Shown: in pieces, positions 1 through 64,000 of the stretch
Numbering within the stretch: the stretch's first letter is position 1
Layout of the letters: every line of letters starts with the position of its first letter
Assembly (NCBI GenBank): GCA_024654535.1
Contig: JANLHL010000038.1
Location: 315,824-379,823 of the forward strand
Reading direction: 5' to 3'
DNA: 64,000 bases
Origin: Candidatus Roizmanbacteria bacterium
Lineage (GTDB): Bacteria > Patescibacteriota > Microgenomatia > UBA1406
The notes under the pieces: generated by a model
What the model saw: the letters and a program-made list of their open reading frames with translations, nothing else
Told to the model about the DNA's origin: nothing
Database searches by the model: none
Made by a program: the position numbers and the translations under genes

Positions 1-174
1 TTAAGATATCATCTTGCATACGAAGCTCCTCGTATGGTGCAACCATCGGGACTTTTTGACAATAGTAGGGAAAATCTAGGTCTTTTATTATCCAATCATC
101 AGGAGGATTTCCTATGTATTCTGACATTAAGGTATATTATACCAAAATACCTACATAGCCTATCACAAAGCTCT

Positions 175-300
175 AAACCGGGCGGTGCCAATGTTGCCCG
201 CCTTCGCCTCGCTGAATCCCGTAGAGAGAAAGCTGGCTTCACTAAAGTTTCGGCGGGTAAAAGACGTGACCCAAACCAGGAAGTGGGTAAAGCTTTATTT
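175..300. other. GC-rich structured non-coding island (candidate small RNA or regulatory element), related to the 3' flank of tRNA-Asp
   Basis: Clearly more GC-rich than the surrounding sequence. GGGCGG (179-185), CCCGCC (197-202) and GGCGGG (251-257) allow alternative pairings. It shares CCCGCC[T/A]TCGCCTCGCTGAA, GAAAGC-GGCTTC and TTCGGC blocks with the reverse complement of 1759-1855. The overlapping ORF 34..372 looks non-coding. Confidence 0.35.
197..216 (+). repeat. Inverted-repeat arm CCCGCCTTCGCCTCGCTGAA (partner at 1836..1855)
   Basis: 19 of 20 nt identical to the reverse complement of 1836-1855 (CCCGCCATCGCCTCGCTGAA). This is a GC-rich match in an AT-rich genome. Confidence 0.6.
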
Positions 301-343
301 ACAGAAGCTTCGTATAATTGTTGGCAAAGTTTAAAATTTCAAA

Positions 344-850
344 TCATTCAGAACTTTTTCCGTAGCCTGTAAAGTTAATAGGAGCCCTTTGTTGACTGCC
401 CTGCATAGGCAAAAGATCATAGCCACCCATTTGATATACGACGTTTGTTTCTCCTGTTCCGTCTCCTTCAAATCCATAAATGGTACGTACTGCAGTCACT
501 TGTCCACTCATATCAATTCTTTGAGCTTTAAAATCAGCATTTGGCGAATTTGCATCGAATTCCAATTGGATAGTATCCCCATTTAAAGCTTGCCATGATA
601 GGCCACATGTTGCTGGGCCTACAGTAACGGTACGAAAAACATCTTGCAGTGCATGATCTGGTGTAAGTTCGAGCAGTTGTGTTAGAGAATCCGCAGCAAA
701 TGTAGGATTTGGGTCTTGACTGCCTATCCAAATAGTATTTATGAAATGACAAAGAACTTTTTCGTTAGCCAGTTTTAAGAGATGTGTAGCAATTCTTTTG
801 TATTCTGCTTGAAGATTTTCTGGTAGTTGTGGACGTAATTCGCTAGACAT
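344..850 (-). CDS. Hypothetical protein (168 aa), no family recognised
   Basis: ORF 344..886 trimmed to the ATG at 850 (MSSELRPQ...), because TATAAT lies 7 nt upstream of it. The composition is less Lys/Ile-rich than the neighbours. Confidence 0.5.
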   Translation of the reverse strand: MSSELRPQLPENLQAEYKRIATHLLKLANEKVLCHFINTIWIGSQDPNPTFAADSLTQLLELTPDHALQDVFRTVTVGPATCGLSWQALNGDTIQLEFDANSPNADFKAQRIDMSGQVTAVRTIYGFEGDGTGETNVVYQMGGYDLLPMQGSQQRAPINFTGYGKSSE

Positions 851-857
851 AGTATAT

Positions 858-863
858 ATTATA
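858..863 (-). promoter_or_regulatory. -10 box TATAAT, 7 nt before the ATG at 850 (leaderless layout)
   Basis: Minus strand reads TATAAT-atatact-ATG. Confidence 0.5.
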
Positions 864-933
864 CTATAGGAAAAACATGCATGCAAGTTGGGAACGATAT
901 ACCACGAAAGTAAAGGATTGGTCCTAACGTGCG

Positions 934-1434
934 TTAAAGAGTATTCAATAGATTTGGGAATTCTTTACTCAGTTTTTTTCGTAGTTCTTTGGCACTAGTA
1001 ATATAGGTTTCTACATTTCCTTGTACGCGTTCGAACGTTTCAAGCACTTCACCTGTTTTATCTATTGCATACATGAATGCTTCATATTCTTTACCGTGCT
1101 TATCAGTGACAGTAATGTTTTCCTTTCGATACCACCGAGGATATCGCTCCCACCAATCGAGGACTGTTTCTTGATTGGTAGTTATTTCATATACTTTTCC
1201 ATGTATCTTTGCATGTGGATCTGTAGATTTTTGAGCAAAAAGGAACGAAAGAGTGGACATGTCATGTTTACTAGAAATATCGTCGTAGATTTCTGGTGGA
1301 AGGAGATTTGAACCTCCTTTATAAACCGTATAGCCTTGAACGGTTGCTAGAAAAAAAGGTGGCTCAGTGCCTAGTAGTGCAGTAATAATTTTGGGTTCAT
1401 ACAGTGTTCCGAATGTGAAAACTAACCTCTTCAT
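934..1434 (-). CDS. Gamma-glutamylcyclotransferase / AIG2-like family protein
   Basis: N-terminal LVFTFGTL resembles the YGSL/FVYGTL motif of the GGCT fold. Size is ~166 aa. It starts 12 nt after the GIY-YIG gene stop. Confidence 0.55.
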   Translation of the reverse strand: MKRLVFTFGTLYEPKIITALLGTEPPFFLATVQGYTVYKGGSNLLPPEIYDDISSKHDMSTLSFLFAQKSTDPHAKIHGKVYEITTNQETVLDWWERYPRWYRKENITVTDKHGKEYEAFMYAIDKTGEVLETFERVQGNVETYITSAKELRKKLSKEFPNLLNTL

Positions 1435-1446
1435 AAAATAAGTATA

Positions 1447-1701
1447 TCACTCACTATCTAATTTTATTAATTGGTGTTTTCTTAAAAACGCCCTCCCAGA
1501 ACCAGATTTTAGGTATTTTTCAAAATTGTATGCAGTGTATTTGTTTTGGAAGGCAAAATAGGCAAGGAGCGTAATGGGTAGACGGTTGTGTGTCGCAAGT
1601 ATTTGTCTATGTTGATGTCGACGTATACGATCTTTTAAATCATTGGTGCAACCAATGTAGGTTTTATGGTCGGAACAAAGAAGAATATATATGTAATACA
1701 T
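1447..1701 (-). CDS. Small stand-alone GIY-YIG (URI-domain) nuclease family protein
   Basis: MYYIYILLCSDHKTYIGCTNDLKDRIRRH carries the GIY...YIG...R..H block. The ORF-track GTG start at 1758 is trimmed to the ATG at 1701. Confidence 0.75.
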   Translation of the reverse strand: MYYIYILLCSDHKTYIGCTNDLKDRIRRHQHRQILATHNRLPITLLAYFAFQNKYTAYNFEKYLKSGSGRAFLRKHQLIKLDSE

Positions 1702-1758
1702 GACGCGAGAATAAAACAAAATTAGAAACTTGTCAGTTGAATATAGACAACAAATCAC

Positions 1759-1848
1759 CTATGTTGCGGGTTTCACCTCGCCGTAGCCGAAGCTGAAAAG
1801 TGGGCGAAGCCCGCTTTCGGTCGTCTTTGACGACCTTCAGCGAGGCGA
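1759..1848 (-). other. Structured GC-rich element immediately 3' of tRNA-Asp, between the tRNA and the GIY-YIG gene
   Basis: Contains hairpins GGTCGTC-TTT-GACGACC (1819-1835), GGGC-GAA-GCCC (1802-1812) and a C(UUCG)G-type hairpin, enclosed by CCTC...GAGG and GCTGAA/TTCAGC pairings. Homologous to 197-260. Confidence 0.35.
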
Positions 1849-1855
1849 TGGCGGG
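1836..1855 (-). repeat. Inverted-repeat arm (partner at 197..216); overlaps the last 7 nt (CCCGCCA) of tRNA-Asp
   Basis: Minus strand reads CCCGCCATCGCCTCGCTGAA. Confidence 0.6.
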
Positions 1856-1925
1856 ACAGACGGGACTCGAACCCGCGACCTTCCGCGTGACAGGCGGACG
1901 CTCTAGCCAGCTGAGCTACTGCCCC
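1849..1925 (-). tRNA. tRNA-Asp (anticodon GUC), CCA encoded
   Basis: GGGGCAGTAGCTCAGCTGGCTAGAGCGTCCGCCTGTCACGCGGAAGGTCGCGGGTTCGAGTCCCGTCTGTCCCGCCA folds as a cloverleaf. The anticodon loop is CT-GTC-AC. Confidence 0.9.
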
Positions 1926-1936
1926 AAACAGAAAGA

Positions 1937-1945
1937 ATTATAACA
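1937..1945 (-). promoter_or_regulatory. Extended -10 TGTTATAAT, 11 nt before the tRNA-Asp 5' end
   Basis: Minus strand reads TGTTATAAT-tctttctgttt-GGGGCAG. Confidence 0.55.
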
Positions 1946-2151
1946 TATGAAAGTTGTTTCGAAAGGAAGAGTTTACAATATAGAGCGGGTTGTGAAGATA
2001 TTATATAAGTATGTCCATTTTTCGAGTTTTTTCATATTGTAAATTCAATAGTTTCATATGCAACCTTCCACAACATATATTTATCCATATAGAGTTTGTG
2101 TTATTGATAGTGCCTTGTTAAAATAAAACTAGAAATATATTTATATAGATA

Positions 2152-2532
2152 ATGTTTAAGGATTTTTTACCTACTTACAAAAGAGAGTCGGGATTATTTG
2201 TCATCGATTTAAACGATATTCCTCTACCCATAAATTTTATTGTTAAAGAAAAGTCGATAGTCTCTATTCCTCCTCTTGAAAAAGGAGGAAATCATATGCA
2301 TCCGCGAATAGAAGTACTAGTCGGATTGAATGAAGGGCTCTCTTTTATTTGGCAAGATGAAAAAGGGAATATTTGTGAAGAAGCGATGAAAAAGAAGGGA
2401 AAATTCCGAGTATTTACTGTGCCGTCACATTTACCTCATGCAGTCGTTAATCGTTCACATACTCAGACTGGTATTTTAGTAGAATTTGCAGATGCCAAAC
2501 AGACTGACGTTGAGCTCATTCAGCTAATATAA
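2152..2532 (+). CDS. Cupin-fold protein (function unknown; possibly sugar isomerase/epimerase-like)
   Basis: GGNHMHPRIEVLVGL and FTVPSHLPHAVVN resemble the two His-containing cupin motifs. Confidence 0.4.
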   Translation: MFKDFLPTYKRESGLFVIDLNDIPLPINFIVKEKSIVSIPPLEKGGNHMHPRIEVLVGLNEGLSFIWQDEKGNICEEAMKKKGKFRVFTVPSHLPHAVVNRSHTQTGILVEFADAKQTDVELIQLI

Positions 2533-2535
2533 GTA

Positions 2536-3090
2536 TTACATTATCCCTGCTTTTTTCAGTAAGCTGAATTGCTGAGCAATAAGCGCCTCTTCTTGTTCAA
2601 ATGTCTTCATATACATACTTACATTTGTGCCCCAAGTAGTAGAAGGAGGTGCATAAACTGGCGCTATGCGGTAAGGATTATCGAGACCTTTTAGCATATA
2701 GTTTTCGTGTAAACCTTTCGCAACGGTATCTATACCATTTTCCCACGAGCTAAAATATATTGAACCGCCCCCCCAACCAAATGGATTTTTAGCGTTTTGT
2801 ATAAGCGCATGTCCAAAACCAGATTCTACACCAGTAATGGCAGGCAGTAGGTAACAATCAAGGTTATATCTGCGACAGCTATTGATAAATGCACCCGTAT
2901 ATGGAATTAGGGGAGAGTTGTATCTCTTGAGTACGCGCTCTATAGCTACACGTTCTATTACTCTGGAATGAATAGCATCTGCAGATATTCTAAAATTGCC
3001 CTCAACAGTCGGAATAGCTGTCAATTTTATCGCTAATACAAAAAGCATACACATAACTGTGAACACAAATTCTCTATATTTCTTTTTCAT
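2536..3090 (-). CDS. Membrane-anchored peptidoglycan hydrolase (glucosaminidase/lysozyme-like domain)
   Basis: N-terminal hydrophobic anchor, then TGVESGFGHA...NPFGWGGG, which resembles glucosaminidase-domain motifs. Confidence 0.55.
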   Translation of the reverse strand: MKKKYREFVFTVMCMLFVLAIKLTAIPTVEGNFRISADAIHSRVIERVAIERVLKRYNSPLIPYTGAFINSCRRYNLDCYLLPAITGVESGFGHALIQNAKNPFGWGGGSIYFSSWENGIDTVAKGLHENYMLKGLDNPYRIAPVYAPPSTTWGTNVSMYMKTFEQEEALIAQQFSLLKKAGIM

Positions 3091-3097
3091 AAAAAAA

Positions 3098-3135
3098 ATC
3101 CTAAAGCGTGGCTTTTTACAGCTATACTTTAGGAT
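3098..3135 (-). promoter_or_regulatory. 9-bp hairpin followed by a U-run, directly abutting the start codon of the hydrolase gene
   Basis: Minus strand reads ATCCTAAAG-(20 nt)-CTTTAGGAT-TTTTTTT-ATG. A TTGACA-17-TATACT promoter lies just upstream on the same strand. Confidence 0.35.
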
Positions 3136-3282
3136 CTAATAATTAGTATATCATAAAACTATAGGTCTGTCAAGTAAGGTACCACATTCTTTACACAGGG
3201 TTCCCATTATACAGGTTTTTTCAAGAAGTGAAACTTAATGTAGTCTCACTTCTTACAGAATTTGTTCAGAGTTGGGGATAAA

Positions 3283-3310
3283 TTGACAGATTTCATTATT
3301 AACGTATAAT
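3283..3310 (+). promoter_or_regulatory. Near-consensus sigma-70-type promoter for lemA-htpX
   Basis: TTGACA (3283-3288), 16-nt spacer, TATAAT (3305-3310). The ATG follows 29 nt downstream. Confidence 0.6.
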
Positions 3311-3339
3311 AGGTACAGTTATCAATTGAAATAATATAT

Positions 3340-3894
3340 ATGTCGTATCCGTTATTGGCTATTGGTCTTTTAGTTTTGTTTGTATTATATGTGTGGGGAG
3401 TATATAACCGACTTATTGTGCTCAAAAATAGAATTGATGAAGCCTGGAGTGGTATCAAGGTGCAACTTACCCGAAGAGCAGATTTGATACCCAACTTAAT
3501 AAACACAGTAAAAGGTTATGCGAAACATGAAAGCCAAGTCTTTGAGAATGTTACAAAGGCACGAAGTCAGCTTATGTCAGCTGGTTCTGTAGACGAAGTA
3601 CAAAAAGCTCAAGACGGTATGACTTCAGCGTTGAAATCCTTGTTTGCCGTTGCAGAAGCATATCCTCAACTTAGAGCAAGTGAAAATTTTCAACAATTGC
3701 AGAAAGAGCTGTCAGATACAGAAGATAAAATAGCGTATTCTCGGCAGTTCTATAATAGTAATGTTTTGTCGTATAACAGCCAACTTCAACAATTCCCAAC
3801 AACTGTATTGGCAGGAATGTTCCATTTTACATCGAAAGATTACTTTCAAATGGATGAAAAAAAAGAAGAGCCAGTAGCAGTATCGTTTGAGTAA
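3340..3894 (+). CDS. lemA: LemA family membrane protein
   Basis: N-terminal TM, then YNRLIVLKNRIDEAWSGIKVQLTRRADLIPNL, typical of LemA. Confidence 0.9.
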   Translation: MSYPLLAIGLLVLFVLYVWGVYNRLIVLKNRIDEAWSGIKVQLTRRADLIPNLINTVKGYAKHESQVFENVTKARSQLMSAGSVDEVQKAQDGMTSALKSLFAVAEAYPQLRASENFQQLQKELSDTEDKIAYSRQFYNSNVLSYNSQLQQFPTTVLAGMFHFTSKDYFQMDEKKEEPVAVSFE

Positions 3895-3895
3895 T

Positions 3896-4795
3896 ATGAA
3901 TGTATATAGCGAAATAGCAGGCAACAAACTTAAAACATACGTTGCATTGGTTATTTTTTTCTTGTTCGCATCTTCCATATTGTATGTGCTAGGTAAGGCA
4001 ATGGGTATGGCCGGACCAGGTTTGTTTCTTTTTGCATTTCTAATTAGCATGTGTGCGAATGTTGTCTCATATTACTATTCTGATAAGATAGTGCTGAAAC
4101 TGCACAATGCAAAGGAAGCGGACAGAGAGCAGTTTTTCGATTTATACACAGTCACAGAAAACCTTGCAATCGCTGCTGGTATACCAAAGCCAAAAGTATA
4201 TATTATTCAAGAACCTGCACCAAATGCTTTTGCAACAGGCAGAGACTATAAACATTCTATTGTGGTTGTCACGACCGGTTTACTTGAATTACTCGACAGG
4301 AGAGAGCTTGAAGGCGTTATCGCCCATGAACTTTCGCACATAAAAAACTATGATATGTTACTTATGACCGTCGTGTCTATTGTCGTTGGTCTCATTGTCT
4401 ATGCTACCGATTTTTTTATGCGTGCTCAGTGGTTTAGAAATTCAGATGATAATAATAGGCAAGGGGCACTTTGGGTTGTTATTGCGCTTGTTATGTCAAT
4501 AATTGCGCCGTTAGCAGCTACGTTGTTACAACTTGCTATTTCACGGAAGCGTGAATTTTTAGCTGATGCCTCTGGGGCATATATTACTCGAAACCCAGAA
4601 GCTCTTGCGAGCGCTCTTGAAAAGTTATCTTCAAGCTCTGTACCAACCATGTCTTCGGCAACGAACGCAACTGCCCATTTATTTTTCGAGAATCCGTTCG
4701 GCTCAGATAAGGGTAGTAAGAAATCTTGGTTTGTAAATATGTTTAGTACACATCCGCCACTAACTGAGCGTATAGCAAAACTTCGTACTATGTAG
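3896..4795 (+). CDS. htpX: Zinc metalloprotease HtpX (M48)
   Basis: HELSHIKNYD (HExxH), multiple TMs, C-terminal STHPPLTERI. The ATG at 3896 is preferred over the ORF-track TTG at 3887. Confidence 0.9.
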   Translation: MNVYSEIAGNKLKTYVALVIFFLFASSILYVLGKAMGMAGPGLFLFAFLISMCANVVSYYYSDKIVLKLHNAKEADREQFFDLYTVTENLAIAAGIPKPKVYIIQEPAPNAFATGRDYKHSIVVVTTGLLELLDRRELEGVIAHELSHIKNYDMLLMTVVSIVVGLIVYATDFFMRAQWFRNSDDNNRQGALWVVIALVMSIIAPLAATLLQLAISRKREFLADASGAYITRNPEALASALEKLSSSSVPTMSSATNATAHLFFENPFGSDKGSKKSWFVNMFSTHPPLTERIAKLRTM

Positions 4796-4798
4796 GTA

Positions 4799-4807
4799 TG
4801 GTAAAAT
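4799..4807 (+). promoter_or_regulatory. Extended -10 TGGTAAAAT, 10 nt before the tRNA-Thr 5' end
   Basis: TGGTAAAAT-aaatccacat-GCCTCTT. Confidence 0.45.
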
Positions 4808-4817
4808 AAATCCACAT

Positions 4818-4888
4818 GCCTCTTTAGCTCAACGGTAGAGCAGCGGTATCGTAAACCGTAGATGTCAGTTCAATTCTGACAAGAGGCT
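4818..4888 (+). tRNA. tRNA-Thr (anticodon CGU), CCA not encoded
   Basis: GCCTCTT/AAGAGGC acceptor stem, anticodon stem GCGGT/ACCGT with loop AT-CGT-AA, and T-arm GTCAG-TTCAATT-CTGAC. Confidence 0.85.
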
Positions 4889-4922
4889 CACGAGTAAGCT
4901 AAATGTAGATGTTTTGCTTTTG

Positions 4923-4931
4923 TGTTACAAT
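4923..4931 (+). promoter_or_regulatory. Extended -10 TGTTACAAT, 23 nt upstream of the ATG at 4955
   Basis: TGTTACAAT motif. This is one of the few cases with a short leader. Confidence 0.45.
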
Positions 4932-4954
4932 ATCAATAATCACATAACACGTTT

Positions 4955-5647
4955 ATGAGAAGAAAACACACCAACACAATCTTAATTTCTCTTGTCGTTA
5001 TAATTGTATTTGTTATCGCGGGATATTTTTTTCTGTATTATGGGCTTGGACAAATAATCAACTATGCATTTTTATTAAGACCTTCGAAAACGAATACGGT
5101 CAATACCGAAAAACAACAAAGCCCACAAATACTTGTCGATCCAGTATTGCAGGATCTACCGTATGCTACGAACTCTGCCTCTATAGTAATAAGTGGAACA
5201 ACTACCTCTGAACAGACAGTTGATTTTTTTCAGAATAGTGAAAAGATAGACTCAATAAAGGCAGATTTCGAGGGAAATTTTGCATTCCAAATTTATTTGA
5301 AACCGGGAGAAAATAGTGTTCATGTTAAGAGTATTGATTCGTACACAAAAAAAAGCAAAACATCTAAACAGAGTATTATTTTATTCTTAGATACACCTCC
5401 TGAACTTACTTTGGAAGAAAACTCGGATGGAAAAACAGTAAACAAGCAGTTTATCGATATAAAAGGATCAACTGAAAAAGAAGTGTTTGTACAAATTAAC
5501 AGTGCTCCCGTTGTGGTACGTGCTGATGGTTCGTTCGTGTATCCATTTAAACTCAAAGAGGGCGATAATGAAATAAAAGTAAAGGCTGTTGACGTAGCTC
5601 AAAATACCACCGAAAAGACCTTGCGTATTAAGTATCAGAAAGAGTAA
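4955..5647 (+). CDS. Membrane-anchored extracytoplasmic protein with Ig-like beta-sandwich repeats
   Basis: N-terminal TM helix, then two repeat-like segments (ISGTT...NSVHVKSID and IKGST...NEIKVKAVD). Confidence 0.5.
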   Translation: MRRKHTNTILISLVVIIVFVIAGYFFLYYGLGQIINYAFLLRPSKTNTVNTEKQQSPQILVDPVLQDLPYATNSASIVISGTTTSEQTVDFFQNSEKIDSIKADFEGNFAFQIYLKPGENSVHVKSIDSYTKKSKTSKQSIILFLDTPPELTLEENSDGKTVNKQFIDIKGSTEKEVFVQINSAPVVVRADGSFVYPFKLKEGDNEIKVKAVDVAQNTTEKTLRIKYQKE

Positions 5648-6710
5648 GTATATAGAATATCCCGAACACTACAAATAGAGTGGGTGTAAAAAAGCTATTT
5701 GTTGATAATGCATGTATTCCATAGGCCAATGACATCGCTTTAAAAACAGCTGTTTTTCCTTTAATTACTGTCAGAAAAAACCAAACATATCCGAAAAGGC
5801 CGATAATGCCACTTGTTGTAAGTATTGTTAATAAACTGTTATCAAGACCATATTTACTGTTATTAACAAAGGAATCTTTTGTTGAAGCCGACGGGAAATA
5901 ATTAAACCCCACACCAAAGAGAGGATTTATCTGCAAAGCCTTCTGGGTTATTGTAAATGCTTGCATTTTACTTACGATGCTATTTGTTCGCATAAGATTT
6001 GTGCCTTCTCCTTGTCTTTTGGGGAGAAAAACGAGAATAGTGACTAATGATAGTATAGCTAACATAGCAAAGACTATAGTACGGCGAGTTTTGATATGAG
6101 AAAATAGGAGATAAATCCCAGAAATAACTGCAGCAATATAGCTAATTCTTGAATAGGTGAGGAGTAATACGCAGCCAACAAGTAATGATAAAATTACCTG
6201 TTTTTTTTGTGCAAGGTATAAGAAACTCCATACGAAGAATAGCCCTATAAGATTAGGATCTAAAAATAATCCAAAAAGTCGGTATTCATGAGGATCATAC
6301 CCAGCATACATGAGGTTGCGAAGTGATGGATAGAGTAAATATTGAAACAATGAGGTAAGAAGTATGACAGAAAAACTAATGATAAAATATAGAGTAATTT
6401 TTTTTGGCTTTCTTTTTATACTAACTATGCAGAAAAAAAAGAAAAAATAGAGCAGTATTCTGAGTACATAAGCAATAGATGAGAATGTTGCTGTATGTAC
6501 GTTTATAAACGTACTCAAGGTTATAGCTAGAGTTAAGAATGTGAGACCACTATCCTTAAATCCATGAATAATGGCACGTTTATTTTTTATGACCATTTCT
6601 ATGCAAAATAAAAGTACGAGTATATCTAGCAATCGTATACGTATAGATGGTGTTATATGGACATAAAGTATTTCGCCGAGAGGGAATAAAAGCGTCAACG
6701 CGTTAAGCAT
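5628..6710 (-). CDS. O-antigen ligase-like (Wzy_C domain) polytopic membrane protein
   Basis: About 10 TM segments with a central LLLTYSRISYIAAV block, typical of O-antigen ligase/oligosaccharyltransferase-like proteins. Its 3' end overlaps the previous gene convergently by 20 nt. Confidence 0.6.
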   Translation of the reverse strand: MLNALTLLFPLGEILYVHITPSIRIRLLDILVLLFCIEMVIKNKRAIIHGFKDSGLTFLTLAITLSTFINVHTATFSSIAYVLRILLYFFFFFCIVSIKRKPKKITLYFIISFSVILLTSLFQYLLYPSLRNLMYAGYDPHEYRLFGLFLDPNLIGLFFVWSFLYLAQKKQVILSLLVGCVLLLTYSRISYIAAVISGIYLLFSHIKTRRTIVFAMLAILSLVTILVFLPKRQGEGTNLMRTNSIVSKMQAFTITQKALQINPLFGVGFNYFPSASTKDSFVNNSKYGLDNSLLTILTTSGIIGLFGYVWFFLTVIKGKTAVFKAMSLAYGIHALSTNSFFTPTLFVVFGIFYILTLSDT

Positions 6711-6712
6711 AG

Positions 6713-7450
6713 TTATTTTCCTGTATATACTTTTGCACGAGTGAGGAATGAGTGAAAACTCATCATAAAGCTATATATGAACCCAGCTACACCATCAAGA
6801 AACCCAAGCTTGAGAAAGTACGTATAGATAAACTTACTCAAAGGTAAAGCCACTAACTCCAATGTGCCCACTTTTTTCCCTTGTGCGAGCATATATTCTG
6901 CATTGAGAGAGCTATACGTGTTAATAGAGTTCAAAAATGAAGCAATAGTAGGATGTGGATAGTGATACAGTGGGAAATCTATTTTTTTGATTTTTGAACC
7001 TTGCCATACCTCATGTACGGGCCGAACAAAAGTTCCATGATCTTTTGTTACAAGCCGCGTGACGTATACGTTACTGACTTCGCCAAAACGCATCATCGTA
7101 TTCCAAAAAAAATCTATACGTTTAAATGCGAACGCACGTGTATGGGTTGTTTCTGGAATTTGTGTAATGTATTTTCGCATTGCATCACTGACAACTTCGT
7201 CTGCATCTATAAATAATATATATTTTGATTTTGCCTGTGCCATCGCTTTATTCCTGGCCTCTGCAAAATTTCCATTGAGCGGTTGAGTATACACCGTTGC
7301 CCCATGTTTGCGCGCTATGTCCACAGTTGCATCAGAAGAGTGATCGTCAACCACTATAGTTTCATCTCCCATAAGTGCCACGCTATTTAAGCAGCGACCT
7401 ATATTTTCTTCTTCATTTTTTGTCAGAATCAGGATTGAGAAGTGTTGCAT
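6713..7450 (-). CDS. Glycosyltransferase family 2
   Basis: FSILILTKNEEENIGRCLNS...VVDDHSSD...FIDADE matches GT-A fold DxD-type motifs. Confidence 0.8.
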   Translation of the reverse strand: MQHFSILILTKNEEENIGRCLNSVALMGDETIVVDDHSSDATVDIARKHGATVYTQPLNGNFAEARNKAMAQAKSKYILFIDADEVVSDAMRKYITQIPETTHTRAFAFKRIDFFWNTMMRFGEVSNVYVTRLVTKDHGTFVRPVHEVWQGSKIKKIDFPLYHYPHPTIASFLNSINTYSSLNAEYMLAQGKKVGTLELVALPLSKFIYTYFLKLGFLDGVAGFIYSFMMSFHSFLTRAKVYTGK

Positions 7451-8573
7451 ATATTTGTGCTAATGATTGGCTAAACTTTTGCGCGCTGAATTTTTTTTGA
7501 GCTCTTATATATCCCATTGTACCAATTTTTTTACGTATATCTTCAGATGTATAGAGCATATCTAGTGCTGAAAAAAGTTCAGGAACATTATTTTGAGTAA
7601 TTGTTATAGCTGCATTTCCCACTACTTCGCCAATTGCACCGCTGTCTGTTGTAATGATTGGCAAACCACAGGCCATAGCTTCAATGAGAGCCATTCCGTA
7701 TTGTTCTTCCCATGTTGCATTAGATATGCTTGGTAATACAAAAATTTGGGCTTTATGATACAACTGTACAATCGCACTATATCGTAACTTTGTTATTGTC
7801 ACTGCATGACTAAGGCCTTTATGTAAGAGATGAGTACGTATAGTTTTTTCTAGTGGCCCACTACCCAAAATAAAGAGTTGAGCATGTGGGTGTTTTTTAT
7901 ATAAGGCTTCGAATGCGTCGATCAAAACCAATACTCCTTTTTCTCGTACGAGCCTTCCAACAAAGAGAATAGTATGGGGTTGGCTTGACTGTGGATTTGG
8001 GAAGAATAGTTTTGTATCAACGCCAAGAGGAACATGTCTAACGCGGTGCTCAAGAACTCCTTCAAGAAGCAAGGCTTTTTGTGCACGAGTACTGTGGCAT
8101 ATGAATAGATCAGCATGTTTCAAAACAGTGTATTTTTGTAATTTTTTTAATGCTATTGTTTCGTTATTGAAAGGTATGGTATCCCATGACGTGCTTACTA
8201 TGCGGAGACGTCTATTTAGTTTTTTTGCTTTCACAGATTGGAAACTGAAGTGATAGTGAGGGTCAGCGGTATGAACAATATGCGTGTGTTTTAATTTTTG
8301 TTCGAGTCCAAACAGTATATGTTCCCCACCAATGGTTTTACGTGCTATATGGCTGATAGTCTTTGCTAGAAGTTGGAGGTGATGTGAAGACAAGTATGAG
8401 ACGCTATCGGCAATACTTGCTAGACGTACAGTAGGGATCGTCTCATGCGTGCCAATGGGTGTCATGGAGGAGTAGGCAGTGAGGTGATAATTCGTATGCA
8501 ATGGAGCATAATTTTGCATTTCAAAAGGGTTTAAGTATGCACCGCGTACCAGTGCGACGTTAGGTTTAATCAT
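7413..8573 (-). CDS. Glycosyltransferase family 1/4 (GT-B)
   Basis: C-terminal GRLVREKG...PSISNATWEEQYGMALIEAMACGLPIITTDSGAIGEVV (EX7E region). The ATG at 8573 is preferred over the TTG at 8585. Confidence 0.8.
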   Translation of the reverse strand: MIKPNVALVRGAYLNPFEMQNYAPLHTNYHLTAYSSMTPIGTHETIPTVRLASIADSVSYLSSHHLQLLAKTISHIARKTIGGEHILFGLEQKLKHTHIVHTADPHYHFSFQSVKAKKLNRRLRIVSTSWDTIPFNNETIALKKLQKYTVLKHADLFICHSTRAQKALLLEGVLEHRVRHVPLGVDTKLFFPNPQSSQPHTILFVGRLVREKGVLVLIDAFEALYKKHPHAQLFILGSGPLEKTIRTHLLHKGLSHAVTITKLRYSAIVQLYHKAQIFVLPSISNATWEEQYGMALIEAMACGLPIITTDSGAIGEVVGNAAITITQNNVPELFSALDMLYTSEDIRKKIGTMGYIRAQKKFSAQKFSQSLAQIYATLLNPDSDKK

Positions 8574-9597
8574 GGTAAAGAGCAACTATTTTATTTACAA
8601 ATATCTTCCAAGAAAAAGTTGCTCGTAATTTTTGTATATCGACATGTTGAGTAGCATTTAGACAGTGTAGTAGACTCCTATAAAAATCGCGTGGGTTATT
8701 TTTGCTTATATGAATGAATGGAGCAAGCTCGGGAATGGCCGCTTCAGTACAGGATACTACCGGCGTATCTTGCGATAGTGCCTCTACTGTCGGCAAATGA
8801 AAGCTTTCGTACAGAGAGGGGACTGCAAGACATGAGGCCTCGTTGTATAATTTCAAAAGCAGGGAAGTATCTGCATACGGTATTATTATGACATTTTGTT
8901 GATTCAATCCATGGCAGTTAACAGGTGCGTTGCCGACACCTGCTAGGATCAGTTTGTAGGAACTATACTGAGGGTTTGCAACGATTAATTTGAAAGAACG
9001 AATTAATAGTCCTAAATTTTTTATTGGGTGATTCATGCCAACGAAAAGTACAATGTTCTTTCGTTTATATCGAATGCTTTTCTGAATATACGCCGATGGG
9101 ATGCCAAATGGAATTGAATGAATATTGTTGTGATGAGGATACAAGGATTCAAGCTCTGCCTTAATTTTATTTGAGCTTACAACTATATGACGTGCTCGAT
9201 GCATAAGTTGGGAAACTTGTCGATACATTCTCTTATACGAATCTGGGTAGAGATGAGGGTACTTCATAAATGAAAGTCCGTGTATAAAGCCTATTATTGG
9301 ACCATTCGTATACATTGGAAGCGATTGGTTTAATGCAAGGAATATATTTTTTTCGTTATGAGATAAAATCTCAGCAACACTTATGCCAATTTTCATCCAT
9401 CCAATTTTTGGCCAAACCGTCTGTATATGCGAATTACTAATGGTTTCACTACTATTTTCTTGAGTATATATGGTATAGGAATTTGTTTTGTCATAATGTG
9501 TTAATGCGCTAATCAGTTCTTTTGAGAACGTATGAGTCCCGTATATATTTGCTTTGCATGTAGTAAGCGCCCCGCCATCTACTTTAATATTGTACAT
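8566..9597 (-). CDS. Glycosyltransferase family 1 (GT-B)
   Basis: FVGMNHPIKN...PSLYESFHLPTVEALSQDTPVV is a typical GT1 C-terminal domain. Confidence 0.75.
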   Translation of the reverse strand: MYNIKVDGGALTTCKANIYGTHTFSKELISALTHYDKTNSYTIYTQENSSETISNSHIQTVWPKIGWMKIGISVAEILSHNEKNIFLALNQSLPMYTNGPIIGFIHGLSFMKYPHLYPDSYKRMYRQVSQLMHRARHIVVSSNKIKAELESLYPHHNNIHSIPFGIPSAYIQKSIRYKRKNIVLFVGMNHPIKNLGLLIRSFKLIVANPQYSSYKLILAGVGNAPVNCHGLNQQNVIIIPYADTSLLLKLYNEASCLAVPSLYESFHLPTVEALSQDTPVVSCTEAAIPELAPFIHISKNNPRDFYRSLLHCLNATQHVDIQKLRATFSWKIFVNKIVALYHD

Positions 9598-9598
9598 A

Positions 9599-10348
9599 TT
9601 AATTGAACAAAAACATATATATAAAATCTTTTAGTGCGATTAGTTTTTGCTTGTTAATAATTATTGAACAATGTTTTGGAAATGCAATTATTTCATGTAA
9701 TTTTTGTTTTATTGTTCCATACCGAAATAATAATAATAAGCGATTTCTAGTTAGATAATATTCTTTGTTTGGAGTGCTAGTGCTTATATGTGTGTATAGC
9801 TTGTCTGTACGTATTCCAATTGATTTCTCATTCTTTTTTGCGCGTAAACAAAATTCTACATCTTCGTAATACATAAAATACTGTGTATTAAAGTACCCGA
9901 TTTTTTCAAAGACACTACTTTTTATGCACATGAACGAACCTGATACAAAATCTGTTTTTACATATGTATTATTTTCTTTTTTATGAGTGAAGCCTCCTGA
10001 CATATTCAAGTTATCTATGACTCCTCTGTAATATGTCTGTTTTTTTTCACGAAAAGGAAACCCAAAAATATCGAAATGTTGTGCGGTTTCAAGAATTGTT
10101 GCTCGAGTGATTTTATGTATATCTATATCTGGATTTGCTATTATAAGTACGTCTAGTTTATATTTTTGTAATGATCGTATCCCTTTATTGACGGCTTTTG
10201 CGTAGCCGACATTATTTTTTGAGTTGTCAATACACAGCAACATATTAGCATCTGCTATTCTATTGAATTGCTGAATAGCTGAATCCATTTGTTTTTGTTG
10301 TGTGTTGTAAAACACCAGGACAGCTCCTATAGTTTTATTTTTGGGCAT
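9599..10348 (-). CDS. Glycosyltransferase family 2
   Basis: IGAVLVFYNT...CIDNSKNNVGYAKAVNKG...YYEDVEFCLRA resembles rhamnosyltransferase-like GT2. The start at the ATG at 10348 is uncertain; the ORF track extends to a GTG at 10393. Confidence 0.7.
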   Translation of the reverse strand: MPKNKTIGAVLVFYNTQQKQMDSAIQQFNRIADANMLLCIDNSKNNVGYAKAVNKGIRSLQKYKLDVLIIANPDIDIHKITRATILETAQHFDIFGFPFREKKQTYYRGVIDNLNMSGGFTHKKENNTYVKTDFVSGSFMCIKSSVFEKIGYFNTQYFMYYEDVEFCLRAKKNEKSIGIRTDKLYTHISTSTPNKEYYLTRNRLLLLFRYGTIKQKLHEIIAFPKHCSIIINKQKLIALKDFIYMFLFN

Positions 10349-11105
10349 ATTTTTTGCGAATGTATAAATAGTAGAGAAATGCATATGTAGCACATTCCAT
10401 ATATGCGAAGCACAAATCTAGCATGATGCGTTGTAAGCCATCTTTATATCCATATTCTTTAATAAAACGTACCCAAAAAAGATGTGGCCCATGCATGAGC
10501 AATTTTCTAAGTGTAACTGTCTCGTGTTTATTATATTTCTCCCTGGCATCTCTTTTTGCATAGTTGGTGAATTTTATAAGTATTTGTAGTAAAGAATTGT
10601 AAGAATAATGGTCAAGTTTGTTTTTAGTGATTCCTAGAGTTTTATTCGATTGAAAAGTCGCATGTACTCGTTTCTCTGTTACGTACACAGATTTTTTCTT
10701 AAAAAATCGAAGCATACTATACGTTTCGCCAGCATAGTTAAGCTCTTTGCCGAATAAATGATTGCGATAGGGGATCACGTATGCATTTTTTGACGTATTG
10801 GCAAGTATAAGTTTTATCAATTCATTGCCGAGCGCTGTTGAAACTATCTCATCATGATCAAGAAATAAGATCCAATCGCTATGTGCCTTCGATAGGGCAT
10901 ATGTACGTAGCACGCTCTCACTACTGGAGTTATGTTTATAAACATGTGCACCAGCTCTACGCGCTATTAAAGCACTCGTATCGGTGCTTCCATTGTCAAC
11001 GACAATTATTTCATTTGCGTACGTTTGTACGGCGGCAAGTGACTGAGAGAAGAGTTTTCCACCATTTTTCACAATATAAACTACAGAGAGCATATCTTTA
11101 GCCAT
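10335..11105 (-). CDS. Glycosyltransferase family 2; first gene of the glycosylation operon
   Basis: LSVVYIVKNGGKLFSQSL...IIVVDNGSTD...FLDHDE. Confidence 0.8.
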   Translation of the reverse strand: MAKDMLSVVYIVKNGGKLFSQSLAAVQTYANEIIVVDNGSTDTSALIARRAGAHVYKHNSSSESVLRTYALSKAHSDWILFLDHDEIVSTALGNELIKLILANTSKNAYVIPYRNHLFGKELNYAGETYSMLRFFKKKSVYVTEKRVHATFQSNKTLGITKNKLDHYSYNSLLQILIKFTNYAKRDAREKYNKHETVTLRKLLMHGPHLFWVRFIKEYGYKDGLQRIMLDLCFAYMECATYAFLYYLYIRKKYAQK

Positions 11106-11111
11106 GTATGT

Positions 11112-11119
11112 ATTATACA
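11112..11119 (-). promoter_or_regulatory. -10 box TGTATAAT, 6 nt before the ATG at 11105
   Basis: Minus strand reads TGTATAAT-acatac-ATG. Confidence 0.55.
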
Positions 11120-11170
11120 GTCAAAGTTAGTATGAGCGAACCTTTCCTATCTAAATTATGCAATTCAAAC

Positions 11171-11176
11171 TATAAT
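11171..11176 (+). promoter_or_regulatory. -10 box TATAAT, 6 nt before the ATG at 11183
   Basis: TATAAT-acatat-ATG. Confidence 0.5.
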
Positions 11177-11182
11177 ACATAT

Positions 11183-11677
11183 ATGCTGAGCGCAAAGAAC
11201 AGAAAACTACTTGTTTTTATTGTCATTGGTATTGCGAGTATTTTTTCTTTTTTTATTCCACAAGGCGAACTACAGAAAGCGAAAGTCATACGGGTTATAG
11301 ATGGCGACACAGTCGAATTGTCGAATCATAAACATGTACGCTACATTGGCATGAACACACCAGAAATGAACTTCAAAAGTAGCACACCAGAGTGTTATGC
11401 GAAAGAAGCAACTGATTTTAATAAGAAATTAGTACTAGGTAAATCAGTCTATTTGGGCAAAGATATTTCTTACGAAGACAAATACCACAGACTACTTCGG
11501 TATGTGTACGTGAAAAAAAATGACGGATCGAAATTGCTGGTCAATGAAGAGTTGGTGAAACAAGGGTATGCAACTATGTATATATATCCACCCGACGTAC
11601 GGCTTGCACTAAAATTTCTTTTTGCACATGTTGACGCACTCAGACAGGGAAAAGGGCTGTGGGGAGCTTGTCAATAG
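11183..11677 (+). CDS. Secreted/membrane-anchored thermonuclease (SNase) family nuclease
   Basis: TM anchor, then VIRVIDGDTVEL...VRYIGMNTPE...RLLRYVY, typical of micrococcal-nuclease-like proteins. The ORF-track start at 11108 is trimmed to the ATG at 11183. Confidence 0.8.
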   Translation: MLSAKNRKLLVFIVIGIASIFSFFIPQGELQKAKVIRVIDGDTVELSNHKHVRYIGMNTPEMNFKSSTPECYAKEATDFNKKLVLGKSVYLGKDISYEDKYHRLLRYVYVKKNDGSKLLVNEELVKQGYATMYIYPPDVRLALKFLFAHVDALRQGKGLWGACQ

Positions 11678-11689
11678 ATAACAAGTGTG

Positions 11690-11763
11690 TGGATCTGGGT
11701 GGACTTGAACCACCGACCTTTCGAATGTGAATCGAACGCTCTAGCCAGCTGAGCTACAGATCC
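11690..11763 (-). tRNA. tRNA-Val (anticodon CAC), CCA not encoded
   Basis: GGATCTGTAGCTCAGCTGGCTAGAGCGTTCGATTCACATTCGAAAGGTCGGTGGTTCAAGTCCACCCAGATCCA. The anticodon loop is TT-CAC-AT. Confidence 0.9.
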
Positions 11764-11771
11764 TTTTTTGT

Positions 11772-11780
11772 ATTATACCA
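11772..11780 (-). promoter_or_regulatory. Extended -10 TGGTATAAT, 8 nt before the tRNA-Val 5' end
   Basis: Minus strand reads TGGTATAAT-acaaaaaa-GGATCTG. Confidence 0.55.
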
Positions 11781-11815
11781 AACACAAGAGAGTGGAACAT
11801 TGTTTGAAAATTGTA

Positions 11816-12232
11816 TTACGATGTAGTTTCTTTATGCTTCACGAGATATATTGAAAGTCCAAATATGATGAGCATTATTACTTGGCACGACATACATACG
11901 GGACATAATACGCGCTCCCTAAATATTTCAAGAAATGTAAGTCGTAAACAAAAAAGCATGCCGAACGTACTCATGCCTAAAATCAATCCACCCCACTTCT
12001 TAATTGATCCAAACAAGATAGCAATATAGCCGACCAGGCCGACAACAGCTACAGGTATACCAAATATTGTTGCGAGTGAACCTTTTGTCACTGCGTCGCA
12101 ATTGACAGTCGCATTTATCGCACAAAACTCACTTGGTACTGGTGCGAGGTAGTTATATAGAAGATAGATTGCGAGACCTATGCCAACAATAGATAATGCA
12201 GTGATACTTTTGTAAATAGTATTAATTTTCAT
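11816..12232 (-). CDS. Vitamin K epoxide reductase (VKOR) family membrane protein
   Basis: Four TMs, a loop cysteine pair (C..INATVNC) and a CPVC redox motif, plus IFGIPVAVVG. Confidence 0.7.
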   Translation of the reverse strand: MKINTIYKSITALSIVGIGLAIYLLYNYLAPVPSEFCAINATVNCDAVTKGSLATIFGIPVAVVGLVGYIAILFGSIKKWGGLILGMSTFGMLFCLRLTFLEIFRERVLCPVCMSCQVIMLIIFGLSIYLVKHKETTS

Positions 12233-12256
12233 AATAGATAGTGTACATCCTTTTTG

Positions 12257-13222
12257 TTAATTTGTCATTTCTTTATACGTGCGTAGGTAAGAAAGTGTAT
12301 CTTCTGGATTATCAAACTCCATCAGTTTGGTGCGCAGCCAACTCGCTCCAGGAAAATCTGAAATATACATTTTGTAAAATTTCTTCATTATTTGGAAATT
12401 CTTAGTATTGTGCCATGTTTTCGCAAATAACAAAATATGCTTTTCGAGAAGATTAAGTTTTTTCCTCGCAGATAGAGAAGAGAGTTGTATGTGTGGATCA
12501 AATATCCAGGGATTTTTAAATATACCACGACCAATCATTATGCCATCTGCGCCGCATATCTTTGATTTAGATAGGCCATCACTATACGATGCAATATCTC
12601 CGTTTCCAACTATGAGCGTGTTTTTTTTCATTTCGTTTCTTATATCAACAGCTCGTTTTATTTCATCCCAGTGAGCAGGGACAGATGACATTTCACGTAC
12701 TGTACGTGCATGAACAGTTATTGCAGCGAGAGGGAACGATAGAAGAAACCGAATCCAAGGCTCAGTTTCTATAGTGTTATATCCTATACGAGTCTTTACG
12801 CTGACGGGCAATCCATCGGCACCTTTGAGAGTTGCACGAATAATGTTCTCTGCAAGTGCATGATTCTTGATAAGCGCAGCGCACAAACCAGTTTTTACTA
12901 CTTTTTTTTCAGGACAACCCATATTTAAATCTATGCCGTCAAACCCCATTTTTCGTATGACTAGTGCCGCTTCATAATAGTTTTGAGGTGTGCCTCCCCA
13001 TAATTGTGCAATAATAGGACGTTCTTTTTTACTGAAAATAAGTCGATGGATAACCTCTTTTGCTCCATCAGAAAACATGCCGTCAACATTGGTGAATTCG
13101 GTGAAAAATATATCAGGAGGAGCGCATGAAGAAATAATTTGACGAAAGACGGTATCAGTCACGTCTTCCATTGGTGCAAGAGCAAAAAAAGGACGAGGTA
13201 ATGTATTCCAAATACTTTGCAT
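12257..13222 (-). CDS. dus: tRNA-dihydrouridine synthase
   Basis: FALAPMEDVTDTVFRQII...DGIDLNMGCP...VKTRIGY are typical Dus TIM-barrel motifs. Confidence 0.85.
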   Translation of the reverse strand: MQSIWNTLPRPFFALAPMEDVTDTVFRQIISSCAPPDIFFTEFTNVDGMFSDGAKEVIHRLIFSKKERPIIAQLWGGTPQNYYEAALVIRKMGFDGIDLNMGCPEKKVVKTGLCAALIKNHALAENIIRATLKGADGLPVSVKTRIGYNTIETEPWIRFLLSFPLAAITVHARTVREMSSVPAHWDEIKRAVDIRNEMKKNTLIVGNGDIASYSDGLSKSKICGADGIMIGRGIFKNPWIFDPHIQLSSLSARKKLNLLEKHILLFAKTWHNTKNFQIMKKFYKMYISDFPGASWLRTKLMEFDNPEDTLSYLRTYKEMTN

Positions 13223-13223
13223 A

Positions 13224-13949
13224 TTATATAGACAACTTTACTGTTTTTTTAAGTGTATCTTTTGGCTTTAGCATGCTCATTGGTGAATCAAAATACCCAA
13301 CATTCTTAAACACAGGCTCTATACAGGCATATGCAGTATCAAATATAGTCTGATTATTCACGATATTTCTACCTGTCCAGAGTTGAAGAATCGAGAAATC
13401 GGAACCTGTCTCGAGTGTAATTGCAGGTTTATGTTGTATTCGTACTCTATTTTTTTCATGAGCAGGTATATACGTGTCTTTCGCTATCGATCTTGAAATA
13501 TTTTTATTGTTTATCGTTAGCTGTTCCCATCCATCTGGAGTATCCCAATAGTAATGAAGACCAATATTTACGGGAGCGTTAACATTTCCCTGATTCGTAA
13601 CCGTTACTACATGTGTAAAAGAATTGTTTTCAAGCACAAATTGTTGTTCTATACTTAGTATAGATGGGTATGTACCTTCTGGGGGAACTGTGCAACGTAT
13701 GGTACACGCATTTTCTTTTTCACTCTCAATTGACCACTGCCTATTCCGTGCGGATCCGTGTTGTGACAGTCCATACGCTTGTATACCTTCCGCACTAAAG
13801 TTTGGAGCACACACATGAGAGTTTCCAACTTTTCCGTCTACCCTAGTGTAGGTACCCAGTATTTTATGTGAATGAAGCGTAAGCTCATAGATTCTTCCAC
13901 CCTGAATATCTAGTAATAAATGTGATTGAAAACTGCTAATTTTTACCAT
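13224..13949 (-). CDS. Aldose 1-epimerase family protein (hexose-6-phosphate mutarotase-like)
   Basis: QHGSARNRQW and CIEP blocks resemble the YeaD/aldose-epimerase family. Confidence 0.6.
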   Translation of the reverse strand: MVKISSFQSHLLLDIQGGRIYELTLHSHKILGTYTRVDGKVGNSHVCAPNFSAEGIQAYGLSQHGSARNRQWSIESEKENACTIRCTVPPEGTYPSILSIEQQFVLENNSFTHVVTVTNQGNVNAPVNIGLHYYWDTPDGWEQLTINNKNISRSIAKDTYIPAHEKNRVRIQHKPAITLETGSDFSILQLWTGRNIVNNQTIFDTAYACIEPVFKNVGYFDSPMSMLKPKDTLKKTVKLSI

Positions 13950-13956
13950 GTATGTA

Positions 13957-14988
13957 TTATATATCTTTAATTTTCTTAAGCAGCGCTAGCGAGATAAACA
14001 AGGTAACAATTGCGGTACCACCTGCAGAGATAAATGGTAACGGAACACCAACTACGGGGAATAGTCGTAAGTTCATCCCGATATTGAATGCATATTGTAT
14101 GAACACAAACATACATAACCCGACAGCGTAGATTAATGCAGTTCTATTTTTATTATGCTGTGTATCTTTTAGTAAAGAATACATGAAAGCTGTGATCACA
14201 GTGAGTAAGAGCAAGCCACCAATGAAGCCGAATGTTTCTATAAATGAGGCAAAGACAAAATCTGTGTGAGCTTCTGGTAAAAACTGCAACTGCGATTGTG
14301 AAGCGTTTAGTAATCCCTTTCCCATAAAACCTCCGGAACCGATTGCTATAAGTGCTTGCAAGGAGTTATAGTTGATGCCATAAGGATCAAAATGAGGATT
14401 AAGAAATGAAATAATACGATTGAGTTGGTAGTTGTGTAATAAAAATGGGGCTGTGAAAGCGATGGGTATAATGAGAAGTAGTGCTCCCATAATATAACGA
14501 GTTGGAACACCGCTGTATAAATACATCCAAGAGAGAGTTATAAATATAAGTAAACTTGTACCGAGATCAGGCTGTTTAAATACGAGCAACACAGGGATCA
14601 TGATGAGGAAAAATATAAGCAAAAAAGTCTTGAGAGAGCGAATAGGGCCAGAGTTTACTATGCGGGCCAAGCTTAGCGTGAAAAATGGTGTGAAAAATAT
14701 AGAGGGCTGAAAACCCCTATTGAATATACTAAACCATCGACGAGACCCACGAATTGGTGTACCGAATAGTAAGAGAGATGCTAAGGTGATCAAACCAATA
14801 ATACTTATTATATGGATATATGAAAACAATACTCGTGCATGTACAAACCGATTAATTCCTAAGTAAATTAATATGCCAACGAATACATATATGGATTGAT
14901 TGAGTGCATATGCTTTTCCGAAGACAAACTGAATTGCTATCCCAAAACAGCTGAGAAGAATTGCAAAGAAAAATGTCCGATCTTTCAC
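13957..14988 (-). CDS. rodA: SEDS family peptidoglycan polymerase (RodA-like)
   Basis: About 10 TMs, QPDLGT, LPEAHTDFVFA, PLPFISAGGTA. Its start overlaps the ileS stop by 4 nt. Confidence 0.75.
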   Translation of the reverse strand: MKDRTFFFAILLSCFGIAIQFVFGKAYALNQSIYVFVGILIYLGINRFVHARVLFSYIHIISIIGLITLASLLLFGTPIRGSRRWFSIFNRGFQPSIFFTPFFTLSLARIVNSGPIRSLKTFLLIFFLIMIPVLLVFKQPDLGTSLLIFITLSWMYLYSGVPTRYIMGALLLIIPIAFTAPFLLHNYQLNRIISFLNPHFDPYGINYNSLQALIAIGSGGFMGKGLLNASQSQLQFLPEAHTDFVFASFIETFGFIGGLLLLTVITAFMYSLLKDTQHNKNRTALIYAVGLCMFVFIQYAFNIGMNLRLFPVVGVPLPFISAGGTAIVTLFISLALLKKIKDI

Positions 14989-17900
14989 TTTTTCTTGAAT
15001 ATAGCAATTTTTTCACCGATGATTACAGAATCAGCAAGTACTCGTTGTGCAATATATGTTTGGTATTGAGGAGATACAGAAGGTATTGTAATGTCAATGT
15101 GTTCTGTAATGCTACATGATTGATCTTTACGCAGTTGTTGAATCGATCGTATTATATCGCGTACGGCTCCCTCTTTTTTTAACTCATCCGTGAGGCTCGT
15201 GTCAAGCTCTGCGCATATTTGTGAGGTACTTTTCTCTGAAAATTCTACCTTTTTTACATTGAGTTCAATACAAAGATACTCTTGATATTCTTTTATATTT
15301 TGGGGTATTGTAAGACTACCTTTTGGAAGTGTAAAATGTACGCTTGCAAGTGGTTGTCGGACTTTAAGTTGTTTTTCTTTACGTTGACTATGGCCCGCTT
15401 CTGCGAGTGTTCTCAGTAGCACCATGTCCTGTTCAAGCTGTGTATCTCTCCAATGTTTTGAGAGTTGAGGCCAATTTTCCAAATGGACCGATGCTTTTTC
15501 ACCCGAAATAACTTGGTACAATTCTTCAGAGAAAAATGGGAGAAATGCTGAAATCAATATGGTCACAGTATGTAATACGGTGAAGAGTGTGCTATAGAAG
15601 GCATTTTTATCTTCAATATTTGTACTTCCTGTCCACGTTCTATTTCGTGAAAGACGAATATACCACTGAGAAACATCTAGTACGAGACCTTCTATGGCTT
15701 CAGACGCTGCTGAAGGCTTATAAGCATTGAGATTCCGATATACTTTTTCGATCGTATTTACTAATCGTGACAATATCCATTTGTCGAGTAGAGATAGGTG
15801 ACTACTGGCAAGGTGTTCAGTTATGTTTGAATTGCTTGGTTTTTTCCAAGAGTCAAGTTCGGTATAGGTGAGGTAAAATTTAAAAGTGTTCCATAAAGGT
15901 AGATGAAACGCGCGTTTAACCTCGCTAGCTTTTGTATAACCAAAAAGCAAGTTTTTTTTAGGATCTTGTCGTGCATAAATCCACCTCATTACGTCTACTC
16001 CCATTTTGTCTGCTCCTTCCATAAACTCAATCATATTTCCAGACGACTTGTGCATTGGCTTTCCGTGTTCATCTAATAGTGTTGCATAGCCTAAGACGTG
16101 TCGAAATGGTTCAGTATTTTCTAGTCCTGCAGACATTGCGATAAGCGCATAAAACCAGTTTTTGAACTGCCCTGGAAAACTTTCGCTGATAGAATCTGCT
16201 GGAAACCATTGTTTCCAATATTTTTTATCAGTACGATAACTTGCTTTATTTGTTTTGGGATCAATAAGCGTTGAGTAGGGAACAATTCCGGCATCAAGCC
16301 AAGGATTTCCGACGTCAGGTATACGAGAAATTGTTTTACCACAATGAGAGCATTTAATTTTCACGTCATCAATCCACGGTTTATGTGGGGTATGACCTTC
16401 AAATGTTTTCCAACCATGAACAGCTCGATTTTCAAGTTCATCCTCACTGCCAAGTACCTCAAACATTTTACATGAACTACATTCGTAAATTGGTAACGAA
16501 AGCCCCCAATATCGATTTTTTTTACTAATAAGCCAATCGTGCATATTATTGAGCCAATCAAGTTCGCGGCTCAAACCAAATGAAGGTGTCCATTTTATAT
16601 TCTTTGCAATTGTGATCATACGTTGTCTGAGCGTATCTGTTTCGTCTGCAATCTTACCTTTCACCAGTGCTGGTTTATCCATTGCAATATACCATTCATC
16701 AGCAACCTTCCATACAAGCTCTGTTTTGCATCGCCAGCACGCTGGGTATCGGTGTTTAAACTTTTCTATTGAAAATACGCATGAATTACCCATTTTATCC
16801 TGTTCTTCTAGATAGTCGAGAATGATACGGGGATTTTTCTTTGCATTTTTTCCACTCAGGAAACCAAGATTGGGTAGATAATCAGCATTATCGCCAATGA
16901 CTGGTATCATTGGAAGGCTATATTTTTTACCCAGTTTAAAGTCTTCAACACCTGCGCTTACGGCTGTATGAACCTGACCTGTACCTTCGCTGGTAGAAAT
17001 AGGAAGAATGGTATCATCGGTTGCTATAACCGTGTGAAATGTTTTTGGGTTATGTTGAGCAACCTCCCGTACTGCTGGTAGTGCGTCGAAAGGTCCAGAG
17101 TACGTCATTCCAACAAGAGAAGCACCGGATGCAACACGTACGATACGTTTATATACTTTCTTGAATACTCGCTCGACAGAATCTTTTGCAATCCAGAAAT
17201 AGTCTCCACTCATGCCTTCGACGAGTGCATAGTCTAGCTTTGCGTCGACAGCTATAGCGATATTTGCTGGAATTGTCCATGGGGTCGTAGTCCAAATAAG
17301 GAAGAATTCTTTGTTTTTCCCTGTAACTTTAAGCTTGAGGTATATTGTTTCGTGAGTTACGTCTTTATAGTCTTCGGTCAGCATTTCGTGTTGGGAAATT
17401 GCCGTTTCACAGCGAGGGCACCATGGTACAGATTCATGTCCCTTGTATATCCATCCATAATCGAAACACTTTTTTAGATAGTACCAGATCATATAGTTAT
17501 TTTCGTTCGACATGGTGAAGTATGAATTTTCCCAATCCATGAAATATCCCAATCTTTTACTTTGTTCAGTTTGTATAGCGGCATATTTTTTTACACGCTC
17601 TTTACAGAGCATTACAAATTTTGCTATTGATGCCTTTTTATCTCCAGGGACCAGTTCTTCAATTTGTTTTTTATTTTTAATACCTAATTCTTTTTCGACT
17701 TCTACCTCTACCCACAAACCCTGACAATCAAACCCGTTTTGAAAACGTTGTTTATATCCAAGTAAATTATGAAATTTTTGCCACAAATCTTTGTAGGAAC
17801 GTCCCCATCCGTGATGAACTCCCATAGGGTTGTTTGCGGTAATAGGCCCATCTATATAAGAGAACCTTTTTATGCTAGTGTTATTTTTTGATAGATATTT

Positions 17901-17996
17901 TTCTTGAATATTGTGCGTTTTCCAATATTCGAGCCATTTATGTTCTATGACTGGAAAGTTGGGAGTAGTTTCAATTGTCCTCTTCATACGGTGCAT
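14985..17996 (-). CDS. ileS: Isoleucine--tRNA ligase
   Basis: 1003 aa. Class I HIGH-region variant (PMGVHHGWG), KMSKS variant (MHKSSGN), CP1 editing region and C-terminal zinc-type cysteines. Confidence 0.95.
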   Translation of the reverse strand: MHRMKRTIETTPNFPVIEHKWLEYWKTHNIQEKYLSKNNTSIKRFSYIDGPITANNPMGVHHGWGRSYKDLWQKFHNLLGYKQRFQNGFDCQGLWVEVEVEKELGIKNKKQIEELVPGDKKASIAKFVMLCKERVKKYAAIQTEQSKRLGYFMDWENSYFTMSNENNYMIWYYLKKCFDYGWIYKGHESVPWCPRCETAISQHEMLTEDYKDVTHETIYLKLKVTGKNKEFFLIWTTTPWTIPANIAIAVDAKLDYALVEGMSGDYFWIAKDSVERVFKKVYKRIVRVASGASLVGMTYSGPFDALPAVREVAQHNPKTFHTVIATDDTILPISTSEGTGQVHTAVSAGVEDFKLGKKYSLPMIPVIGDNADYLPNLGFLSGKNAKKNPRIILDYLEEQDKMGNSCVFSIEKFKHRYPACWRCKTELVWKVADEWYIAMDKPALVKGKIADETDTLRQRMITIAKNIKWTPSFGLSRELDWLNNMHDWLISKKNRYWGLSLPIYECSSCKMFEVLGSEDELENRAVHGWKTFEGHTPHKPWIDDVKIKCSHCGKTISRIPDVGNPWLDAGIVPYSTLIDPKTNKASYRTDKKYWKQWFPADSISESFPGQFKNWFYALIAMSAGLENTEPFRHVLGYATLLDEHGKPMHKSSGNMIEFMEGADKMGVDVMRWIYARQDPKKNLLFGYTKASEVKRAFHLPLWNTFKFYLTYTELDSWKKPSNSNITEHLASSHLSLLDKWILSRLVNTIEKVYRNLNAYKPSAASEAIEGLVLDVSQWYIRLSRNRTWTGSTNIEDKNAFYSTLFTVLHTVTILISAFLPFFSEELYQVISGEKASVHLENWPQLSKHWRDTQLEQDMVLLRTLAEAGHSQRKEKQLKVRQPLASVHFTLPKGSLTIPQNIKEYQEYLCIELNVKKVEFSEKSTSQICAELDTSLTDELKKEGAVRDIIRSIQQLRKDQSCSITEHIDITIPSVSPQYQTYIAQRVLADSVIIGEKIAIFKKK

Positions 17997-18025
17997 TATA
18001 TCTAGACTGGAGTGATTTTACAACG

Positions 18026-19105
18026 CTAGCCCCTTTTGTTTCTTCTTAGAAAAGCTGGAATTTCATATTCGTCAGTATCTTCTTCCTTAGTAGTGAACAT
18101 TTCCGAATTTTGAGGTACGCTTATTGATGGTTTACTTATTGAGGATGGGATTTGTTTATTAAAACGTGTTGCAACGAGAGTAATTTTTATCTCATCATGC
18201 ATATTTTTATCTATGGCAGCGCCAAATATAATTTGCGCATCTTGGTCCACATTTTTTGTTATGAGATCGGCGGCTTCGCTCACTTCCTGCATAGAAAGAT
18301 CCTCACCTCCAACAACGTTGAACAGTACTGCCCGAGCGCCTTCAATAGATGTTTCAAGCAGTGGAGAAGATATAGCCTGTTTAACAGCTTGTAAAGATCT
18401 TTTTTCACCACTTGCAATTCCAATACCCATTATTGCAGTTCCAGAGTTTTGCATTATTGTTTTCACATCTGCGAAATCTACGTTGATAAGCCCAGGAAGT
18501 GTAATTATTTCGGCAAGACCCTTCACTCCCTGAGTGAGTACAGCATCGACCTCTTTGAAAGCGTTTAACAATGTTAGCTTTTTTTCTTTGAGTTCAAGTA
18601 CGCGCTCATTAGGGATAATAATAAGCGCATCAACCTTATCTCTCAATTCTTCTATTCCTTTTTCTGCTGCTTGCATTCGTTTTGAGCCCTCAAATAGAAA
18701 TGGCTTCGTAACCACCGCTACGGTGAGCGCACCGCTCTCCTTGGCTACTTGAGCGACCACAGGAGATGCCCCAGTACCAGTACCACCACCCATGCCGGTT
18801 GTGATAAATACCAAATCTGCACCTTCAAGGTATTCTTTTATTTTTTCTTTTGATTCTTCAGCAGCTTGTTGGCCTATTTCAGGATTACCGCCGGCCCCAA
18901 GTCCACGAGTGACTTTTTCTCCTATTTGTAGTTTTGTTCCGGAGACATTGTGTAAGAGAGCTTGGGCATCAGTATTGATAGCAATAAATTCAACTCCCTC
19001 AACGTGTTCTGTTTCTATAAGGTTGATGAGTGCATTAGAACCTGCACCTCCAACGCCGAGGAGTTTTATTCTCGCAACTTTTTTAGCATCAGGTTTAATA
19101 AGCAT
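18026..19105 (-). CDS. ftsZ: Cell division protein FtsZ
   Basis: GVGGAGSNA and GMGGGTGTGASP tubulin signatures. The start is trimmed to the ATG at 19105, just after the ftsA stop. Confidence 0.95.
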   Translation of the reverse strand: MLIKPDAKKVARIKLLGVGGAGSNALINLIETEHVEGVEFIAINTDAQALLHNVSGTKLQIGEKVTRGLGAGGNPEIGQQAAEESKEKIKEYLEGADLVFITTGMGGGTGTGASPVVAQVAKESGALTVAVVTKPFLFEGSKRMQAAEKGIEELRDKVDALIIIPNERVLELKEKKLTLLNAFKEVDAVLTQGVKGLAEIITLPGLINVDFADVKTIMQNSGTAIMGIGIASGEKRSLQAVKQAISSPLLETSIEGARAVLFNVVGGEDLSMQEVSEAADLITKNVDQDAQIIFGAAIDKNMHDEIKITLVATRFNKQIPSSISKPSISVPQNSEMFTTKEEDTDEYEIPAFLRRNKRG

Positions 19106-19106
19106 A

Positions 19107-20378
19107 TTATTTGCTACCAGGAATAAAATTTTTAAAGAAATCGAAAAGCTTATTAATATTTTCTTTAACTTCCATCTTACCAAACATATTGGGAAGTTCA
19201 GGAAAAGCGAATGATTGTTGTGGCTTTTTTATCTCTTTTGTATACAGTAATGCGCCAACAAGGGCAGAATATTCGGGAGTATGTAATTCATCCGCTATGC
19301 CTCCCAATAGATGAGGCACCCCGATGCGTACTGGTAAGGCAAACGAATGTTTTAATCGTTCAACTAGGTATGGAGTGCCGGCTCCACCGCCAGAAACAAT
19401 AATTCCAGAGGGTATTTTTGCAAGTATATCGCTGTGTTTCAACTCTTTTTCAACAAGCTCAACAAGCTCATCTATTCTTGGATAGATAATTCCTTGAATT
19501 AGTTCTTTTTTGTTGACCGTTGTTATTCGTTCGTTGAGTCGTAAGCTTGCTATATTAATCTCATCTTCGTTTTCTTCTTTTTCTCGTTGTTTTTTCTCGT
19601 ATTCAAACAAAAAACGCTTTAATTTTTCTGAAGATTCTATAGAAATGCGAAGTCCTGCAGATATATCATTTGTGACATTTCTTGACCCAACAGGTACAAC
19701 AGAAGTGTGAATTACCGAACTGTCGGAAAAGATACAAATATCTGTTGTTCCGCCGCCTATATCGAGCATTGCACAGCCGAGTTCTCGTTCGGTTTCAGAA
19801 AGATTTGCTTGAGCTGATGCTATGCCTGAAAATATAAAGCCTTCAATGTCAATTCCGAGTAATCCGCATACCTTTCTAATATTGTTGAGAGCGATTGCAC
19901 TTGCCGTTATAATATGTGTTTCTACTTCTAACCGAACTCCATTCATACCAACCGGATTTTTAATTTCACCTTGGCCATCGACAGTAAATTCTTGAGGAAG
20001 TATATGAATAATTTCTCTGTTTGCTGCTAGTGAGACAGCTTTAGCAGAATCAACAACCCGTTCTATATCTTCTTGCTGTATGTCATTGGTTTGATAGTTC
20101 ACCGCTACCACGCCGTGAGAGTTTAGGGACATAATATTTGGGCCTCCAACTATTATTGTTGCGCGGTTTATTCTATTACCAGCCATACGTTCTGTATTAT
20201 TTATGGCTTTTTCCAGAGTTTTTGTTGCCTCGTTTATGTCAATAATGTGGGATTTTTTTATTCCTTTACTTTTTTCTGCGGAAAATCCAATAACATGCGG
20301 ATCCGCTCCCTCTTCTACGGTCGCTGTGGCAACGGCAACCTTTTCCGAACCTATATCTATAACTGTTATTGTGTCCAT
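19107..20378 (-). CDS. ftsA: Cell division protein FtsA
   Basis: Actin-like ATPase motifs VIDIGSEKV and MLDIGGGTTD. The start is trimmed to the ATG at 20378, after the ftsQ stop. Confidence 0.9.
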   Translation of the reverse strand: MDTITVIDIGSEKVAVATATVEEGADPHVIGFSAEKSKGIKKSHIIDINEATKTLEKAINNTERMAGNRINRATIIVGGPNIMSLNSHGVVAVNYQTNDIQQEDIERVVDSAKAVSLAANREIIHILPQEFTVDGQGEIKNPVGMNGVRLEVETHIITASAIALNNIRKVCGLLGIDIEGFIFSGIASAQANLSETERELGCAMLDIGGGTTDICIFSDSSVIHTSVVPVGSRNVTNDISAGLRISIESSEKLKRFLFEYEKKQREKEENEDEINIASLRLNERITTVNKKELIQGIIYPRIDELVELVEKELKHSDILAKIPSGIIVSGGGAGTPYLVERLKHSFALPVRIGVPHLLGGIADELHTPEYSALVGALLYTKEIKKPQQSFAFPELPNMFGKMEVKENINKLFDFFKNFIPGSK

Positions 20379-20382
20379 ATAA

Positions 20383-21063
20383 TTATTTTTTAATGACAGG
20401 CAAACCATACCGCAGATCAACGGCGGTAGCCTGAATATTTTTTTCTCTTACTACTTGTTGCATATTGTGCACCAAAAATGCATTTTTAGCAACGCTTTTT
20501 TGTGTTGATATCGTAAAAATGGGTACTTGTGCAAAATGCAGTTCAAGTAAGGTCGGCGATGGTACAAGAATACTGCGTGCTTGAGCATACTTATTACTTG
20601 AACATTCTTCTTGCAGTCTAAGTACATAGTGAATATCTTCAAAGGGTATCATATTGCCTTTTTTCCGTGAAAAGTCAGGAATTTCTCTAAAATATGTCAG
20701 TATCTGAAGGCCATCAGAATTGTCTGAAATCTTCATTATGACACCTTGTTTATTGACTATGATATATTTTTCACGATCATATACAGCTAGTGTTCCCTGT
20801 GATTTTTTTATCGTGAGGGCTATCTCTGAAGGGTATTTTTTCTCTATAGCAATAGATGCAATTTCAGGATACATTTTTGAGATGCTCATTATTTTTTTAT
20901 TGTAGTTTGTGAATACTAAATTAGTATTGAGAAATACGTTCAACACATTTCTAGAAATTGAGATATCGGATGTAACGGTGCGTACTCGAAAGGCAAGAAA
21001 TGCTGTACCAACAATACATATGATTAACCCAATAATCACTAAGCTAACTTTCAACAATTTCAT
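20383..21063 (-). CDS. ftsQ: FtsQ/DivIB-like cell division protein
   Basis: Single N-terminal TM followed by a POTRA-like region, located between murG and ftsA. The start is uncertain (21063 or 21087). Confidence 0.6.
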   Translation of the reverse strand: MKLLKVSLVIIGLIICIVGTAFLAFRVRTVTSDISISRNVLNVFLNTNLVFTNYNKKIMSISKMYPEIASIAIEKKYPSEIALTIKKSQGTLAVYDREKYIIVNKQGVIMKISDNSDGLQILTYFREIPDFSRKKGNMIPFEDIHYVLRLQEECSSNKYAQARSILVPSPTLLELHFAQVPIFTISTQKSVAKNAFLVHNMQQVVREKNIQATAVDLRYGLPVIKK

Positions 21064-22135
21064 TGAGTATGAATTGAGGAGAAACAACTAATTTTTTGTA
21101 ATCTCTCAGTTCTGTGAAGTGTATGCGGTAATTTTGTGCATTTCCCGCTAGTGAACGGACCGTCGGTATGAAAGCATCATTTTGGTGTAAAATAATACCT
21201 ACTCCAGCGTTTTCGAGTATCTGTGCATGTTTTTGCTGTTCGTCATTGGATGCAAATGGTAGTGGGATGAGCAATGAAGGGAGTCCATAGTATACAAGTA
21301 AAAAAAATGTGTTTGCTCCCACTCTCGTCAATGCGAGTTCTGCGTGTGAGAATAAATAGCCATGTTCATTGGGTGCTATAAAAGGGATAGGTATATAGTT
21401 ATCGCTTGCATATGTTTTCATTCGTTCATAATCGCCGTATTCACTTATCCCCAACTGATGCACTATCTGAAAATTTTTCGATAATTCAGGTAGATTGTTT
21501 TCAATGAGTACATTTATTTGGTGAGCACCACTACTTCCACCCATAACAAGAATGAGTGGTTTATTTGGTAGAGGAGTATACCACGATGGTTTTTTAACTG
21601 ATAAGAAGTTACTGTGGTAGGGATTGCCAGTAATAATGGCTGATTTGAAGTATTTTTCTGCCTGTGGAAATGCAACAAAAATTTTTCTTGCAATTTTCGC
21701 AATGAGAAGTGTTGCTTTTCCCGGTGATATAGTTTGCTCATGCAGATAGATTGGTATGCGCAAAACAAAAGCGCAAAGCGCTACGGGAACCGCTAAATAA
21801 CCACCAAACACTATTACTTTTTTTGGATGTGTCTTGTACAGTATTTTCCATGCTTCAATAACTGCACGTATAAATAGTGAAAGCTGTTTAACGATAGTAT
21901 TGTTCGATACTTTAGAGTTGAATCTTCCTGAGTCAAATGGATAAAAGGTGACACCAGAAATTCGTTTAATCAAAGCATGTTCTAAGGTTGGTGACGAAAT
22001 TCCGGTAAAAGAGTCAGTTCTTCCAATGAAAATTACCGGGATGTTCTGTTTTCTCAGTCCTTCCACAAGAGCATAGGCGGGTGAAAAATGCCCACCAACA
22101 ATTGCAACTACTTTGTTATCTTCGTTTTTTTTCAC
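21044..22135 (-). CDS. murG: UDP-N-acetylglucosamine--N-acetylmuramyl-(pentapeptide) pyrophosphoryl-undecaprenol GlcNAc transferase
   Basis: IVGGHFSPA N-terminus, VMGGSSGA and the C-terminal GT28 region, in dcw context. Confidence 0.9.
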   Translation of the reverse strand: MKKNEDNKVVAIVGGHFSPAYALVEGLRKQNIPVIFIGRTDSFTGISSPTLEHALIKRISGVTFYPFDSGRFNSKVSNNTIVKQLSLFIRAVIEAWKILYKTHPKKVIVFGGYLAVPVALCAFVLRIPIYLHEQTISPGKATLLIAKIARKIFVAFPQAEKYFKSAIITGNPYHSNFLSVKKPSWYTPLPNKPLILVMGGSSGAHQINVLIENNLPELSKNFQIVHQLGISEYGDYERMKTYASDNYIPIPFIAPNEHGYLFSHAELALTRVGANTFFLLVYYGLPSLLIPLPFASNDEQQKHAQILENAGVGIILHQNDAFIPTVRSLAGNAQNYRIHFTELRDYKKLVVSPQFILNEIVES

Positions 22136-23195
22136 TATAGCTAATTATATTAAACAATATACCAGATAAAATATAGAAGGTCAGTAGAGACGACCCACCG
22201 TACGAAATAAACGGTAGTGGAATACCAGTGAGCGGTAAAAGTTGTACCATAGCCCCTAAATTGACCAGACATTGAAATCCAATAATAAAGAATACTCCCG
22301 ACGCAAGAAGAAAACCAAGTCTATCCTTAATATGTTGTAAATGTTGATAAATGTACAGCAAAAAAGCTATGTAGATACTCACAATCAGTACGCTCCCCAC
22401 AAATCCGAAATTTTCTCCTATTATGGCAAAGATAGAATCGGTATGTGCCTCAGGTAAAAAAAGGAATTTTTGTTTTGATGATCCGAAACCGCTTCCCCAT
22501 ACTCCGCCTAACGATAGGGCAATATTTATTTGCTGTATGTGGTATCCAATACCTTGGGGATCAGCTTGTGGATTTAGAAACGTGGTGAGACGTTGTAGTC
22601 TATAAGGTGAAAACACTGCCAGCAGTAAAAAAGCTGTGGCAGCGAGTGGTATAAGTAACAGTCCGTGCTTAATTGGCGCTCCAGATACCATATATAAGAA
22701 CAACGCTATGCAACCGAGTATTGCCGCAGTACCTAAATCCGGCTGTAACATAACAAGTCCTATAATAAGCCCAGTCAATATAAGAAATGCAAATAGTCGG
22801 CTTCGTTCTTTGTAACTAAACCATGCAGAAAGATAGACAATCAAAGTTAATTTTGTTAATTCAGATGGTTGTATACGTATAGGCCCAATACTGAGCCAAC
22901 GGCTGGCGCCCAGCGCGGATGAATATAGACCTGGAATAAATACAAGGAGCAAAAGGACAATATTGATGACAAGGATTGGCAAAGATAGACTATAGAGACG
23001 ATGATAGTCAAAACGTGAAAAGAACCCAAAACAAACGAGTGCGAGGGCAAACCAGATCAGTTGATTGCGTACGAAATAGAGAGCATCTCCATAAGTGCTG
23101 GCTGCGTTTATTGAAGAAGCCTCATAAATCATAAATACACCGAGTGCAGTTAGTACAATTGGAAAAAATAACAAAAGAGAGCGTGACTTTGACAT
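22116..23195 (-). CDS. ftsW: SEDS family lipid II polymerase/flippase-like protein FtsW
   Basis: QPSELTK, QPDLGTA, LPEAHTDSIFA, PLPFISYGGSS. The start is trimmed to the ATG at 23195, after the mraY stop. Confidence 0.85.
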   Translation of the reverse strand: MSKSRSLLLFFPIVLTALGVFMIYEASSINAASTYGDALYFVRNQLIWFALALVCFGFFSRFDYHRLYSLSLPILVINIVLLLLVFIPGLYSSALGASRWLSIGPIRIQPSELTKLTLIVYLSAWFSYKERSRLFAFLILTGLIIGLVMLQPDLGTAAILGCIALFLYMVSGAPIKHGLLLIPLAATAFLLLAVFSPYRLQRLTTFLNPQADPQGIGYHIQQINIALSLGGVWGSGFGSSKQKFLFLPEAHTDSIFAIIGENFGFVGSVLIVSIYIAFLLYIYQHLQHIKDRLGFLLASGVFFIIGFQCLVNLGAMVQLLPLTGIPLPFISYGGSSLLTFYILSGILFNIISYSEKKRR

Positions 23196-23197
23196 AA

Positions 23198-24244
23198 TTA
23201 TTTTAAAAATGCAATCCAAAGACCGAAAATAGAACAGACTATTGTAATAAGCCAAAATCGAAATACTATTTTAGATTCACTCCAACCTTTTAGTTGCAAA
23301 TATAAGTGCGCTGGTGCAACTGGGAAAAATTTCTTTTTAAAATATTTTTTAACGGTTAATTGAAGGAGCGACGATGAAGCTTCCACAACAAATATAAAGC
23401 CGATGATAGGCAGTAAAAATGCTTTACCTAATAAAAGACCAATGACGGCAAACGCTGCCCCAAACGCAAGAGCCCCTGTATCTCCTAGAAATATGCGTGC
23501 GGGGAATACGTTGAAGTATAAAAATGTTAATAGTCCACCTATCCAAACTGAGAGCACTACAGAAAGAATAGTGTCAAGCACTGCGTGAGAAATAATCCAA
23601 AAAGTTAATAGGGAAATGAGTAGTACTCCAGATGAAAGGCCATCTAATCCATCAGTAATATTATATGCATTGGTAAAGGCGAGGATAGTAAAAGTAGCAA
23701 ATAAGACATATCCTATGCCTAGGTGCAGGGTGCCAAAAAAGGGGATATTGATGAATGATATTCCTAACCAAGAGTACATCCAATAGCTGATAATAAGTGC
23801 TATTGCCAACTGTATAAAAATTTTATGGCGCAATCTAAGTCCGTAGAATATTTCAGCGCCCTTTTCAATATTAAAAGTTTTTTTAATATCATCGAAAAGT
23901 CCAAGTAGTGCAAATGCAACGAGAGTGAATAATATGATCACTGTTTCTCTTGGTGCACTCTTGAATACTGAGATTACCGGGATACCGAAAAAATAGAACA
24001 GTGTCAGAAAGAGCATGGATAAAATAATTGTAGTGCAAACAACGAGGAAACCTCCTCCTACTGGGGTGCCAACTTTTTCTTTATGGAAAAAGTCAAATAT
24101 GGGGGCACGCAGATTAAATGGGTCTTTGGTCTTTTGTGCTTGACGTTGAAATTTGAGCTTATAGAGAAAGTCAATAAATGGAACCATTAAAAAAGAGTTC
24201 ACTACAAAGGAGAATATGACCATTCCTAAATATATTGAGTTCAT
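23198..24244 (-). CDS. mraY: Phospho-N-acetylmuramoyl-pentapeptide-transferase
   Basis: KVGTPVGGG, NAYNITDGLDGL, GDTGALAFG. Confidence 0.95.
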   Translation of the reverse strand: MNSIYLGMVIFSFVVNSFLMVPFIDFLYKLKFQRQAQKTKDPFNLRAPIFDFFHKEKVGTPVGGGFLVVCTTIILSMLFLTLFYFFGIPVISVFKSAPRETVIILFTLVAFALLGLFDDIKKTFNIEKGAEIFYGLRLRHKIFIQLAIALIISYWMYSWLGISFINIPFFGTLHLGIGYVLFATFTILAFTNAYNITDGLDGLSSGVLLISLLTFWIISHAVLDTILSVVLSVWIGGLLTFLYFNVFPARIFLGDTGALAFGAAFAVIGLLLGKAFLLPIIGFIFVVEASSSLLQLTVKKYFKKKFFPVAPAHLYLQLKGWSESKIVFRFWLITIVCSIFGLWIAFLK

Positions 24245-24627
24245 AGTATTTTGGGCAGAAAAATGATGATACCGATAATGCTTGCATAAATAGCGCTCAA
24301 TAAGACGGCTCCTGCTGCAAGATCTTTAGACAAACCAATCGTACTATCAAATTTTTTTGTAACTGCATCAGTCGCTTGCTCAATGCTCGTATTGATCATT
24401 TCTGTCACAAGTACGCTAAATATGGCACTGACGATAAATAGCCATTCTGATGTTTGCAAGTTTAGTATCAATCCAAGAAGGACAACTATAACTATAGCGT
24501 ATACGTGAATTTTTATATTCACCTGGTGCGTTAAAGCCCATTTAATACCGTGTAAAGCGAAACGAAATCCTATTTTTTGATGATGTACCGCAAACAGTGA
24601 GACCTCATCTTTTGTATTAATTACCAT
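24241..24627 (-). CDS. dgkA: Diacylglycerol/undecaprenol kinase (DgkA family)
   Basis: Three TMs, EMINTSIEQATD and KDLAAGAVLL blocks. Confidence 0.8.
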   Translation of the reverse strand: MVINTKDEVSLFAVHHQKIGFRFALHGIKWALTHQVNIKIHVYAIVIVVLLGLILNLQTSEWLFIVSAIFSVLVTEMINTSIEQATDAVTKKFDSTIGLSKDLAAGAVLLSAIYASIIGIIIFLPKIL

Positions 24628-25603
24628 ACAATAATTCTAGCAAAATTTTTGCAAGCTTATCTGGATCGTGTCGTACTATTGATCTTTCAAGACTGTCACC
24701 TTTTATTTGAACAAACACAGAGTCTGATAGTAAATTAGCTTTAACTTTTTTAACAGTGTGTTCATCAATGGTTAAATCATCTATCACTTCATGTTCGCCA
24801 TATTCCATGTAGTAATTTCGTGCTTCCTCAGAAATTTTTCCGGTGTTGATTACAATATGAGTAAACGGGTTGTCTCCGAGGTATTTTGAAAATATACTAA
24901 CATACCTTGACAGTCCAAACTCATCTGTTTGTCCAGCTTTATTCATCAAATTAGCTATAAGTACCTTTTTAGCGGAGCTTTTTTTATATTCATGTACAAG
25001 TTCATTGAACATAAAGTTGGGAAGTAAACTTGTGTATACATCTCCTGGCCCAATCACGATACAGTCCGCGTTTTTAATTGCATCAACAGCATGTGGGTTG
25101 ACTTTTGCCGGTTTCTCAAGTGTAAGCGTATTAATAGGAGATCGGTTTGGTACTCTTTCATCGATAATCGATTCTCCCGTTAGGATTTTTCCATCTTCTA
25201 ATACTGCCTGAATGTTCGTTTTATCGAAGGTGACTGGAATGACTTTCCCTTTTGTGTGGAGTAATTGTTGTGCCATATCAAGCGCTTTTTGAAAATTTCC
25301 TCCGATTGTTTCGGTTACTGCAAGAAACAGATTGCCAAAATTATGTCCTTTAAAGTCTCCATTTGTAAACCTATATAAAAAAAGTTTCCTCCACAATAAA
25401 TCTGACTCAGATAGAGCGACTAGAGCTTGTCGTACGTCACCTCCAGGGAGCACTCCGTACTGATCGCGTAGCTTTCCACTGCTACCTCCACTGTCCATCA
25501 TGGTTATTATTGCCCCAATAGTAATTGGGTATGTTTTCAGACCTGAAAGCACCGTATAGGTTCCGGTACCTCCGCCAATAACCACAATATTTTTATTTTT
25601 CAT
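24617..25603 (-). CDS. yvcK: YvcK/CofD-like (UPF0052) protein
   Basis: IVVIGGGTGTYTVLSGLK...GGDVRQALVAL...IVIGPGDVYTSLLPN. Confidence 0.85.
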   Translation of the reverse strand: MKNKNIVVIGGGTGTYTVLSGLKTYPITIGAIITMMDSGGSSGKLRDQYGVLPGGDVRQALVALSESDLLWRKLFLYRFTNGDFKGHNFGNLFLAVTETIGGNFQKALDMAQQLLHTKGKVIPVTFDKTNIQAVLEDGKILTGESIIDERVPNRSPINTLTLEKPAKVNPHAVDAIKNADCIVIGPGDVYTSLLPNFMFNELVHEYKKSSAKKVLIANLMNKAGQTDEFGLSRYVSIFSKYLGDNPFTHIVINTGKISEEARNYYMEYGEHEVIDDLTIDEHTVKKVKANLLSDSVFVQIKGDSLERSIVRHDPDKLAKILLELLYGN

Positions 25604-25609
25604 CGCATT

Positions 25610-25615
25610 TATATA
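25610..25615 (-). promoter_or_regulatory. Candidate -10 TATATA, 6 nt before the yvcK ATG
   Basis: Minus strand reads gtagTATATA-aatgcg-ATG. Confidence 0.35.
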
Positions 25616-25657
25616 CTACCTTTTTTTAGTTGATGAATCAATTGACAAACATTTAGC

Positions 25658-25686
25658 TTGAATATTAAACCTATATACTATACAAT
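25658..25686 (+). promoter_or_regulatory. Promoter for rplU-rpmA: TTGAAT-17-TACAAT
   Basis: TTGAAT (25658-25663), 17-nt spacer, TACAAT (25681-25686). The ATG follows 10 nt later. Confidence 0.5.
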
Positions 25687-25696
25687 ACTTTACATT

Positions 25697-26026
25697 ATGA
25701 AGCCATTTGCAGTAATACAAACAGGAGGGAAGCAATATCTCGTAGAAGAAGGAGAGTCAATTGTAGTAAACAAGATCGAAGGGAAAGAAAAAGACGTAGT
25801 TACTTTTGAATCTGTACTATTATATGCAGTGGATGAAAATACCACGCATATCGGAGCGCCTCTGTTACCTAACGTTAAAGTTCTTGCAACTATCACGGAG
25901 CAAGGCAAAGGTGAAAAGATTCGTATAGCACGTTTCAGGTCGAAGTCAAGACACAGGAGGCTACAAGGTCATCGTGAAGTGTTGACGAAGCTTTCGATAC
26001 AAAAAATAGCAGTTGATAAGAAATAA
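25697..26026 (+). CDS. rplU: 50S ribosomal protein L21
   Basis: MKPFAVIQTGGKQYLV. The ORF-track TTG at 25658 lies inside the promoter. Confidence 0.95.
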   Translation: MKPFAVIQTGGKQYLVEEGESIVVNKIEGKEKDVVTFESVLLYAVDENTTHIGAPLLPNVKVLATITEQGKGEKIRIARFRSKSRHRRLQGHREVLTKLSIQKIAVDKK

Positions 26027-26277
26027 TGGCGCATACAAAAGCAAAGGGTTCAGCACGAATCAATAAAGATAGCATATCGAAACGACTGGGTGTGAAACGC
26101 AATGATTCACAACCTGTTGTACCCGGGATGATTATAGTTCGTCAGAAAGGAACACGCTATCATAATGGACCAGGAGTATCACGCGGTAAGGATTTTACTC
26201 TTTTTGCAGTTAAGACTGGTGTCGTACATTTTTACAATAGACTTGGCAAAAAATTCGTCAGTGTGAGAACACCTTGA
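26026..26277 (+). CDS. rpmA: 50S ribosomal protein L27
   Basis: MAHTKAKGSARINKDSISKRLGVK...GTRYHNGPGVSRGKDFTLFA. There is no N-terminal propeptide. Confidence 0.95.
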   Translation: MAHTKAKGSARINKDSISKRLGVKRNDSQPVVPGMIIVRQKGTRYHNGPGVSRGKDFTLFAVKTGVVHFYNRLGKKFVSVRTP

Positions 26278-26807
26278 ATACAGAAACACACATATTGACT
26301 ATATTGCGGGATCCAAACACAAACCCTCTGAGGCGGGCAGCTTTGATTTCTAAACTTGTTGAAGATCATCACTATTCAAAAATAGAACTTGCTAATATTC
26401 TCAAAAAAAGTCCTAGCTATATTTCAAACCACTTACGTTTATTAAGGTTACCCGATGCTGTTAAAGACGCACTCATATCTGCGATTATTTCAGAAGGTCA
26501 TGGACGTGCGCTTTCATGTTTAAACACAGAGAGCGAAATTTTAAATATGTTTGAAGAAATTATTAGATTTAATTTATCTGTACGACAAGTTGAGAGCAAA
26601 GTAGATTCTTTGCGATCAGAAAAACGTGAGTATGGTAAGTTAAATGAAGATATTAATAATCAAGCACGTGATATTTCGAGAGCAACAGGAGCGAGTACCT
26701 CTATTCGACGTCGTAGTAGTCAGCTTGTACTTACTATTAATTTTCCTTACAGTATTGTTGGTTTTAATAAGATTAAAAGAATTTCAGAAATTCTTAAAAG
26801 AGGTTAA
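26274..26807 (+). CDS. ParB-like HTH protein lacking the N-terminal ParB/CTP-binding domain
   Basis: KIELANILKKSPSYISNHLRLLRLPDAVKDALISAIISEGHGRAL matches the ParB/Spo0J HTH block. The TTG start overlaps the rpmA TGA (TTGA), and there is no in-frame ATG before residue ~90. Confidence 0.6.
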   Translation: MNTETHILTILRDPNTNPLRRAALISKLVEDHHYSKIELANILKKSPSYISNHLRLLRLPDAVKDALISAIISEGHGRALSCLNTESEILNMFEEIIRFNLSVRQVESKVDSLRSEKREYGKLNEDINNQARDISRATGASTSIRRRSSQLVLTINFPYSIVGFNKIKRISEILKRG

Positions 26808-26818
26808 GAGTATTTTCT

Positions 26819-27436
26819 TTAATTACCTGCATATACAGGAGTTGTAACAAATCCAGCTCGAGCGATAGGGAAGTAGCGAAACACTACGCGTCCGATTATG
26901 TGTTTAAATGGAATAAGTCCGTATTCTCGTGAATCAGATGAACCTGGTCTATTGTCACCGAGAACAAAAAATGAACCCTGAGGTATTGAAATTCGATCTC
27001 CTTCTTTTAGAAAACCCCCTGGAAAAACTGGGGTATAGACTGATATGTATGGCTCACTCAATTCTCTTTCATTTAAATATACCTTGCCATTGTTTATCGA
27101 TACTGAATCTCCCGGCAACCCTATGATCCTTTTTATGAAGTCTATGTCTGCGTTGGCCGGAGACTGTAAAATGACAACTTCTCCCCGTTGCGGCTGTCTA
27201 AGCTTATAGGTTATTTTATCCGTAAGAATGTACTCTTTATCTTTAAATGTAGGCAACATAGAGCTACCACGTATCATGTTGGGTTGGGCTATATAAATAT
27301 AAAAAACAACAAAAAAAGCACCACCAAGTGCAATTTGTTGCAGTATGTCAAATAAAAAATCTACCACCCGCATGGCTGGTGATTTATTGATAGGTTTACC
27401 TTCTTCTATTTTTTTCCCTAGCGACCATTGTTCCAT
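26819..27436 (-). CDS. lepB: Signal peptidase I
   Basis: GSSMLPTF (catalytic Ser box), RIIGLPGD and GDNRPGSSDSR. The start is re-called to the ATG at 27436 because the ORF-track TTG is part of TTGTATAAT. Confidence 0.9.
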   Translation of the reverse strand: MEQWSLGKKIEEGKPINKSPAMRVVDFLFDILQQIALGGAFFVVFYIYIAQPNMIRGSSMLPTFKDKEYILTDKITYKLRQPQRGEVVILQSPANADIDFIKRIIGLPGDSVSINNGKVYLNERELSEPYISVYTPVFPGGFLKEGDRISIPQGSFFVLGDNRPGSSDSREYGLIPFKHIIGRVVFRYFPIARAGFVTTPVYAGN

Positions 27437-27442
27437 AATTGC

Positions 27443-27450
27443 ATTATACA
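27443..27450 (-). promoter_or_regulatory. -10 box TGTATAAT, 6 nt before the lepB ATG
   Basis: Minus strand reads TGTATAAT-gcaatt-ATG. Confidence 0.55.
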
Positions 27451-27514
27451 AGATATATGTTAAAAGAGAAGATTCAAAAAAGCTATAAAATGCAAAGTGA
27501 AAAATAATAACACA

Positions 27515-27523
27515 TGTTACAAT
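27515..27523 (+). promoter_or_regulatory. Extended -10 TGTTACAAT, 6 nt before the topA ATG
   Basis: TGTTACAAT-aggtag-ATG. Confidence 0.6.
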
Positions 27524-27529
27524 AGGTAG

Positions 27530-29623
27530 ATGAAACTCATTATTGTCGAATCGCCGACGAAAGCAAGAACTTTTGGAAAATTTCTTAAGGTAGGTGAGCT
27601 TGAGATAATTTCAAGCATGGGACACGTCAGGGATTTACCACAAAAAAAACTCGGGGTGGAAATTGAGAAGACGTTTTTACCGACATATGAAATCTTGCCG
27701 GGTAAAAAGAAGCTAATTGATGAAATAATTCGCAAAGCGCGACATGCAAAAGAAGTAATACTCGCAACAGATCCTGATAGGGAGGGTGAAGCGATCGCGT
27801 TCCACTTACGATACGTGATTCACGAGTCTGTACCGAAAGTAACATTTAAGAGAATAGTGTTCCATGAAATTACAGAAGAAGCACTGCAAGATGCTTTAAA
27901 AAATCCACGGGATATTGATGAGCGCTTATTTGATGCACAACAAGCGCGACGCATACTCGATAGACTTGTTGGATATACCATCTCACCATATTTGTGGAAA
28001 AAGTTTTCTAAATATTGGTTGTCGGCTGGTCGCGTTCAAACTGTTGCCTTGCGCTTTGTAGTAGAGCGTGAAAAAGAACGTGAAAAATTTAAATCTGTTT
28101 CGTATTATAGTTTTGAAAGTGAATTTAAAGTTCGGCAAGAATTGGTATTAGCACAGCTTGTTCGATTACGTGGAAAAAGTTTTTATACGAGTACCTCATT
28201 GTCACTGTTCGATGGTAAGTATACCTATAAGAGCTCCATAGTTACTTCAGAGGATGAAGCCCGTATAGAAAAAGAGAGATTAGAAAAAGAAGACTACTCA
28301 TTGAGCGGTGTTTCTGAAACGCTTGTGAAAAAAACTCCTCCTCCACCATTTACTACTTCTTCTTTACAACAGCATGCTTCAACAACGATGGGGTATAGTG
28401 CAAAAAAAACTATGAGAACTGCCCAGGCATTATATGAAAAAGGGTTGATTTCTTATCATCGCACAGATTCTACAACCTTATCTACTGCGTTTATTGAAAA
28501 AGTTCGTGATTACGTGAAAAATACTTTTGGCGATGATTATTTAGCAACAGGGGTACGAAATTATAAAACAAAAGTGAAAAATGCCCAAGAAGCACATGAA
28601 GCAATACGTCCTACTAACATAGTAACTACCCCATTGAATCTTAAAGATAGTACTCCAACAGATCAAGCCAAACTTTACGAGGCTATTTATAACCGTGCCC
28701 TTGCAACGCAGATGACCGACGCTACTTTCAAAAAGCAACTTTTGACGTTTATAAGCTCGCAGGAAGACGAGTTTACAGCAGAAGCACAGATCATGGTACA
28801 TCCAGGTTTTTTACGTTTATATCAGCAAAAAGCCCAAGAGATGTTATATTCTGTTGCGAAGGATGATGTTGTAGAGTTGAAATTACTTAATATGCTTGCA
28901 AAAGAAACCCAGTTACCACCTCAATATACAGAAGCAAGCTTAATAAAGTCTTTGGAAAAGAGGGGAATCGGTCGCCCTTCAACATATGCACCAATAGTAA
29001 GTCTTATTCAAGAGCGTCAATATGTGCGCAAACAAGATCGCGCTCTTTCGCCATCTGTGCTCGGTACTAAAATCGCTGATGTTCTCAGTGAGTATTTTGC
29101 AAAAATATTTGATGTAGATTTCACAGCTGGAATGGAAGAAAAACTTGATGATATTGGAACAGGGTCGTTATCGTGGAAAACAGTACTTACTGATTTTTAT
29201 GGTCCTCTTGAAATTCTTTTAAAAAAAGCATACGAAAATACTGAAAAGATACGCGTGGAGGAAAAAACAGATGAAGTATGTCCTAAGTGTAGTAAAAAAC
29301 TTGTGATTAAAATATCACGTTTCGGTAAATTTTATGCTTGTGAAGGATTTCCTACATGCAAATTTACCAAGCCGTATCTGCAAAAAACGGGTGTAGTATG
29401 CCCTCAATGTTCTAAAGGGGAACTGGTTATGAGATTCTCTAAGAAAAAGCGGCGTTTTTATGGCTGTGATAGATATCCTGAATGTGATTATACAAGTCTG
29501 TGGCTGAAGAAAACAGATGAGAATGAAGTGATAGACAGTAAAAAAAATAAAACAACTAAAAAAAAGCTAAAAAAGAAATCCGATCAGAAGAAAAGCGCTC
29601 CCCGCAAGAAAAAGAATAATTGA
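27530..29623 (+). CDS. topA: DNA topoisomerase I
   Basis: Toprim IIVESPTKA and DPDREGE, active-site region ISYHRTDS, two C4 zinc ribbons (CPKC..C..C and CPQC..C..C), and a Lys-rich tail. Confidence 0.95.
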   Translation: MKLIIVESPTKARTFGKFLKVGELEIISSMGHVRDLPQKKLGVEIEKTFLPTYEILPGKKKLIDEIIRKARHAKEVILATDPDREGEAIAFHLRYVIHESVPKVTFKRIVFHEITEEALQDALKNPRDIDERLFDAQQARRILDRLVGYTISPYLWKKFSKYWLSAGRVQTVALRFVVEREKEREKFKSVSYYSFESEFKVRQELVLAQLVRLRGKSFYTSTSLSLFDGKYTYKSSIVTSEDEARIEKERLEKEDYSLSGVSETLVKKTPPPPFTTSSLQQHASTTMGYSAKKTMRTAQALYEKGLISYHRTDSTTLSTAFIEKVRDYVKNTFGDDYLATGVRNYKTKVKNAQEAHEAIRPTNIVTTPLNLKDSTPTDQAKLYEAIYNRALATQMTDATFKKQLLTFISSQEDEFTAEAQIMVHPGFLRLYQQKAQEMLYSVAKDDVVELKLLNMLAKETQLPPQYTEASLIKSLEKRGIGRPSTYAPIVSLIQERQYVRKQDRALSPSVLGTKIADVLSEYFAKIFDVDFTAGMEEKLDDIGTGSLSWKTVLTDFYGPLEILLKKAYENTEKIRVEEKTDEVCPKCSKKLVIKISRFGKFYACEGFPTCKFTKPYLQKTGVVCPQCSKGELVMRFSKKKRRFYGCDRYPECDYTSLWLKKTDENEVIDSKKNKTTKKKLKKKSDQKKSAPRKKKNN

Positions 29624-30430
29624 ATTTTCGATAAACCCAGTTGAAGGTATCGCTTTTGGCGTTATTGTTTCTATATGTGTTATTTGAGTAGTGGGGATTC
29701 TTGTTGCAAGAGCCAATTGAGTGGGTTCTTGGGTTACTGCGTACGCAAGATATGTTGGTGCAACTGTTGGTGTGTGTGTACTAGATGTATTTGTATGAGT
29801 CGGTGAACTTGCAATTCGAGTAGCGGTGATAGTCTCTTTGGTTGGGGTGGCAGTTGGTGAAGGAGCTGTTGAAGGTGTTGGAGTACGTGAAAGCAAAGCT
29901 CGAAAACTTGAAGTCGGTGTTAAAGTAATGGGAGTCGATGTCTTTGTTGGAGATAGCGCTGAGTCATTGACAATTGTAATCGTTGGTTGTTTTGTAACTG
30001 TTGGCATACTCGTTGAATCGGTGGTTGCAGGTAGGCTATTAGTTTTTGTGGGTAAAATAGGCGCATTTTGTGTTGGTATGGTCGATGTGGGGTTTTGATT
30101 TGTTTGGGCACGAGGGATATATGTTATGTTGTTATTTCGGGTGAAAAGCACTACTGCCCCAACAAAAACGATAAAAATACTGACTATAGCGTAATATGCC
30201 ATCTTCAATTTTTGTTTATTCCTTGTTATGCTTATTGTTTCCTCATGTGCGTGTCTGTCGATGTTTTCGATAAATTTTTTTGGATCGACTACATAACTGT
30301 TTTGTTTAAGTGAAGGAATATTTGGTTTTTTGTGCTTTTTTTTGTATTTTAAGTATTGTACGATTTGGTAGAGTAGGGTACCGCTAATACCAATGAATGC
30401 TAGTATAGGAATTATTGTTGCAGTATTCAT
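29567..30430 (-). CDS. Thr/Pro-rich membrane/surface protein with a C-terminal IPSTGF + TM sorting-like signal
   Basis: Two N-terminal TMs, a ~150-aa T/P/S-rich stalk, and the C-terminus KAIPSTGFIENSIILFLAGSAFLLIGFLF. The last 57 nt overlap the topA 3' end on the opposite strand. Confidence 0.55.
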   Translation of the reverse strand: MNTATIIPILAFIGISGTLLYQIVQYLKYKKKHKKPNIPSLKQNSYVVDPKKFIENIDRHAHEETISITRNKQKLKMAYYAIVSIFIVFVGAVVLFTRNNNITYIPRAQTNQNPTSTIPTQNAPILPTKTNSLPATTDSTSMPTVTKQPTITIVNDSALSPTKTSTPITLTPTSSFRALLSRTPTPSTAPSPTATPTKETITATRIASSPTHTNTSSTHTPTVAPTYLAYAVTQEPTQLALATRIPTTQITHIETITPKAIPSTGFIENSIILFLAGSAFLLIGFLF

Positions 30431-30451
30431 ATATGTATTATGCCAAAATAA

Positions 30452-31768
30452 TCAATACAGTAACAGTATCATCCCCAGCAAACTAAACGTCGATGCAAGA
30501 ACGATGAGGAAATTATTTGAAAATCCTGTTGTTGGAATACTATTTTTCGCAATTATTGAGGTCGGCTGAAGGGTTGGTGAAACGGTCATTATATCAGTTG
30601 GCGTTGTAGGTGACGTTGGGCTACTTGACGGTATAGGTGTTGGCGTTGGATCTATGGATGATTCGGTTGGTATTGGCGTTATTGTCAATGTAGCAGAGGC
30701 AGTTGCGTCTCCTAGAACGCTTTCTCCATTTTTGCCGACATTAAATAACACACTCGTGCTTGCCTTTTCAATTTCGCTACTTACATTTAAGGTGTATGTC
30801 CCTGCAGTGAGGGCTGTTGTATTTTGGAACTCCCAGACACCATCTACGTTTGTCTTCACTGAGGTTTGGAGATGTATTGGTTCGATAGTTAACTGCAGAG
30901 TCGAAGATGCTTGTGCTATTCCTCTAAATCGTACAAATCGGGAAGGTATTACTGCTCCGTCTTGTGGGAAGGCTATCTGTAAATTTTTTAATGTAATTTT
31001 TTGAGTTTCACTACCGAGCACGTTCGGACTTGTTTTATCTTTCCCAAGGACTACCGATTGTAGCGGTGAAGTTTGGAGAAGTGTCGTTACTATATGTGAG
31101 GTGGTAACACCATCGGTGAAATCGATATAGACTGTCGTTGAATCATCAAGTGTTAACGAATTGCCATCCTTATCTTGTACCAAAGGGATGGCAATCATCC
31201 ATGAGCCGTCAGAACCTGAAACAGTAGTAAATACCTGCGATGTTGCTATGTGGGGTAATGTTAATGTTGCGAGTACACCCTGAGCGGGCTTTAGATTTTT
31301 TCCGACAACTTTACCGAATAGAGGAGAGTGGCCGGGAGATTTCTGTATTGATCCATAAGTCTGAAATAAGTACTTGGTACTTGTATACGTTTTTCCATTT
31401 ATTTGAATTGTAAAACTGTAACTAGTGTTAGTATCGAGGTTTGTGAGTGTTATATAGTGAGCTGTTCGTTTTGTTGGCTTTTGTGTATCTCGCGCATCAA
31501 ATGCAATCGATGATGGTTCAACCCCTTTTTTCCCGTACTGTACAAATGAACTTGCAGCTTGTATTGTTGTGAAACTGATGGTGGCCGATGCGTTCGTAGT
31601 ATTACTTACCGTAACATTTTCAGGAGGTGTAGATTGTGCTGCCTTCGAGTTTGTATTAAGACGTATGTTTCTCATGAAGAAAGACATACCAATAGTGAGA
31701 ACTATAAGAAAACTGTAAACGACGAGTGAGGGTAATCTTTTTTCTTGATGGAGAAAATAATAACTCAT
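30452..31768 (-). CDS. Surface protein (FN3-like, carboxypeptidase-regulatory-like and Ig-like domains, T/P stalk) with a C-terminal IPTTGF + TM signal
   Basis: N-terminal TM. PENVTVSNTTNASATISFTT...YSFTIQINGKTY is FN3-like. GKVVG...TVSGSDGSWMIAIPL is CarboxypepD_reg-like. The C-terminus is NSIPTTGFSNNFLIVLASTFSLLGMILLLY. Confidence 0.65.
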   Translation of the reverse strand: MSYYFLHQEKRLPSLVVYSFLIVLTIGMSFFMRNIRLNTNSKAAQSTPPENVTVSNTTNASATISFTTIQAASSFVQYGKKGVEPSSIAFDARDTQKPTKRTAHYITLTNLDTNTSYSFTIQINGKTYTSTKYLFQTYGSIQKSPGHSPLFGKVVGKNLKPAQGVLATLTLPHIATSQVFTTVSGSDGSWMIAIPLVQDKDGNSLTLDDSTTVYIDFTDGVTTSHIVTTLLQTSPLQSVVLGKDKTSPNVLGSETQKITLKNLQIAFPQDGAVIPSRFVRFRGIAQASSTLQLTIEPIHLQTSVKTNVDGVWEFQNTTALTAGTYTLNVSSEIEKASTSVLFNVGKNGESVLGDATASATLTITPIPTESSIDPTPTPIPSSSPTSPTTPTDIMTVSPTLQPTSIIAKNSIPTTGFSNNFLIVLASTFSLLGMILLLY

Positions 31769-31959
31769 TGTCTCTCCATTAACGTATTTAATACTGTCTT
31801 CCCTTTAATCTCACGAATTTCCATTTTCATACTACTGGAGTAATCTACTGTATATTTTTCATTTTTGTTTATGTGGTACACATCAACAAAAATCCATATA
31901 AGTATTGTAATAAAAATAGTGAGAGATATGATGAATAATTCTTTAGATGATAATTTCAT
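31765..31959 (-). CDS. Small single-TM protein (64 aa) in the PilN/PilO-like operon
   Basis: 4-nt overlaps at both ends with flanking genes. N-terminal TM LFIISLTIFITILIWIFV. Confidence 0.45.
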   Translation of the reverse strand: MKLSSKELFIISLTIFITILIWIFVDVYHINKNEKYTVDYSSSMKMEIREIKGKTVLNTLMERQ

Positions 31960-32498
31960 TTTGGAGCGTAGAAATATGAACTAATAAGCATGGGGGTTTT
32001 CAGCTGTGCAGATTCTGTTCCTTCCGCTTTGCCAAGTTGAATTTGCTCAACCGTAAAAATACGGGGACGTTGAAAAAGAAATCCAACAAATTTTTTAATT
32101 TGAGTATATTCTCCCTGTGTTGAAATAGAGATGGCTATAGGTGTAAGCGCATCAGCAGAGGAAGGTATTATTTGTTGTTGTTCAATAGAGAGCGAGTTGA
32201 TAGTGGCACTTGAACTTGCGAGAAGTTGTTTGATATCCGTTATGCGCATTTTTTGTGGGAGAGCCTTGTCAAGGACGTCTATGTTTTCTGCAAGAGTCAT
32301 ATAGGTATTTTGTGCTTTAATTATATTTTGAATTTTAATTTCTAGTGTTTTATCTATGTTTGTTAATTCTTCTTGTTCGTGAAATAAAGAGACTATGAGT
32401 TCTACGGAAGGTTTAATAGCAAATATAAGAAAAAATGACGTAAATAGCAGGAGAAGTGAAGCTGTTGAATAATTTTTGATTCGCTGTTTTAAATTCAT
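31956..32498 (-). CDS. PilO-like type IV pilus assembly protein
   Basis: N-terminal TM, a coiled-coil segment, then ISISTQGEYTQIKKFVGFLFQRPRIFTVEQIQL, which resembles the PilO C-terminal fold motif. Confidence 0.55.
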   Translation of the reverse strand: MNLKQRIKNYSTASLLLLFTSFFLIFAIKPSVELIVSLFHEQEELTNIDKTLEIKIQNIIKAQNTYMTLAENIDVLDKALPQKMRITDIKQLLASSSATINSLSIEQQQIIPSSADALTPIAISISTQGEYTQIKKFVGFLFQRPRIFTVEQIQLGKAEGTESAQLKTPMLISSYFYAPK

Positions 32499-33016
32499 GT
32501 TTGTATTTTCACATTGAATGTATATTTTCCTTCATCGATAGTAATGAGCTTAATGGCAACACTATTTTCTCCGAGTATTTTTTTAAGTCTTTTTTCATAT
32601 TTTTTAATATCTATTGCATTGTACGTAGTCCCTGATACTTCTACGGTATTATCTTTCAGCGAAAAGCTACTTAAGAGAACGGATGAGGGTACGTTGTCCA
32701 GTACTGTTGTGAAGAGTGTATACGTTGACTTTTGCGCAAGTAACAATGTGTCTATTTCTGTTATCTTTTTTGCCATTTTATTATTATTTTGTATAAGTGG
32801 CAAAGCGGCAATTATTATTTGGTTCTTTTGATCTATTCCTTCCTTCAAATCGACTATCCGTTGATCTAAAAGAATTTTTACAAAAAAAACTCCCAGAACA
32901 ACAAGCTCCGTTATAATAAGGATATAGCGAATGTATTGGTTAAGAAAATCCACAGCAACAGTGACAAATGCAGATTTTTTTCTTTCCAATAAATTAAATT
33001 TATAGGCTGTAGCCAT
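32495..33016 (-). CDS. PilN-like type IV pilus assembly protein
   Basis: N-terminal FNLL motif, then a TM and coiled coil, then LSSFSLKDNTVEVSGTT. The ATG at 33016 is preferred over the ORF-track TTG at 33040. Confidence 0.55.
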   Translation of the reverse strand: MATAYKFNLLERKKSAFVTVAVDFLNQYIRYILIITELVVLGVFFVKILLDQRIVDLKEGIDQKNQIIIAALPLIQNNNKMAKKITEIDTLLLAQKSTYTLFTTVLDNVPSSVLLSSFSLKDNTVEVSGTTYNAIDIKKYEKRLKKILGENSVAIKLITIDEGKYTFNVKIQT

Positions 33017-33067
33017 GCTATTATGGTAACCTTTTTTCAAGATCTAGTCTAGTGATTTATTGGAGAT

Positions 33068-33304
33068 TTATTTTTTGAGGAGCTTTGAGATGCGTGATTT
33101 GAGGCGATTCGCTTTATTCTTATGAATAATATTATTTTTAGAGGCTTTATCTATGTACGATATTGCTTTTTGTAAAGCTTCTTTTGTTTTTTTCTTCAAA
33201 AAAGACTGCATGCTATCACGCATTTTTTTCTGTCGCGTTTTATTCATTGCGAGCCTTTTTTTATCTTGACGTTGTTTCTTCTTTGCAGATGCTATGTTTG
33301 GCAT
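33068..33304 (-). CDS. rpsT: 30S ribosomal protein S20
   Basis: MPNIASAKKKQRQDKKR...IHKNKANRLKSR. Confidence 0.9.
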   Translation of the reverse strand: MPNIASAKKKQRQDKKRLAMNKTRQKKMRDSMQSFLKKKTKEALQKAISYIDKASKNNIIHKNKANRLKSRISKLLKK

Positions 33305-33329
33305 AATGTATATACTTTCTTAAAACTTA

Positions 33330-33338
33330 TGTCATAAT
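33330..33338 (+). promoter_or_regulatory. Extended -10 TGTCATAAT, 8 nt before the murJ ATG
   Basis: TGTCATAAT-tatacacg-ATG. It overlaps the divergent rpsT -10 box. Confidence 0.55.
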
Positions 33339-33344
33339 TATACA
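33337..33344 (-). promoter_or_regulatory. -10 box TGTATAAT for rpsT (leader ~30 nt)
   Basis: Minus strand reads cgTGTATAAT, interlocked with the murJ -10 box. Confidence 0.45.
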
Positions 33345-33346
33345 CG

Positions 33347-35023
33347 ATGTTTCGGCAAAGTCTACTACTAATGCGCAAGCTCTACGGGTTTTCCCAAAAG
33401 ACCTTATATGCTTCTACTGTAGTAATTATTGTAACAATGATAACAGCACGTTTGCTGGGGATTGTGAAATTGCGGATTTTGACGAGCTTCTATAGTAGTA
33501 GTGAGTTAGATTTGTACTTAGCTGCCTTTCGTGTTCCAGACTTCATTTTTGATGTGCTTGTAGCAGGTTCAATCAGCGCTTGTTTCATTCCTATCATCAT
33601 GGAAATGGAAGAGGATAAACAGCACGATAGGGTGTTTCCCTTTACAATTACACTTATTTCTATCTTTCTTCTTGTTTGGTTAGCGGTGCTTTTTTTGATA
33701 ATTCCGATTCGGTACGAATTATTTTCATTCTTATTGCGTGGTTATAGCATAGAAAAAGTACGTGTTGTGACTGATATATCTATGGTACTTTTAGTTGGTC
33801 AAATTCCATTTATGCTTCTCGGAAACGTATTCGGAGCTTTGATGCAGTCTCGAAAACAGTTTTTAGTCCCTGGATTGGCTCCTATTTTTTATAATCTAGG
33901 GATAATTCTTGGGATACTTATATTTTCACCAAAAATAGGTCTATGGGCGGCTGTGTATGGTGTTTTAATCGGCGCGTTCTTGTATATGCTGGTTGTTTTG
34001 CCGAGTATAGCTTTTTCGCACATACAATTTCCTGTGCACATCGTTTTTGATCGATATCTTCGTTCATTTTTTCGCTCATTTTTACCGAGAGCCTTTAGTG
34101 TCATCGCTACACAAATAGATGCTTCTGTTGACTTGTTATTAGCAACATTAAGAGGTCCTGGGGCATACTCTGCTTTTTATCTTGCGCAGACTTTGCAGAT
34201 AATTCCGGTGAGTTTTATGGGTACTGCAATGGCTCAAACTATTTTGCCTTTTTTTACTGATCTCCATGTAAAAAAGAACCATGCACGAATTATGGAGCAA
34301 CTGACACGTATTACACTCCTTATTTTTTTTGTATTGATACCAGTGGTTGCAGTTTTTACTGTGCTTCGAACGCCAATAATCCGACTTGTATATGGTAGTC
34401 ATAAATTTGATTGGGAAGCGACAGTTACGACGGCAACAGTTTTTTCTGTCTTTGCACTTTCAATACCGTTCCATACGCTTTACTATATCGTGACCCGCGT
34501 TTACTTTGCGCTTCACGATACTAAAACTCCGTTTGTTGTTGGAGTTATATCGACGGTAATGAATTCTCTATTGAGTTATGTATTTGTTGCAGTCCTTCAT
34601 TATCCCATCTGGTATCTGGCTCTTTCTTTTTCTGTATCTATTACCATAAATACGATTGTACTTTACTATTTACTCGTTCGGAGACTTGACCATATACAAT
34701 TTAGAACTATTGCCATAAGACTTTGTGGCATTATAACGATAGGTATAGTGATGGGGCTTGTCATGCTGGCATTTCGCAAATTACTCGATGGTTTAGTCTT
34801 TGATACAACGAGAACTTTACATGTATTTTGGCTCACATCAATTTGTGGGCTGATTGGAGCGGCTGTGTATGGGTATCTTGCATGGATTTTTATTCCTAGG
34901 GAATTTTCAGACTTATGGAACCTAATTCAACGTTTCTCTTTTTTGAAAAAAGCAATGAACGTATATATGAGATTATTTTTTAGTTATCCAGTGAAATCAC
35001 CACATGAAGAAAAATACGATTGA
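33347..35023 (+). CDS. murJ: Lipid II flippase MurJ (MviN family)
   Basis: 558 aa, about 14 TMs, with an MviN-like N-terminal pattern (SRLLGIVKLRILTSFY...). Confidence 0.9.
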   Translation: MFRQSLLLMRKLYGFSQKTLYASTVVIIVTMITARLLGIVKLRILTSFYSSSELDLYLAAFRVPDFIFDVLVAGSISACFIPIIMEMEEDKQHDRVFPFTITLISIFLLVWLAVLFLIIPIRYELFSFLLRGYSIEKVRVVTDISMVLLVGQIPFMLLGNVFGALMQSRKQFLVPGLAPIFYNLGIILGILIFSPKIGLWAAVYGVLIGAFLYMLVVLPSIAFSHIQFPVHIVFDRYLRSFFRSFLPRAFSVIATQIDASVDLLLATLRGPGAYSAFYLAQTLQIIPVSFMGTAMAQTILPFFTDLHVKKNHARIMEQLTRITLLIFFVLIPVVAVFTVLRTPIIRLVYGSHKFDWEATVTTATVFSVFALSIPFHTLYYIVTRVYFALHDTKTPFVVGVISTVMNSLLSYVFVAVLHYPIWYLALSFSVSITINTIVLYYLLVRRLDHIQFRTIAIRLCGIITIGIVMGLVMLAFRKLLDGLVFDTTRTLHVFWLTSICGLIGAAVYGYLAWIFIPREFSDLWNLIQRFSFLKKAMNVYMRLFFSYPVKSPHEEKYD

Positions 35024-36266
35024 TATAAAAAAGCAAGCTATTGAGGCAATACGCGAAAAGTTAATTGGTAGACAAATTACATATGATCAGGCGTACGCTA
35101 TTATGTATTCATTCTCGAATAACCTACTTGGAGAGATATTTGTCGCATATTTTGCAGCAGCTTCATTTAAGGGTGGTTTTAATGATGACGAGTTGTATTT
35201 TTTAACGAAAGCCATGGTTGAAACAGGAAATAAGCTTTCGCTGAAGGGAGTTGTTGCAGATAAGCATTCAATTGGGGGCATGCCGGGTACACGTACTACG
35301 CTTGTTATAGTACCAATCATTGCTGCTGCAGGCTATCTTATACCAAAGACTTCGTCACGCGCCATAACGACTCCTGCCGGGACTGCAGACTGTATGGAAG
35401 TACTAGCTCCTGTTGAATTTGAGGTTGCACAAGTCGAGCGTATAGTGCATAAAACAGGAGGTTGTATTATTTGGAATGGCATGCTTGGTTTAGCTCCAGC
35501 TGACGACATTATCATTCGTGTAGAAAAACCACTTGCATTTGAATCTTTCGATAAAGTAATAATATCTATTCTTGCCAAAAAGATAGCAGCATCTTCACAA
35601 TTTATGGTTTTGGATATTCCTGTAGGACCAACAATGAAAATTCGACATGCAACTGATGCTATAGCGTTTAAAGATAAATTTACTCGAATAGCTTCTCGTT
35701 TCGGACTGCAAGTAGAAGCCGATATTAATTATCAGCGAGAACCTGCAGGTTTTGGCATAGGTCCAGTATACGAAGTTCGTGATGCCTTGGCGGTATTAGA
35801 ACAAAATAAAACAAGATCACATGATCTAGAGTACAAGTCAGTGAAATTAGCTACAAAATTGCTCGAAATGTGTTTTAAGGCAGATAAACGAACACAAGAC
35901 GCAGGGAGTTTAGTCCGTACTATTCTTAGCTCAGGTAAAGCGCTGGAAAAGCTGCGCGAAATTTCACAAGCACAGGGCGGTCGGGGTGATTTTTCAAGTA
36001 ACTCATTGCCTAAGTCACGCTATAGTTTTGAGGTCAAAGCTCCGCGAAGCGGTACAATTTCGGGAGTAAATAATTATTATATAACTGCAATTGCAAAAGT
36101 CTTAGGCGCACCTCATGAGAAAGTTGCAGGCATGATTCTTGTTAAGAGGTTTGCAGAAAAAGTTGCTAAAAACGAGACGTTGTATATAATGCATACAAAT
36201 AAACAAGTTGCCCTGAAAGAGGCAATAGAAACAGCGCGCTATATGCCAATTTATACTATAGAATAA
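35004..36266 (+). CDS. Thymidine/AMP phosphorylase family protein (archaeal-type motif set)
   Basis: DKHSIGGMPGTRTTLVIVPIIAAAG..PKTSSRAITTPAGTAD. It overlaps the murJ 3' end by 20 nt. Confidence 0.8.
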   Translation: MKKNTIDIKKQAIEAIREKLIGRQITYDQAYAIMYSFSNNLLGEIFVAYFAAASFKGGFNDDELYFLTKAMVETGNKLSLKGVVADKHSIGGMPGTRTTLVIVPIIAAAGYLIPKTSSRAITTPAGTADCMEVLAPVEFEVAQVERIVHKTGGCIIWNGMLGLAPADDIIIRVEKPLAFESFDKVIISILAKKIAASSQFMVLDIPVGPTMKIRHATDAIAFKDKFTRIASRFGLQVEADINYQREPAGFGIGPVYEVRDALAVLEQNKTRSHDLEYKSVKLATKLLEMCFKADKRTQDAGSLVRTILSSGKALEKLREISQAQGGRGDFSSNSLPKSRYSFEVKAPRSGTISGVNNYYITAIAKVLGAPHEKVAGMILVKRFAEKVAKNETLYIMHTNKQVALKEAIETARYMPIYTIE

Positions 36267-36267
36267 A

Positions 36268-36483
36268 ATGCTATTTAAAACATTAATTGCACCACTTCAA
36301 CAATGGCTTATGTCGCAAGGTAAATGTGTAGGCTGTGGTAGAGAGCTGAGTGCAGCGGAACATAAAAAACATGGGAAAAATGAGGAATTAGTTTACTGCC
36401 AGTGTAAACGTATATATATGTTTTCTAAAAGTAATAAAGCGTATCGGCGTGCTCTCATTGAGGAACTTCCGAAAAATGCATGA
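36268..36483 (+). CDS. Small Cys-rich (zinc-ribbon-like) protein, 71 aa
   Basis: CVGC...(19 aa)...CQC. Tightly packed between the phosphorylase gene and mltG, with a 4-nt overlap with mltG. Confidence 0.4.
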   Translation: MLFKTLIAPLQQWLMSQGKCVGCGRELSAAEHKKHGKNEELVYCQCKRIYMFSKSNKAYRRALIEELPKNA

Positions 36484-37445
36484 AAAAATTTCGTACATCT
36501 ATTTTTTTTTCAATACCCTTCTTATTTATAGTTTTTTCTTTGTTGTGGTATCGTGAAGGAACTCTTCCTGTAAATACGGTAAAGAAGGAGAATATGGTTT
36601 TTGTTGTGCGTCAAGGAGAGACCGTAGCCCAAATTGCTCGAAATTTAGAAAACGCTAACTTTATTCGTAATAGGATTGTTTTTTATCTTACGGTTAAGCG
36701 ATTAGGTATAGAAAAATCTATTCAGGCTGGTACTTTTCGTCTTTCACCAAGCATGAATGCGAAGGAGGTTGCAACAGAACTTACTCACGGAACGGAAGAT
36801 ACCTGGGTTACTATCATTGAAGGTTTACGAAAAGAAGAGGTGGCTGCTATTGTAGTCGATAAAATTGGGATTTCTGCTCCTGTCTTTGTGAGCGAAGCAC
36901 CCGAAGGGTACCTATTCCCAGATACGTATCTTATGCCGAAAGATGCAACAGCGAAACAGATTATAGAAATAATGAAAAAAACGTTCGACACTAAAGTGAC
37001 TGATGATATACGCAAAGCCGCTAGTCAGCGTGGTTTGACGCTTGACGAACTTGTGACTTTTGCATCGCTATTAGAGAGGGAAGCACGTTCGTATGAGGAA
37101 AAACGTATGATTGCAGGAATTTTATTCAATAGATTAAATGAAGGCAAGCCCCTTCAAGTCGATGCTACTGTACAATATGCGCTTGGATACGATGATAAAA
37201 GCAAAACATGGTGGAAGAGGAATTTATCTTATGATGATTTGAAAATTGATTCACCGTACAATACGTACGTCAATGTTGGATTGCCACCAAGTCCAATAGC
37301 AAACCCTGGTGTAGATTCTCTGCTCGCTGTTGCATATCCAAAGGAATCTAATTATCAATTTTATATAACCGGTGATGATGGAGTTATGCGTTACTCAACT
37401 ACTTACGAAGAACATTTGGATAAAGTCGATAAGCATATTCAATAA
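36480..37445 (+). CDS. mltG: Endolytic murein transglycosylase MltG (YceG-like)
   Basis: N-terminal TM, EGYLFPDTY, ASLLEREA, LQVDATVQY, PYNTYVNVGLPPSPIANPG. Confidence 0.9.
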   Translation: MKKFRTSIFFSIPFLFIVFSLLWYREGTLPVNTVKKENMVFVVRQGETVAQIARNLENANFIRNRIVFYLTVKRLGIEKSIQAGTFRLSPSMNAKEVATELTHGTEDTWVTIIEGLRKEEVAAIVVDKIGISAPVFVSEAPEGYLFPDTYLMPKDATAKQIIEIMKKTFDTKVTDDIRKAASQRGLTLDELVTFASLLEREARSYEEKRMIAGILFNRLNEGKPLQVDATVQYALGYDDKSKTWWKRNLSYDDLKIDSPYNTYVNVGLPPSPIANPGVDSLLAVAYPKESNYQFYITGDDGVMRYSTTYEEHLDKVDKHIQ

Positions 37446-37462
37446 TATAGAAACTTCAATAT

Positions 37463-38320
37463 CTACTTTCTAGTTCGTATTTCTTCAAGGAGCTGCTTTT
37501 CTTTTCCTGAAACATGAGTAGGTATTGTTATACGCACGACAATATAAAAATCACCTTTTTGATTTGCCCTTGGGTAGGGGAGACCGAACCCACGTAAACG
37601 TATTACAGTGTTTGGTTGTGTTCCTGGTTTAATTCTCGTTTTTACTTTCTTTTCAAGCGTAGGAATCTCAACCGTTGTCCCAAGTATTGCGTCGGCATAG
37701 TCTATATGCAGCTCATAGTAGAGATCTTGACCTTCGCGTTGATATAATTTACTATCTTCAATTTCAACGAGAATATCAAACTCGCTGAAACGTATACGAG
37801 TACCGCTGCTGACACCGGCTGGAATCTTTACTCGTTTCGTCTCATTGTTTATTTTAACTGTTTTTTCTATCCCTCGCGCCGCTTCTATAAAAGTGAGCTC
37901 CATACGGTAAATAGTTTTTTGTTGTCGCGGAGGAGTACGTGAACCAAAAAAACTTTCGAAAATATCAAACGGATTGTTAAAGTCGCCGCCAGAGTAACCG
38001 CCTTGTGAAAAATCCTTAAAAAAATCTCCGACGTCTCCGTAGTTATATGAGTATTGAAATGGGCCTTGCTGACCACCCGCTGGTCCAGCTTGGCTACCTA
38101 CACCTGCATGGCCGAGTCGATCATACTGTGCCTTTTTATTTGCATCAGACAGAACTGAGTATGCCTCATTGATCTCTTTAAATTTTTCTGTTGCGTGGGC
38201 AGCTTTGTTTCTGTCAGGATGCCACTGTAACGCAAGTTTACGATATGCTCGTTTTATTTCATCATTGTTGGCACTTTTTGCCACACCAAGAACTTCGTAA
38301 TAATCTCGCTTCGTAGCCAT
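37463..38320 (-). CDS. dnaJ: J-domain co-chaperone, class B (CbpA-like; no zinc-finger domain)
   Basis: J domain with HPD (YRKLALQWHPDRN), a G/F-rich region and C-terminal substrate-binding domains. The protein contains no cysteine. Confidence 0.85.
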   Translation of the reverse strand: MATKRDYYEVLGVAKSANNDEIKRAYRKLALQWHPDRNKAAHATEKFKEINEAYSVLSDANKKAQYDRLGHAGVGSQAGPAGGQQGPFQYSYNYGDVGDFFKDFSQGGYSGGDFNNPFDIFESFFGSRTPPRQQKTIYRMELTFIEAARGIEKTVKINNETKRVKIPAGVSSGTRIRFSEFDILVEIEDSKLYQREGQDLYYELHIDYADAILGTTVEIPTLEKKVKTRIKPGTQPNTVIRLRGFGLPYPRANQKGDFYIVVRITIPTHVSGKEKQLLEEIRTRK

Positions 38321-38323
38321 GTG

Positions 38324-40225
38324 TTAGTTAACGACTTCTCCTTCTTCTGGTTCTTGATCCTTCACATCTTTCTTTGCATCGGTTCCTGTTTTTTCTTTAT
38401 CATCTGTTTCGTCTTTCTTCTCTTGTTCTTCATTTTTTGAATACATTTCCTGTCCGATTTTTTGCAGTGCCTCACTGAGAGCAGTCGTAGCTGTTGTAAT
38501 AGCCTCTTTGTCGTCTTTATCTTTGACAGTCTTCAGCTCATCGATCTTCTTTTGAATATCTTCTTGTAGCTCTTTTGGTGCCTTTTCCTTAACATCTTTT
38601 AATGTTTTTTCAGCAGTGTACGCGAGTGCCTCTGCTTGGTTGCGTGCATCGATAAGCTCTTTTGCTTGTTTGTCTTCAGCTTCATGTTCTTCAGCTTGTT
38701 TTTTCATTTTTTCTATCTCTTCATCAGATAGTCCTGTTGAACCGGTTATTTTTATACTTTGTTCTTTGCCCGTTGCCTTATCGTGTGCAGTGACAGTGAG
38801 AATACCATTTGCATCAATATCAAACTTCACCTCAACTTGTGGAACCCCTCGTGGAGCTGGAGGTATTCCTTCCAAGATGAATCTTCCCAGTGACTTATTA
38901 TCTTTTGCTAATGGTCTTTCACCTTGTAGAATGTGTATTTCCACAGATGTCTGATTATCTGCTGCTGTACTAAACACTTCCGATTTAGAACTTGGTATCG
39001 TCGTGTTGCGTTGAATAAGTGGCGTTGTGACACCTCCTAATGTTTCCACTCCTAACGTTAGTGGTGTAACATCGAGAAGTACGACGTCTGAAACTTCACC
39101 GCCAATAACACCTCCTTGTATTGCTGCACCAACTGCCACGACTTCGTCTGGATTTACTCCTCTATGTGGTTCTTTGCCAAAATACTTTTCAACTTCTGCT
39201 ATGATCTTTGGCATACGTGTCATACCTCCAACAAGAACAACTTCGTGAATTTCTTTTGTGGAAACTCCAGCGTCTTTCATACAGGCCTTTACCGGTGCGA
39301 AGGTTTTTTGCACTAAGTCATCAACGAGTGACTCAAATTGAGCACGGGTCATTTTGGTCACAAAATGAATAGGTTGATTATCTTTAACAGTGATAAAAGG
39401 TAAGTTTATCTCGGTTTCGGTTGTGGACGATAGCTCTATTTTTGCTTTTTCCGCAGCATCTCGTAAACGTTGTAACGCTTGAGGATCTTTTCTCAGGTCT
39501 ATTCCATTTTCATCCTGAAATTTTTTCGCAAGATGGTCGATCACTACCTGGTCAAAATCATCACCGCCTAAGTGCGTATCGCCATTTGTTGCCTTAACTT
39601 GGAAGACGCCCTCACCGAGTTCGAGTACCGTTATATCAAATGTACCACCACCAAGATCATAGACGACTATATGGTGACTATTTTTTTTGTCTAACCCATA
39701 CGCGAGCGATGCTGCCGTTGGTTCATTAATGATACGTTCAACCTTAAGACCTGCTATTTCACCAGCTTGTTTTGTTGCTTGTCTTTGTGCGTCGTCAAAA
39801 TAGGCAGGTACGGTAATTACCGCTTTGTCCACCGTGTCACCAAGATAAGCTTCTGCATCTTTTTTGAGTTTTTGTAAAACCATTGCAGAAACTTCTTGTG
39901 GAGTGAATGTTTTTCCATCTATTTCGATTACAGCCATACCGTCTCGGCCCTCTTTGATTGTATAAGGAAGCCATTTCATATCGCGCTGTACCGATTCATC
40001 TTTAAACCTTTTTCCCATAAGTCTTTTTACTGAGAAGATGACTTTTTGAGGATTCATTACGAGCTGGCGTTTTGCTACATCACCGACAGTTCTTTTTGTT
40101 GGATCTACTACAGATGGTGTTGTATTTTTACCTTCCGCATTCGGAATAACTTTTGGTTTTCCGCCTTCCATAACTGCCATACACGAGTTTGTTGTTCCGA
40201 GATCTATACCTATTATTTTTGACAT
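38324..40225 (-). CDS. dnaK: Chaperone DnaK (Hsp70)
   Basis: [28 protein letters not shown]. Confidence 0.97.
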
Positions 40226-40241
40226 AGTATTAAATTAATTG

Positions 40242-40751
40242 TTAATTAGTAATATTTTCTGCTTTAGTAGTAACGCTAACTGTCACTTTTGCTACCCGAA
40301 GAAGTTCACCGTTGAGTAAATACCCTTGTTCATGCACTTGAAGTACAATATTATCTTTTTCTCCTGGTTTGGTTTGTATGCATTCCATTGTATCAGCAGA
40401 AAATTCTTTACCTTCTATTTCCATTTTTTCAACACCAAAGGTACGTAAAATATCTTCGAACTTTTTCTTTACTAGTTTTAGACCCTCATTTTCTTCAAAT
40501 AAAGAGGCGTTATCTATATCGTCCTTAAGGCTTAAAAACGTTGTTATTGTCCTTTTTTGAATATCGAATAGTGCACGCATTTTCTCTTGAGTAAGTCGGT
40601 TTTCAAGATTTCTATAATCTGCAAGTGCACGTAGATATTTGGCATTGCACATTTCTAAATCTGTTTGCAATTTTTGTATCTGTTCTTGAGCTTTATCGTT
40701 TTTTATCGGTGTTGTTTTTTTATTCTGTTGCATCTTTGTTAAAAACTTCAT
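40242..40751 (-). CDS. grpE: Nucleotide exchange factor GrpE
   Basis: Coiled-coil N-terminus (YLRALADYRNLENR) and C-terminal beta domain. The start is ambiguous (40751 or 40733); both overlap the hrcA stop. Confidence 0.85.
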   Translation of the reverse strand: MKFLTKMQQNKKTTPIKNDKAQEQIQKLQTDLEMCNAKYLRALADYRNLENRLTQEKMRALFDIQKRTITTFLSLKDDIDNASLFEENEGLKLVKKKFEDILRTFGVEKMEIEGKEFSADTMECIQTKPGEKDNIVLQVHEQGYLLNGELLRVAKVTVSVTTKAENITN

Positions 40752-41478
40752 TTATAATACGAGCACTGTAATTAACTAATGGAACTGCGGACGAATACTC
40801 TAATCTGCAAGGGCCGATAAGTCCGATGAAGCCGTTCTTATTATTTATGGTGAAACGAGAAAATACACTTCCAAGATTTTGAAACTGTTTTACGTGATAG
40901 TCGTCACCGAGTAGTATAGATATTTCATCTTGGTTTTCTACGAGGTCGGGTAGCACTTTGAGCCAGTAATCAATGTCATCTAAGTAAGTAAAAACCATCT
41001 TCGATAGTTCGTAATCCAGAAATTCCTTTATCGCAAGCATATGATTAATTCCGGTATAGTAACGAAAACCACTTGCAAGAAATACAATAGATAACATATT
41101 CGATTTTTCAGACAATATCCGTGCAGTTTCTTCTAAGAAACGCATTTCATCATTTTTAAAATCCCATACTTCATTTTTCATAGATACCTCGTCCGCTGTA
41201 CTGAGAGGTTTTTTTGGTAAGAGTGTATTGATATAAAATCGGAAGGCTTTCGGGGTTGGTATACGACCTGATGAGAAATGAGATTTCTCAATAAATCCCA
41301 TTTTTCCTAAAACCACCATTTCATTTCGTATAGTGGCAGGAGAATAGCCCACCTTGAATTTTTTTTCAAGCAATTCCGAACCTACTGCATTACCAGAGGT
41401 AATATATTCGTCCACCACTGCCTTCAAGATTTTGATTTGTCGGTCAGTCATTTGATTTAGTTGCTGTGTGGTATCCAT
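40720..41478 (-). CDS. hrcA: Heat-inducible transcription repressor HrcA (short form, 252 aa)
   Basis: Winged-helix N-terminus LTDRQIKILKAVVDEYITSGNAVGSELL. The start is set to the ATG at 41478, 7 nt after the -10 box; the alternative is the ATG at 41451. The ORF-track TTG at 41514 lies in the -35 box. Confidence 0.85.
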   Translation of the reverse strand: MDTTQQLNQMTDRQIKILKAVVDEYITSGNAVGSELLEKKFKVGYSPATIRNEMVVLGKMGFIEKSHFSSGRIPTPKAFRFYINTLLPKKPLSTADEVSMKNEVWDFKNDEMRFLEETARILSEKSNMLSIVFLASGFRYYTGINHMLAIKEFLDYELSKMVFTYLDDIDYWLKVLPDLVENQDEISILLGDDYHVKQFQNLGSVFSRFTINNKNGFIGLIGPCRLEYSSAVPLVNYSARIINEVFNKDATE

Positions 41479-41504
41479 TAGCAATAGTATAGATCGACTG
41501 CTAA
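41478..41504 (-). promoter_or_regulatory. CIRCE operator (HrcA binding site)
   Basis: Minus strand reads TTAGCAGTC-GATCTATAC-TATTGCTAA, against the consensus TTAGCACTC-N9-GAGTGCTAA (15 of 18 arm positions match). Its last A is the A of the ATG at 41478. Confidence 0.75.
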
Positions 41505-41514
41505 ATTTTGTCAA
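41486..41514 (-). promoter_or_regulatory. hrcA operon promoter: TTGACA-17-TATACT
   Basis: -35 TTGACA (41514-41509), 17-nt spacer, -10 TATACT (41491-41486), then 7 nt to the ATG. CIRCE covers the spacer, the -10 box and the start. Confidence 0.65.
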
Positions 41515-41529
41515 GGCTTTCTGGGAATT

Positions 41530-42123
41530 TTATCTCAACAGTCTTGTACGCCCAAGTACATAGTGAGGATCGGTAAGATTTCGCTTCCCAATAAGTTTTG
41601 CGGGGACCCCGCCGACAATCGAGAAAGGCTCTATGTTTTTCGTAACGACTGCACCGGCGGCCACTATTGCACCTTTTCCAATAGTTACTCCGGGCAAAAT
41701 GATTGCACGCGGACCGACAAACACATAATCTTCAATAGTCACTCGGCTGTCAATAGCAGAGAAAGTAGGCGAATGTATATCATGTTGAGAGGTATATATC
41801 ATTACACCAGAGGCAATATCAACATGATTTCCTATTGTGAGACCACCCCGAGTGTCTAGGGTCGCAAATTCTCCAATAATTGAATCGTTTCCAATGTGTA
41901 AACCGCCGAGTGAATAAAAAATAGCATGCGTATGAATCGTGCTGTTTTTCCCTATGTGGTAGCCTGCAAGTAAATATGCGATTTTTCTGAGTGAATGAAA
42001 AGGCAAGTACCCAGCACAGTTTATTTTAAATAGTGCAAGCTCCTCGTAGAGTGCATATAGGCGTCTTTTTACCTTATTTATAAACTGAATCATGGTAAGT
42101 GGCTGACCATCTTTATCTTTCAT
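41530..42123 (-). CDS. Hexapeptide-repeat (left-handed beta-helix) acetyltransferase
   Basis: Repeated [LIV]-G-x4 units (IGKNSTI, IGNDSII, IGNHVDI, IGKGAIV), with an N-terminal helix as in WcaF/Maa-like enzymes. Confidence 0.75.
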   Translation of the reverse strand: MKDKDGQPLTMIQFINKVKRRLYALYEELALFKINCAGYLPFHSLRKIAYLLAGYHIGKNSTIHTHAIFYSLGGLHIGNDSIIGEFATLDTRGGLTIGNHVDIASGVMIYTSQHDIHSPTFSAIDSRVTIEDYVFVGPRAIILPGVTIGKGAIVAAGAVVTKNIEPFSIVGGVPAKLIGKRNLTDPHYVLGRTRLLR

Positions 42124-42256
42124 AAGTTTATGTATAGTAATAGGTTATATGTTTATTATACCAATAGCAAACCATACATATAATTAATCGTATAGATTCT
42201 TATATCAAGAGTGATGAAGTTATAGTATTGTTTACAGCAGTGTATGTTCGATCAAA

Positions 42257-42265
42257 TGGTACAAT
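42257..42265 (+). promoter_or_regulatory. Extended -10 TGGTACAAT, 9 nt before the uvrB ATG at 42275
   Basis: TGGTACAAT-atgtgttcc-ATG. The first ATG (42266) abuts the -10 box and is therefore unlikely to be used. Confidence 0.55.
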
Positions 42266-42274
42266 ATGTGTTCC

Positions 42275-44302
42275 ATGAGCACACTATTCAAACTCGTATC
42301 TGACTTTACCCCAACCGGCGATCAACCTCAGGCTATAGTTAGACTCACAGAGGGAGTTAAACAAAAGCAACAAGATCAGGTGTTACTCGGCGTGACTGGG
42401 TCGGGTAAAACGTTCACCATGGCGAACGTGATTGAGCGAACAAACCTGCCGACACTTGTCATTTCCCATAATAAGACGCTCGCTGGTCAACTCTATCAGG
42501 AGTTTCGTGATTTCTTTCCTAAGAATGCAGTTTCATATTTTGTTTCGTACTACGATTATTACCAACCAGAAGCATATATTCCGCAATCAAATACCTATAT
42601 AGAAAAAGAGGCAGAAATAAACGAGGTAATAGATAAACTTAGGCTTAAAAGTACCAGTAATATTTTAACGAGAAAAGATGTTGTGGTTGTGTCATCAGTA
42701 TCGTGTATATATAACATTGGAAAGCCAGAAAATTATCGTTACTACACAATCGAGCTTACAAGAGGGCAAGAGTATGTACGCTCAGATCTTTATAAGCGAC
42801 TCGTAACATTGCAATACTCACAATCGCAATTTGAGTTTAAGCGAGGAACGTTTCGAGATAGAGGTGATAAATTGGATGTATTTTTGTCGTATGAAGACGT
42901 AGCGCTCCGAATACTATTTTCTGGTGATGTAATCGTTAAAATGCAAAAAATAGATCCACTCACTGGCAAAGTAATGGAAGAGTTGGAAACGTTCACTATT
43001 TATGCTGCGAAGCATTATCTCACCGGTGGTAAACAGTGGAATGATGTGTTTATACGTATACGAAAAGATCTTGAGAAAGAAGTTGAGGTCCTTGAAAAGA
43101 GCAAAAAAATGATAGAAGCAGATCGGCTCAAAAAGCGTGTGCTCAATGATCTTGAAATGATAAAAGAAGTGGGATATGTAAACGGAATCGAAAACTACTC
43201 GCGATATTTCGATGGAAGAAAACCGGGCGATCCTCCGTATAGCTTACTTGATTATTTTTCCTATAGTTATGGAAACGAGTGGCTCCTAATAATAGATGAG
43301 TCGCACATGACGGTACCACAAGTGAGAGGAATGTATAATGGTGACGCAAGTCGTAAGAAAAATCTTGTTGACTATGGATTTCGTCTGAGGGCGGCACTTG
43401 ATAATAGACCGCTTATGTTCGATGAATTTTTACAAAAAAAGCCTCGGACTGTATACGTATCTGCGACACCAGCAGAGTGGGAAGTAGATCGAGCAAAAAA
43501 ACAGATAGTTGAGCAACTTGTGCGACCAACCGGCATTCCCGATCCGCAAATAGCAGTGCGACCAATAGAAGGGCAAGTGCAAGATTTGATTAGAGAAATA
43601 GAAATACGTGCCAAGAAAAAAGAGCGAGTATTGGTAACGACGCTGACCAAACGTACCGCTGAAGACTTAAGTAGTTACCTTGCCGACAAAGGAATACGCA
43701 GTCAGTATTTACACTCAGATATTAAAACGCTTGAGCGATCAGATATACTCGAGCAACTGCGCAGAGGAGAATATGATGTGCTCATAGGCGTTAACTTGCT
43801 GCGCGAGGGTATAGATATGCCCGAAGTAACACTTGTTGCGATACTTGACGCTGATCGTGAGGGTTTTTTGCGAAGTAGAACAGCGTTTATCCAACTCATG
43901 GGCAGAGCATCACGAAACATATTTGGGGGAATCATAGTGTATACCGATAAAATGACTACTGCACTATCTCAAGCCATTTCAGAGGTGGTAAGACGTCGCA
44001 CCTATCAGTTGAACTACAATAAAAAACACAATATTACGCCAACCACGATATATAAACCTATACGTACGAAACTGGTATTAGAAGATGATACAGACGGACT
44101 GCGTGGTATAGTCGATATGGGAAGTGCGTATGTAGGTACAGATTTAGATAAAATTGCCGCAGATGCATTGACCACATTTGATAAGAAAAAATTGCTTCGG
44201 ATACTAAAGCGCCAAATGAAACGAGAAGCTGATAATTTGAATTTTGAGCTTGCAGCACGGATACGCGACAAAGTTAAAGAACTAGAGCGAGTGGATCATT
44301 AA
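42275..44302 (+). CDS. uvrB: Excinuclease ABC subunit B
   Basis: MSTLFKLVSDFTPTGDQPQAI aligns with the canonical UvrB N-terminus. GVTGSGKTF, DESH, helicase motifs and a C-terminal UVR domain are present. Confidence 0.95.
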   Translation: MSTLFKLVSDFTPTGDQPQAIVRLTEGVKQKQQDQVLLGVTGSGKTFTMANVIERTNLPTLVISHNKTLAGQLYQEFRDFFPKNAVSYFVSYYDYYQPEAYIPQSNTYIEKEAEINEVIDKLRLKSTSNILTRKDVVVVSSVSCIYNIGKPENYRYYTIELTRGQEYVRSDLYKRLVTLQYSQSQFEFKRGTFRDRGDKLDVFLSYEDVALRILFSGDVIVKMQKIDPLTGKVMEELETFTIYAAKHYLTGGKQWNDVFIRIRKDLEKEVEVLEKSKKMIEADRLKKRVLNDLEMIKEVGYVNGIENYSRYFDGRKPGDPPYSLLDYFSYSYGNEWLLIIDESHMTVPQVRGMYNGDASRKKNLVDYGFRLRAALDNRPLMFDEFLQKKPRTVYVSATPAEWEVDRAKKQIVEQLVRPTGIPDPQIAVRPIEGQVQDLIREIEIRAKKKERVLVTTLTKRTAEDLSSYLADKGIRSQYLHSDIKTLERSDILEQLRRGEYDVLIGVNLLREGIDMPEVTLVAILDADREGFLRSRTAFIQLMGRASRNIFGGIIVYTDKMTTALSQAISEVVRRRTYQLNYNKKHNITPTTIYKPIRTKLVLEDDTDGLRGIVDMGSAYVGTDLDKIAADALTTFDKKKLLRILKRQMKREADNLNFELAARIRDKVKELERVDH

Positions 44303-44309
44303 AATACCC

Positions 44310-44325
44310 ATCACTTTCTAGTGAT
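44310..44325. promoter_or_regulatory. Perfect palindrome ATCACT-TTCT-AGTGAT at the -35 position of the uvrA promoter
   Basis: 6-bp arms with a 4-nt spacer, 8 nt after the uvrB stop and 16 nt before the uvrA -10 box. It could be an operator or a weak uvrB terminator hairpin. Confidence 0.3.
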
Positions 44326-44340
44326 GTTTTAGGTATTTTC

Positions 44341-44349
44341 TGCTATACT
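44341..44349 (+). promoter_or_regulatory. Extended -10 TGCTATACT, 9 nt before the uvrA ATG
   Basis: TGCTATACT-agatccttc-ATG. Confidence 0.55.
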
Positions 44350-44358
44350 AGATCCTTC

Positions 44359-47268
44359 ATGTCTGAAATCGTTATTCGGGGCGCACGTGTACACAATTTA
44401 AAAAACGTGTCCCTTACTATTCCAAAAAATAAACTCGTTGTATTCACCGGCGTTTCGGGATCGGGAAAGAGTTCTATGGCATTTGACACACTGTATGCAG
44501 AGGGGCAACGTCGATACGTTGAATCTCTTTCCTCCTATGCGAGACAGTTTTTAGGTATTATGGAAAAACCTGATGTAGACGCAATAGAAGGATTATCCCC
44601 CGCAATATCTATAGACCAAAAAACAGCTTCACATAATCCACGTTCGACTGTCGGAACGGTTACAGAAATATATGATTATTTGCGATTACTCTATGCGCGC
44701 GTTGGTTCTCCATTTTGTCCGAACTGTCATATAGAGGTGATCAGCATGTCTGTAGACGAAATTACACAGTCAATTATTAATGAAGTGACTACTGAAGTAT
44801 CGAAAGACAAATTGAAACCGCACGGTTTTTTTATACTTTCTCCGGTGGTGAAAAACAAAAGAGGTGAATTTGTAGAGTTATTTGACAACTTATTACACAA
44901 AGGATTTACACATGCTCGAATAGATGGGTATTTTTACGATATAGCTGAAGAAGATTTATTATTGTTCAAAAACAACAAACATACGATAGATGTGGTGATC
45001 GATAGGTTTCGAGTTGATAACGAAACGCTAAAGGATCAAAAAAAACATAAAGAATTAAATTCGCGACTTTTTCGCGCAATCGAAAATGCAACAGCACTTT
45101 CGGGAGGTATCGTCGTATTGGGGACCGTAGAGGACAGTGGTTTTGATTTGCCGACGAAGCCAAAAAAACTTTTAGAGCGAACATTTTCTGAGCAATTTGC
45201 CTGTCCGCAGTGTGGGCAAGCATTTACAGAGCTTGAACCCCGTCTTTTTTCTTTTAATTCTCCCATAGGTGCCTGCAAAGAATGCCGCGGATTGGGTGTG
45301 GTCATGCGAGCTGACGAAGAGAGGATAGTAAATAATTCACTTTCTATAGCAGAAGGAGGAGTTTTTCCGTTCAGTCGTATTATTTATTCGGATACATGGT
45401 TTGGTAGATTAGTAAAACAAGTGTTGGAGGAGTTTCATATAGATGCGAACGTACCGCTCAAAGCATTATCTCAAGAACAGAGAGACGTGCTGTTGTACGG
45501 AACGAAAAAGATTTTTCACGTGCGCGGTAGAAATAGAGAAGGTGCAATGACCTCAATACATGAACCGTTTCGTGGATTTGTGAAAGAAATTGAACATCGC
45601 TACTATGATGCCGCTGATTCTACTTTTGATATGGGGCGCTATATGAAAGAAGAGGTGTGTCCATTGTGTAAAGGCGCTCGTTTGAATGAGCTTGCAAGAA
45701 GTGTTCATGTGGGAAGTAAAAATATTGTTGAATTGTGCGACATGCCAATTTCACAGGAATTGACGTATCTACATGCACAAAAAGAAACGATGGGTGAACG
45801 AAGACTCCAAATAGCCCAACCTATTTTGAAAGAAATAGATTCACGTCTTTCTTTTTTAATGCAAGTTGGACTATCGTACCTTACATTATCTCGTCGCGCG
45901 AATACGCTTTCAGGTGGCGAAGCGCAACGTATACGACTTGCCTCACAGATTGGTACGGGGTTAACGGGTATTACCTACGTCTTAGATGAACCGTCTATTG
46001 GTCTCCATGCGAGAGATGTTTCTCGTTTACTGGATGCTCTAAAACATCTGCGAGATCTGGAAAATAGCGTTATAGTGGTCGAACATGATTGGGAAACTAT
46101 CTACAACGCAGATCATATTGTAGATTTTGGTCCTTATGCCGGTAAGCACGGTGGAGAGGTTATAGCACAGGGTACAAGGTCTGACATTGAAAATACAAGC
46201 GCCTCAATTACCGGGAGTTATTTATCTGGGAAAAAAACTATACCTATTCGTAGAAGCACTCTCAACACACCTTCGATGTTGGAGTTTATAGGATGTACTG
46301 AAAACAATTTGCAGAATATTTCTGTTTCTCTTCCGTTGAATCGTATGGTAGGAGTTACCGGAGTGTCTGGATCTGGAAAGTCAAGCTTATTACTCGATAC
46401 AGTCTATACCGTTATAAAAAATTCCATAGATCCCTATTACAAAGGTCAACTTGGAAAAATTAAAGATGTCAGAGGTCTGGCGCAGCTTGAACGGGTTGTA
46501 TTAATCGATCAGTCACCCATTGGGCGTACTCCTCGATCAAATCCCGCCACTTATACCGGAGTTTTTACTGCTATAAGAGAAGTGTTTGCGCTCACGCAAG
46601 ATGCAAAAGCGAGAGGATATAGCCCTGGTCGTTTTTCGTTCAATGTGCGCGGCGGAAGGTGTGAAAATTGTCAAGGTGCAGGAGTGATAAAAGTGGAAAT
46701 GCAATTTTTAGCCGATCTATATGTGACGTGCGATGTATGTAAGGGAAAACGGTATAACAGAGAAACGCTTGATGTTGTATATAAAGATAAAAATATTGCG
46801 GAAGTTTTGGCTATGACTGTAGAAGAAGCACTCGAGTTTTTTGAAAATAATGCGAAGATCAGTAAGGTCTTAATGGTACTAAACAGTGTCGGATTGGGAT
46901 ATATAGAACTGGGACAGAGCGCTCCAACACTATCTGGAGGTGAGGCACAACGTGTAAAACTCGCAAAAGAACTTTACACAAATGTCAATATGCACACCAT
47001 ATATATACTTGACGAGCCAACGACTGGACTTCATTTTTATGATGTGGATAAATTAATTTCAGTGCTTCGTCATTTGGTAGATCAAGGAAATACTGTATTT
47101 TTAGTTGAGCATAATCTAGATGTGATAAAAAACTGTGATTATGTCATAGATTTAGGTCCCGAAGGCGGCGATGAGGGAGGCTCTGTAGTATTCCAGGGGA
47201 GCATACAAGACATTCTTAAAAATACTGCTTCATACACAGGCAAGTATTTGAGAGAATATATGAAATGA
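44359..47268 (+). CDS. uvrA: Excinuclease ABC subunit A
   Basis: Two Walker A motifs (GVSGSGKSS twice), two LSGGEAQR signatures, and zinc modules (CPNC, CPQC..C..C, CENC..C..C). Confidence 0.97.
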   Translation: MSEIVIRGARVHNLKNVSLTIPKNKLVVFTGVSGSGKSSMAFDTLYAEGQRRYVESLSSYARQFLGIMEKPDVDAIEGLSPAISIDQKTASHNPRSTVGTVTEIYDYLRLLYARVGSPFCPNCHIEVISMSVDEITQSIINEVTTEVSKDKLKPHGFFILSPVVKNKRGEFVELFDNLLHKGFTHARIDGYFYDIAEEDLLLFKNNKHTIDVVIDRFRVDNETLKDQKKHKELNSRLFRAIENATALSGGIVVLGTVEDSGFDLPTKPKKLLERTFSEQFACPQCGQAFTELEPRLFSFNSPIGACKECRGLGVVMRADEERIVNNSLSIAEGGVFPFSRIIYSDTWFGRLVKQVLEEFHIDANVPLKALSQEQRDVLLYGTKKIFHVRGRNREGAMTSIHEPFRGFVKEIEHRYYDAADSTFDMGRYMKEEVCPLCKGARLNELARSVHVGSKNIVELCDMPISQELTYLHAQKETMGERRLQIAQPILKEIDSRLSFLMQVGLSYLTLSRRANTLSGGEAQRIRLASQIGTGLTGITYVLDEPSIGLHARDVSRLLDALKHLRDLENSVIVVEHDWETIYNADHIVDFGPYAGKHGGEVIAQGTRSDIENTSASITGSYLSGKKTIPIRRSTLNTPSMLEFIGCTENNLQNISVSLPLNRMVGVTGVSGSGKSSLLLDTVYTVIKNSIDPYYKGQLGKIKDVRGLAQLERVVLIDQSPIGRTPRSNPATYTGVFTAIREVFALTQDAKARGYSPGRFSFNVRGGRCENCQGAGVIKVEMQFLADLYVTCDVCKGKRYNRETLDVVYKDKNIAEVLAMTVEEALEFFENNAKISKVLMVLNSVGLGYIELGQSAPTLSGGEAQRVKLAKELYTNVNMHTIYILDEPTTGLHFYDVDKLISVLRHLVDQGNTVFLVEHNLDVIKNCDYVIDLGPEGGDEGGSVVFQGSIQDILKNTASYTGKYLREYMK

Positions 47269-49076
47269 GGCGTTATTTTTTCTTGATTATTGCAACGGTT
47301 TTTTTTGTACTTTCTGCATACGGCGTTCAGGCTTCCCCGTTTTTGTCCACCAGTCTTACTGATCGTTATGTTTTATCTGAGAGTTCTTCGGTGCGAGTTG
47401 AGAGATCCTTAACGTTTACCAATAGGCTGAGCGATCACGCAATAGAAAGTTACACAATGTTCTTTAGTAGTCAATCCACCCCTAAAAATATAGTTGTACA
47501 AGAGGATGGTTTAGAGGCATCATATGCAACGCGTCGAGAAAATGATTTATTGGCTCTTGTTGTCACTTTTAAAAATCCGGTGCAAGGTGTTGGAAAAGAA
47601 AAAAAATTGTTTGTCAGTTATGATTTCGATGGGCTAGTAAACAATCAGCAGGGATATAAGGAGCTCATGTTACCAGTAGATCCTAAGAATACAGAATACG
47701 AACAGTACGATATAGAAGTAGTTGCACCACGTGACTTTCCCACGTTAGGATTATCGAAACCAAGGGTAAGTACGGTAGGAGATCATACCTATCTATGGAC
47801 AAATGTGCAAACAATGTCTGAGCAGAGTGTTTATATCGCATTTGGCGCGCAGGCATTTTATACTGTAGAGCTTCACTATGCACTAAAGAATGAAGATGGT
47901 GTTCCTCATAGATATGAGATTCCTTTTATTCCCGATGGTGCATATCAAAAGGCATATATTGAGAGTATTGATCCTATCCCTGAAAAAACAAGGATAGACG
48001 AAGACGATAACATACTCGGTTCATACATTGTCGAATCCAATTCGGTTAAAAATATTACTCTTCAAGCGACCGTAGCGTTGAATTCTATTCTTCGACCTGA
48101 GTTGCAAACATACTTTCGTGAAAAATACAAAAAAATGGGCATGGGCAGATATCTAACACAAGAAAACTACTGGTCATTGCCGCAGAGCGTTGGCGAGTTT
48201 AAGACGTCAAAAGATATTTATTCGTATGTTGTCGACACGCTCTCATATGACACATCTCGCATTAATGGTAACTTACAGCGCATGGGTGCTGCGTGGATAG
48301 TACAGAATCCAAACAGGGCAGTGTGTATGGAGTATACAGACCTCTTTGTTGCATTGGCGCGTGAATCTGGTATAGGTGCTCGTGAAGTTATTGGGTATGG
48401 TGTTACCGGTGGAGATACTTCTCTTCCGCTGTCTTTTCTAGGTGATGTTTTACACGCGTGGCCAGAGTATTATGATACGGCGCGTGAAATATGGCATCCT
48501 ATTGATCCAACGTGGGGAGATACCTCTGGAGTAGATTACTATTCGTCGCTTGATTTGAATCATATTGCTTTTGTCTATCATGGTACGAGCGCGCTTTTTC
48601 CGCTTCCTCCAGGTGTTTATAAACTGAAACAAAATACGAAAGATGTCTATGTGCGTTCAACGACAACGATGCCTCGAGAAACAAAAATGCTTGTTGCAAC
48701 TGGAGAAAGACAACGCTTTACGTCGGGGAAGAAAAACGTACTAAAATTTGCAGTGCGATCTGAGTCGAATATCGTACTGTATGAGGTGCTCGTTGAGTTA
48801 AAAGATGAACGAGGTAGAACCGTTACTACGAAAAATATTCCTATTCTTGCACCCTTTCAGACTAAAGATATGGATATGGCCATCGATGTTTCACAGAACC
48901 TTATGTGGCACCGCGGTACGTATACTGTCGTTTCAGATGGAGAATCGGTTGGTACGATAGAATACGAAACATATAGCCGCATTATAGCTTTTCTTATTCG
49001 GTATTGGTATATAGTGAGTGGGATAGTTTTTGTAGGTTTTGTATATATTTTTAGTTCAAAAAAAACAAAAAAATGA
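47265..49076 (+). CDS. Transglutaminase-like (Cys-His-Asp core) protein with an N-terminal signal/TM and a C-terminal TM
   Basis: CMEYTDLFVALARESGIGAREVIGY...HAWPEYY...WHPIDPTW. ATGA overlaps with both uvrA and uvrC. Confidence 0.7.
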   Translation: MRRYFFLIIATVFFVLSAYGVQASPFLSTSLTDRYVLSESSSVRVERSLTFTNRLSDHAIESYTMFFSSQSTPKNIVVQEDGLEASYATRRENDLLALVVTFKNPVQGVGKEKKLFVSYDFDGLVNNQQGYKELMLPVDPKNTEYEQYDIEVVAPRDFPTLGLSKPRVSTVGDHTYLWTNVQTMSEQSVYIAFGAQAFYTVELHYALKNEDGVPHRYEIPFIPDGAYQKAYIESIDPIPEKTRIDEDDNILGSYIVESNSVKNITLQATVALNSILRPELQTYFREKYKKMGMGRYLTQENYWSLPQSVGEFKTSKDIYSYVVDTLSYDTSRINGNLQRMGAAWIVQNPNRAVCMEYTDLFVALARESGIGAREVIGYGVTGGDTSLPLSFLGDVLHAWPEYYDTAREIWHPIDPTWGDTSGVDYYSSLDLNHIAFVYHGTSALFPLPPGVYKLKQNTKDVYVRSTTTMPRETKMLVATGERQRFTSGKKNVLKFAVRSESNIVLYEVLVELKDERGRTVTTKNIPILAPFQTKDMDMAIDVSQNLMWHRGTYTVVSDGESVGTIEYETYSRIIAFLIRYWYIVSGIVFVGFVYIFSSKKTKK

Positions 49077-50371
49077 TACGTGGAAGAATACCTATCGATA
49101 GTGAATCTCTTAAAAATTTACCGAATACTACAGGTGTTTATTTTTTTTTGAACAAAGAAAACGTTCCAGTTTATATCGGTAAGGCAATCAATATAGCCGC
49201 TCGTATAGGTAATCATATTGCAGACACAAAAAATATAAAAGAAGCAAAAATGAGAGAGGCAAGTGCATACCTAGATTGGCGTGAAACAAATTCAGAGTTT
49301 GAGGCACTGTTACTTGAGGCAAAAATGATCAAGAAATACAGCCCTGTATTCAATGTGTCACTGAAAGATGATAAAACGAATGCGTATATTGTCATCCCAA
49401 AACAAAAACTGCCTCGAATTTTATTTGTTCGTGAAAATCAAATACCGGATAACCTGTTGTTTTGGTTTGGTCCACTTACCTCAATGCATATGGCTCGTTC
49501 TCTTATGCGCCGCATACGTCGCAGCATCCCATTCTGTACTGATCAACGAAAATCTGCGTGTTTCTATAGTCATATAGGTTTGTGCTCACCGTGTCCTGGT
49601 GTGATAGAAAAGCTAGAAAACGGTGAAGAAAAAAAAGTATTAACTTCACAATACAATCGCAATATTCGTCGCGTTATAAGTGTATTGAATGGTAACGGAG
49701 AGCGTGTTATACGACTACTAAAGCGTGATATGAAAGAATATTCAGATAATGAGCAATTTGAAGAAGCTGCTATTATTCGAAATCGAATGACACATTTGCA
49801 TGAATTATTTCGAAAACGACTGTTCTTTGATGAACAGTTAGAAGATCCGATGTTTCTTTATAAAAAAAGGACTGAAGATAGTGAAGATCTAAAAAGGGTA
49901 TTGGCGATGTCAAAGCTTGATAGAATAGAATGTTTTGATGTCAGTTTGTTTTCGGCAAAACAGGCTGTTGCGAGCATGGTTGTTTTTACGCAAGGTGCGC
50001 CGAACAAAAAAGAGTATAGGCGCTTTCGGATACGTAAAAAGTCAATATACGATCCACAGATGCTTGCAGAAGTCTTGAAGCGTCGATTAACACACACGGA
50101 GTGGCAATTACCAGATGTCATAATAATAGACGGAGGACGTCCACAGTTGCGTTACGTTTTTACAAGCCTAGAAAAGCAATTGGGAGTAATTCCTGAAATT
50201 ATCGGAATAGCGAAACGTCCAGATAGACTGATTCGAGCTCGAACACTCGAGCCAATAGATGTCACTTCTGATTCTCCTGCTCTGCATTATGTTCAGAGAG
50301 CTCGTGATGAAGCTCATAGATTTGCACGAAAATATCATATATCACTCAGAACGAAGCTACAGTTTCGGTGA
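49073..50371 (+). CDS. uvrC: Excinuclease ABC subunit C (short form without the C-terminal HhH domain)
   Basis: GIY-YIG (GVYFFLNKENVPVYIGKA), UVR motif (EQFEEAAIIRNRMTHL) and endonuclease domain ending RDEAHRFARKYH. 432 aa. Confidence 0.9.
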   Translation: MIRGRIPIDSESLKNLPNTTGVYFFLNKENVPVYIGKAINIAARIGNHIADTKNIKEAKMREASAYLDWRETNSEFEALLLEAKMIKKYSPVFNVSLKDDKTNAYIVIPKQKLPRILFVRENQIPDNLLFWFGPLTSMHMARSLMRRIRRSIPFCTDQRKSACFYSHIGLCSPCPGVIEKLENGEEKKVLTSQYNRNIRRVISVLNGNGERVIRLLKRDMKEYSDNEQFEEAAIIRNRMTHLHELFRKRLFFDEQLEDPMFLYKKRTEDSEDLKRVLAMSKLDRIECFDVSLFSAKQAVASMVVFTQGAPNKKEYRRFRIRKKSIYDPQMLAEVLKRRLTHTEWQLPDVIIIDGGRPQLRYVFTSLEKQLGVIPEIIGIAKRPDRLIRARTLEPIDVTSDSPALHYVQRARDEAHRFARKYHISLRTKLQFR

Positions 50372-50398
50372 GAAGTATCGGTAATTTTTGATTTTGTA

Positions 50399-50404
50399 TA
50401 CAAT
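50399..50404 (+). promoter_or_regulatory. -10 box TACAAT, 9 nt before the ATG at 50414
   Basis: ttgtaTACAAT-agttatatt-ATG. Confidence 0.45.
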
Positions 50405-50413
50405 AGTTATATT

Positions 50414-50824
50414 ATGCGTAGTTACATTAGAAGAGTTGTATATTATATGGGCGCACTGTATGCAACGAGTATACTCATTCCAGGATTTTCAGTTATGCAA
50501 TCGGCGAAGGGTTTTCTGATAGCCTCTATTGTGGTGACACTTGCATTTACTTTTTTATCTCCACTCATACGAGTTGTGCTACTTCCTATTAACATAATTA
50601 CTCTCGGGATATTTTCTTGGTTGGCACAAGTGGTGGTATTTTATATTGCGCTTTTATTTTTCCCAACACTGTTTTCAATTAGGAGTTGGAATTTTGTTGG
50701 GTGGCAAGTAACACAGCTAGGTATTACAATAGCACCGATGAGCATCAGTGTATTTGCTACTATTATTATTGCAGCACTTATGATAAGCTTTATAGCGGCA
50801 GTAGTTCAATGGATATTGGGATGA
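50414..50824 (+). CDS. DUF360 / phage-holin-4-like family 4-TM membrane protein
   Basis: Four TMs, with GALYATSILIPGF...LPINIITLGIFSWL resembling the YvlD/DUF360 family. Confidence 0.6.
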   Translation: MRSYIRRVVYYMGALYATSILIPGFSVMQSAKGFLIASIVVTLAFTFLSPLIRVVLLPINIITLGIFSWLAQVVVFYIALLFFPTLFSIRSWNFVGWQVTQLGITIAPMSISVFATIIIAALMISFIAAVVQWILG

Positions 50825-51036
50825 AAATAATACTTGACACACTCTATATACTAGTAGCGGTAGCTGTTATATTGCTTATTTTGTTTCAAGGTCGTGGTGC
50901 AGGTCTGGGTAGTGCATGGGGCGGTTCCGGCGAATCATTTTCGACACGCAGAGGGGTAGAACGCATTACTTTTATGGTATGCATCTTTTGTGTCGCGCTC
51001 TTTTTGGTACTATCTATAGTAAAGTTGTTAGTATGA
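50821..51036 (+). CDS. secG: Preprotein translocase subunit SecG
   Basis: MKIILDTLYILVAVAVILLILFQGRGAGLGSAWGGSGESFSTRRG. Re-called inside ORF 50686..51036, with an ATGA overlap with the previous gene. Confidence 0.8.
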   Translation: MKIILDTLYILVAVAVILLILFQGRGAGLGSAWGGSGESFSTRRGVERITFMVCIFCVALFLVLSIVKLLV

Positions 51037-52412
51037 AAAGCTTCATAAAGCAATTTCGTTTTTCTTACTGGTTATTTAAATCATTTCTTTCCAAACACGT
51101 TCGAGTCATAATCGGCGTATTTGTTGGAGTATTTCTTTTCATATTTCTTACTTCCAGTTTTGGTGATTTTTTTTCTGCTTTTTTCTCATTTAACAAGCAT
51201 AGAGTTGGCGTACTTTCATATGCGAATCAGGGAAATTTACCTATCGAGGTTTTAAATAGAATATCGCTACCTTTAGTTGGGTATGATAAAAAAGGGAATT
51301 TGACATACCAACTCGCAACAAATATTACCCCAACTCAAAAAGGGAATGGGCAAGAGTATTCGGTTACCTTAAAGCATGGGTATTTATGGCAGGATGGTTC
51401 AATATTTAACGCACAAACAATAGACTTGAAATCTGTTGAATTTCCAAGAGTAATGACAAAAGTCAAAAGCTCGGATACTATAACGTTCACGCTTGAGAAA
51501 CCATTGGTCAGTTTTCCTTCGTTATTGACTACACCTTTAGTAAAACAAAACTTTGTTGGCGCAGGCGGGCAGTATAAAATAGCATCAATCCGTTATAAAT
51601 ATGGCGAACTACAACGGGTTGTTATTACACCGCTAGTCAAAAATATGCCTGTTTTGGAATACAAGTTATACAATACTCAGGAAGATATGGTACTGGGTTA
51701 CAAGTTAGGTGAAATTGACGAATTTTCTACCTACGATCCGGCAATTCCTCCTATTTTTTCAAGTTGGAGAAATTCACATATCCAAAAGGTCCCCGATGTT
51801 AAAAAGGTCGTAACGCTTTTCATGAATACAAAAAAAGATCCTTTTGATAACAGGGTTATTCGCCAGGCAGTCGCTCAGGGAATACGCTACAATAAATTTG
51901 ATGTTTATGGGCCAAGGGCATATACATCTATTTTGCCATTTTCTTGGGCATATAACCCAAATGTGAAGGTATACAATACAGACCTTACTATTGCGAAGGG
52001 CCTCGTTGACAAAAATAATTCAAAAGGGAAAGTGTTAACCCTTTACACTTCCTATGAACTGAATCACGTAGCAGAACAAATCAAATCATCTTTGAATGAA
52101 ATTGGCTTACGTGTCACCATACGTTACGCCAACTATGTCCCTACATCAAAAGAAGAATACGATATGTTTTTAGTTATTTTAGAACCTAGCATAGATCCAG
52201 ATCAATATATATTTTGGCATCAGACGCAACAACAGACCAATTACAGTAAATTTACCAATCTGAAGGTTGATAAATTACTCGAAGACGGAAGAATTAAGAA
52301 AACACAGAAAGCGAGAAAAGAAATTTATTTCAAATTCCAAGATATTCTTGCCGAAGAAGTACCCGCACTGTTTTTATACTATCCAAATTTGTATATTATT
52401 TCCCGTAAATGA
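51033..52412 (+). CDS. ABC-transporter-type substrate-binding protein, family 5 (peptide/nickel-like), TM-anchored
   Basis: YSVTLKHGYLWQDGSIFNAQ and DPDQYIFWH...YSKFTNLKVDKLLEDGR...ILAEEVPALFLYYP are SBP_bac_5-like. No permease or ATPase is adjacent. The start is re-called to 51033 (ATGA overlap with secG). Confidence 0.7.
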   Translation: MKSFIKQFRFSYWLFKSFLSKHVRVIIGVFVGVFLFIFLTSSFGDFFSAFFSFNKHRVGVLSYANQGNLPIEVLNRISLPLVGYDKKGNLTYQLATNITPTQKGNGQEYSVTLKHGYLWQDGSIFNAQTIDLKSVEFPRVMTKVKSSDTITFTLEKPLVSFPSLLTTPLVKQNFVGAGGQYKIASIRYKYGELQRVVITPLVKNMPVLEYKLYNTQEDMVLGYKLGEIDEFSTYDPAIPPIFSSWRNSHIQKVPDVKKVVTLFMNTKKDPFDNRVIRQAVAQGIRYNKFDVYGPRAYTSILPFSWAYNPNVKVYNTDLTIAKGLVDKNNSKGKVLTLYTSYELNHVAEQIKSSLNEIGLRVTIRYANYVPTSKEEYDMFLVILEPSIDPDQYIFWHQTQQQTNYSKFTNLKVDKLLEDGRIKKTQKARKEIYFKFQDILAEEVPALFLYYPNLYIISRK

Positions 52413-53119
52413 AAATAGCTTCACTGTATGTGGTGGGGATGCCCATTGGTAATAGTGCAGATATAAGTGTGAGAGCTCTCTCAATTTTGCAATCAGTGAA
52501 GTATATTTATACAGAAGATACGCGTTCTTTTCATAATTTTTTGACGGTTCTTGAACGGGATAATAAAACTATTCATTTTACTAATAAAGACATCAAATCG
52601 TGTTTTGGGGAAAATCAATATATGCGTGCGAAAGAAATATGCGAGCTTGTCTTGGGTGGAGAGAATGTGTGTTTACTCTCAGAAGCAGGTATGCCACTCG
52701 TATCAGATCCAGGAGCATACGTCGTTGAATACTGTCGAAGAAAGGGAGTGAGTATACAGGTAATCCCAGGGCCAAGCGCACTTACGACTGTTATGGCTCT
52801 TTCTGGCTTTGAACCAAAATCAACTATATTTTTAGGATATGTGCCAAAAAAAAAGAGTGTATTCGCCGAAATAGCCAAGGTGCCTATACCTGCATTGTCG
52901 TATCCACTCTGCGTAGTGTTTTTTGAGAGTTCACACCGGATAATAAAGACTCTTGTAGAACTTACAAAACTTGATGCACGTATTTGTATTGCCCGTAACA
53001 TGACAAAGCAGGATGAGCAGGTGTGGGTTGGTGTGGCGAGTGAGATAGATGTTTCCCTATTTCCCGAAAAAGGTGAATATACGTGCGCTTTACTGGTACA
53101 GAAGAGTAATGCTATATAA
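52409..53119 (+). CDS. rsmI: 16S rRNA (cytidine1402-2'-O)-methyltransferase RsmI
   Basis: LYVVGMPIGNSADISVRALSILQSVKYIYTEDTR and GMPLVSDPG (tetrapyrrole-methylase fold). Confidence 0.85.
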   Translation: MKIASLYVVGMPIGNSADISVRALSILQSVKYIYTEDTRSFHNFLTVLERDNKTIHFTNKDIKSCFGENQYMRAKEICELVLGGENVCLLSEAGMPLVSDPGAYVVEYCRRKGVSIQVIPGPSALTTVMALSGFEPKSTIFLGYVPKKKSVFAEIAKVPIPALSYPLCVVFFESSHRIIKTLVELTKLDARICIARNMTKQDEQVWVGVASEIDVSLFPEKGEYTCALLVQKSNAI

Positions 53120-53142
53120 GAATATCCAACCTGCTTGCCAAC

Positions 53143-53220
53143 TTTGATATTTGTCTTTGGGCATTTATTGGATATTTGAACTTGGATATTGAATATTCTT
53201 TGGGTATTTGATATTGGGGT
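53143..53220 (+). repeat. Cluster of 4-5 short direct repeats, TTG(G)ATATT(T)GA
   Basis: TTGATATTTG, TTGGATATTTGAA, TTGGATATTGAA and TTGGGTATTTGATATTGGGG at 14-17 nt spacing, just upstream of the yqeY -10 box. Confidence 0.4.
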
Positions 53221-53226
53221 TTCTTC

Positions 53227-53235
53227 TGTTATACT
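53227..53235 (+). promoter_or_regulatory. Extended -10 TGTTATACT, 6 nt before the yqeY ATG
   Basis: TGTTATACT-tttctc-ATG. Confidence 0.55.
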
Positions 53236-53241
53236 TTTCTC

Positions 53242-53676
53242 ATGTTGCGTCAACAAATACAGGCAGATATAACGCGTTTTGCGAAAGAAAAGAAACAGCA
53301 AGAGGTAGAGGTACTGCGCAGTATTTTTTCTGCTATAAAAAATCAGGAAATTGAATTAAAACGAGAGTTGAATGATGAAGAGATAATCAAAATATTAAAA
53401 AAATATGCAAAAGATCTAAAAGAGGCGAATGAAATGTTTGAGGCAGGTGGTAGAGATGATTTGATAGAACAAAATAATCGAGAAATAGAGATAGTAAGTG
53501 TGTATATGCCAGCTGAGCTTTCAGATGAAGAAATAGAGAAAATGGTGCGAATGGTATTAGAAAAAACTCCGGATGAAAAAAATGTCGGTAGACTTATTGG
53601 GCTTAGTATGAAAGAGCTTTCAGGAAAAGCTGATGGCAGTAGGGTGGCTGGAATAGTACGAAAAATTGTTAACTGA
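53242..53676 (+). CDS. yqeY: GatB/YqeY domain protein
   Basis: RSIFSAIKNQEIE...YAKDLKEANEMFEAGGRDDLIEQNNREIEIV..YMP is a typical YqeY pattern. Confidence 0.8.
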   Translation: MLRQQIQADITRFAKEKKQQEVEVLRSIFSAIKNQEIELKRELNDEEIIKILKKYAKDLKEANEMFEAGGRDDLIEQNNREIEIVSVYMPAELSDEEIEKMVRMVLEKTPDEKNVGRLIGLSMKELSGKADGSRVAGIVRKIVN

Positions 53677-53773
53677 TATTTATATTCTTTCTCCTTCGCA
53701 AATAGACTCCGATTTGATACAATAAACTCTGTTTTAGCTAACAACCAACAGCAAATGGCTGATAGCTACTATA

Positions 53774-53858
53774 GCCCAGGTGGTGAAATTGGTATACACG
53801 TACGCTTGAGGGGCGTATGCCGAAAGGTGTGGAGGTTCAAGTCCTCTCCTGGGCACCA
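53774..53858 (+). tRNA. tRNA-Leu (anticodon GAG), long variable arm, CCA encoded
   Basis: GCCCAGG/CCTGGGC acceptor stem, anticodon stem TACGC/GCGTA with loop TT-GAG-GG, variable arm TGCCGAAAGGTGT, and a TTCAAGT T-loop. Confidence 0.9.
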
Positions 53859-53869
53859 ACAAAAAAATT

Positions 53870-53943
53870 GACCGCTTAGCTCAGTTGGTTAGAGCATCGC
53901 GTTTACATCGCGGGGGTCGGGGGTTCGAATCCCTCAGCGGTCA
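53870..53943 (+). tRNA. tRNA-Val (anticodon UAC), CCA not encoded
   Basis: GACCGCT/AGCGGTC acceptor stem, anticodon loop TT-TAC-AT, and a TTCGAAT T-loop. Confidence 0.9.
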
Positions 53944-54957
53944 CTAGTTCAAATCTGAAGTAAGACTTATTTCCACTGGTGATTTTTTTAATAATCCAAA
54001 CCTGTATGGACCATATTCTGCTTCATGCTGAGCTGGAAACAAATTATTATCCATTTGATGTCTTCTTTCATCTATCAACTCTCGGATAACTATTTTTTTT
54101 TCTTCAAAAGTTAATCCTATTAATCTGCGTTCAGGATAAATGACACATGAATTTCCACCTGTTGGACCAATCCGTAACCTTGTACATCCGGCTCCAGGAC
54201 AAGGCCATCCATTTGAAAAAGGAGCAATGATGCCTATAGTCATATCCTGATATTCTCCTCCGAGAGTGTAGTATTCTGAATGTGCATTTTGTTTATCAAA
54301 TTGATCTCTTTTTAGATCATCAATTGGAGCAATTTCTCTTATAGCATTGAGAATATCTTCTTTAGGCACGTGATTTTGAGCGAAAAAATCAGGACTAGCC
54401 TCCATATACGGTCCTTGTGGAGTTAATTCACAAAATCGTACCATTACGCCTGTTTTTCTAGAAAATTCAACAAAATCTCTCATTTCGTCAAGGTTATCTT
54501 TCATAACAACCATATTAATTGAAACATGACTTCCGAATAAATTACGTGCTTTTTCAATTGAACCTAGGACTAGGTGAAGAGCGTCAACCCCGGTAATTAA
54601 TTTGAATTTGTCTTGGTTGAGAGTATCAAGGCTAATATTGACGCCAGTCAAACCTGCATTTGCTAAATTTTCTGCCATTTTATAAAAAAGTGCGCCATTT
54701 GTGGTCATTTCAATAGTTTCAACACCTTCATTTTTTATTCCAGCAACTAATTCAACAATATCTTTTCTCTTTGTTGGCTCACCTCCTGTTAAATGAACTA
54801 TCTTGATGCCTAACTGAAATCCTGCACGCACCGTTTCAATCACCTCACTTGTTGTCATCATGTTTGGGTTAGATTCTTTTTTAGGATTACAATAAATACA
54901 TGCAAAGTTGCAACCAGGGTCGGCTGTTATACGTAAAAATTTAAAAGGATTTTCCAT
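53944..54957 (-). CDS. MoaA-like radical SAM enzyme (GTP 3',8-cyclase family homologue; orphan and atypical)
   Basis: FLRITADPGCNFACIYCNP (CxxxCxxC), VHLTGGEPTKRKD, MTTNG, and a C-terminal cluster PCPGAGCTRLRIGPTGGNSC. It ends ...LTSDLN with no terminal Gly-Gly. Its stop codon abuts the tRNA-Val 3' end. Confidence 0.8.
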   Translation of the reverse strand: MENPFKFLRITADPGCNFACIYCNPKKESNPNMMTTSEVIETVRAGFQLGIKIVHLTGGEPTKRKDIVELVAGIKNEGVETIEMTTNGALFYKMAENLANAGLTGVNISLDTLNQDKFKLITGVDALHLVLGSIEKARNLFGSHVSINMVVMKDNLDEMRDFVEFSRKTGVMVRFCELTPQGPYMEASPDFFAQNHVPKEDILNAIREIAPIDDLKRDQFDKQNAHSEYYTLGGEYQDMTIGIIAPFSNGWPCPGAGCTRLRIGPTGGNSCVIYPERRLIGLTFEEKKIVIRELIDERRHQMDNNLFPAQHEAEYGPYRFGLLKKSPVEISLTSDLN

Positions 54958-54988
54958 AAATATTAGTTTGAATTATATGGTAACCTGT

Positions 54989-54997
54989 ATTATACCA
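54989..54997 (-). promoter_or_regulatory. Extended -10 TGGTATAAT, upstream of the radical SAM gene (31-nt leader)
   Basis: Minus strand reads gaTGGTATAAT. A second TATAAT (54972-54977) lies 14 nt from the ATG. Either way, this gene does not follow the 5-9 nt rule. Confidence 0.4.
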
Positions 54998-55152
54998 TCG
55001 GCATATAAGAAGGCTCTATAAACCTTATGATGCTCTGATAATCTGTAAATATACTCAACAAATTCTTCCTAAAATTCGTTTTCAAGGAGTTCTAAGTTTG
55101 TCGCCGACGGTTTACATTCCGGCAAGTACAGCGTGAATTAACTATCTATGAT

Positions 55153-55698
55153 TTACTTGTTAAGTTTTTTTCTTATAGCCAGTTGAACAGCATTAGCGGT
55201 CATGGCATCATTAATTTTGCCAGAGTCTATCATGGCATAGATTTCATCAAAGTTAAAAAATCGGTGATCAGTTAGTTGTTCACCAACTTCTGTGCTAATT
55301 TTTTGTATTATTTCACTTTCAGTAATTACCATAAAAAGTGATACTTTTTCAGTATTGAAACTATGCAGTGGGTAAAATGATCCCAAACTAATTAGCGAAG
55401 TTGAGTTGATGATGACTCCGGCTTCTTCTTTTAGCTCTCGAATCGCCGCATCTGGGATCGATTCACCATCATCTACTCCACCGCCTTGTATTTCCCAACT
55501 GTAATTTTGAATCACATAACGGTGTTCCTTATGAAGCAATATCTTGTTGTTTACACTTACTACTACGATAGCAACTCCATTCTTTCTTTGCACATAGGCA
55601 TACGTGCTTTTTTCCCCATTTGGTAGTACTATCACGTCTTGAAAAAGTTTTAACCAGGCGTCGCTATAGATTTGCTTTTCGCTTATTTTCTTGATCAT
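55153..55698 (-). CDS. NUDIX hydrolase (ADP-ribose pyrophosphatase-like)
   Basis: Nudix box GGGVDDGESIPDAAIRELKEEAGV. Confidence 0.85.
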   Translation of the reverse strand: MIKKISEKQIYSDAWLKLFQDVIVLPNGEKSTYAYVQRKNGVAIVVVSVNNKILLHKEHRYVIQNYSWEIQGGGVDDGESIPDAAIRELKEEAGVIINSTSLISLGSFYPLHSFNTEKVSLFMVITESEIIQKISTEVGEQLTDHRFFNFDEIYAMIDSGKINDAMTANAVQLAIRKKLNK

Positions 55699-55707
55699 AG
55701 GTAACTA

Positions 55708-55716
55708 ATTTTAGCA
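55708..55716 (-). promoter_or_regulatory. Extended -10 TGCTAAAAT, 9 nt before the Nudix ATG
   Basis: Minus strand reads TGCTAAAAT-tagttacct-ATG. Confidence 0.5.
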
Positions 55717-55891
55717 AAATTGATGTTTCACTACCAAAATAAACTTCACGGTCTAAGTTGATTTTTGTTCGAAAGAAAACACAAATATCTCTAACCAAGA
55801 CGATATCACATATTTTTCTTTAAGTCTGATGTTCTATGTCTTAGAGGGATTTATTCCTAACGACGAACAAATATAACATTTGTTTTGTCTA

Positions 55892-56050
55892 TTACTTACC
55901 TTTACTTGCAAGCACAGTATTCACAATTGCTGTTCCTGCAATAATCAGTAGTCCTAGGTTTACTGCGCCAGTTGAAGATAGTATCACGAAGAATATCAAC
56001 ACACTCAGTAATAAAGTTACTAGATTTGAAAGTATTAGCCACATTTTCAT
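55892..56050 (-). CDS. Candidate small 2-TM membrane protein (52 aa), below the ORF-track size cutoff
   Basis: Hand translation: MKMWLILSNLVTLLLSVLIFFVILSSTGAVNLGLLIIAGTAIVNTVLASKGK. TATAAT lies ~36 nt upstream and GGAG lies 11 nt upstream. Confidence 0.35.
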   Translation of the reverse strand: MKMWLILSNLVTLLLSVLIFFVILSSTGAVNLGLLIIAGTAIVNTVLASKGK

Positions 56051-56168
56051 AATGAAATCATCTCCAATCTTCTCATTCGTTCATTATATATTCTTTGCTA
56101 TTTTATATAGCAGATTACTGCAAGAGCATCATGTTCTGAGACGTGTCGATTTGATAAGTAAATCGTCG

Positions 56169-56501
56169 CTACTTTTGTGGAAGCTGCGGTTGTTGGGGGT
56201 TGGGCGTGGCATGGGTAACAACACAGGTACCATCGCGTAGATATAATGTTTTGAAAAAAGTAACAGGGATATCTGCGATAGTGACGCTACTACTTGATTC
56301 AAGTATCTGTTCAGGGCAAGATCCGCCTTCTTCGAGTACATTACCTGTTCTATTCACCGTAGGTGATCCGTCTCTGCAAGCTTCGCCATTACAATAGTCT
56401 GCTGACCATCTACCGTAATTAGCACCACACGCAGCTATAGCAAGTGCTAAAAGTGTAGTACCAAGTAATACACCAATTCTTTGTTCAATACCATTCTCCA
56501 T
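56169..56501 (-). CDS. Small Cys-rich putative lipoprotein (110 aa)
   Basis: Signal peptide with a lipobox-like LALAIAAC, and four further Cys residues in the mature part. The start is re-called to the ATG at 56501 (-10 box 8 nt upstream). Confidence 0.5.
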   Translation of the reverse strand: MENGIEQRIGVLLGTTLLALAIAACGANYGRWSADYCNGEACRDGSPTVNRTGNVLEEGGSCPEQILESSSSVTIADIPVTFFKTLYLRDGTCVVTHATPNPQQPQLPQK

Positions 56502-56509
56502 GCGCCTAT

Positions 56510-56518
56510 AGTATAGCA
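56510..56518 (-). promoter_or_regulatory. Extended -10 TGCTATACT, 8 nt before the ATG at 56501
   Basis: Minus strand reads TGCTATACT-ataggcgc-ATG. Confidence 0.55.
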
Positions 56519-56544
56519 AACATGCTGCTTAGCTCTAAATATTT

Positions 56545-56553
56545 TGTTACAAT
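56545..56553 (+). promoter_or_regulatory. Extended -10 TGTTACAAT, 7 nt before the ATG at 56561
   Basis: TGTTACAAT-ttactac-ATG. Confidence 0.55.
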
Positions 56554-56560
56554 TTACTAC

Positions 56561-56857
56561 ATGCGAACAGTTACAAACGGGATTATTGCAGGTATTTTAC
56601 TGGGGATAGTAGACGTGCTTCTTATGATGCCGCTTTCATTTCCAGATAAAAAAGCCGCTCTTTTAGGTGCGTTCATAAACAGATTTGCGATTGGATTTGT
56701 TGTGGTAAATATGAATTTGCCAGTACCATTTTGGGTTAAAGGCATAGTCGTGGGTTTGTTCCTCAGTTTACCTGATGCAATTATTACTAAATCATATATT
56801 CCAATACTGGGCACGGGGATTGTAGGAGGCTTATTAGTAAGTTTTTTTACAAAGTAA
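56561..56857 (+). CDS. Small 3-4 TM membrane protein (98 aa), unknown function
   Basis: MRTVTNGIIAGILLGIVDVLLMMPL... The start is re-called from 56522 to 56561 on promoter evidence. Confidence 0.5.
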   Translation: MRTVTNGIIAGILLGIVDVLLMMPLSFPDKKAALLGAFINRFAIGFVVVNMNLPVPFWVKGIVVGLFLSLPDAIITKSYIPILGTGIVGGLLVSFFTK

Positions 56858-56910
56858 GATTATTCAAAATTGATTTATCCAAACCCTTAATAGATATCAT
56901 TTGTTTAAAA

Positions 56911-56916
56911 TACAAT
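56911..56916 (+). promoter_or_regulatory. -10 box TACAAT, 8 nt before the ATG at 56925
   Basis: TACAAT-ctaaatat-ATG. Confidence 0.45.
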
Positions 56917-56924
56917 CTAAATAT

Positions 56925-57776
56925 ATGATTTCAGAAAACAATACAATAGTTTTGAAAAGCGGTAGAAAGCTTGGATATGCGCTCTACGGTAGTAAAAAAG
57001 GTACACCACTGTTTTATTTCCACGGATGGCCAAGTTCCCGTTTTGATGGCACGCGTGTAGACAAAGTTGCGAAAAAGTTGAACATACTGGTAATCGCTCC
57101 CGACCGTCCTGGGATTGGCATTTCAGATTATAAGAAAGATAGAACATTGCTTGGTTTTCCGGATGATATTGTGGAATTGGCAGATTCTTTAGGTTTTCGA
57201 AAATTTTCTGCTATGGGTGTTTCTGGCGGTGGCCCATACGCAGCTGTATGTGCCTACACACTGCCAAAACGAGTCCAGAAAGCGGCAATAGTAGTTGGGC
57301 TTGCACCACCCTATATAAAAAACATTTGCGAAGGTATGGCATGGCCAAACAAAATGTCATGGGAAAACTATCACCGGTTTCCTATTTTGAGTACGCTTGC
57401 TGGATATTCTGTTTTTTTTCAAACAAAACTTGGTTTGGTTGACATATCTCAACTATTGTCTTTTGGAGCAGATAGACAGATGAGAAATGAAGACGCCTAT
57501 AAAGCACTACTCAATAAAGTAAGAAAAGCAGTACTGCAACAAGGTGTAAAAGGGATAATACAGGATTTAGAACTCTATGCAAATAGTTGGGGTTTCGATG
57601 TGAAGCGTATAAAAATACCAGTATATCTGTGGTATGGAGAAGATGATAAGAATGTATCGTTGGCTATGGGGAAGTATTACAAAAAGCGCATTCCCAAAAG
57701 TACGCTAACTGTGTATGAAGGCGGACATCTGGGTTGGGTGAAACACGCAGGAGAAATATTAAAACATCTGCGATAA
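56925..57776 (+). CDS. Alpha/beta-fold hydrolase
   Basis: FYFHGWPSSR, nucleophile elbow GVSGGG, and C-terminal YEGGGH-like EGGHLG. Confidence 0.8.
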   Translation: MISENNTIVLKSGRKLGYALYGSKKGTPLFYFHGWPSSRFDGTRVDKVAKKLNILVIAPDRPGIGISDYKKDRTLLGFPDDIVELADSLGFRKFSAMGVSGGGPYAAVCAYTLPKRVQKAAIVVGLAPPYIKNICEGMAWPNKMSWENYHRFPILSTLAGYSVFFQTKLGLVDISQLLSFGADRQMRNEDAYKALLNKVRKAVLQQGVKGIIQDLELYANSWGFDVKRIKIPVYLWYGEDDKNVSLAMGKYYKKRIPKSTLTVYEGGHLGWVKHAGEILKHLR

Positions 57777-57789
57777 AGTAAAATAAATC

Positions 57790-58389
57790 ATGGATAGAAA
57801 TGCAAAACAAAAATGGTACAAGAAACTGATAGGTATTGTTTCTACAAAAGATTTACAAACTCGCTATTTGGAACTTGTTCAACTTCACGCGACAACTACT
57901 CATGCATACATATCTGCGTTAGAGAAAATAACGAAAGACAAAGCGAAGGAAGCTAGTAGCGATGGACGATCTGTAGCGCTTGTTGTTGCCCATATTATGG
58001 CGTGGGAAGAATGGCAGATTCAAATATTTACGGATCAGAATAAAGAAAAAAGGCTACAAAAACAGATGATACTTCAAGGATATTATGATACCGACACTCA
58101 AAAAATTGTTGACTTTAAGACCGTTGATGCATTCAATGCGTACTCTGCTAAAAGATATTCGCAACATTCATGGCAAGAAATCAAACAAAAAGCAGTACAT
58201 ACAGCATTGAAACTGCAATCATTATTTCCTATTACAGTATCAAAAGAATGGATTGATTTTTTGCAAAATTCTCCTAAACACAATTGGAAAATATTGCCAA
58301 AGATTACACTGACAATTCCATCGGGTTGGTATCTTTGGATGGTGTCACTCGAGCATGAAGCGGTTGAACACGCTGCTGATTTATACTAA
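57790..58389 (+). CDS. Hypothetical helical-bundle protein (tentatively ClbS/DfsB- or DinB-like)
   Basis: VALVVAHIMAWEEWQIQIF and the following helices resemble the DUF1706/ClbS pattern. This is a weak, by-eye call only. Confidence 0.4.
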   Translation: MDRNAKQKWYKKLIGIVSTKDLQTRYLELVQLHATTTHAYISALEKITKDKAKEASSDGRSVALVVAHIMAWEEWQIQIFTDQNKEKRLQKQMILQGYYDTDTQKIVDFKTVDAFNAYSAKRYSQHSWQEIKQKAVHTALKLQSLFPITVSKEWIDFLQNSPKHNWKILPKITLTIPSGWYLWMVSLEHEAVEHAADLY

Positions 58390-59015
58390 CTTTTCTCTTC
58401 TTTGTTTACGTTCCACAACCGCAATCCTCCATATCCTACAAGTAAGCATCCTACTATTCCGTTCAGTGTCTGTATTAGTAAAACTGGAATAGTACCTTTG
58501 ATGGTAGAAAATAGAATAACAGACGTTCCCATAAACAAAAATGTCGCAAAACCTGTGCCCAAGCCAAACAACAAGAGTTGTTTTCTTTTGTAATCATATT
58601 CTATAGCTTTGGCAGTAAACAGACTGGTAAAAAATACTATCGTCATAGGGCTAGATAACGTAATTAAAAACACTGATAAAAAACTGCCTTTGATAGTACT
58701 TGTAGTATCGATTAACGTCTTCGACATTCCTACTGTTTCGAGTACGCTTTTTAATATTAGAAATCCAAAGATGATTAATACGGTTGAGCTTACAATGCCA
58801 AAAATATTTTTCACTTTCTTTTTTTTAAGTACTTTGCCAATCCCTAAAATAGCAAGCGAAATGTATAGGTAATCAACAAGCGTTACACCAAGTACGCCTG
58901 CAAAACCATCTAGTATTGTTTTTTGCAGTGATAAGTTAATGATGAAGAAGAAAACCGGACCGATAGCAAGCTGTAGAGTCAAACCAGTTAAAAGACCGTT
59001 TCTGAATTCTCTCAT
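58386..59015 (-). CDS. LysE/RhtB family amino-acid exporter
   Basis: Six TMs and an N-terminal GLLTGLTLQLAIGPVFFFII pattern. Confidence 0.8.
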   Translation of the reverse strand: MREFRNGLLTGLTLQLAIGPVFFFIINLSLQKTILDGFAGVLGVTLVDYLYISLAILGIGKVLKKKKVKNIFGIVSSTVLIIFGFLILKSVLETVGMSKTLIDTTSTIKGSFLSVFLITLSSPMTIVFFTSLFTAKAIEYDYKRKQLLLFGLGTGFATFLFMGTSVILFSTIKGTIPVLLIQTLNGIVGCLLVGYGGLRLWNVNKEEKS

Positions 59016-59021
59016 AGTGAG

Positions 59022-59027
59022 ATTATA
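59022..59027 (-). promoter_or_regulatory. -10 box TATAAT, 6 nt before the ATG at 59015
   Basis: Minus strand reads TATAAT-ctcact-ATG. Confidence 0.5.
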
Positions 59028-59061
59028 TCTAAAGTATGCATTCTTTCAAATATGTGTGCTA

Positions 59062-59067
59062 TATAAT
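59062..59067 (+). promoter_or_regulatory. -10 box TATAAT, 9 nt before the ATG at 59077
   Basis: tgcTATATAAT-gatagatat-ATG. Confidence 0.5.
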
Positions 59068-59076
59068 GATAGATAT

Positions 59077-59685
59077 ATGAGATCATTCAACCTGAACATA
59101 GAAAAGGCACAATCGATCATCAAGAAGTTTTTGAAAACGAGCAATAGACCTATGTTCGTTGCTATAGATGGAAGAAGTGGGACAGGAAAATCTACTATAG
59201 CGAACGAGCTAGCAAAACGCTTAGGTGGTGTTGTAATCCTGTCAGATGATTTTTGGGTCGGAGGTACAGACTCAGAATGGTTAGCACGTAAACCGAAAGA
59301 AAGAGCATCTCTAGCTATAGATTGGATGCGGATAAAAAGCGACGTTCTTGAGCCGCTTCTCGCTGGTAAACGTGCATCTTGGCATCCGTTTGATTGGGAA
59401 AAGGGAAGTGGTTTATCTGAAAAATATATTCATGCAGATTCTAAACAATTGATTATTTTAGATGGGGCTTATTCGACGAGACCTGAATTGTTAGACTTAA
59501 TAGATCTAAGCATACTAGTTGAGCTAACAAATGATTTTATTAGGCGTGAAAGACTTGTTAAAAGAGAGAGTAGGGAATATATGACTAATTGGCATAACAT
59601 TTGGGATTCTGCGGAGGATTACTATTTTACTGAGATTAAGACAAGGGCAAGTTTTGATATAATTATTGCGAATGATTTGCAATAA
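59077..59685 (+). CDS. P-loop kinase (uridine kinase / phosphoribulokinase-like family)
   Basis: FVAIDGRSGTGKSTIANELA (Walker A) and LIILDGAYS. The start is re-called from 58939, which is antisense to the LysE gene. Confidence 0.7.
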   Translation: MRSFNLNIEKAQSIIKKFLKTSNRPMFVAIDGRSGTGKSTIANELAKRLGGVVILSDDFWVGGTDSEWLARKPKERASLAIDWMRIKSDVLEPLLAGKRASWHPFDWEKGSGLSEKYIHADSKQLIILDGAYSTRPELLDLIDLSILVELTNDFIRRERLVKRESREYMTNWHNIWDSAEDYYFTEIKTRASFDIIIANDLQ

Positions 59686-59694
59686 GGTAGTTGC

Positions 59695-59943
59695 TCAAGT
59701 ACCAACCTGTTTACTTACATCGCCAAAATATGGGGGAAAAGCCGCATCAATTGCCGCCTTGGGTGAAAATACTCCATCTCGTGCACCTTTGATCAATTTG
59801 TTTCTCCAATAGGCTATAGTAGCAGGGTCTGTATTGTCTATTGCTGTTTGTATCTGAGCGGAAACATTTTGTAGGTCATCAACTCGTAAGTCTTTATGGT
59901 CATTAACCTGAAAGTCTCTGTTACCACCGTTATTTTCAGCCAT
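59695..59943 (-). CDS. Hypothetical small protein (82 aa)
   Basis: MAENNGGNRDFQVNDH... The start is set by TGCTATAAT 6 nt upstream. Confidence 0.45.
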   Translation of the reverse strand: MAENNGGNRDFQVNDHKDLRVDDLQNVSAQIQTAIDNTDPATIAYWRNKLIKGARDGVFSPKAAIDAAFPPYFGDVSKQVGT

Positions 59944-59949
59944 TTTTCG

Positions 59950-59958
59950 ATTATAGCA
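59950..59958 (-). promoter_or_regulatory. Extended -10 TGCTATAAT, 6 nt before the ATG at 59943
   Basis: Minus strand reads TGCTATAAT-cgaaaa-ATG. Confidence 0.55.
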
Positions 59959-60070
59959 TGCATTTTTTGAAAACTGTAACGAGTTCGCGTGATACAACAT
60001 GGGTAAACATCGAAACCCTATGTATAGGGAATTGGATACATTCGTGCTCAGTATATGGAAAGTAATGTAC

Positions 60071-61600
60071 TCAAGCGGGTTTTATCAGGGTTACTAACCC
60101 CTTTTTAGCATCGATTTCTACGATGTCTCCATCTTTAAGAAGTGCTGTGGCATTACCCGTTCCGACAATGCAGGGAACGCCAAACTCTCTAGCTATGATT
60201 GCTGCATGACAGGTTACCCCGCCTTCATCTGTTATGAATGCTGCTGATTTTTCCATAGCTACAATAAAATCTGGCGTTGTCATAGAAGCGACCAAAATAT
60301 CTCCTCTGTTCACTTTTTCAACCTCACGGTAGTCTGTTAATACCTTTACAACTCCTTGTGCAGTACCCAAAGAAGCTGGTGTTCCTTTTATTACTCTTTG
60401 TCGTTTTGCCGACTTGCCAACGACGGTGTTACCTTTATATTTATCTGCAACTGTATGTTGTAACAACTCAGCTTGCTCTCCGAATGTAGTCGTAACGTTA
60501 TCGTTGATTATAACTATTGCATACCCTTTCATTCTTTCGTTTATCAATATTTCTAAATCTTTTTGTTGGCGCTTGTCTAGTAATAAAGCGACGATTTCAT
60601 CAGATGACAGCATCGTAATTTCTTCCGGTGAAAATCGTAATCTTTGTGCAGCTTCTCGAAGCAGTATTGTCCGGGCATTAAATAATAATCGATCAGATGC
60701 TTCGGTAGTGTATGTCCGTAAGAAAATAAAACTTCGTAAGATATCTGCAATATTTTTAAGTTCCTGAGTGAATGTTTTACTGAGCTTTTTGTATTTCGCT
60801 TGATCGGTTTTTCTTATTGTGACAATTCTTGAAATTTCTTCATCTATATTTTTTGAAATAAGATTTTCTAGTCTCTCTAGATATTCTTCTCTTGTGAATG
60901 AAATATCTTCTATGAAGATTGGGCCCTTCATCCACGAATATTTAGACACATGGTTTGCTAGTTTCTTATATAGATCATTAGGAAGATTGTCTAGTGTATA
61001 ACCGCTCTTCTTTATAGACTGCGCAATATAGAGTAGCTCTAATGGTTCATCAGCATAGGCAAGTTCACCAAGTTTTGGATAGGTGGCTATTATTGAAAAA
61101 ATTTCATCTACTTTATGTTTCGCTACTCCCATCGACGTTTGAATAAGTTTTTTTATTTTTGTATCGAGATAGGCGTCTGGTCGAGAAGAAGCTGGTATAA
61201 AAGACATAGTATACTTTTCTTGAAAACTCAAAATTGCTTCAGCAAGTCTGCTGTCTGAAATAGTTCGAGTATCTACTTTTTTTAAATCATCAGCATAGTT
61301 GTTAACGTCCTTGGCAATCTTAAATATATTTTTCACAAAAGACTTTAAGAAATCGGGGTCTTTTTTGAGTATATTTTCGAACACACGGTTGTATTTCGAA
61401 GTTTCATAATCGGTATAGTACTCGTCACCATTTAATATTAAATAATTTTCTTGAGCAATATCGAGCCCGATGTATTTAATAAGAGTTTGAGGTTTGTTTG
61501 CAAGAATTTGAGTATTTTCTACAAACCAGTTAAATTTTCGGGTAACATAGAAATGCCATTCTTTTTCGCATATAATATTAATTAGCACATCGTTGCTCAT
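60071..61600 (-). CDS. PEP-utilising-enzyme mobile (swivel phosphohistidine) domain protein with an unrecognised ~380-aa helical N-terminal region
   Basis: C-terminal GDILVASMTTPDFIVAMEKSAAFITDEGGVTCHAAIIAREFGVPCIVG. I recognised no ATP-grasp or PEP/pyruvate TIM-barrel motifs. Confidence 0.75.
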   Translation of the reverse strand: MSNDVLINIICEKEWHFYVTRKFNWFVENTQILANKPQTLIKYIGLDIAQENYLILNGDEYYTDYETSKYNRVFENILKKDPDFLKSFVKNIFKIAKDVNNYADDLKKVDTRTISDSRLAEAILSFQEKYTMSFIPASSRPDAYLDTKIKKLIQTSMGVAKHKVDEIFSIIATYPKLGELAYADEPLELLYIAQSIKKSGYTLDNLPNDLYKKLANHVSKYSWMKGPIFIEDISFTREEYLERLENLISKNIDEEISRIVTIRKTDQAKYKKLSKTFTQELKNIADILRSFIFLRTYTTEASDRLLFNARTILLREAAQRLRFSPEEITMLSSDEIVALLLDKRQQKDLEILINERMKGYAIVIINDNVTTTFGEQAELLQHTVADKYKGNTVVGKSAKRQRVIKGTPASLGTAQGVVKVLTDYREVEKVNRGDILVASMTTPDFIVAMEKSAAFITDEGGVTCHAAIIAREFGVPCIVGTGNATALLKDGDIVEIDAKKGLVTLIKPA

Positions 61601-61607
61601 TGTATGT

Positions 61608-61636
61608 AAGCTAGCATTAGCAAACTATTTTGTCAA
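61608..61636 (-). promoter_or_regulatory. Promoter TTGACA-17-TAGCTT, 7 nt before the ATG at 61600
   Basis: -35 TTGACA (61636-61631), 17-nt spacer, -10 TAGCTT (61613-61608). Confidence 0.5.
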
Positions 61637-61673
61637 ACGCTGCGCGAATTCTGTTATTGAGACAAAATTTGGA

Positions 61674-61679
61674 TACAAT
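61674..61679 (+). promoter_or_regulatory. -10 box TACAAT, 5 nt before the ATG at 61685
   Basis: tggaTACAAT-actgt-ATG. Confidence 0.45.
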
Positions 61680-61684
61680 ACTGT

Positions 61685-62842
61685 ATGCGAAAGCTTTTTT
61701 TACTACTTATCGGTATCGTCGTTGGTGTTGGTATCGGTTATGCATATTTTAATACTTCTTTATTCTCAAGCGTAGAACATAAGATTCACACAGTTGTACC
61801 CGTTGTTCCGGACAGAAAACAAGTTATAGGTTTTTTACCCTATTGGCTATTATCGAAAGCTGACAAAGAGTATTCCAACTATATCAACACTCTTGCATAT
61901 TTTGCTCTTACTATAAATCCAGACGGATCTATTCAGAAGTATACCAGTCCGCAAGAGTCTGAGCCCGGTTACTATGCACTACAGTCGGGTAAGGCGAGCC
62001 CTTTTTTTAAGGATGCACAGCGTAACAATATGAAGTTATCACTCGTCGTATTTGCGGGAAACGAAGAACACATCGGACAATTGGTGAGCAAACCCACGAC
62101 ACATGCGAGAAAATTGGTAGCAGAAGTCGTGCCCATAATGAAGAAGCATGGTTTCACCGATCTTAACATAGATGTGGAAAGTGTACGTGAGGCATCACAA
62201 TCTGCACAAAGTAACTTTACGCGTTTTGTAAGTGAAGTGAAAAAAGGTATAAAAAAAAGTGGCAATACAGTGTCTATAGATGCAAGCCCAACTGTTTTTA
62301 TAAAACCATACCTTGTCGATCCAAAAGCTGTTGGTGCAATCGTCGACTATTTTATTATCATGGGCTACGATTTTCATTTCGCAGGTTCGTATGTTACTGG
62401 TCCGGTTGCGCCACTCTTGGGTGCTGGCACTATTTCTGAGTTCGATATTGAGACGTCGGTATCTCTGGGAAAACAAATAATTCCGAAAGAAAAATTGATT
62501 CTTGCCCTCCCACTATATGGATACGAATGGGAAACGATAGATACGTTTAATAGAGCAGCTGTTATGCCGGGGAGTGGTATCGCGGCAAGTAATCGCAGAG
62601 TAGAGGAATTGTTGAAGACATGTGAGAACTGTGTAGTGAAACGAGAGGAAGAAGCACAAGAACCTTACGTAGTCTATCCAGATGAAGAAACAGGTACGTT
62701 TCATCAGATCTTCTACCCAGATAAGCAGTCAATGCTCAATAAAGTACAATTTACAGAAAAAAATGAGTTGGGCGGTATAGCATTATGGGCGCTTGGTTAT
62801 GAGGGTGATACGATTCTTGAACCCTTAAGAGGGTACCGGTAA
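61685..62842 (+). CDS. Glycoside hydrolase family 18 (chitinase/YaaH-like), membrane-anchored
   Basis: N-terminal TM, catalytic-type motif FTDLNIDVE (DxxDxDxE pattern) and IALWALGYE. Confidence 0.8.
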   Translation: MRKLFLLLIGIVVGVGIGYAYFNTSLFSSVEHKIHTVVPVVPDRKQVIGFLPYWLLSKADKEYSNYINTLAYFALTINPDGSIQKYTSPQESEPGYYALQSGKASPFFKDAQRNNMKLSLVVFAGNEEHIGQLVSKPTTHARKLVAEVVPIMKKHGFTDLNIDVESVREASQSAQSNFTRFVSEVKKGIKKSGNTVSIDASPTVFIKPYLVDPKAVGAIVDYFIIMGYDFHFAGSYVTGPVAPLLGAGTISEFDIETSVSLGKQIIPKEKLILALPLYGYEWETIDTFNRAAVMPGSGIAASNRRVEELLKTCENCVVKREEEAQEPYVVYPDEETGTFHQIFYPDKQSMLNKVQFTEKNELGGIALWALGYEGDTILEPLRGYR

Positions 62843-62853
62843 CTACTATATAA

Positions 62854-63513
62854 TTATTCGATCGTTGCGTTTCGTGCGTCGCTATCAAAAATCATTGTAT
62901 CCCCTTTGGAAAGCGTGTTCACTTGGCTCTCGAAACTATTGTTGTTGTAGGCTATTTTTACAGATCCACCATGAACGACAACACGGATGAGTGGATCACT
63001 ATCTTCTAGAGAAATAGTGACACTACCCGATACTAGACGAACTAATAAATTTCGTACTCGAACTGAAAGCGGAAATGTATCTGTATTTTGAGAATACGTG
63101 ACAGTTCCTTTATTTTGAGTTATAACAATACTTATCGGGAGCGTTTGGGTAAATGAAACATCAGTATCGTTATCAAGTAGAATTGTTGTATCAATTCCAT
63201 ACGTTATACGTACTGAGCCTTTTTCTGCTGATAGAACACGCTCACCTTGCATAACTGACTGTGCATTTTTAAGTTTTGCTGGTTCTGTTGCATCTCGTGT
63301 TTCAATTTGAATTTCTCCTATAAGACTGCTCATTGTACCCATTAGTGCCTCGCTCGGAGGGTTCTTGATTGAATACGATATGATTTCTGTCGGAATGCTT
63401 CTTGGCAATGTGGAGGGGGTTTTTATTGTTGATTGCACATATTGAATAGAGAACCAATATCCACTTATCCCAATCACAAGGGCGAGGAAGAATAGTAATA
63501 CATTTTTCATCAT
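62854..63513 (-). CDS. Hypothetical membrane-anchored extracytoplasmic beta-rich protein
   Basis: N-terminal TM, then a beta-strand-like repeat pattern. No family recognised. Confidence 0.5.
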   Translation of the reverse strand: MMKNVLLFFLALVIGISGYWFSIQYVQSTIKTPSTLPRSIPTEIISYSIKNPPSEALMGTMSSLIGEIQIETRDATEPAKLKNAQSVMQGERVLSAEKGSVRITYGIDTTILLDNDTDVSFTQTLPISIVITQNKGTVTYSQNTDTFPLSVRVRNLLVRLVSGSVTISLEDSDPLIRVVVHGGSVKIAYNNNSFESQVNTLSKGDTMIFDSDARNATIE

Positions 63514-63525
63514 GTTACAATTATA
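63513..63525. promoter_or_regulatory. Interlocked bidirectional -10 core (TGTTACAAT on plus, TATAAT on minus)
   Basis: Plus strand: TGTTACAAT (63513-63521), 9 nt before the ATG at 63531. Minus strand: TATAAT (63525-63520), 6 nt before the ATG at 63513. The intergenic gap is 17 nt. Confidence 0.55.
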
Positions 63526-63530
63526 CCCTT

Positions 63531-63854
63531 ATGATAACGTTTGATGACTTTAAAAAATTAGATATCAGAATTGGCACTATTAAAAGTGCAGAGAAGGTTG
63601 AAAATGCAGATAAGCTGTTGAAACTGATATTCGATCTTGGTACCGAAGAGAGGCAAGTGATTTCGGGTATTGCAGAATTTTTTGCCGATCCTAAAACGCT
63701 CGTCGGTAAGCAGGTTGCAGTACTGGTAAATATAGAACCGCGAACTATTAGAGGAGAGGAAAGTTTTGGCATGATTTTGGCTATGGGAGAAAGCGATACC
63801 TTTTCACTTCTTGTTCCAGAAAAGCCCGTTGTTCCAGGTAGTGCTGTGAGATAA
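63531..63854 (+). CDS. tRNA-binding domain protein (CsaA/Trbp111/EMAP-like OB fold)
   Basis: FKKLDIRIGTIKSAEKVENADKLLKLIFDLG..ERQVISGI...LVGKQVAVLVNIEPRTIRGEESFGMILA. Confidence 0.85.
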   Translation: MITFDDFKKLDIRIGTIKSAEKVENADKLLKLIFDLGTEERQVISGIAEFFADPKTLVGKQVAVLVNIEPRTIRGEESFGMILAMGESDTFSLLVPEKPVVPGSAVR

Positions 63855-63858
63855 CAAC

Positions 63859-64000
63859 TTATTCACTTACCCGAAACTGAATGGCTTCGTGCATATGGTT
63901 CTGTTGTATGACTTCTGAATTATCTAAATCTGCTATCGTTTGTGCCACTTTTATGAGTTTAAAGTAGGCGCGAGCCGAGAGTTTGAATACGTCAACAGCC
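63859..64000 (-). CDS. comM: 3' end of a Mg-chelatase-like ATPase gene (ComM/YifB family); truncated by the window edge
   Basis: Hand translation of the minus strand: [46 protein letters not shown]-stop. This matches the ComM/YifB C-terminal pattern (SxRAxxxxLxVAxTIADL...EAIxxR). Confidence 0.6.

Follow-up and report, generated by a model that had tools for sequence, protein, structure and literature searches.

What do PilN- and PilO-like proteins do in an operon that also encodes two surface proteins with sortase-like C-terminal tails? The question is raised by a five-gene locus in a Candidatus Roizmanbacteria MAG, lying within the 64,000-nucleotide stretch of DNA that was analysed here (the window). 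The answer favored here, at a probability of about 0.55, is that the five genes specify a wall-anchored accessory of a type IV pilus alignment complex, the surface proteins of which are processed by sortase. The module itself, which joins PilN/PilO to two sortase-type surface proteins, is of more interest than the tails.

A five-gene module downstream of rpsT

The five ORFs are chained on the minus strand at 29567-33040, all of them present as given in the first-pass annotation. Three of the gene junctions are ATGA start/stop overlaps, 21 nt separate the gene 4 stop from the gene 5 start, and gene 5 shares 57 nt at its 3' end with the convergent topA. Immediately upstream lies rpsT (33068..33304, minus strand), which encodes ribosomal protein S20 (Pfam Ribosomal_S20p on the orthologues) and is a conserved neighbor, S20 being found upstream of PilN in all related loci with enough upstream sequence. 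The gap between rpsT and pilN is only ~50 nt and holds no convincing terminator; rpsT and the module are probably cotranscribed. A promoter-like site upstream of rpsT (TAGACT-16-TATAAT, 33337..33364, minus strand; 10/12 matches in a consensus scan) is only suggestive, since such sites are not enriched over shuffles. The window genes near the module are mostly cell-wall genes, namely MurJ and the dcw cluster (MraY, FtsW, MurG, FtsA and FtsZ).

Across 73 species-level Microgenomates (CPR) genomes the same arrangement is seen, namely rpsT-pilN-pilO-small TM protein-three-β-sandwich LPXTG-type protein, accompanied by another LPXTG-type protein. Of the 73 species-representative loci, all those with enough upstream sequence have the run from rpsT to gene 4, with gene 4 identity going down to 24%, and close relatives have an identical five-gene order. 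The operon is a conserved Microgenomates (CPR) envelope module tied to rpsT, one that can be termed near-universal and that the first-pass annotation missed. Likewise overlooked were two of its conserved members, the small third protein and the two-TM stretch at the N-terminus of gene 5. The former (31765..31959, minus strand), recognized by its positional conservation, is a bitopic protein of 64 aa (TM 9-27); beyond the TM helix it has the motif W....[DE][IV]YH and a short external tail that is conserved. An ORF of ~61 aa occupies the equivalent position in nearly all loci, yielding 74 unique sequences with a conserved consensus; the 64-aa protein has no significant Pfam or NCBIfam hit and matches no known family.

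Gene 4 (30452..31768, minus strand) encodes a 438-aa protein that is predicted to be exported, beginning with a hydrophobic helix (14-34) followed by an Ala43 that is invariant in the orthologue family. Its AlphaFold (AF2) model consists of three β-sandwich domains, a disordered Thr/Pro stalk of ~70 aa and terminal helices, and its Foldseek matches are generic FN3/Ig tandems. The FN3-like, carboxypeptidase-regulatory-like and Ig-like domains originally called in this protein stand as far as the three β-sandwiches and the stalk are concerned, which also bears out its reading as a surface protein, whereas the Pfam hits are all under their curated cut-offs (Pur_ac_phosph_N, 28 vs 30; Big_13, 24.3 vs 27; fn3, 21.7 vs 25; CarboxypepD_reg, 11.3 vs 32.3). 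The S-layer stalk protein SlaB is among the Foldseek matches. Gene 5 (29567..30430, minus strand; 287 aa) was characterized by TM scan and HMM homology and would be an exported protein in which a two-TM module at the N-terminus is joined to a Thr/Pro-rich part; its N-terminal ~110 aa show homology with the fifth gene at other loci (HMM E, roughly 1e-22 to 1e-26).

PilN, PilO and the link to pili

The first gene (32495..33016, minus strand) encodes a PilN-like bitopic protein of 173 aa. Its ORF can be extended to a TTG at 33040, where the start was initially placed, but the most likely start is the ATG at 33016, which matches the NCBI annotation (NUV65_05525) and all relatives. At its N-terminus, which is cytoplasmic, the protein carries an FNLLE (INLLP-type) motif; a TM helix (32-50), a long helix and a C-terminal β-β-α-β-β domain follow, and [IVF]NL is present at the N-terminus of 73/73 unique orthologues. 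On the window protein the Pfam PilN model scores 20.1 bits, just under its cut-off of 22.8, and orthologues do have Pfam PilN hits. Additionally, the family profile matches Myxococcus xanthus PilN among PDB profiles (3jc8, E=5e-5), and the best folds for the AF2 model (pLDDT 84) are the periplasmic domains of EpsL/XcpY/PulL (TM 0.65-0.70), the top five all being GspL periplasmic domains. The second gene (31956..32498, minus strand) encodes a PilO-like bitopic protein of 180 aa (TM 10-28), which scores 41.7 bits against Pfam PilO (cut-off 22) over 136/145 model positions and whose family profile matches 3jc8_O at 5e-8 and 2rjz at 5e-6. The PilN/PilO assignment is upheld by these Pfam and PDB profile hits to the M. 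xanthus proteins, by the GspL-type fold of the PilN model and by the conserved PilM-binding N-terminus. Both belong with the GspL/GspM-like proteins of type IV pilus alignment complexes, and their synthesis is probably translationally coupled to that of the 64-aa bitopic protein.

Since none of 83 loci has a pilus core gene at 10 kb or less from the module (pilM, pilB, pilC, pilT and prepilin genes were sought), it is the homology of PilN and PilO that ties the module to pili. A PilM-like partner encoded elsewhere is expected, because PilN retains the cytoplasmic INLLP-type peptide that docks PilM. Type IV pili need PilN and PilO, and they have been described as near-universal in CPR genomes. 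In a complete Microgenomates genome, PilM, PilB, PilC, PilT, PilD and pilins are listed at one locus, with no PilN or PilO among them (PMC7143001), which fits a separate locus, such as the present module, as the source of these two.

These observations also bear on a different function, in which the PilN/PilO-fold proteins scaffold a cell-wall, surface-layer or division-associated complex and the N-terminal peptide of PilN docks an actin-like protein such as FtsA instead of PilM. Such a scaffold would account for the separation from pilus core genes in all 83 loci, for the housekeeping-like linkage to rpsT, for the wall and division genes that surround the module both in the window (MurJ and the dcw genes) and elsewhere (LCP, directly downstream in ~37 loci, VanW, PBP1 and sortase), and for the presence of SlaB in the gene 4 Foldseek list. 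We nevertheless consider it unlikely, given that profiles and folds alike match PilN and PilO best, that the specific PilM-binding motif is retained and that CPR pili, near-universal as they are, need the two proteins that are not listed at the PilM-containing locus described above. The link to pili, as well as a physical association of the five proteins, is what we infer. The module may, as was first suggested, represent a reduced pilus-alignment module, conceivably one serving episymbiotic attachment.

C-terminal tails and a candidate sortase

Gene 4 ends (aa 411-438; 30455..30538, minus strand) in IPTTG, FSNN, a hydrophobic helix and a C-terminal Tyr, and gene 5 (aa 261-287; 29570..29650, minus strand) in IPSTG, FIEN, a hydrophobic helix and GFLF, and the absence of a basic tail reported for both is real. 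The two had been called almost identical; they do have in common the IP[ST]TGF hexapeptide and the helix, but overall they are only about one-third identical by eye and represent two tail families, one with G plus 23 residues ending in LLLY (gene 4) and the other with G plus 22 ending in GFLF (gene 5). In the gene 4 family, [PLI]-P-x-[TS]-G is located 23-26 aa from the C-terminus in 75/76 unique tails, 24 aa separating the motif G from the C-terminus in 49/75; Pro occupies position -3 in 62/75 and Thr or Ser position -1 in 61/75, and the last 8 residues are free of K/R in 64/75. The motif is not a chance similarity, as P412 and G415 of gene 4 are conserved to 90% or more in 26 orthologues (20-78% identity). 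In the gene 5 family, [LIM]-P-x-[TAS]-G is followed by 22-23 aa, K/R occurs in 0/28 tails, and canonical LPKTG, LPETG and LPVTG are included. Canonical pentapeptides (LPKTG, LPSTG, LPQTG, LPETG) are found in many relatives' tails, in gene 4 orthologues and in the second tailed protein alike. One gene 4 orthologue, P0154 (LPPTG, TM and RR), passes both Pfam PF00746 (23.5 vs 20) and TIGR01167 (19.8 vs 15.9), whereas in the window PF00746 (Gram_pos_anchor) gives the gene 5 tail 12.6 bits (cut-off 20) and reports nothing for gene 4, and TIGR01167 hits neither tail.

The resemblance of xPxTG plus helix to a sortase signal, put forward in the first-pass annotation, is therefore borne out, unlike the proposal of a novel signal akin to PGF-CTERM. 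The supposedly invariant F after TG is present in 9/75 unique orthologue tails, confined to the window's own clade; the orthologues grade continuously into canonical LPXTG; no CTERM-type NCBIfam model (PGF-CTERM, exosortase-type) matches the window proteins at E <= 1; and sortase genes occur near the module in relatives. The signal in the window is the LPXTG sortase signal in a local variant without the usual charged tail, and what is unusual about the tail families is the near-constant absence of that basic tail. In Schneewind's work on protein A, a positively charged tail was reportedly needed to retain staphylococcal substrates for cleavage. Among the real ORFs of the 64 kb, only genes 4 and 5 have P-x-[TSA]-G plus a hydrophobic C-terminus, and of the 104 such tails in ~1.4 Mb of loci, 102 are on module genes. 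Testing the two tails for co-variation within the same genome gave no significant result.

As first noted, no sortase, archaeosortase/exosortase-like enzyme, pilM, pilB/C/T or prepilin was found in the window, which was searched by Pfam scans of main ORFs of at least 100 aa combined with the L001 annotation, by tblastn with two sortases and by motif scans. In relatives, sortase homologues are encoded ~7-11 kb downstream of gene 4 in 9/73 loci, and also in L083-L085; that of L042 (18052-18774) scores 93 bits against Pfam Sortase and has the LGHS...TLITC...R signature. The relatives' sortase passes the generic sortase model only and none of the reported class C-F or GN models. The search for related sortases found 1812, the few with a source name being from Roizmanbacteria, Gottesmanbacteria and other Microgenomates. 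A published survey reports sortase to be near-ubiquitous in Microgenomates (Meheust et al.). We infer both that the window's own genome encodes a sortase and that this enzyme cleaves the window tails.

The same tails could also be permanent, uncleaved membrane anchors, with P-x-[TS]-G conserved only as a cap for the helix, or as a linker, where it meets the membrane surface. This is the kind of C-terminal tethering suggested for the Pam pilus proteins PamR, PamC and PamD, which likewise belong to a CPR system. Although such anchors would suit the lack of basic residues in 64/75 and 28/28 tails of the two families, the conservation of the helix sequence within each of them and the scores of the window tails under the LPXTG model cut-offs, it leaves the same pentapeptide at a fixed C-terminal distance in two unrelated protein families, the canonical LPETG or LPKTG of many tails, the sortase encoded nearby in relatives and near-ubiquitous in Microgenomates, and the near-confinement of candidate substrates in module-flanking DNA to module genes (102/104) to be explained, and we find it improbable. 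A new sorting signal recognized by an exosortase-, archaeosortase- or rhombosortase-like enzyme in place of a sortase, to which the G-[FY] and conserved helix ending in Tyr or Phe of the window clade and the missing basic tail might point, is largely refuted by the CTERM-model result, the failure to find an exosortase-like protein in the window, the rarity of Phe after Gly (9/75) and the LPXTG-like family-wide motif, and is very improbable.

Under the sortase-processed, pilus-accessory reading, genes 4 and 5 would both end in an LPXTG-type signal (IPTTG or IPSTG, then 22-23 mostly hydrophobic residues and an uncharged tail). A housekeeping sortase of the Microgenomates family, encoded outside the window, would most likely cleave after Thr and link both surface proteins to peptidoglycan. 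Anchored in this way, they are proposed to run alongside the PilN/PilO complex through the wall of an envelope that has no outer membrane, where they could form a collar or guide on the wall side of the type IV pilus machine, or tether it.

Comparison with known systems

The closest counterparts of the first two genes are the PilM-PilN-PilO alignment subcomplex of type IVa pili (M. xanthus, P. aeruginosa, Thermus) and, in type II secretion, GspL/GspM, with which the module shares adjacent pilN-pilO, bitopic topology, an INLLP-type PilN N-terminus and a coiled coil plus ferredoxin-like external domain. Unlike these systems, it has no pilM, pilP, pilQ or pilus core gene nearby and is linked to rpsT instead, and its 64-aa bitopic protein and sortase-type surface proteins are without counterpart in the described systems. 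The tails, for their part, share with the Gram-positive LPXTG signal (PF00746, TIGR01167) Pro at position 2, Thr/Ser at position 4 and Gly at position 5, and the module proteins further resemble Gram-positive LPXTG proteins in the helix after the pentapeptide, the Pro/Thr-rich stalk before it and the N-terminal export signal. They differ in position 1, which is Ile in the window and Pro in most gene 4 orthologues, in being uncharged and in their C-terminal distance, fixed at 22-24 residues.

The Pam pilus is, like the module, CPR-specific and involves exported Ig/FnIII-like proteins that have a hydrophobic helix at the C-terminus; PamR consists of tandem FnIII domains and a C-terminal TM helix, and homologues have been reported in Roizmanbacteria (Troman et al., 2026, bioRxiv 10.64898/2026.03.03.709456). 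Compared by description only, the pam operon differs in lying by ATP synthase genes and in encoding PapD-like chaperones and no PilN/PilO, whereas the module locus has no chaperone-like or pilin-like gene. Finally, the genes immediately after pilO stand where PilP/PilQ or Thermus PilW follow pilN-pilO in diderms. Neither PilP nor a secretin was matched in sequence or fold, but by analogy of position only, the β-sandwich-rich envelope proteins of the module could likewise connect the membrane platform with outer layers, in this case through an anchoring that would be covalent to peptidoglycan and not via an outer membrane.

Operon layout, conservation and neighbourhood

The five chained minus-strand ORFs described in the first-pass annotation are all present where it placed them, and encode a PilN-like protein (32495-33040), a PilO-like protein (31956-32498), a 64-aa protein (31765-31959), a 438-aa protein (gene 4, 30452-31768) and a 287-aa protein (gene 5, 29567-30430). 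The first three junctions of the operon are ATGA start/stop overlaps, gene 4 and gene 5 are separated by 21 nt, and gene 5 overlaps the convergent topA gene by 57 nt. The PilN-like gene most likely starts at the ATG at 33016, giving a protein of 173 aa, since the NCBI annotation (NUV65_05525) and all relatives agree on this start. Gene 4 is 100% identical to NUV65_05510, encoded on a 380-kb contig of the source Candidatus Roizmanbacteria MAG, and the annotated comparison was based on relatives sharing 75% identity with it. By simple hydropathy, the PilN-like, PilO-like and 64-aa proteins have one transmembrane (TM) segment each, gene 4 has one N-terminal and one C-terminal hydrophobic helix, and gene 5 has three hydrophobic segments.

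Scanning GTDB species representatives gave 73 loci carrying the module, all from Microgenomates by gene content; the gene 4 locus search was run with a 7-sequence clade alignment. A profile search of the representatives with the gene 4 family was dominated by giant Ig-repeat adhesins and left 8 new full-length orthologues usable. Many of the module-bearing records (e.g., L012, L014 and L017) are titled 'uncultured Gammaproteobacteria bacterium', evidently a placeholder or mislabel. Wherever a locus extends far enough upstream, gene 4 is preceded by rpsT, PilN and PilO, and a bitopic ORF of ~61 aa stands before gene 4 in nearly all loci, so that the gene order rpsT-PilN-PilO-small ORF-gene 4 is kept. 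The small protein belongs to a real family, with 74 unique sequences and a conserved W....[DE][IV]YH motif.

Two forms of the fifth gene occur, and their two-TM N-terminal parts are homologous (HMM E about 1e-22 to 1e-26). In type A, the form found in the window, this part is followed by a Thr/Pro region and an LPXTG-type tail; in type B it is followed by a small globular end, and a sixth gene encodes a short Thr/Pro protein whose C-terminus consists of LPETG, LPESG or LPQSG and 22 more residues. Given the common two-TM part and the presence of the tail on a separate sixth gene in type B, the 287-aa protein of the window looks like a fusion of the type B fifth and sixth genes. Among all ORFs of at least 90 aa in the ~1.4 Mb of loci, 104 LPXTG-like tails were found, 102 of them in module genes. 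The remaining two are false positives in FtsW. The C-terminal region of FtsW (window 22116-23255; L001:18573-19652 in a close relative) has LPLTG, then a hydrophobic stretch and KKRR, and so is caught by a naive LPXTG-tail regular expression. The module is a translationally coupled, widely conserved unit in which three bitopic membrane proteins are encoded with two or three exported proteins that bear sortase-type signals. It did not turn up in our searches of the literature on LPXTG signals in Patescibacteria, or on PilN/PilO in combination with LPXTG.

The gene upstream of pilN-pilO is rpsT, in the place of pilM. No PilM, pilB/pilC/pilT/pilD or pilin genes were found in the window or within 10 kb of the module across 83 loci, and no locus has a PilB/PilT-type ATPase or prepilin within 10 kb. 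Pfam scans of the main ORFs and tblastn bear out the first-pass observation that the window holds no sortase, exosortase-like enzyme, pilM, pilB/C/T or prepilin. The surroundings are rich in wall genes: MurJ and dcw genes lie in the window, and a LytR-CpsA-Psr (LCP) gene directly follows the module in about 37 loci, i.e., about half of them (L005:12072-13109 on the minus strand and about 36 others, at +1.3 to +3.4 kb relative to the start of gene 4). In the window's clade, LCP lies instead ~7 kb upstream and is absent from the window. The position of LCP adds to the cell-wall character of the neighbourhood.

Several further genes were recorded. A conserved protein of 150-180 aa with an N-terminal TM and a ITLGTCSSGTCVYH motif is encoded directly upstream of rpsT, outside the window, in L005 (7887-8360) and a further 37 loci, where it lies ~2 kb upstream of gene 4. 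No Pfam or NCBIfam family matches it significantly and, despite being caught by a sortase regular expression, it is not a sortase. Within the window, a VKOR homologue (11816-12232) adjoins a staphylococcal-nuclease-like gene (11108-11677); the CPR literature connects VKOR with the MdbA-type formation of disulfides in pilins and other secreted proteins. A 603-aa transglutaminase-core protein (47265-49076) lies between uvrA and uvrC, in overlapping or adjacent frames.

PilN-like and PilO-like proteins

Profile and structure comparisons uphold the assignment of the first two proteins to PilN and PilO. The PilO-like protein matches Pfam PF04350 over model positions 8-143 of 145, with 41.7 bits (cut-off 22), and a profile built from six orthologues matches the PilO proteins of Myxococcus xanthus (3jc8, 5e-8) and Pseudomonas aeruginosa (2rjz, 5e-6). 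Its TM segment spans residues 10-28, giving the bitopic topology of the family. The PilN-like protein of the window scores 20.1 bits with PF05137, below the cut-off of 22.8; orthologues in the distant loci L005 and L007 have precomputed Pfam PilN matches, with a weak one in L009, and the family profile matches M. xanthus PilN (3jc8_N) in register (E=5e-5). An AF2 model (pLDDT 84) has a disordered N-terminus, a long helix (10-107) that includes the TM segment (32-50), and a beta-beta-alpha-beta-beta domain, in keeping with the single TM, coiled coil and ferredoxin-like external domain of PilN. The five PDB folds closest to this model are all periplasmic domains of GspL proteins (TM 0.65-0.70), the type II secretion counterparts of PilN.

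The N-terminus of the PilN-like protein carries FNLLE at residues 7-11, many orthologues have INLLP, and an [IVF]NL motif lies a few residues from the N-terminus in all 73 unique orthologues. In the Thermus and Pseudomonas systems, PilN binds PilM through this INLLP-type peptide. Retention of this motif implies that a cytoplasmic PilM-like partner for PilN is to be expected.

Surface proteins and their sorting signals

The description of gene 4 as a multidomain surface protein holds in its architecture: in an AlphaFold model (pLDDT 73), a helix at the N-terminus (14-34) is followed by three domains of the beta-sandwich type (about 50-137, 150-240 and 264-344), a disordered Thr/Pro stalk (349-418) and a helix at the C-terminus (418-437). 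All Pfam domain matches are below threshold, and Foldseek retrieved only generic FN3/Ig tandems. Where the third beta-sandwich meets the stalk, gene 4 and its orthologues share a conserved GE.VLG[DE]AT / ATPSAT motif (window 30725-30757; motif at aa 348-358, in the region from aa 338-348 onward), which is specific enough to serve as a search pattern recovering the loci and could be a processing or glycosylation site.

Ala43 of gene 4, ~10 residues past the first helix, is invariant in 26 orthologues and may mark a signal-peptidase site. It forms part of a [KR]-Ala motif ~10 residues after the N-terminal hydrophobic helix (K-A at aa 42-43). Gene 5 is ordered as TM1, a Lys-rich loop, TM2, a YIPRA motif (aa 104-108), a Thr/Pro-rich region and the tail, and within the window's own clade the type A gene 5 proteins conserve [YF][IL]PRA. 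The K-A of gene 4 and the YIPRA of gene 5 may represent a shared cleavage site, which in gene 5 would free the Thr/Pro part from the two-TM module.

The tails of the window proteins are IPTTG (gene 4) and IPSTG (gene 5), each followed by 22-23 mostly hydrophobic residues that end in ...ILLLY and ...IGFLF, respectively, with no positively charged tail. Among 75 unique gene 4 tails, Pro is found at -3 from the Gly in 62, Thr or Ser at -1 in 61, and P/L/I/V at -4 in 72, and the Gly lies exactly 24 residues from the C-terminus in 49 (the distance ranges from 23 to 28, with one tail at 31). As a family motif, the tails have [PLI]P.[TS]G, and many orthologues have canonical LPXTG, in agreement with the initial comparison of the xPxTG core and hydrophobic helix to the LPXTG signal. 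The second tail family, that of gene 5, has the form [LIM]P.[TAS]G with 22-23 residues after it; LPKTG, LPETG and LPVTG are among its pentapeptides. The lack of a basic tail likewise extends beyond the window: the last eight residues contain no K/R in 64/75 gene 4 tails and in 28/28 unique tails of the second family. Distant gene 4 orthologues have LPPTG, LPRSG, IPEAG or VPTPG near the C-terminus, then a helix and K/R, and one of these orthologues (P0154) passes both Pfam Gram_pos_anchor (PF00746) and TIGR01167. In the window, gene 5 reaches 12.6 with PF00746 against a cut-off of 20, no match was reported for gene 4, and TIGR01167 matches neither; the missing charged tail accounts for the failure of these curated models.

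The first-pass annotation had called these tails novel-looking and likened their invariant Phe after TG to PGF-CTERM-type signals. No NCBIfam CTERM-type model (PGF-CTERM, PEP-CTERM, IPTL-CTERM and others) matches the window proteins at E <= 1, so the analogy fails; Phe follows the Gly in only 9/75 unique gene 4 tails, and Pfam scans of the main ORFs found no exosortase-, archaeosortase- or rhombosortase-type processing enzyme in the window. Judged by its motif across the family, the tail is best described as an LPXTG-type signal with one real deviation, the missing charged tail. With this correction, the initial observation of the operon and its tails is confirmed overall. By analogy, the C-terminal helices may alternatively be permanent anchors, as has been proposed for the C-terminally anchored components of the CPR Pam pilus.

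Ile instead of Leu/Pro at -4 is found in both tailed proteins only in the clade of the window, L001, L010 and L012-L015; outside it, gene 4 mostly has PP.[TS]G and the second tailed protein LP.[TSA]G. A change in sortase specificity could explain this clade-limited Ile, as could mere shared descent. Co-evolution of the two tails within genomes was not significant (0.214 vs 0.203; equalled or exceeded in 411 of 5000 permutations).

Many LPXTG-type signals appear to function, or at least persist, without a charged tail. Current LPXTG models overlook such signals, a point of importance when surface proteins are annotated in CPR genomes, and the searchable literature yielded no description of them in Patescibacteria.

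Candidate sortase and possible roles of the module

A co-occurring sortase was not found in the 64-kb window (Pfam scans of main ORFs of at least 100 aa, annotated relatives, and tblastn with two sortases) but does occur in relatives, ~7-11 kb downstream of gene 4. A S. aureus SrtA probe and a TLxTC regular expression also gave nothing in the window; in the loci, matches to the latter are mostly a conserved ITLGTC protein unrelated to sortase. The relatives' enzyme, exemplified by L042:18052-18774, is a bona fide sortase (Pfam 93 bits), with His, Cys (TLITC) and Arg in place, and is present in 9/73 loci as well as in L083-L085, in the conserved order VanW, solute-binding protein, a ~700-aa protein of unknown function, sortase and class A PBP. 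VanW stands at a matching distance in 18 loci, which suggests that more loci share this arrangement than can be seen from the 10-kb flanks. No sortase was found within 10 kb in the window's own clade (L010-L014, with window-like synteny), and the relative examined for a sortase just past the window start (P0278) is of a different synteny type.

The L042 sortase passes the generic sortase model and no class-specific one. At E <= 1e-10 its relatives number 1812; the few source-named ones among the matches listed are from Roizmanbacteria, Gottesmanbacteria or other Microgenomates, and the sortase of this MAG is not among the 120 of 1812 listed. This family of sortases is almost universal among Microgenomates and patchy elsewhere in CPR (Meheust et al., 2019), which, together with the sortase beside the module in relatives, makes a sortase likely in this genome. 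The module proteins are probable conserved substrates of this unclassified enzyme.

In the mechanism that we propose, a sortase would cleave after the Thr of the gene 4 and gene 5 signals, and the cleaved exported proteins would become linked to peptidoglycan, with their stalks spanning the wall. There they would work with PilN/PilO, which would in turn serve the single type IV pilus machine, with its PilM and ATPases presumably encoded elsewhere. The placement of PilN/PilO in a pilus is supported indirectly, by their homology, by the PilM-binding motif and by a complete Microgenomates genome in which the pilus locus lists PilM and no PilN/PilO (PMC7143001). In a serious rival reading, the PilN/PilO-fold pair would instead scaffold some structure of the wall or surface layer that has nothing to do with pili, as the abundance of wall genes (MurJ, dcw, and LCP after the module) would suggest. 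A role in pilus alignment is the leading but unproven hypothesis for the module.

CPR bacteria are thought to rely on pili for DNA uptake and host contact. The module bears on how type IV pili pass through the wall of bacteria that lack an outer membrane; a literature search yielded no useful cryo-EM account of the pilus base in ultra-small bacteria. More speculatively, the two tailed proteins and the 64-aa protein could make up that half of the monoderm CPR type IV pilus machine which spans the wall, as a collar or conduit anchored by sortase in the role that PilP/PilQ have in diderms, with the unclassified sortase of Microgenomates and the tail-less [L/I/P]PxTG signal forming a dedicated, co-inherited pair and the module supplying its principal substrates; we put the probability of this whole picture at about 15%. 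The module offers a concrete, testable set of proteins, PilN/PilO plus predicted wall-anchored proteins, in each of the Microgenomates species sampled.

The Pam pilus is the known CPR system set beside the module, by description. Its operon encodes PapD-like chaperones and donor-strand pilins in an ATP synthase neighbourhood (Troman et al., 2026, bioRxiv 10.64898/2026.03.03.709456), whereas the gene content next to the module, in the window and 83 loci, includes neither chaperones nor pilins of these kinds, nor ATP synthase genes; a Pam pilus reading was set aside on this difference. PilN, PilO and LPXTG-type signals are each already known, and what we would rate as new, on present sequence comparisons, is a lineage-wide operon that couples alignment-complex proteins to surface proteins of the sortase type whose signal is atypical.

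Follow-up and report, generated by a model that had tools for sequence, protein, structure and literature searches.

The question raised by this locus is whether a protein that resembles the GTP 3',8-cyclase MoaA serves Moco synthesis or has been recruited to a different nucleotide chemistry. MoaA is usually treated as a deeply conserved enzyme with a single function, and annotation pipelines label the proteins described here 'GTP 3',8-cyclase'. The window (the whole stretch of DNA analysed, 64 kb) belongs to a contig of Candidatus Roizmanbacteria (CPR) and harbors a 337-aa radical-SAM (rSAM) ORF and a 181-aa Nudix ORF (Table 1). Both ORFs had been reported in the initial annotation and were recovered, together with all the motifs quoted there (FLRITADPGCNFACIYCNP, LTGGEPTKRKD, TTNG, PCPGAGCTRLRIGPTGGNSC and the C-terminal ...EISLTSDLN). 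The rSAM protein scored 105 bits with Pfam Radical_SAM and 27 bits with Mob_synth_C, below the gathering score of 37.4. The proposed colinearity with MoaA was likewise found, since Staphylococcus aureus MoaA (1tv7) aligned with residues 3-267 in a PDB sequence search (E 1.7e-24) and MoaA was the best fold match of the AF2 model in Foldseek (E 2e-20, TM ~0.7; pLDDT 84.8 for the model and 53-62 in its tail region). Values of dN/dS between the window gene and clade members ranged from 0.10 to 0.37, which indicates that the gene is under purifying selection.

Table 1. Coordinates of the features at and around the rSAM locus (positions within the window).
Feature	Position	Strand	Basis
Radical-SAM ORF, 337 aa	53944..54957	(-)	ORF list, Pfam/NCBIfam scores, PDB and fold matches
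Radical-SAM [4Fe-4S] motif C16-x3-C20-x2-C23 (CNFACIYC)	54889..54912	(-)	Sequence
Auxiliary [4Fe-4S] ligands C253, C258, C271 flanking R260 and R262	54145..54201	(-)	S. aureus MoaA alignments
Tail motif F307-P-x2-H311-x3-Y315-x2-Y318-R319-F320-G321-L322	53992..54039	(-)	Clade alignment
Nudix-rSAM spacer, 195 bp	54958..55152	(-)	Read from sequence
Nudix hydrolase, 181 aa, ADP-ribose pyrophosphatase/NudF/NudE type	55153..55698	(-)	Pfam, NCBIfam, PDB
Nudix box, residues 73-95 of the 181-aa ORF	55414-55482	(-)	Sequence
tRNA-Leu(gag) and tRNA-Val(tac)	53774..53944	(+)	ARAGORN; convergent with rSAM gene, locus boundary
Uridine-kinase/PRK-family P-loop kinase-like ORF	58939..59685	(+)	AAA_18 match; 4 kb away

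Comparison with curated models separated the window protein from bona fide MoaA. It scored 183.3, 178.6 and 176 bits with three curated MoaA models whose cut-offs are 284, 325 and 231 bits respectively, and four other family members gave 155-191 bits with the bacterial MoaA model, whereas control MoaAs (n = 6) reached 356-401 bits; because of these shortfalls the protein is not considered a bona fide MoaA. In an NJ tree it fell, with about 75 related protein clusters, into a clade split from 185 GG-type and 7 archaeal-type MoaAs (bootstrap 99/100), and the profile of this clade matched it over its full length, tail included. By these sequence comparisons the protein is a member of an undescribed sister family of MoaA, called here the 'RFG-tail' MoaA-like family, and the earlier suspicion that it lies outside the true MoaA clade was borne out. 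No prior description of the family was found in the literature on MoaA-like proteins, CPR/Patescibacteria, rSAM-Nudix/NDK/HD associations or pVip.

The family shares with MoaA (TIGR02666/TIGR02668; 1TV7, 2FB3) the fold, the two [4Fe-4S] sites and the three guanine-binding arginines. The cysteines of the radical-SAM motif are invariant (100%) across both the family and MoaA, and just upstream of them lies R9, the equivalent of MoaA R17, at a position occupied by R or K in 92% of the family. R260 and R262 align with MoaA R266 and R268; at this auxiliary site the family retains the cysteines in 94-96% of cases, K or R at position 260 in 79% and the arginine at position 262 in 100%. The roles of MoaA residues at the GTP site have been described, including the binding of guanine O6 by R266 and R268 (PMC9026282; PMC12625886), and R17, R266 and R268 are the three strictly conserved arginines of the guanine site (PMC9026282). 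The view that the window protein keeps the purine-NTP-binding residues along with the auxiliary cluster is thus upheld by the alignments, and so is the unusual spacing of the auxiliary cysteines, which is C253-x4-C258-x12-C271 compared to C261-x2-C264-x13-C278 in S. aureus MoaA. Another difference is the position equivalent to MoaA R71, which is His in 83% of the family and R or K in 99% of MoaAs. It should be considered that a full set of MoaA catalytic residues is equally expected of a true, merely divergent MoaA, and this counts against the reading as a sister family.

[quoted passage not shown] The tail motif of the window protein aligns with the ...Y-I-G-G end of MoaA and is followed by 15 further residues, so that a homologous hydrophobic-Gly element appears as an internal [W/Y/M]-R-F-G motif in the family and as a terminal I-G-G carboxylate in MoaA. 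In the clade alignment (n = 12 sequences) R319, F320, G321 and L322 do not vary, and most family representatives carry a [W/M/Y/L/V]-R-F-G motif. The signature used to define the family adds a conserved His ahead of this motif, and the window protein has both (H311...Y318-R319-F320-G321). The terminal Gly-Gly is indeed absent, as first noticed (the protein ends in ...SLTSDLN), but its absence does not mark a departure from MoaA as such: archaeal MoaAs also lack it, both in the literature (PMC9026282) and in our alignment (P0019 and P0048), which weakens any argument from the missing GG.

The genomic context also differs from that of MoaA. No Pfam family of the Moco pathway or of molybdoenzymes was found among the ~65 ORFs scanned in the window, and Moco genes were absent from the more than 12 family loci examined, which extends to the relatives the earlier remark that such genes are missing beside this rSAM gene. 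Family loci are instead linked to Nudix, NDK, HD and kinase genes. True MoaAs are fused elsewhere to a molybdate transporter (P0161) or to MoaC (P0319), whereas the fusions found in the family are NUDIX+rSAM, rSAM+NDK+HD, PRK (uridine) kinase+rSAM, DSPc+rSAM and MAT (SAM synthetase)+rSAM. The kinase-rSAM fusion is present in two assemblies, and the Nudix-rSAM fusion, whose rSAM half is 38.7% identical to the window protein over 323 aa, was confirmed as a single ORF at the DNA level. Additionally, tight cassettes were found in three gene orders, the sample comprising only three independent contexts: [GNAT-Nudix]-NDK-HD-rSAM (L025-27), rSAM-HD-NDK-Nudix-carbamoyltransferase (L029) and HD-[Nudix-rSAM]-NDK (L024), with HD proteins that match HD only generically. 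The link between these rSAM proteins and Nudix or other nucleotide-phosphate enzymes, first drawn from a single adjacency, therefore stands at the level of the family.

The subclade that carries the fusions and cassettes is group B (W-RFG), of CPR bacteria and DPANN archaea, and in the tree the group of the window protein (group A) is sister to groups B and C together. As a result, any transfer of function to the window protein is made across ~39% identity. The group B partner set of Nudix, NDK and HD is not found at the window, where the 64 kb contain no homolog of the cassette NDK or HD and the sole adjacent partner is a Nudix protein of another subfamily. Operons of group C combine the gene with others for PqqD, SPASM rSAMs and another MoaA-like rSAM, so that some parts of the family may act on substrates other than nucleotides. 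Most group A contexts show the gene on its own, and the Nudix neighbor is not conserved there: it is adjacent in one of the seven contexts and within two genes in one more, and the 86%-identical relative has a transposase upstream in place of the Nudix gene. In the closest relatives (L030/L031) homology to the window locus begins only at about codon 8. The idea of a modified-nucleotide pathway is thus supported at the level of the family, through group B; in the subclade of the window protein, however, the gene is mostly solo, and the Nudix of the window is unlike that of the cassettes. Group A also shows signs of mobility (an IS element, a conjugative element and a decayed copy), and the close clade is carried by 2 of 185,579 species-representative genomes; the window gene is probably an accessory gene that is rare and moves horizontally. 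Phage origin was rejected, since neither subclade profile recovered a full-length member in IMG/VR and BFVD gave only generic rSAM folds; the absence from viral contigs indicates that the family is host-encoded.

The rSAM gene lies immediately downstream of the same-strand Nudix ORF, as originally reported, and this is the only ORF with a Nudix box in the window; chance alone would place the two genes side by side about 3% of the time. The 181-aa protein scored 58 bits with Pfam NUDIX, its best NCBIfam match was NudE (below cut-off) and its best PDB matches were 2yvm and ADP-ribose pyrophosphatases. Its similarity to the cassette Nudix proteins is confined to the Nudix-box region, so it is assigned by sequence to another subfamily and not to the orthologs of these MutT/NudG-like proteins. 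It is nevertheless a candidate partner of the rSAM protein, although its subfamily and the promoter-like sequence in the 195 bp between the two genes count against this. The spacer holds TGgTATAAT (54997-54989) ~31 nt before the rSAM ATG, and the rSAM gene may therefore be transcribed separately, although the scan revealed no terminator-like site and no excess of promoter-like sites over shuffles. The promoter ascribed to the Nudix gene does exist as a site (55737-55708, 9/12 matches plus TG), but promoter-like sites are not enriched in the region (7 found versus 8.9 expected in shuffles).

The window protein is probably a functional member of this uncharacterised rSAM family, acting on a 6-oxopurine nucleotide and feeding a Moco-independent nucleotide-modification pathway. 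SAM would be cleaved at the N-terminal [4Fe-4S] cluster to give a 5'-deoxyadenosyl radical that would attack the ribose of the bound nucleotide. The substrate (GTP or a near analogue being the likeliest) would be held by the [4Fe-4S] cluster of the twitch domain together with R9, R260 and R262; MoaA itself accepts GTP and ITP but not ATP. The internal Y-R-F-G tail may take the place of the terminal I-G-G of MoaA as a gate of the active site. The product would not be destined for Moco and would enter a nucleotide-modification pathway, in which, in sister clades, NDK would make the NTP, phosphates would be stripped from the product by a MutT-type Nudix and an HD phosphohydrolase, and an O-carbamoyltransferase would sometimes add a further step. 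At the window, the ADP-ribose-pyrophosphatase-type Nudix may trim phosphates or detoxify as the partner of the rSAM protein. The pathway would yield a modified nucleoside or nucleotide with an antiviral, antimicrobial or other role.

Two other readings would leave the protein either closer to MoaA or further from nucleotides. It could be a divergent but genuine MoaA that makes 3',8-cH2GTP for the Mo/W cofactor, the other Moco genes being located elsewhere or the intermediate exchanged with a host. The best profile and fold matches are MoaA, all six cluster cysteines and the equivalents of R17, R266 and R268 are kept, archaeal MoaAs lack GG as well and several relatives are named MoaA by public pipelines; but scores 50-145 bits short of all three curated cut-offs that the controls pass, the separate clade at 99/100, the missing Moco and molybdoenzyme genes (64 kb and more than 12 family contexts), the kind of fusion partner and the rarity of a close clade associated with IS and conjugative elements make this reading very unlikely. 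Least probable of all those considered is a non-nucleotide substrate (a peptide/RiPP or RNA) with a coincidental Nudix adjacency. Twitch-domain rSAMs do include peptide maturases such as SkfB, PqqD and SPASM-type maturases occur in the group C loci and the Nudix neighbor varies across group A, yet the guanine-binding Arg triad and an open-site auxiliary cluster are kept family-wide, the five independent fusions are all to nucleotide-metabolism domains, and no partner resembling a precursor peptide is conserved in groups A or B.

The remaining readings concern the fate of the modified nucleotide. The closeness to viperin that had been put forward did not survive comparison, being generic rSAM similarity only: the window protein scored 44 bits with viperin NF038283 (cut-off 180) and 53 bits with the PADLOC pVip model over the rSAM core only, and Foldseek matched viperins at E ~1e-9 and TM 0.5-0.6, well behind MoaA. 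Identity as viperin and membership in a known defence system (PADLOC yielded only generic pVip and Nudix similarity) were both rejected. Viperins are not known to have an auxiliary cluster, act on CTP, UTP or GTP at C4' and have their own type of C-terminal extension. It is nevertheless conceivable, if unlikely, that the MoaA scaffold gave rise to a viperin-like antiviral effector, which would convert GTP during phage infection to a chain-terminating or polymerase-poisoning analogue while kinase, Nudix and HD proteins supply substrate or limit self-toxicity. The family resembles viperin/pVip in a presumed action on NTPs, in its coupling to nucleotide kinases (as in pVip-kinase, for which PADLOC has models, and CMPK2-viperin pairs) and in its patchy, accessory and mobile distribution; it is host-encoded, and one member adjoins AAA_15/AAA_21 ATPases and a resolvase. 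On the other hand, most contexts show no recognisable defence island and E. coli MoaA itself had no antiviral activity in published assays. A role in tailoring a secreted antibiotic or toxin of nucleoside type, comparable to the rSAM steps of the oxetanocin, blasticidin and albomycin pathways, is quite unlikely as well. BlsE (7VOB) and AbmM (8WM2), rSAMs of twitch/MoaA-like type whose target is the sugar of cytosine nucleosides or nucleotides, were among the next-best solved structures after MoaA in both sequence and fold searches; O-carbamoyltransferases of the TobZ/NovN/GdmN type adjoin family members in two unrelated contexts (with SDR and AKR in one), and a Parasphaerochaeta family operon contains an MFS exporter, a methyltransferase and a nucleotidyltransferase. 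Both BlsE and AbmM are however only remotely similar (sequence E 1e-8 to 1e-14 over the core only, TM ~0.5), lack the Arg triad and the RFG signature as aligned and belong to different gene clusters, and no such tailoring genes are near the window rSAM gene; moreover, biosynthetic clusters are rare in CPR genomes. In oxetanocin-A synthesis, OxsB and the HD-domain phosphohydrolase OxsA turn purine nucleotides into a nucleoside analogue, which recalls the pairing of rSAM and generically HD proteins in the family, OxsB being a cobalamin-dependent rSAM of another subfamily. More ambitiously, and only tentatively, the RFG-tail family could mean that a 'viperin-like' enzyme was invented a second time, independently, from the MoaA scaffold: ultra-small CPR/DPANN symbionts (human-associated ones included) would convert GTP, independently of Moco, to a new modified guanine nucleotide or nucleoside that dedicated NDK, Nudix and HD enzymes would process to an antiviral or host-directed analogue.

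If the reading as a Moco-independent sister family is true, annotation of CPR and DPANN genomes would overstate their Moco capacity, and the MoaA scaffold would have been turned to other nucleotide chemistry. Conserved, compact and expression-ready, the Nudix-NDK-HD-rSAM cassette could reveal a new modified nucleotide, as the prokaryotic viperins did, and it could shed light on defence or host manipulation by genome-minimal symbionts.

Around the locus, the rSAM stop codon is abutted by the 3' end of tRNA-Val; a genomic island at this tRNA was considered and rejected for lack of evidence, the search having revealed neither an integrase nor a copy of the tRNA 3' end, nor any meaningful direct repeat. 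The kinase-like ORF appears to be a weak candidate accessory gene, as it scored 38.7 bits against udk (below cut-off) and is 27% identical to the PRK domain of the kinase-rSAM fusion P0149 over 181 aa (pairwise E 1e-7). A partnership with aminoacyl-tRNA synthetases was also discarded: the product of the cysS gene beside Firmicutes members passes as a genuine CysRS (374 bits; cut-off 340), and its adjacency may therefore be ordinary synteny. The LysRS-like gene of locus L017 is the only divergent aaRS neighbor.

The closest solved structure to the 337-aa radical-SAM protein of the window (window rSAM) by sequence is S. aureus MoaA (E 1.7e-24), and its AF2 model (pLDDT 84.8) retrieves the same enzyme in Foldseek (E 2e-20, TM ~0.7), followed by BlsE, GDGT-MAS, AbmM and viperins at 1e-9 to 1e-11. 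The hallmarks of MoaA, the GTP 3',8-cyclase, are a radical-SAM Cys triad, three auxiliary-cluster Cys, the R17/R266/R268 guanine site (S. aureus numbering) and a C-terminal GG (PMC9026282, PMC12625886); aligned with it, the window rSAM carries C16/C20/C23, C253/C258/C271 and R9/R260/R262. All motifs quoted in the initial annotation were found in the sequence, and both ORFs of its rSAM plus same-strand upstream Nudix arrangement are present with their Pfam matches (see table). Despite the retained Cys and Arg residues, the window rSAM reaches only 183, 179 and 176 bits on three curated MoaA models with cut-offs of 284, 325 and 231, whereas six genuine MoaAs of bacteria and archaea, drawn from the same match lists, score 356-401 bits; its Pfam Mob_synth_C match is likewise sub-threshold (27 bits against 37.4). 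The missing GG, previously held against a MoaA identity, loses weight since the motif is kept in bacteria and eukaryotes and not in archaea (PMC9026282, PMC12625886). A viperin identity failed every test (profile score, defence-system profiles, fold).

An exhaustive profile search over 1.84 billion cluster representatives placed the protein in a separate family, in which about 40 representatives match the profile end to end including the tail (213-410 bits); ordinary MoaAs rank below at no more than about 205 bits, and their matches mostly end near profile position 283. The full-length set shares a [W/Y/M/L/V]-R-F-G motif lying 3-25 residues before the C-terminus, unlike MoaA, which ends in I-G-G. 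A NJ tree (126 sequences, 306 columns) sets this RFG-tail family apart from every MoaA of the GG or archaeal type (bootstrap 99/100), a placement that, with the sub-cut-off scores, upholds the earlier view of the window rSAM as atypical; four more members also fall under the MoaA cut-offs. Among 55 members the radical-SAM Cys are 100% and the auxiliary Cys 94-96% conserved, and the equivalents of R268, R17 (as R/K) and R266 (as K/R) are kept in 100%, 92% and 79%; at the position of S. aureus R71, 83% of the family have His, whereas 99% of MoaAs have R/K. The tail element looks homologous to that of MoaA because F320-G321 of the window rSAM align with I338-G339, and, judged from sequence, such an internal tail would be unable to present the terminal carboxylate with which MoaA senses GTP (PMC12625886). 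Public pipelines often label members 'MoaA'; NCBIfam and Pfam hold no family-specific model, and literature searches found no published description.

The family tree comprises group A (Y/L-RFG), which contains the window clade and is sister to the other two, group B (W-RFG, CPR/DPANN), with every fusion and cassette, and group C (M/V-RFG), with the operon-type members. Five independent fusions join the rSAM to a NUDIX domain (protein P0144), to NDK and HD (P0136), to a PRK/uridine kinase (P0149), to a DSPc phosphatase (P0166, a weak DSPc match) and to an archaeal-type SAM synthetase (P0126); in contrast, a true MoaA from the same list (P0161) is fused to a molybdate transporter, and eukaryotic MoaAs to MoaC. 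The kinase fusion is present in two assemblies, one a Diapherotrites archaeon. At the DNA level, the Nudix box and CxxxCxxC/GGEP of P0144 lie in one uninterrupted ORF on a contig (L024) whose source is probably Gracilibacteria/Absconditabacteria; translation with code 25 (UGA=Gly) brings back ...FWRFGL where the database protein shows W (RFW).

Three independent loci of the fusion subclade form tight same-strand cassettes in three gene orders: [GNAT-Nudix]-NDK-HD-rSAM (L025-27, including a human-gut metagenome), rSAM-HD-NDK-Nudix-carbamoyltransferase (L029, Moranbacteria) and HD-[Nudix-rSAM]-NDK (L024). The Nudix is MutT/NudG-like, the NDK divergent, the HD generic and the carbamoyltransferase TobZ/NovN/GdmN-like; a similar carbamoyltransferase recurs in L015/16 beside SDR, AKR and thymidylate-kinase genes. 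The operons that house group C members also encode another MoaA-like rSAM, scoring 131-158 bits against MoaA models, along with a nucleotidyltransferase, a methyltransferase, MFS, PqqD and SPASM rSAMs. No Moco genes occur in these loci. This cassette of the relatives, undescribed and experimentally tractable, is of main interest. In spore-forming Firmicutes the group C rSAM pair sits between spoIIGA-sigE and cysS, and its first paralog is broken into two ORFs in some contigs. The member in L014 is MoaA by NCBI annotation. The LysRS-like gene of L017/L018 is divergent (98 bits, under the 148 cut-off); a PapB-like SPASM rSAM follows, and the island also holds resolvase, AAA_15/AAA_21 and ATPase_2 genes.

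Groups B and C together are sister to group A, so it is in a sister group, not in the window's own, that the Nudix/NDK/HD link has been demonstrated. Within the window clade, seven contexts were examined, and the Nudix adjacency was not conserved: the Nudix is adjacent only in the window and two genes off in L003, where a methyltransferase adjoins, and L001/2 and L007/L021 have none. In L004-6 (JGI Ga0620843/Ga0620842/Ga0620852) the gene is part of what looks like a conjugative or plasmid-like CPR element, which also carries a Replic_Relax relaxase, a TrwB/TraG coupling protein, a DnaG-type zinc-ribbon primase and KfrA. Downstream genes differ in L030 (84% identical over the match), a transposase takes the place of the Nudix in L031 (86% identical), and homology of the window rSAM to both starts only at ~codon 8; L033 is a decayed copy. 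The L031 transposase and an rve_3 fragment in L029 suggest IS-mediated mobility, and neither an att-like repeat nor an integrase was found around the rSAM/tRNA locus. These mixed contexts, together with the presence of the close clade in only 2 of 185,579 species-representative genomes, mark the window rSAM as a mobile accessory gene of rare occurrence, and its dN/dS values (0.37 against L030, 0.10-0.23 against others) show purifying selection.

The window Nudix is ADP-ribose-pyrophosphatase/NudF-like, resembles the cassette Nudix proteins only in the Nudix-box region, and has no homologs of the cassette NDK or HD within the window. A partnership with the rSAM is favoured because it is the sole Nudix-box ORF in 64 kb (~3% by chance) and a relative of the fusion's kinase domain, a udk/PRK-like kinase, is encoded 4 kb away; all told, we regard this particular pairing as possible, though short of probable.

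The evidence best fits a Moco-independent, purine-nucleotide-directed enzyme of the MoaA/viperin-type nucleotide radical-SAM group, which may work in a manner analogous to viperin. Its substrate is likely a 6-oxopurine NTP, because MoaA takes GTP and ITP, not ATP, through the same R17/R266/R268-type residues. Ribose H-abstraction might lead to 3',8-cyclisation or to some other product, which the NDK, Nudix and HD enzymes of related lineages would then handle, with carbamoylation in some cases; the biological role might be antiviral, antimicrobial or other. The modified-nucleotide proposal of the initial annotation is partly supported: it had the right direction, on missing-GG and local-Nudix arguments weaker than presented.

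Coordinates of features in the window and in loci carrying relatives
Sequence	Position	Strand	Feature
Window	53944-54957	-	rSAM, 337 aa; Pfam Radical_SAM 105 bits
Window	55153-55698	-	Nudix, 181 aa; Pfam NUDIX 58 bits; 195 bp upstream of rSAM
Window	53774-53944	+	tRNA-Leu(gag), tRNA-Val(tac); directly past rSAM stop codon, convergent with rSAM
Window	50414-50824	+	136-aa ORF, Phage_holin_4_2 (4-TMS holin superfamily IV); just past uvrC
Window	50686-51036	+	ORF overlapping the next
Window	50916-52412	+	SBP_bac_5 solute-binding protein, 498 aa
Window	57790-58389	+	199-aa ORF, no Pfam or NCBIfam match
Window	59695-60000	-	101-aa ORF, no Pfam match
Window	62854-63513	-	219-aa ORF, no Pfam match
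L008-L013 and L014	7130-9008		Shorter (~295 aa) MoaA-like rSAM paralog preceding group C members
L014, Parasphaerochaeta coccoides CP002659.1	476313-493320		Operon-like run: two MoaA-like rSAMs, NTP_transf_2, methyltransferase, MFS, PqqD, Rce1-like protease, third rSAM
L017/L018	5800-10344		Class-I LysRS-like gene (734-751 aa) overlapping family rSAM start by 4 nt
L024, Logan SRR33677529	810-2255		UGA used as sense codon
L029	1-135		rve_3 fragment directly upstream of cassette
L031	61-1185	-	rve-type DDE transposase directly upstream of homolog
L033	1625-2230		GGEP...TTNG region deleted, ORF stops short after RIGPKK; AAA_14/DUF4143 ATPase adjoins

The remaining window is housekeeping (division/cell-wall cluster, DnaK/DnaJ/GrpE/HrcA, TopA, UvrABC, an aaRS, glycosyltransferases), and its ORFs match no Moco/molybdoenzyme families at E <= 1e-10. 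No further phage genes were seen near the holin-like ORF, and the true start of the SBP_bac_5 ORF is uncertain. The final base of tRNA-Val is also that of the rSAM stop codon. The surroundings of the 199-, 101- and 219-aa ORFs look accessory and include genes for an alpha/beta hydrolase, a LysE exporter, the udk-like kinase, a protein with a PEP-utiliser domain and a GH18 enzyme.
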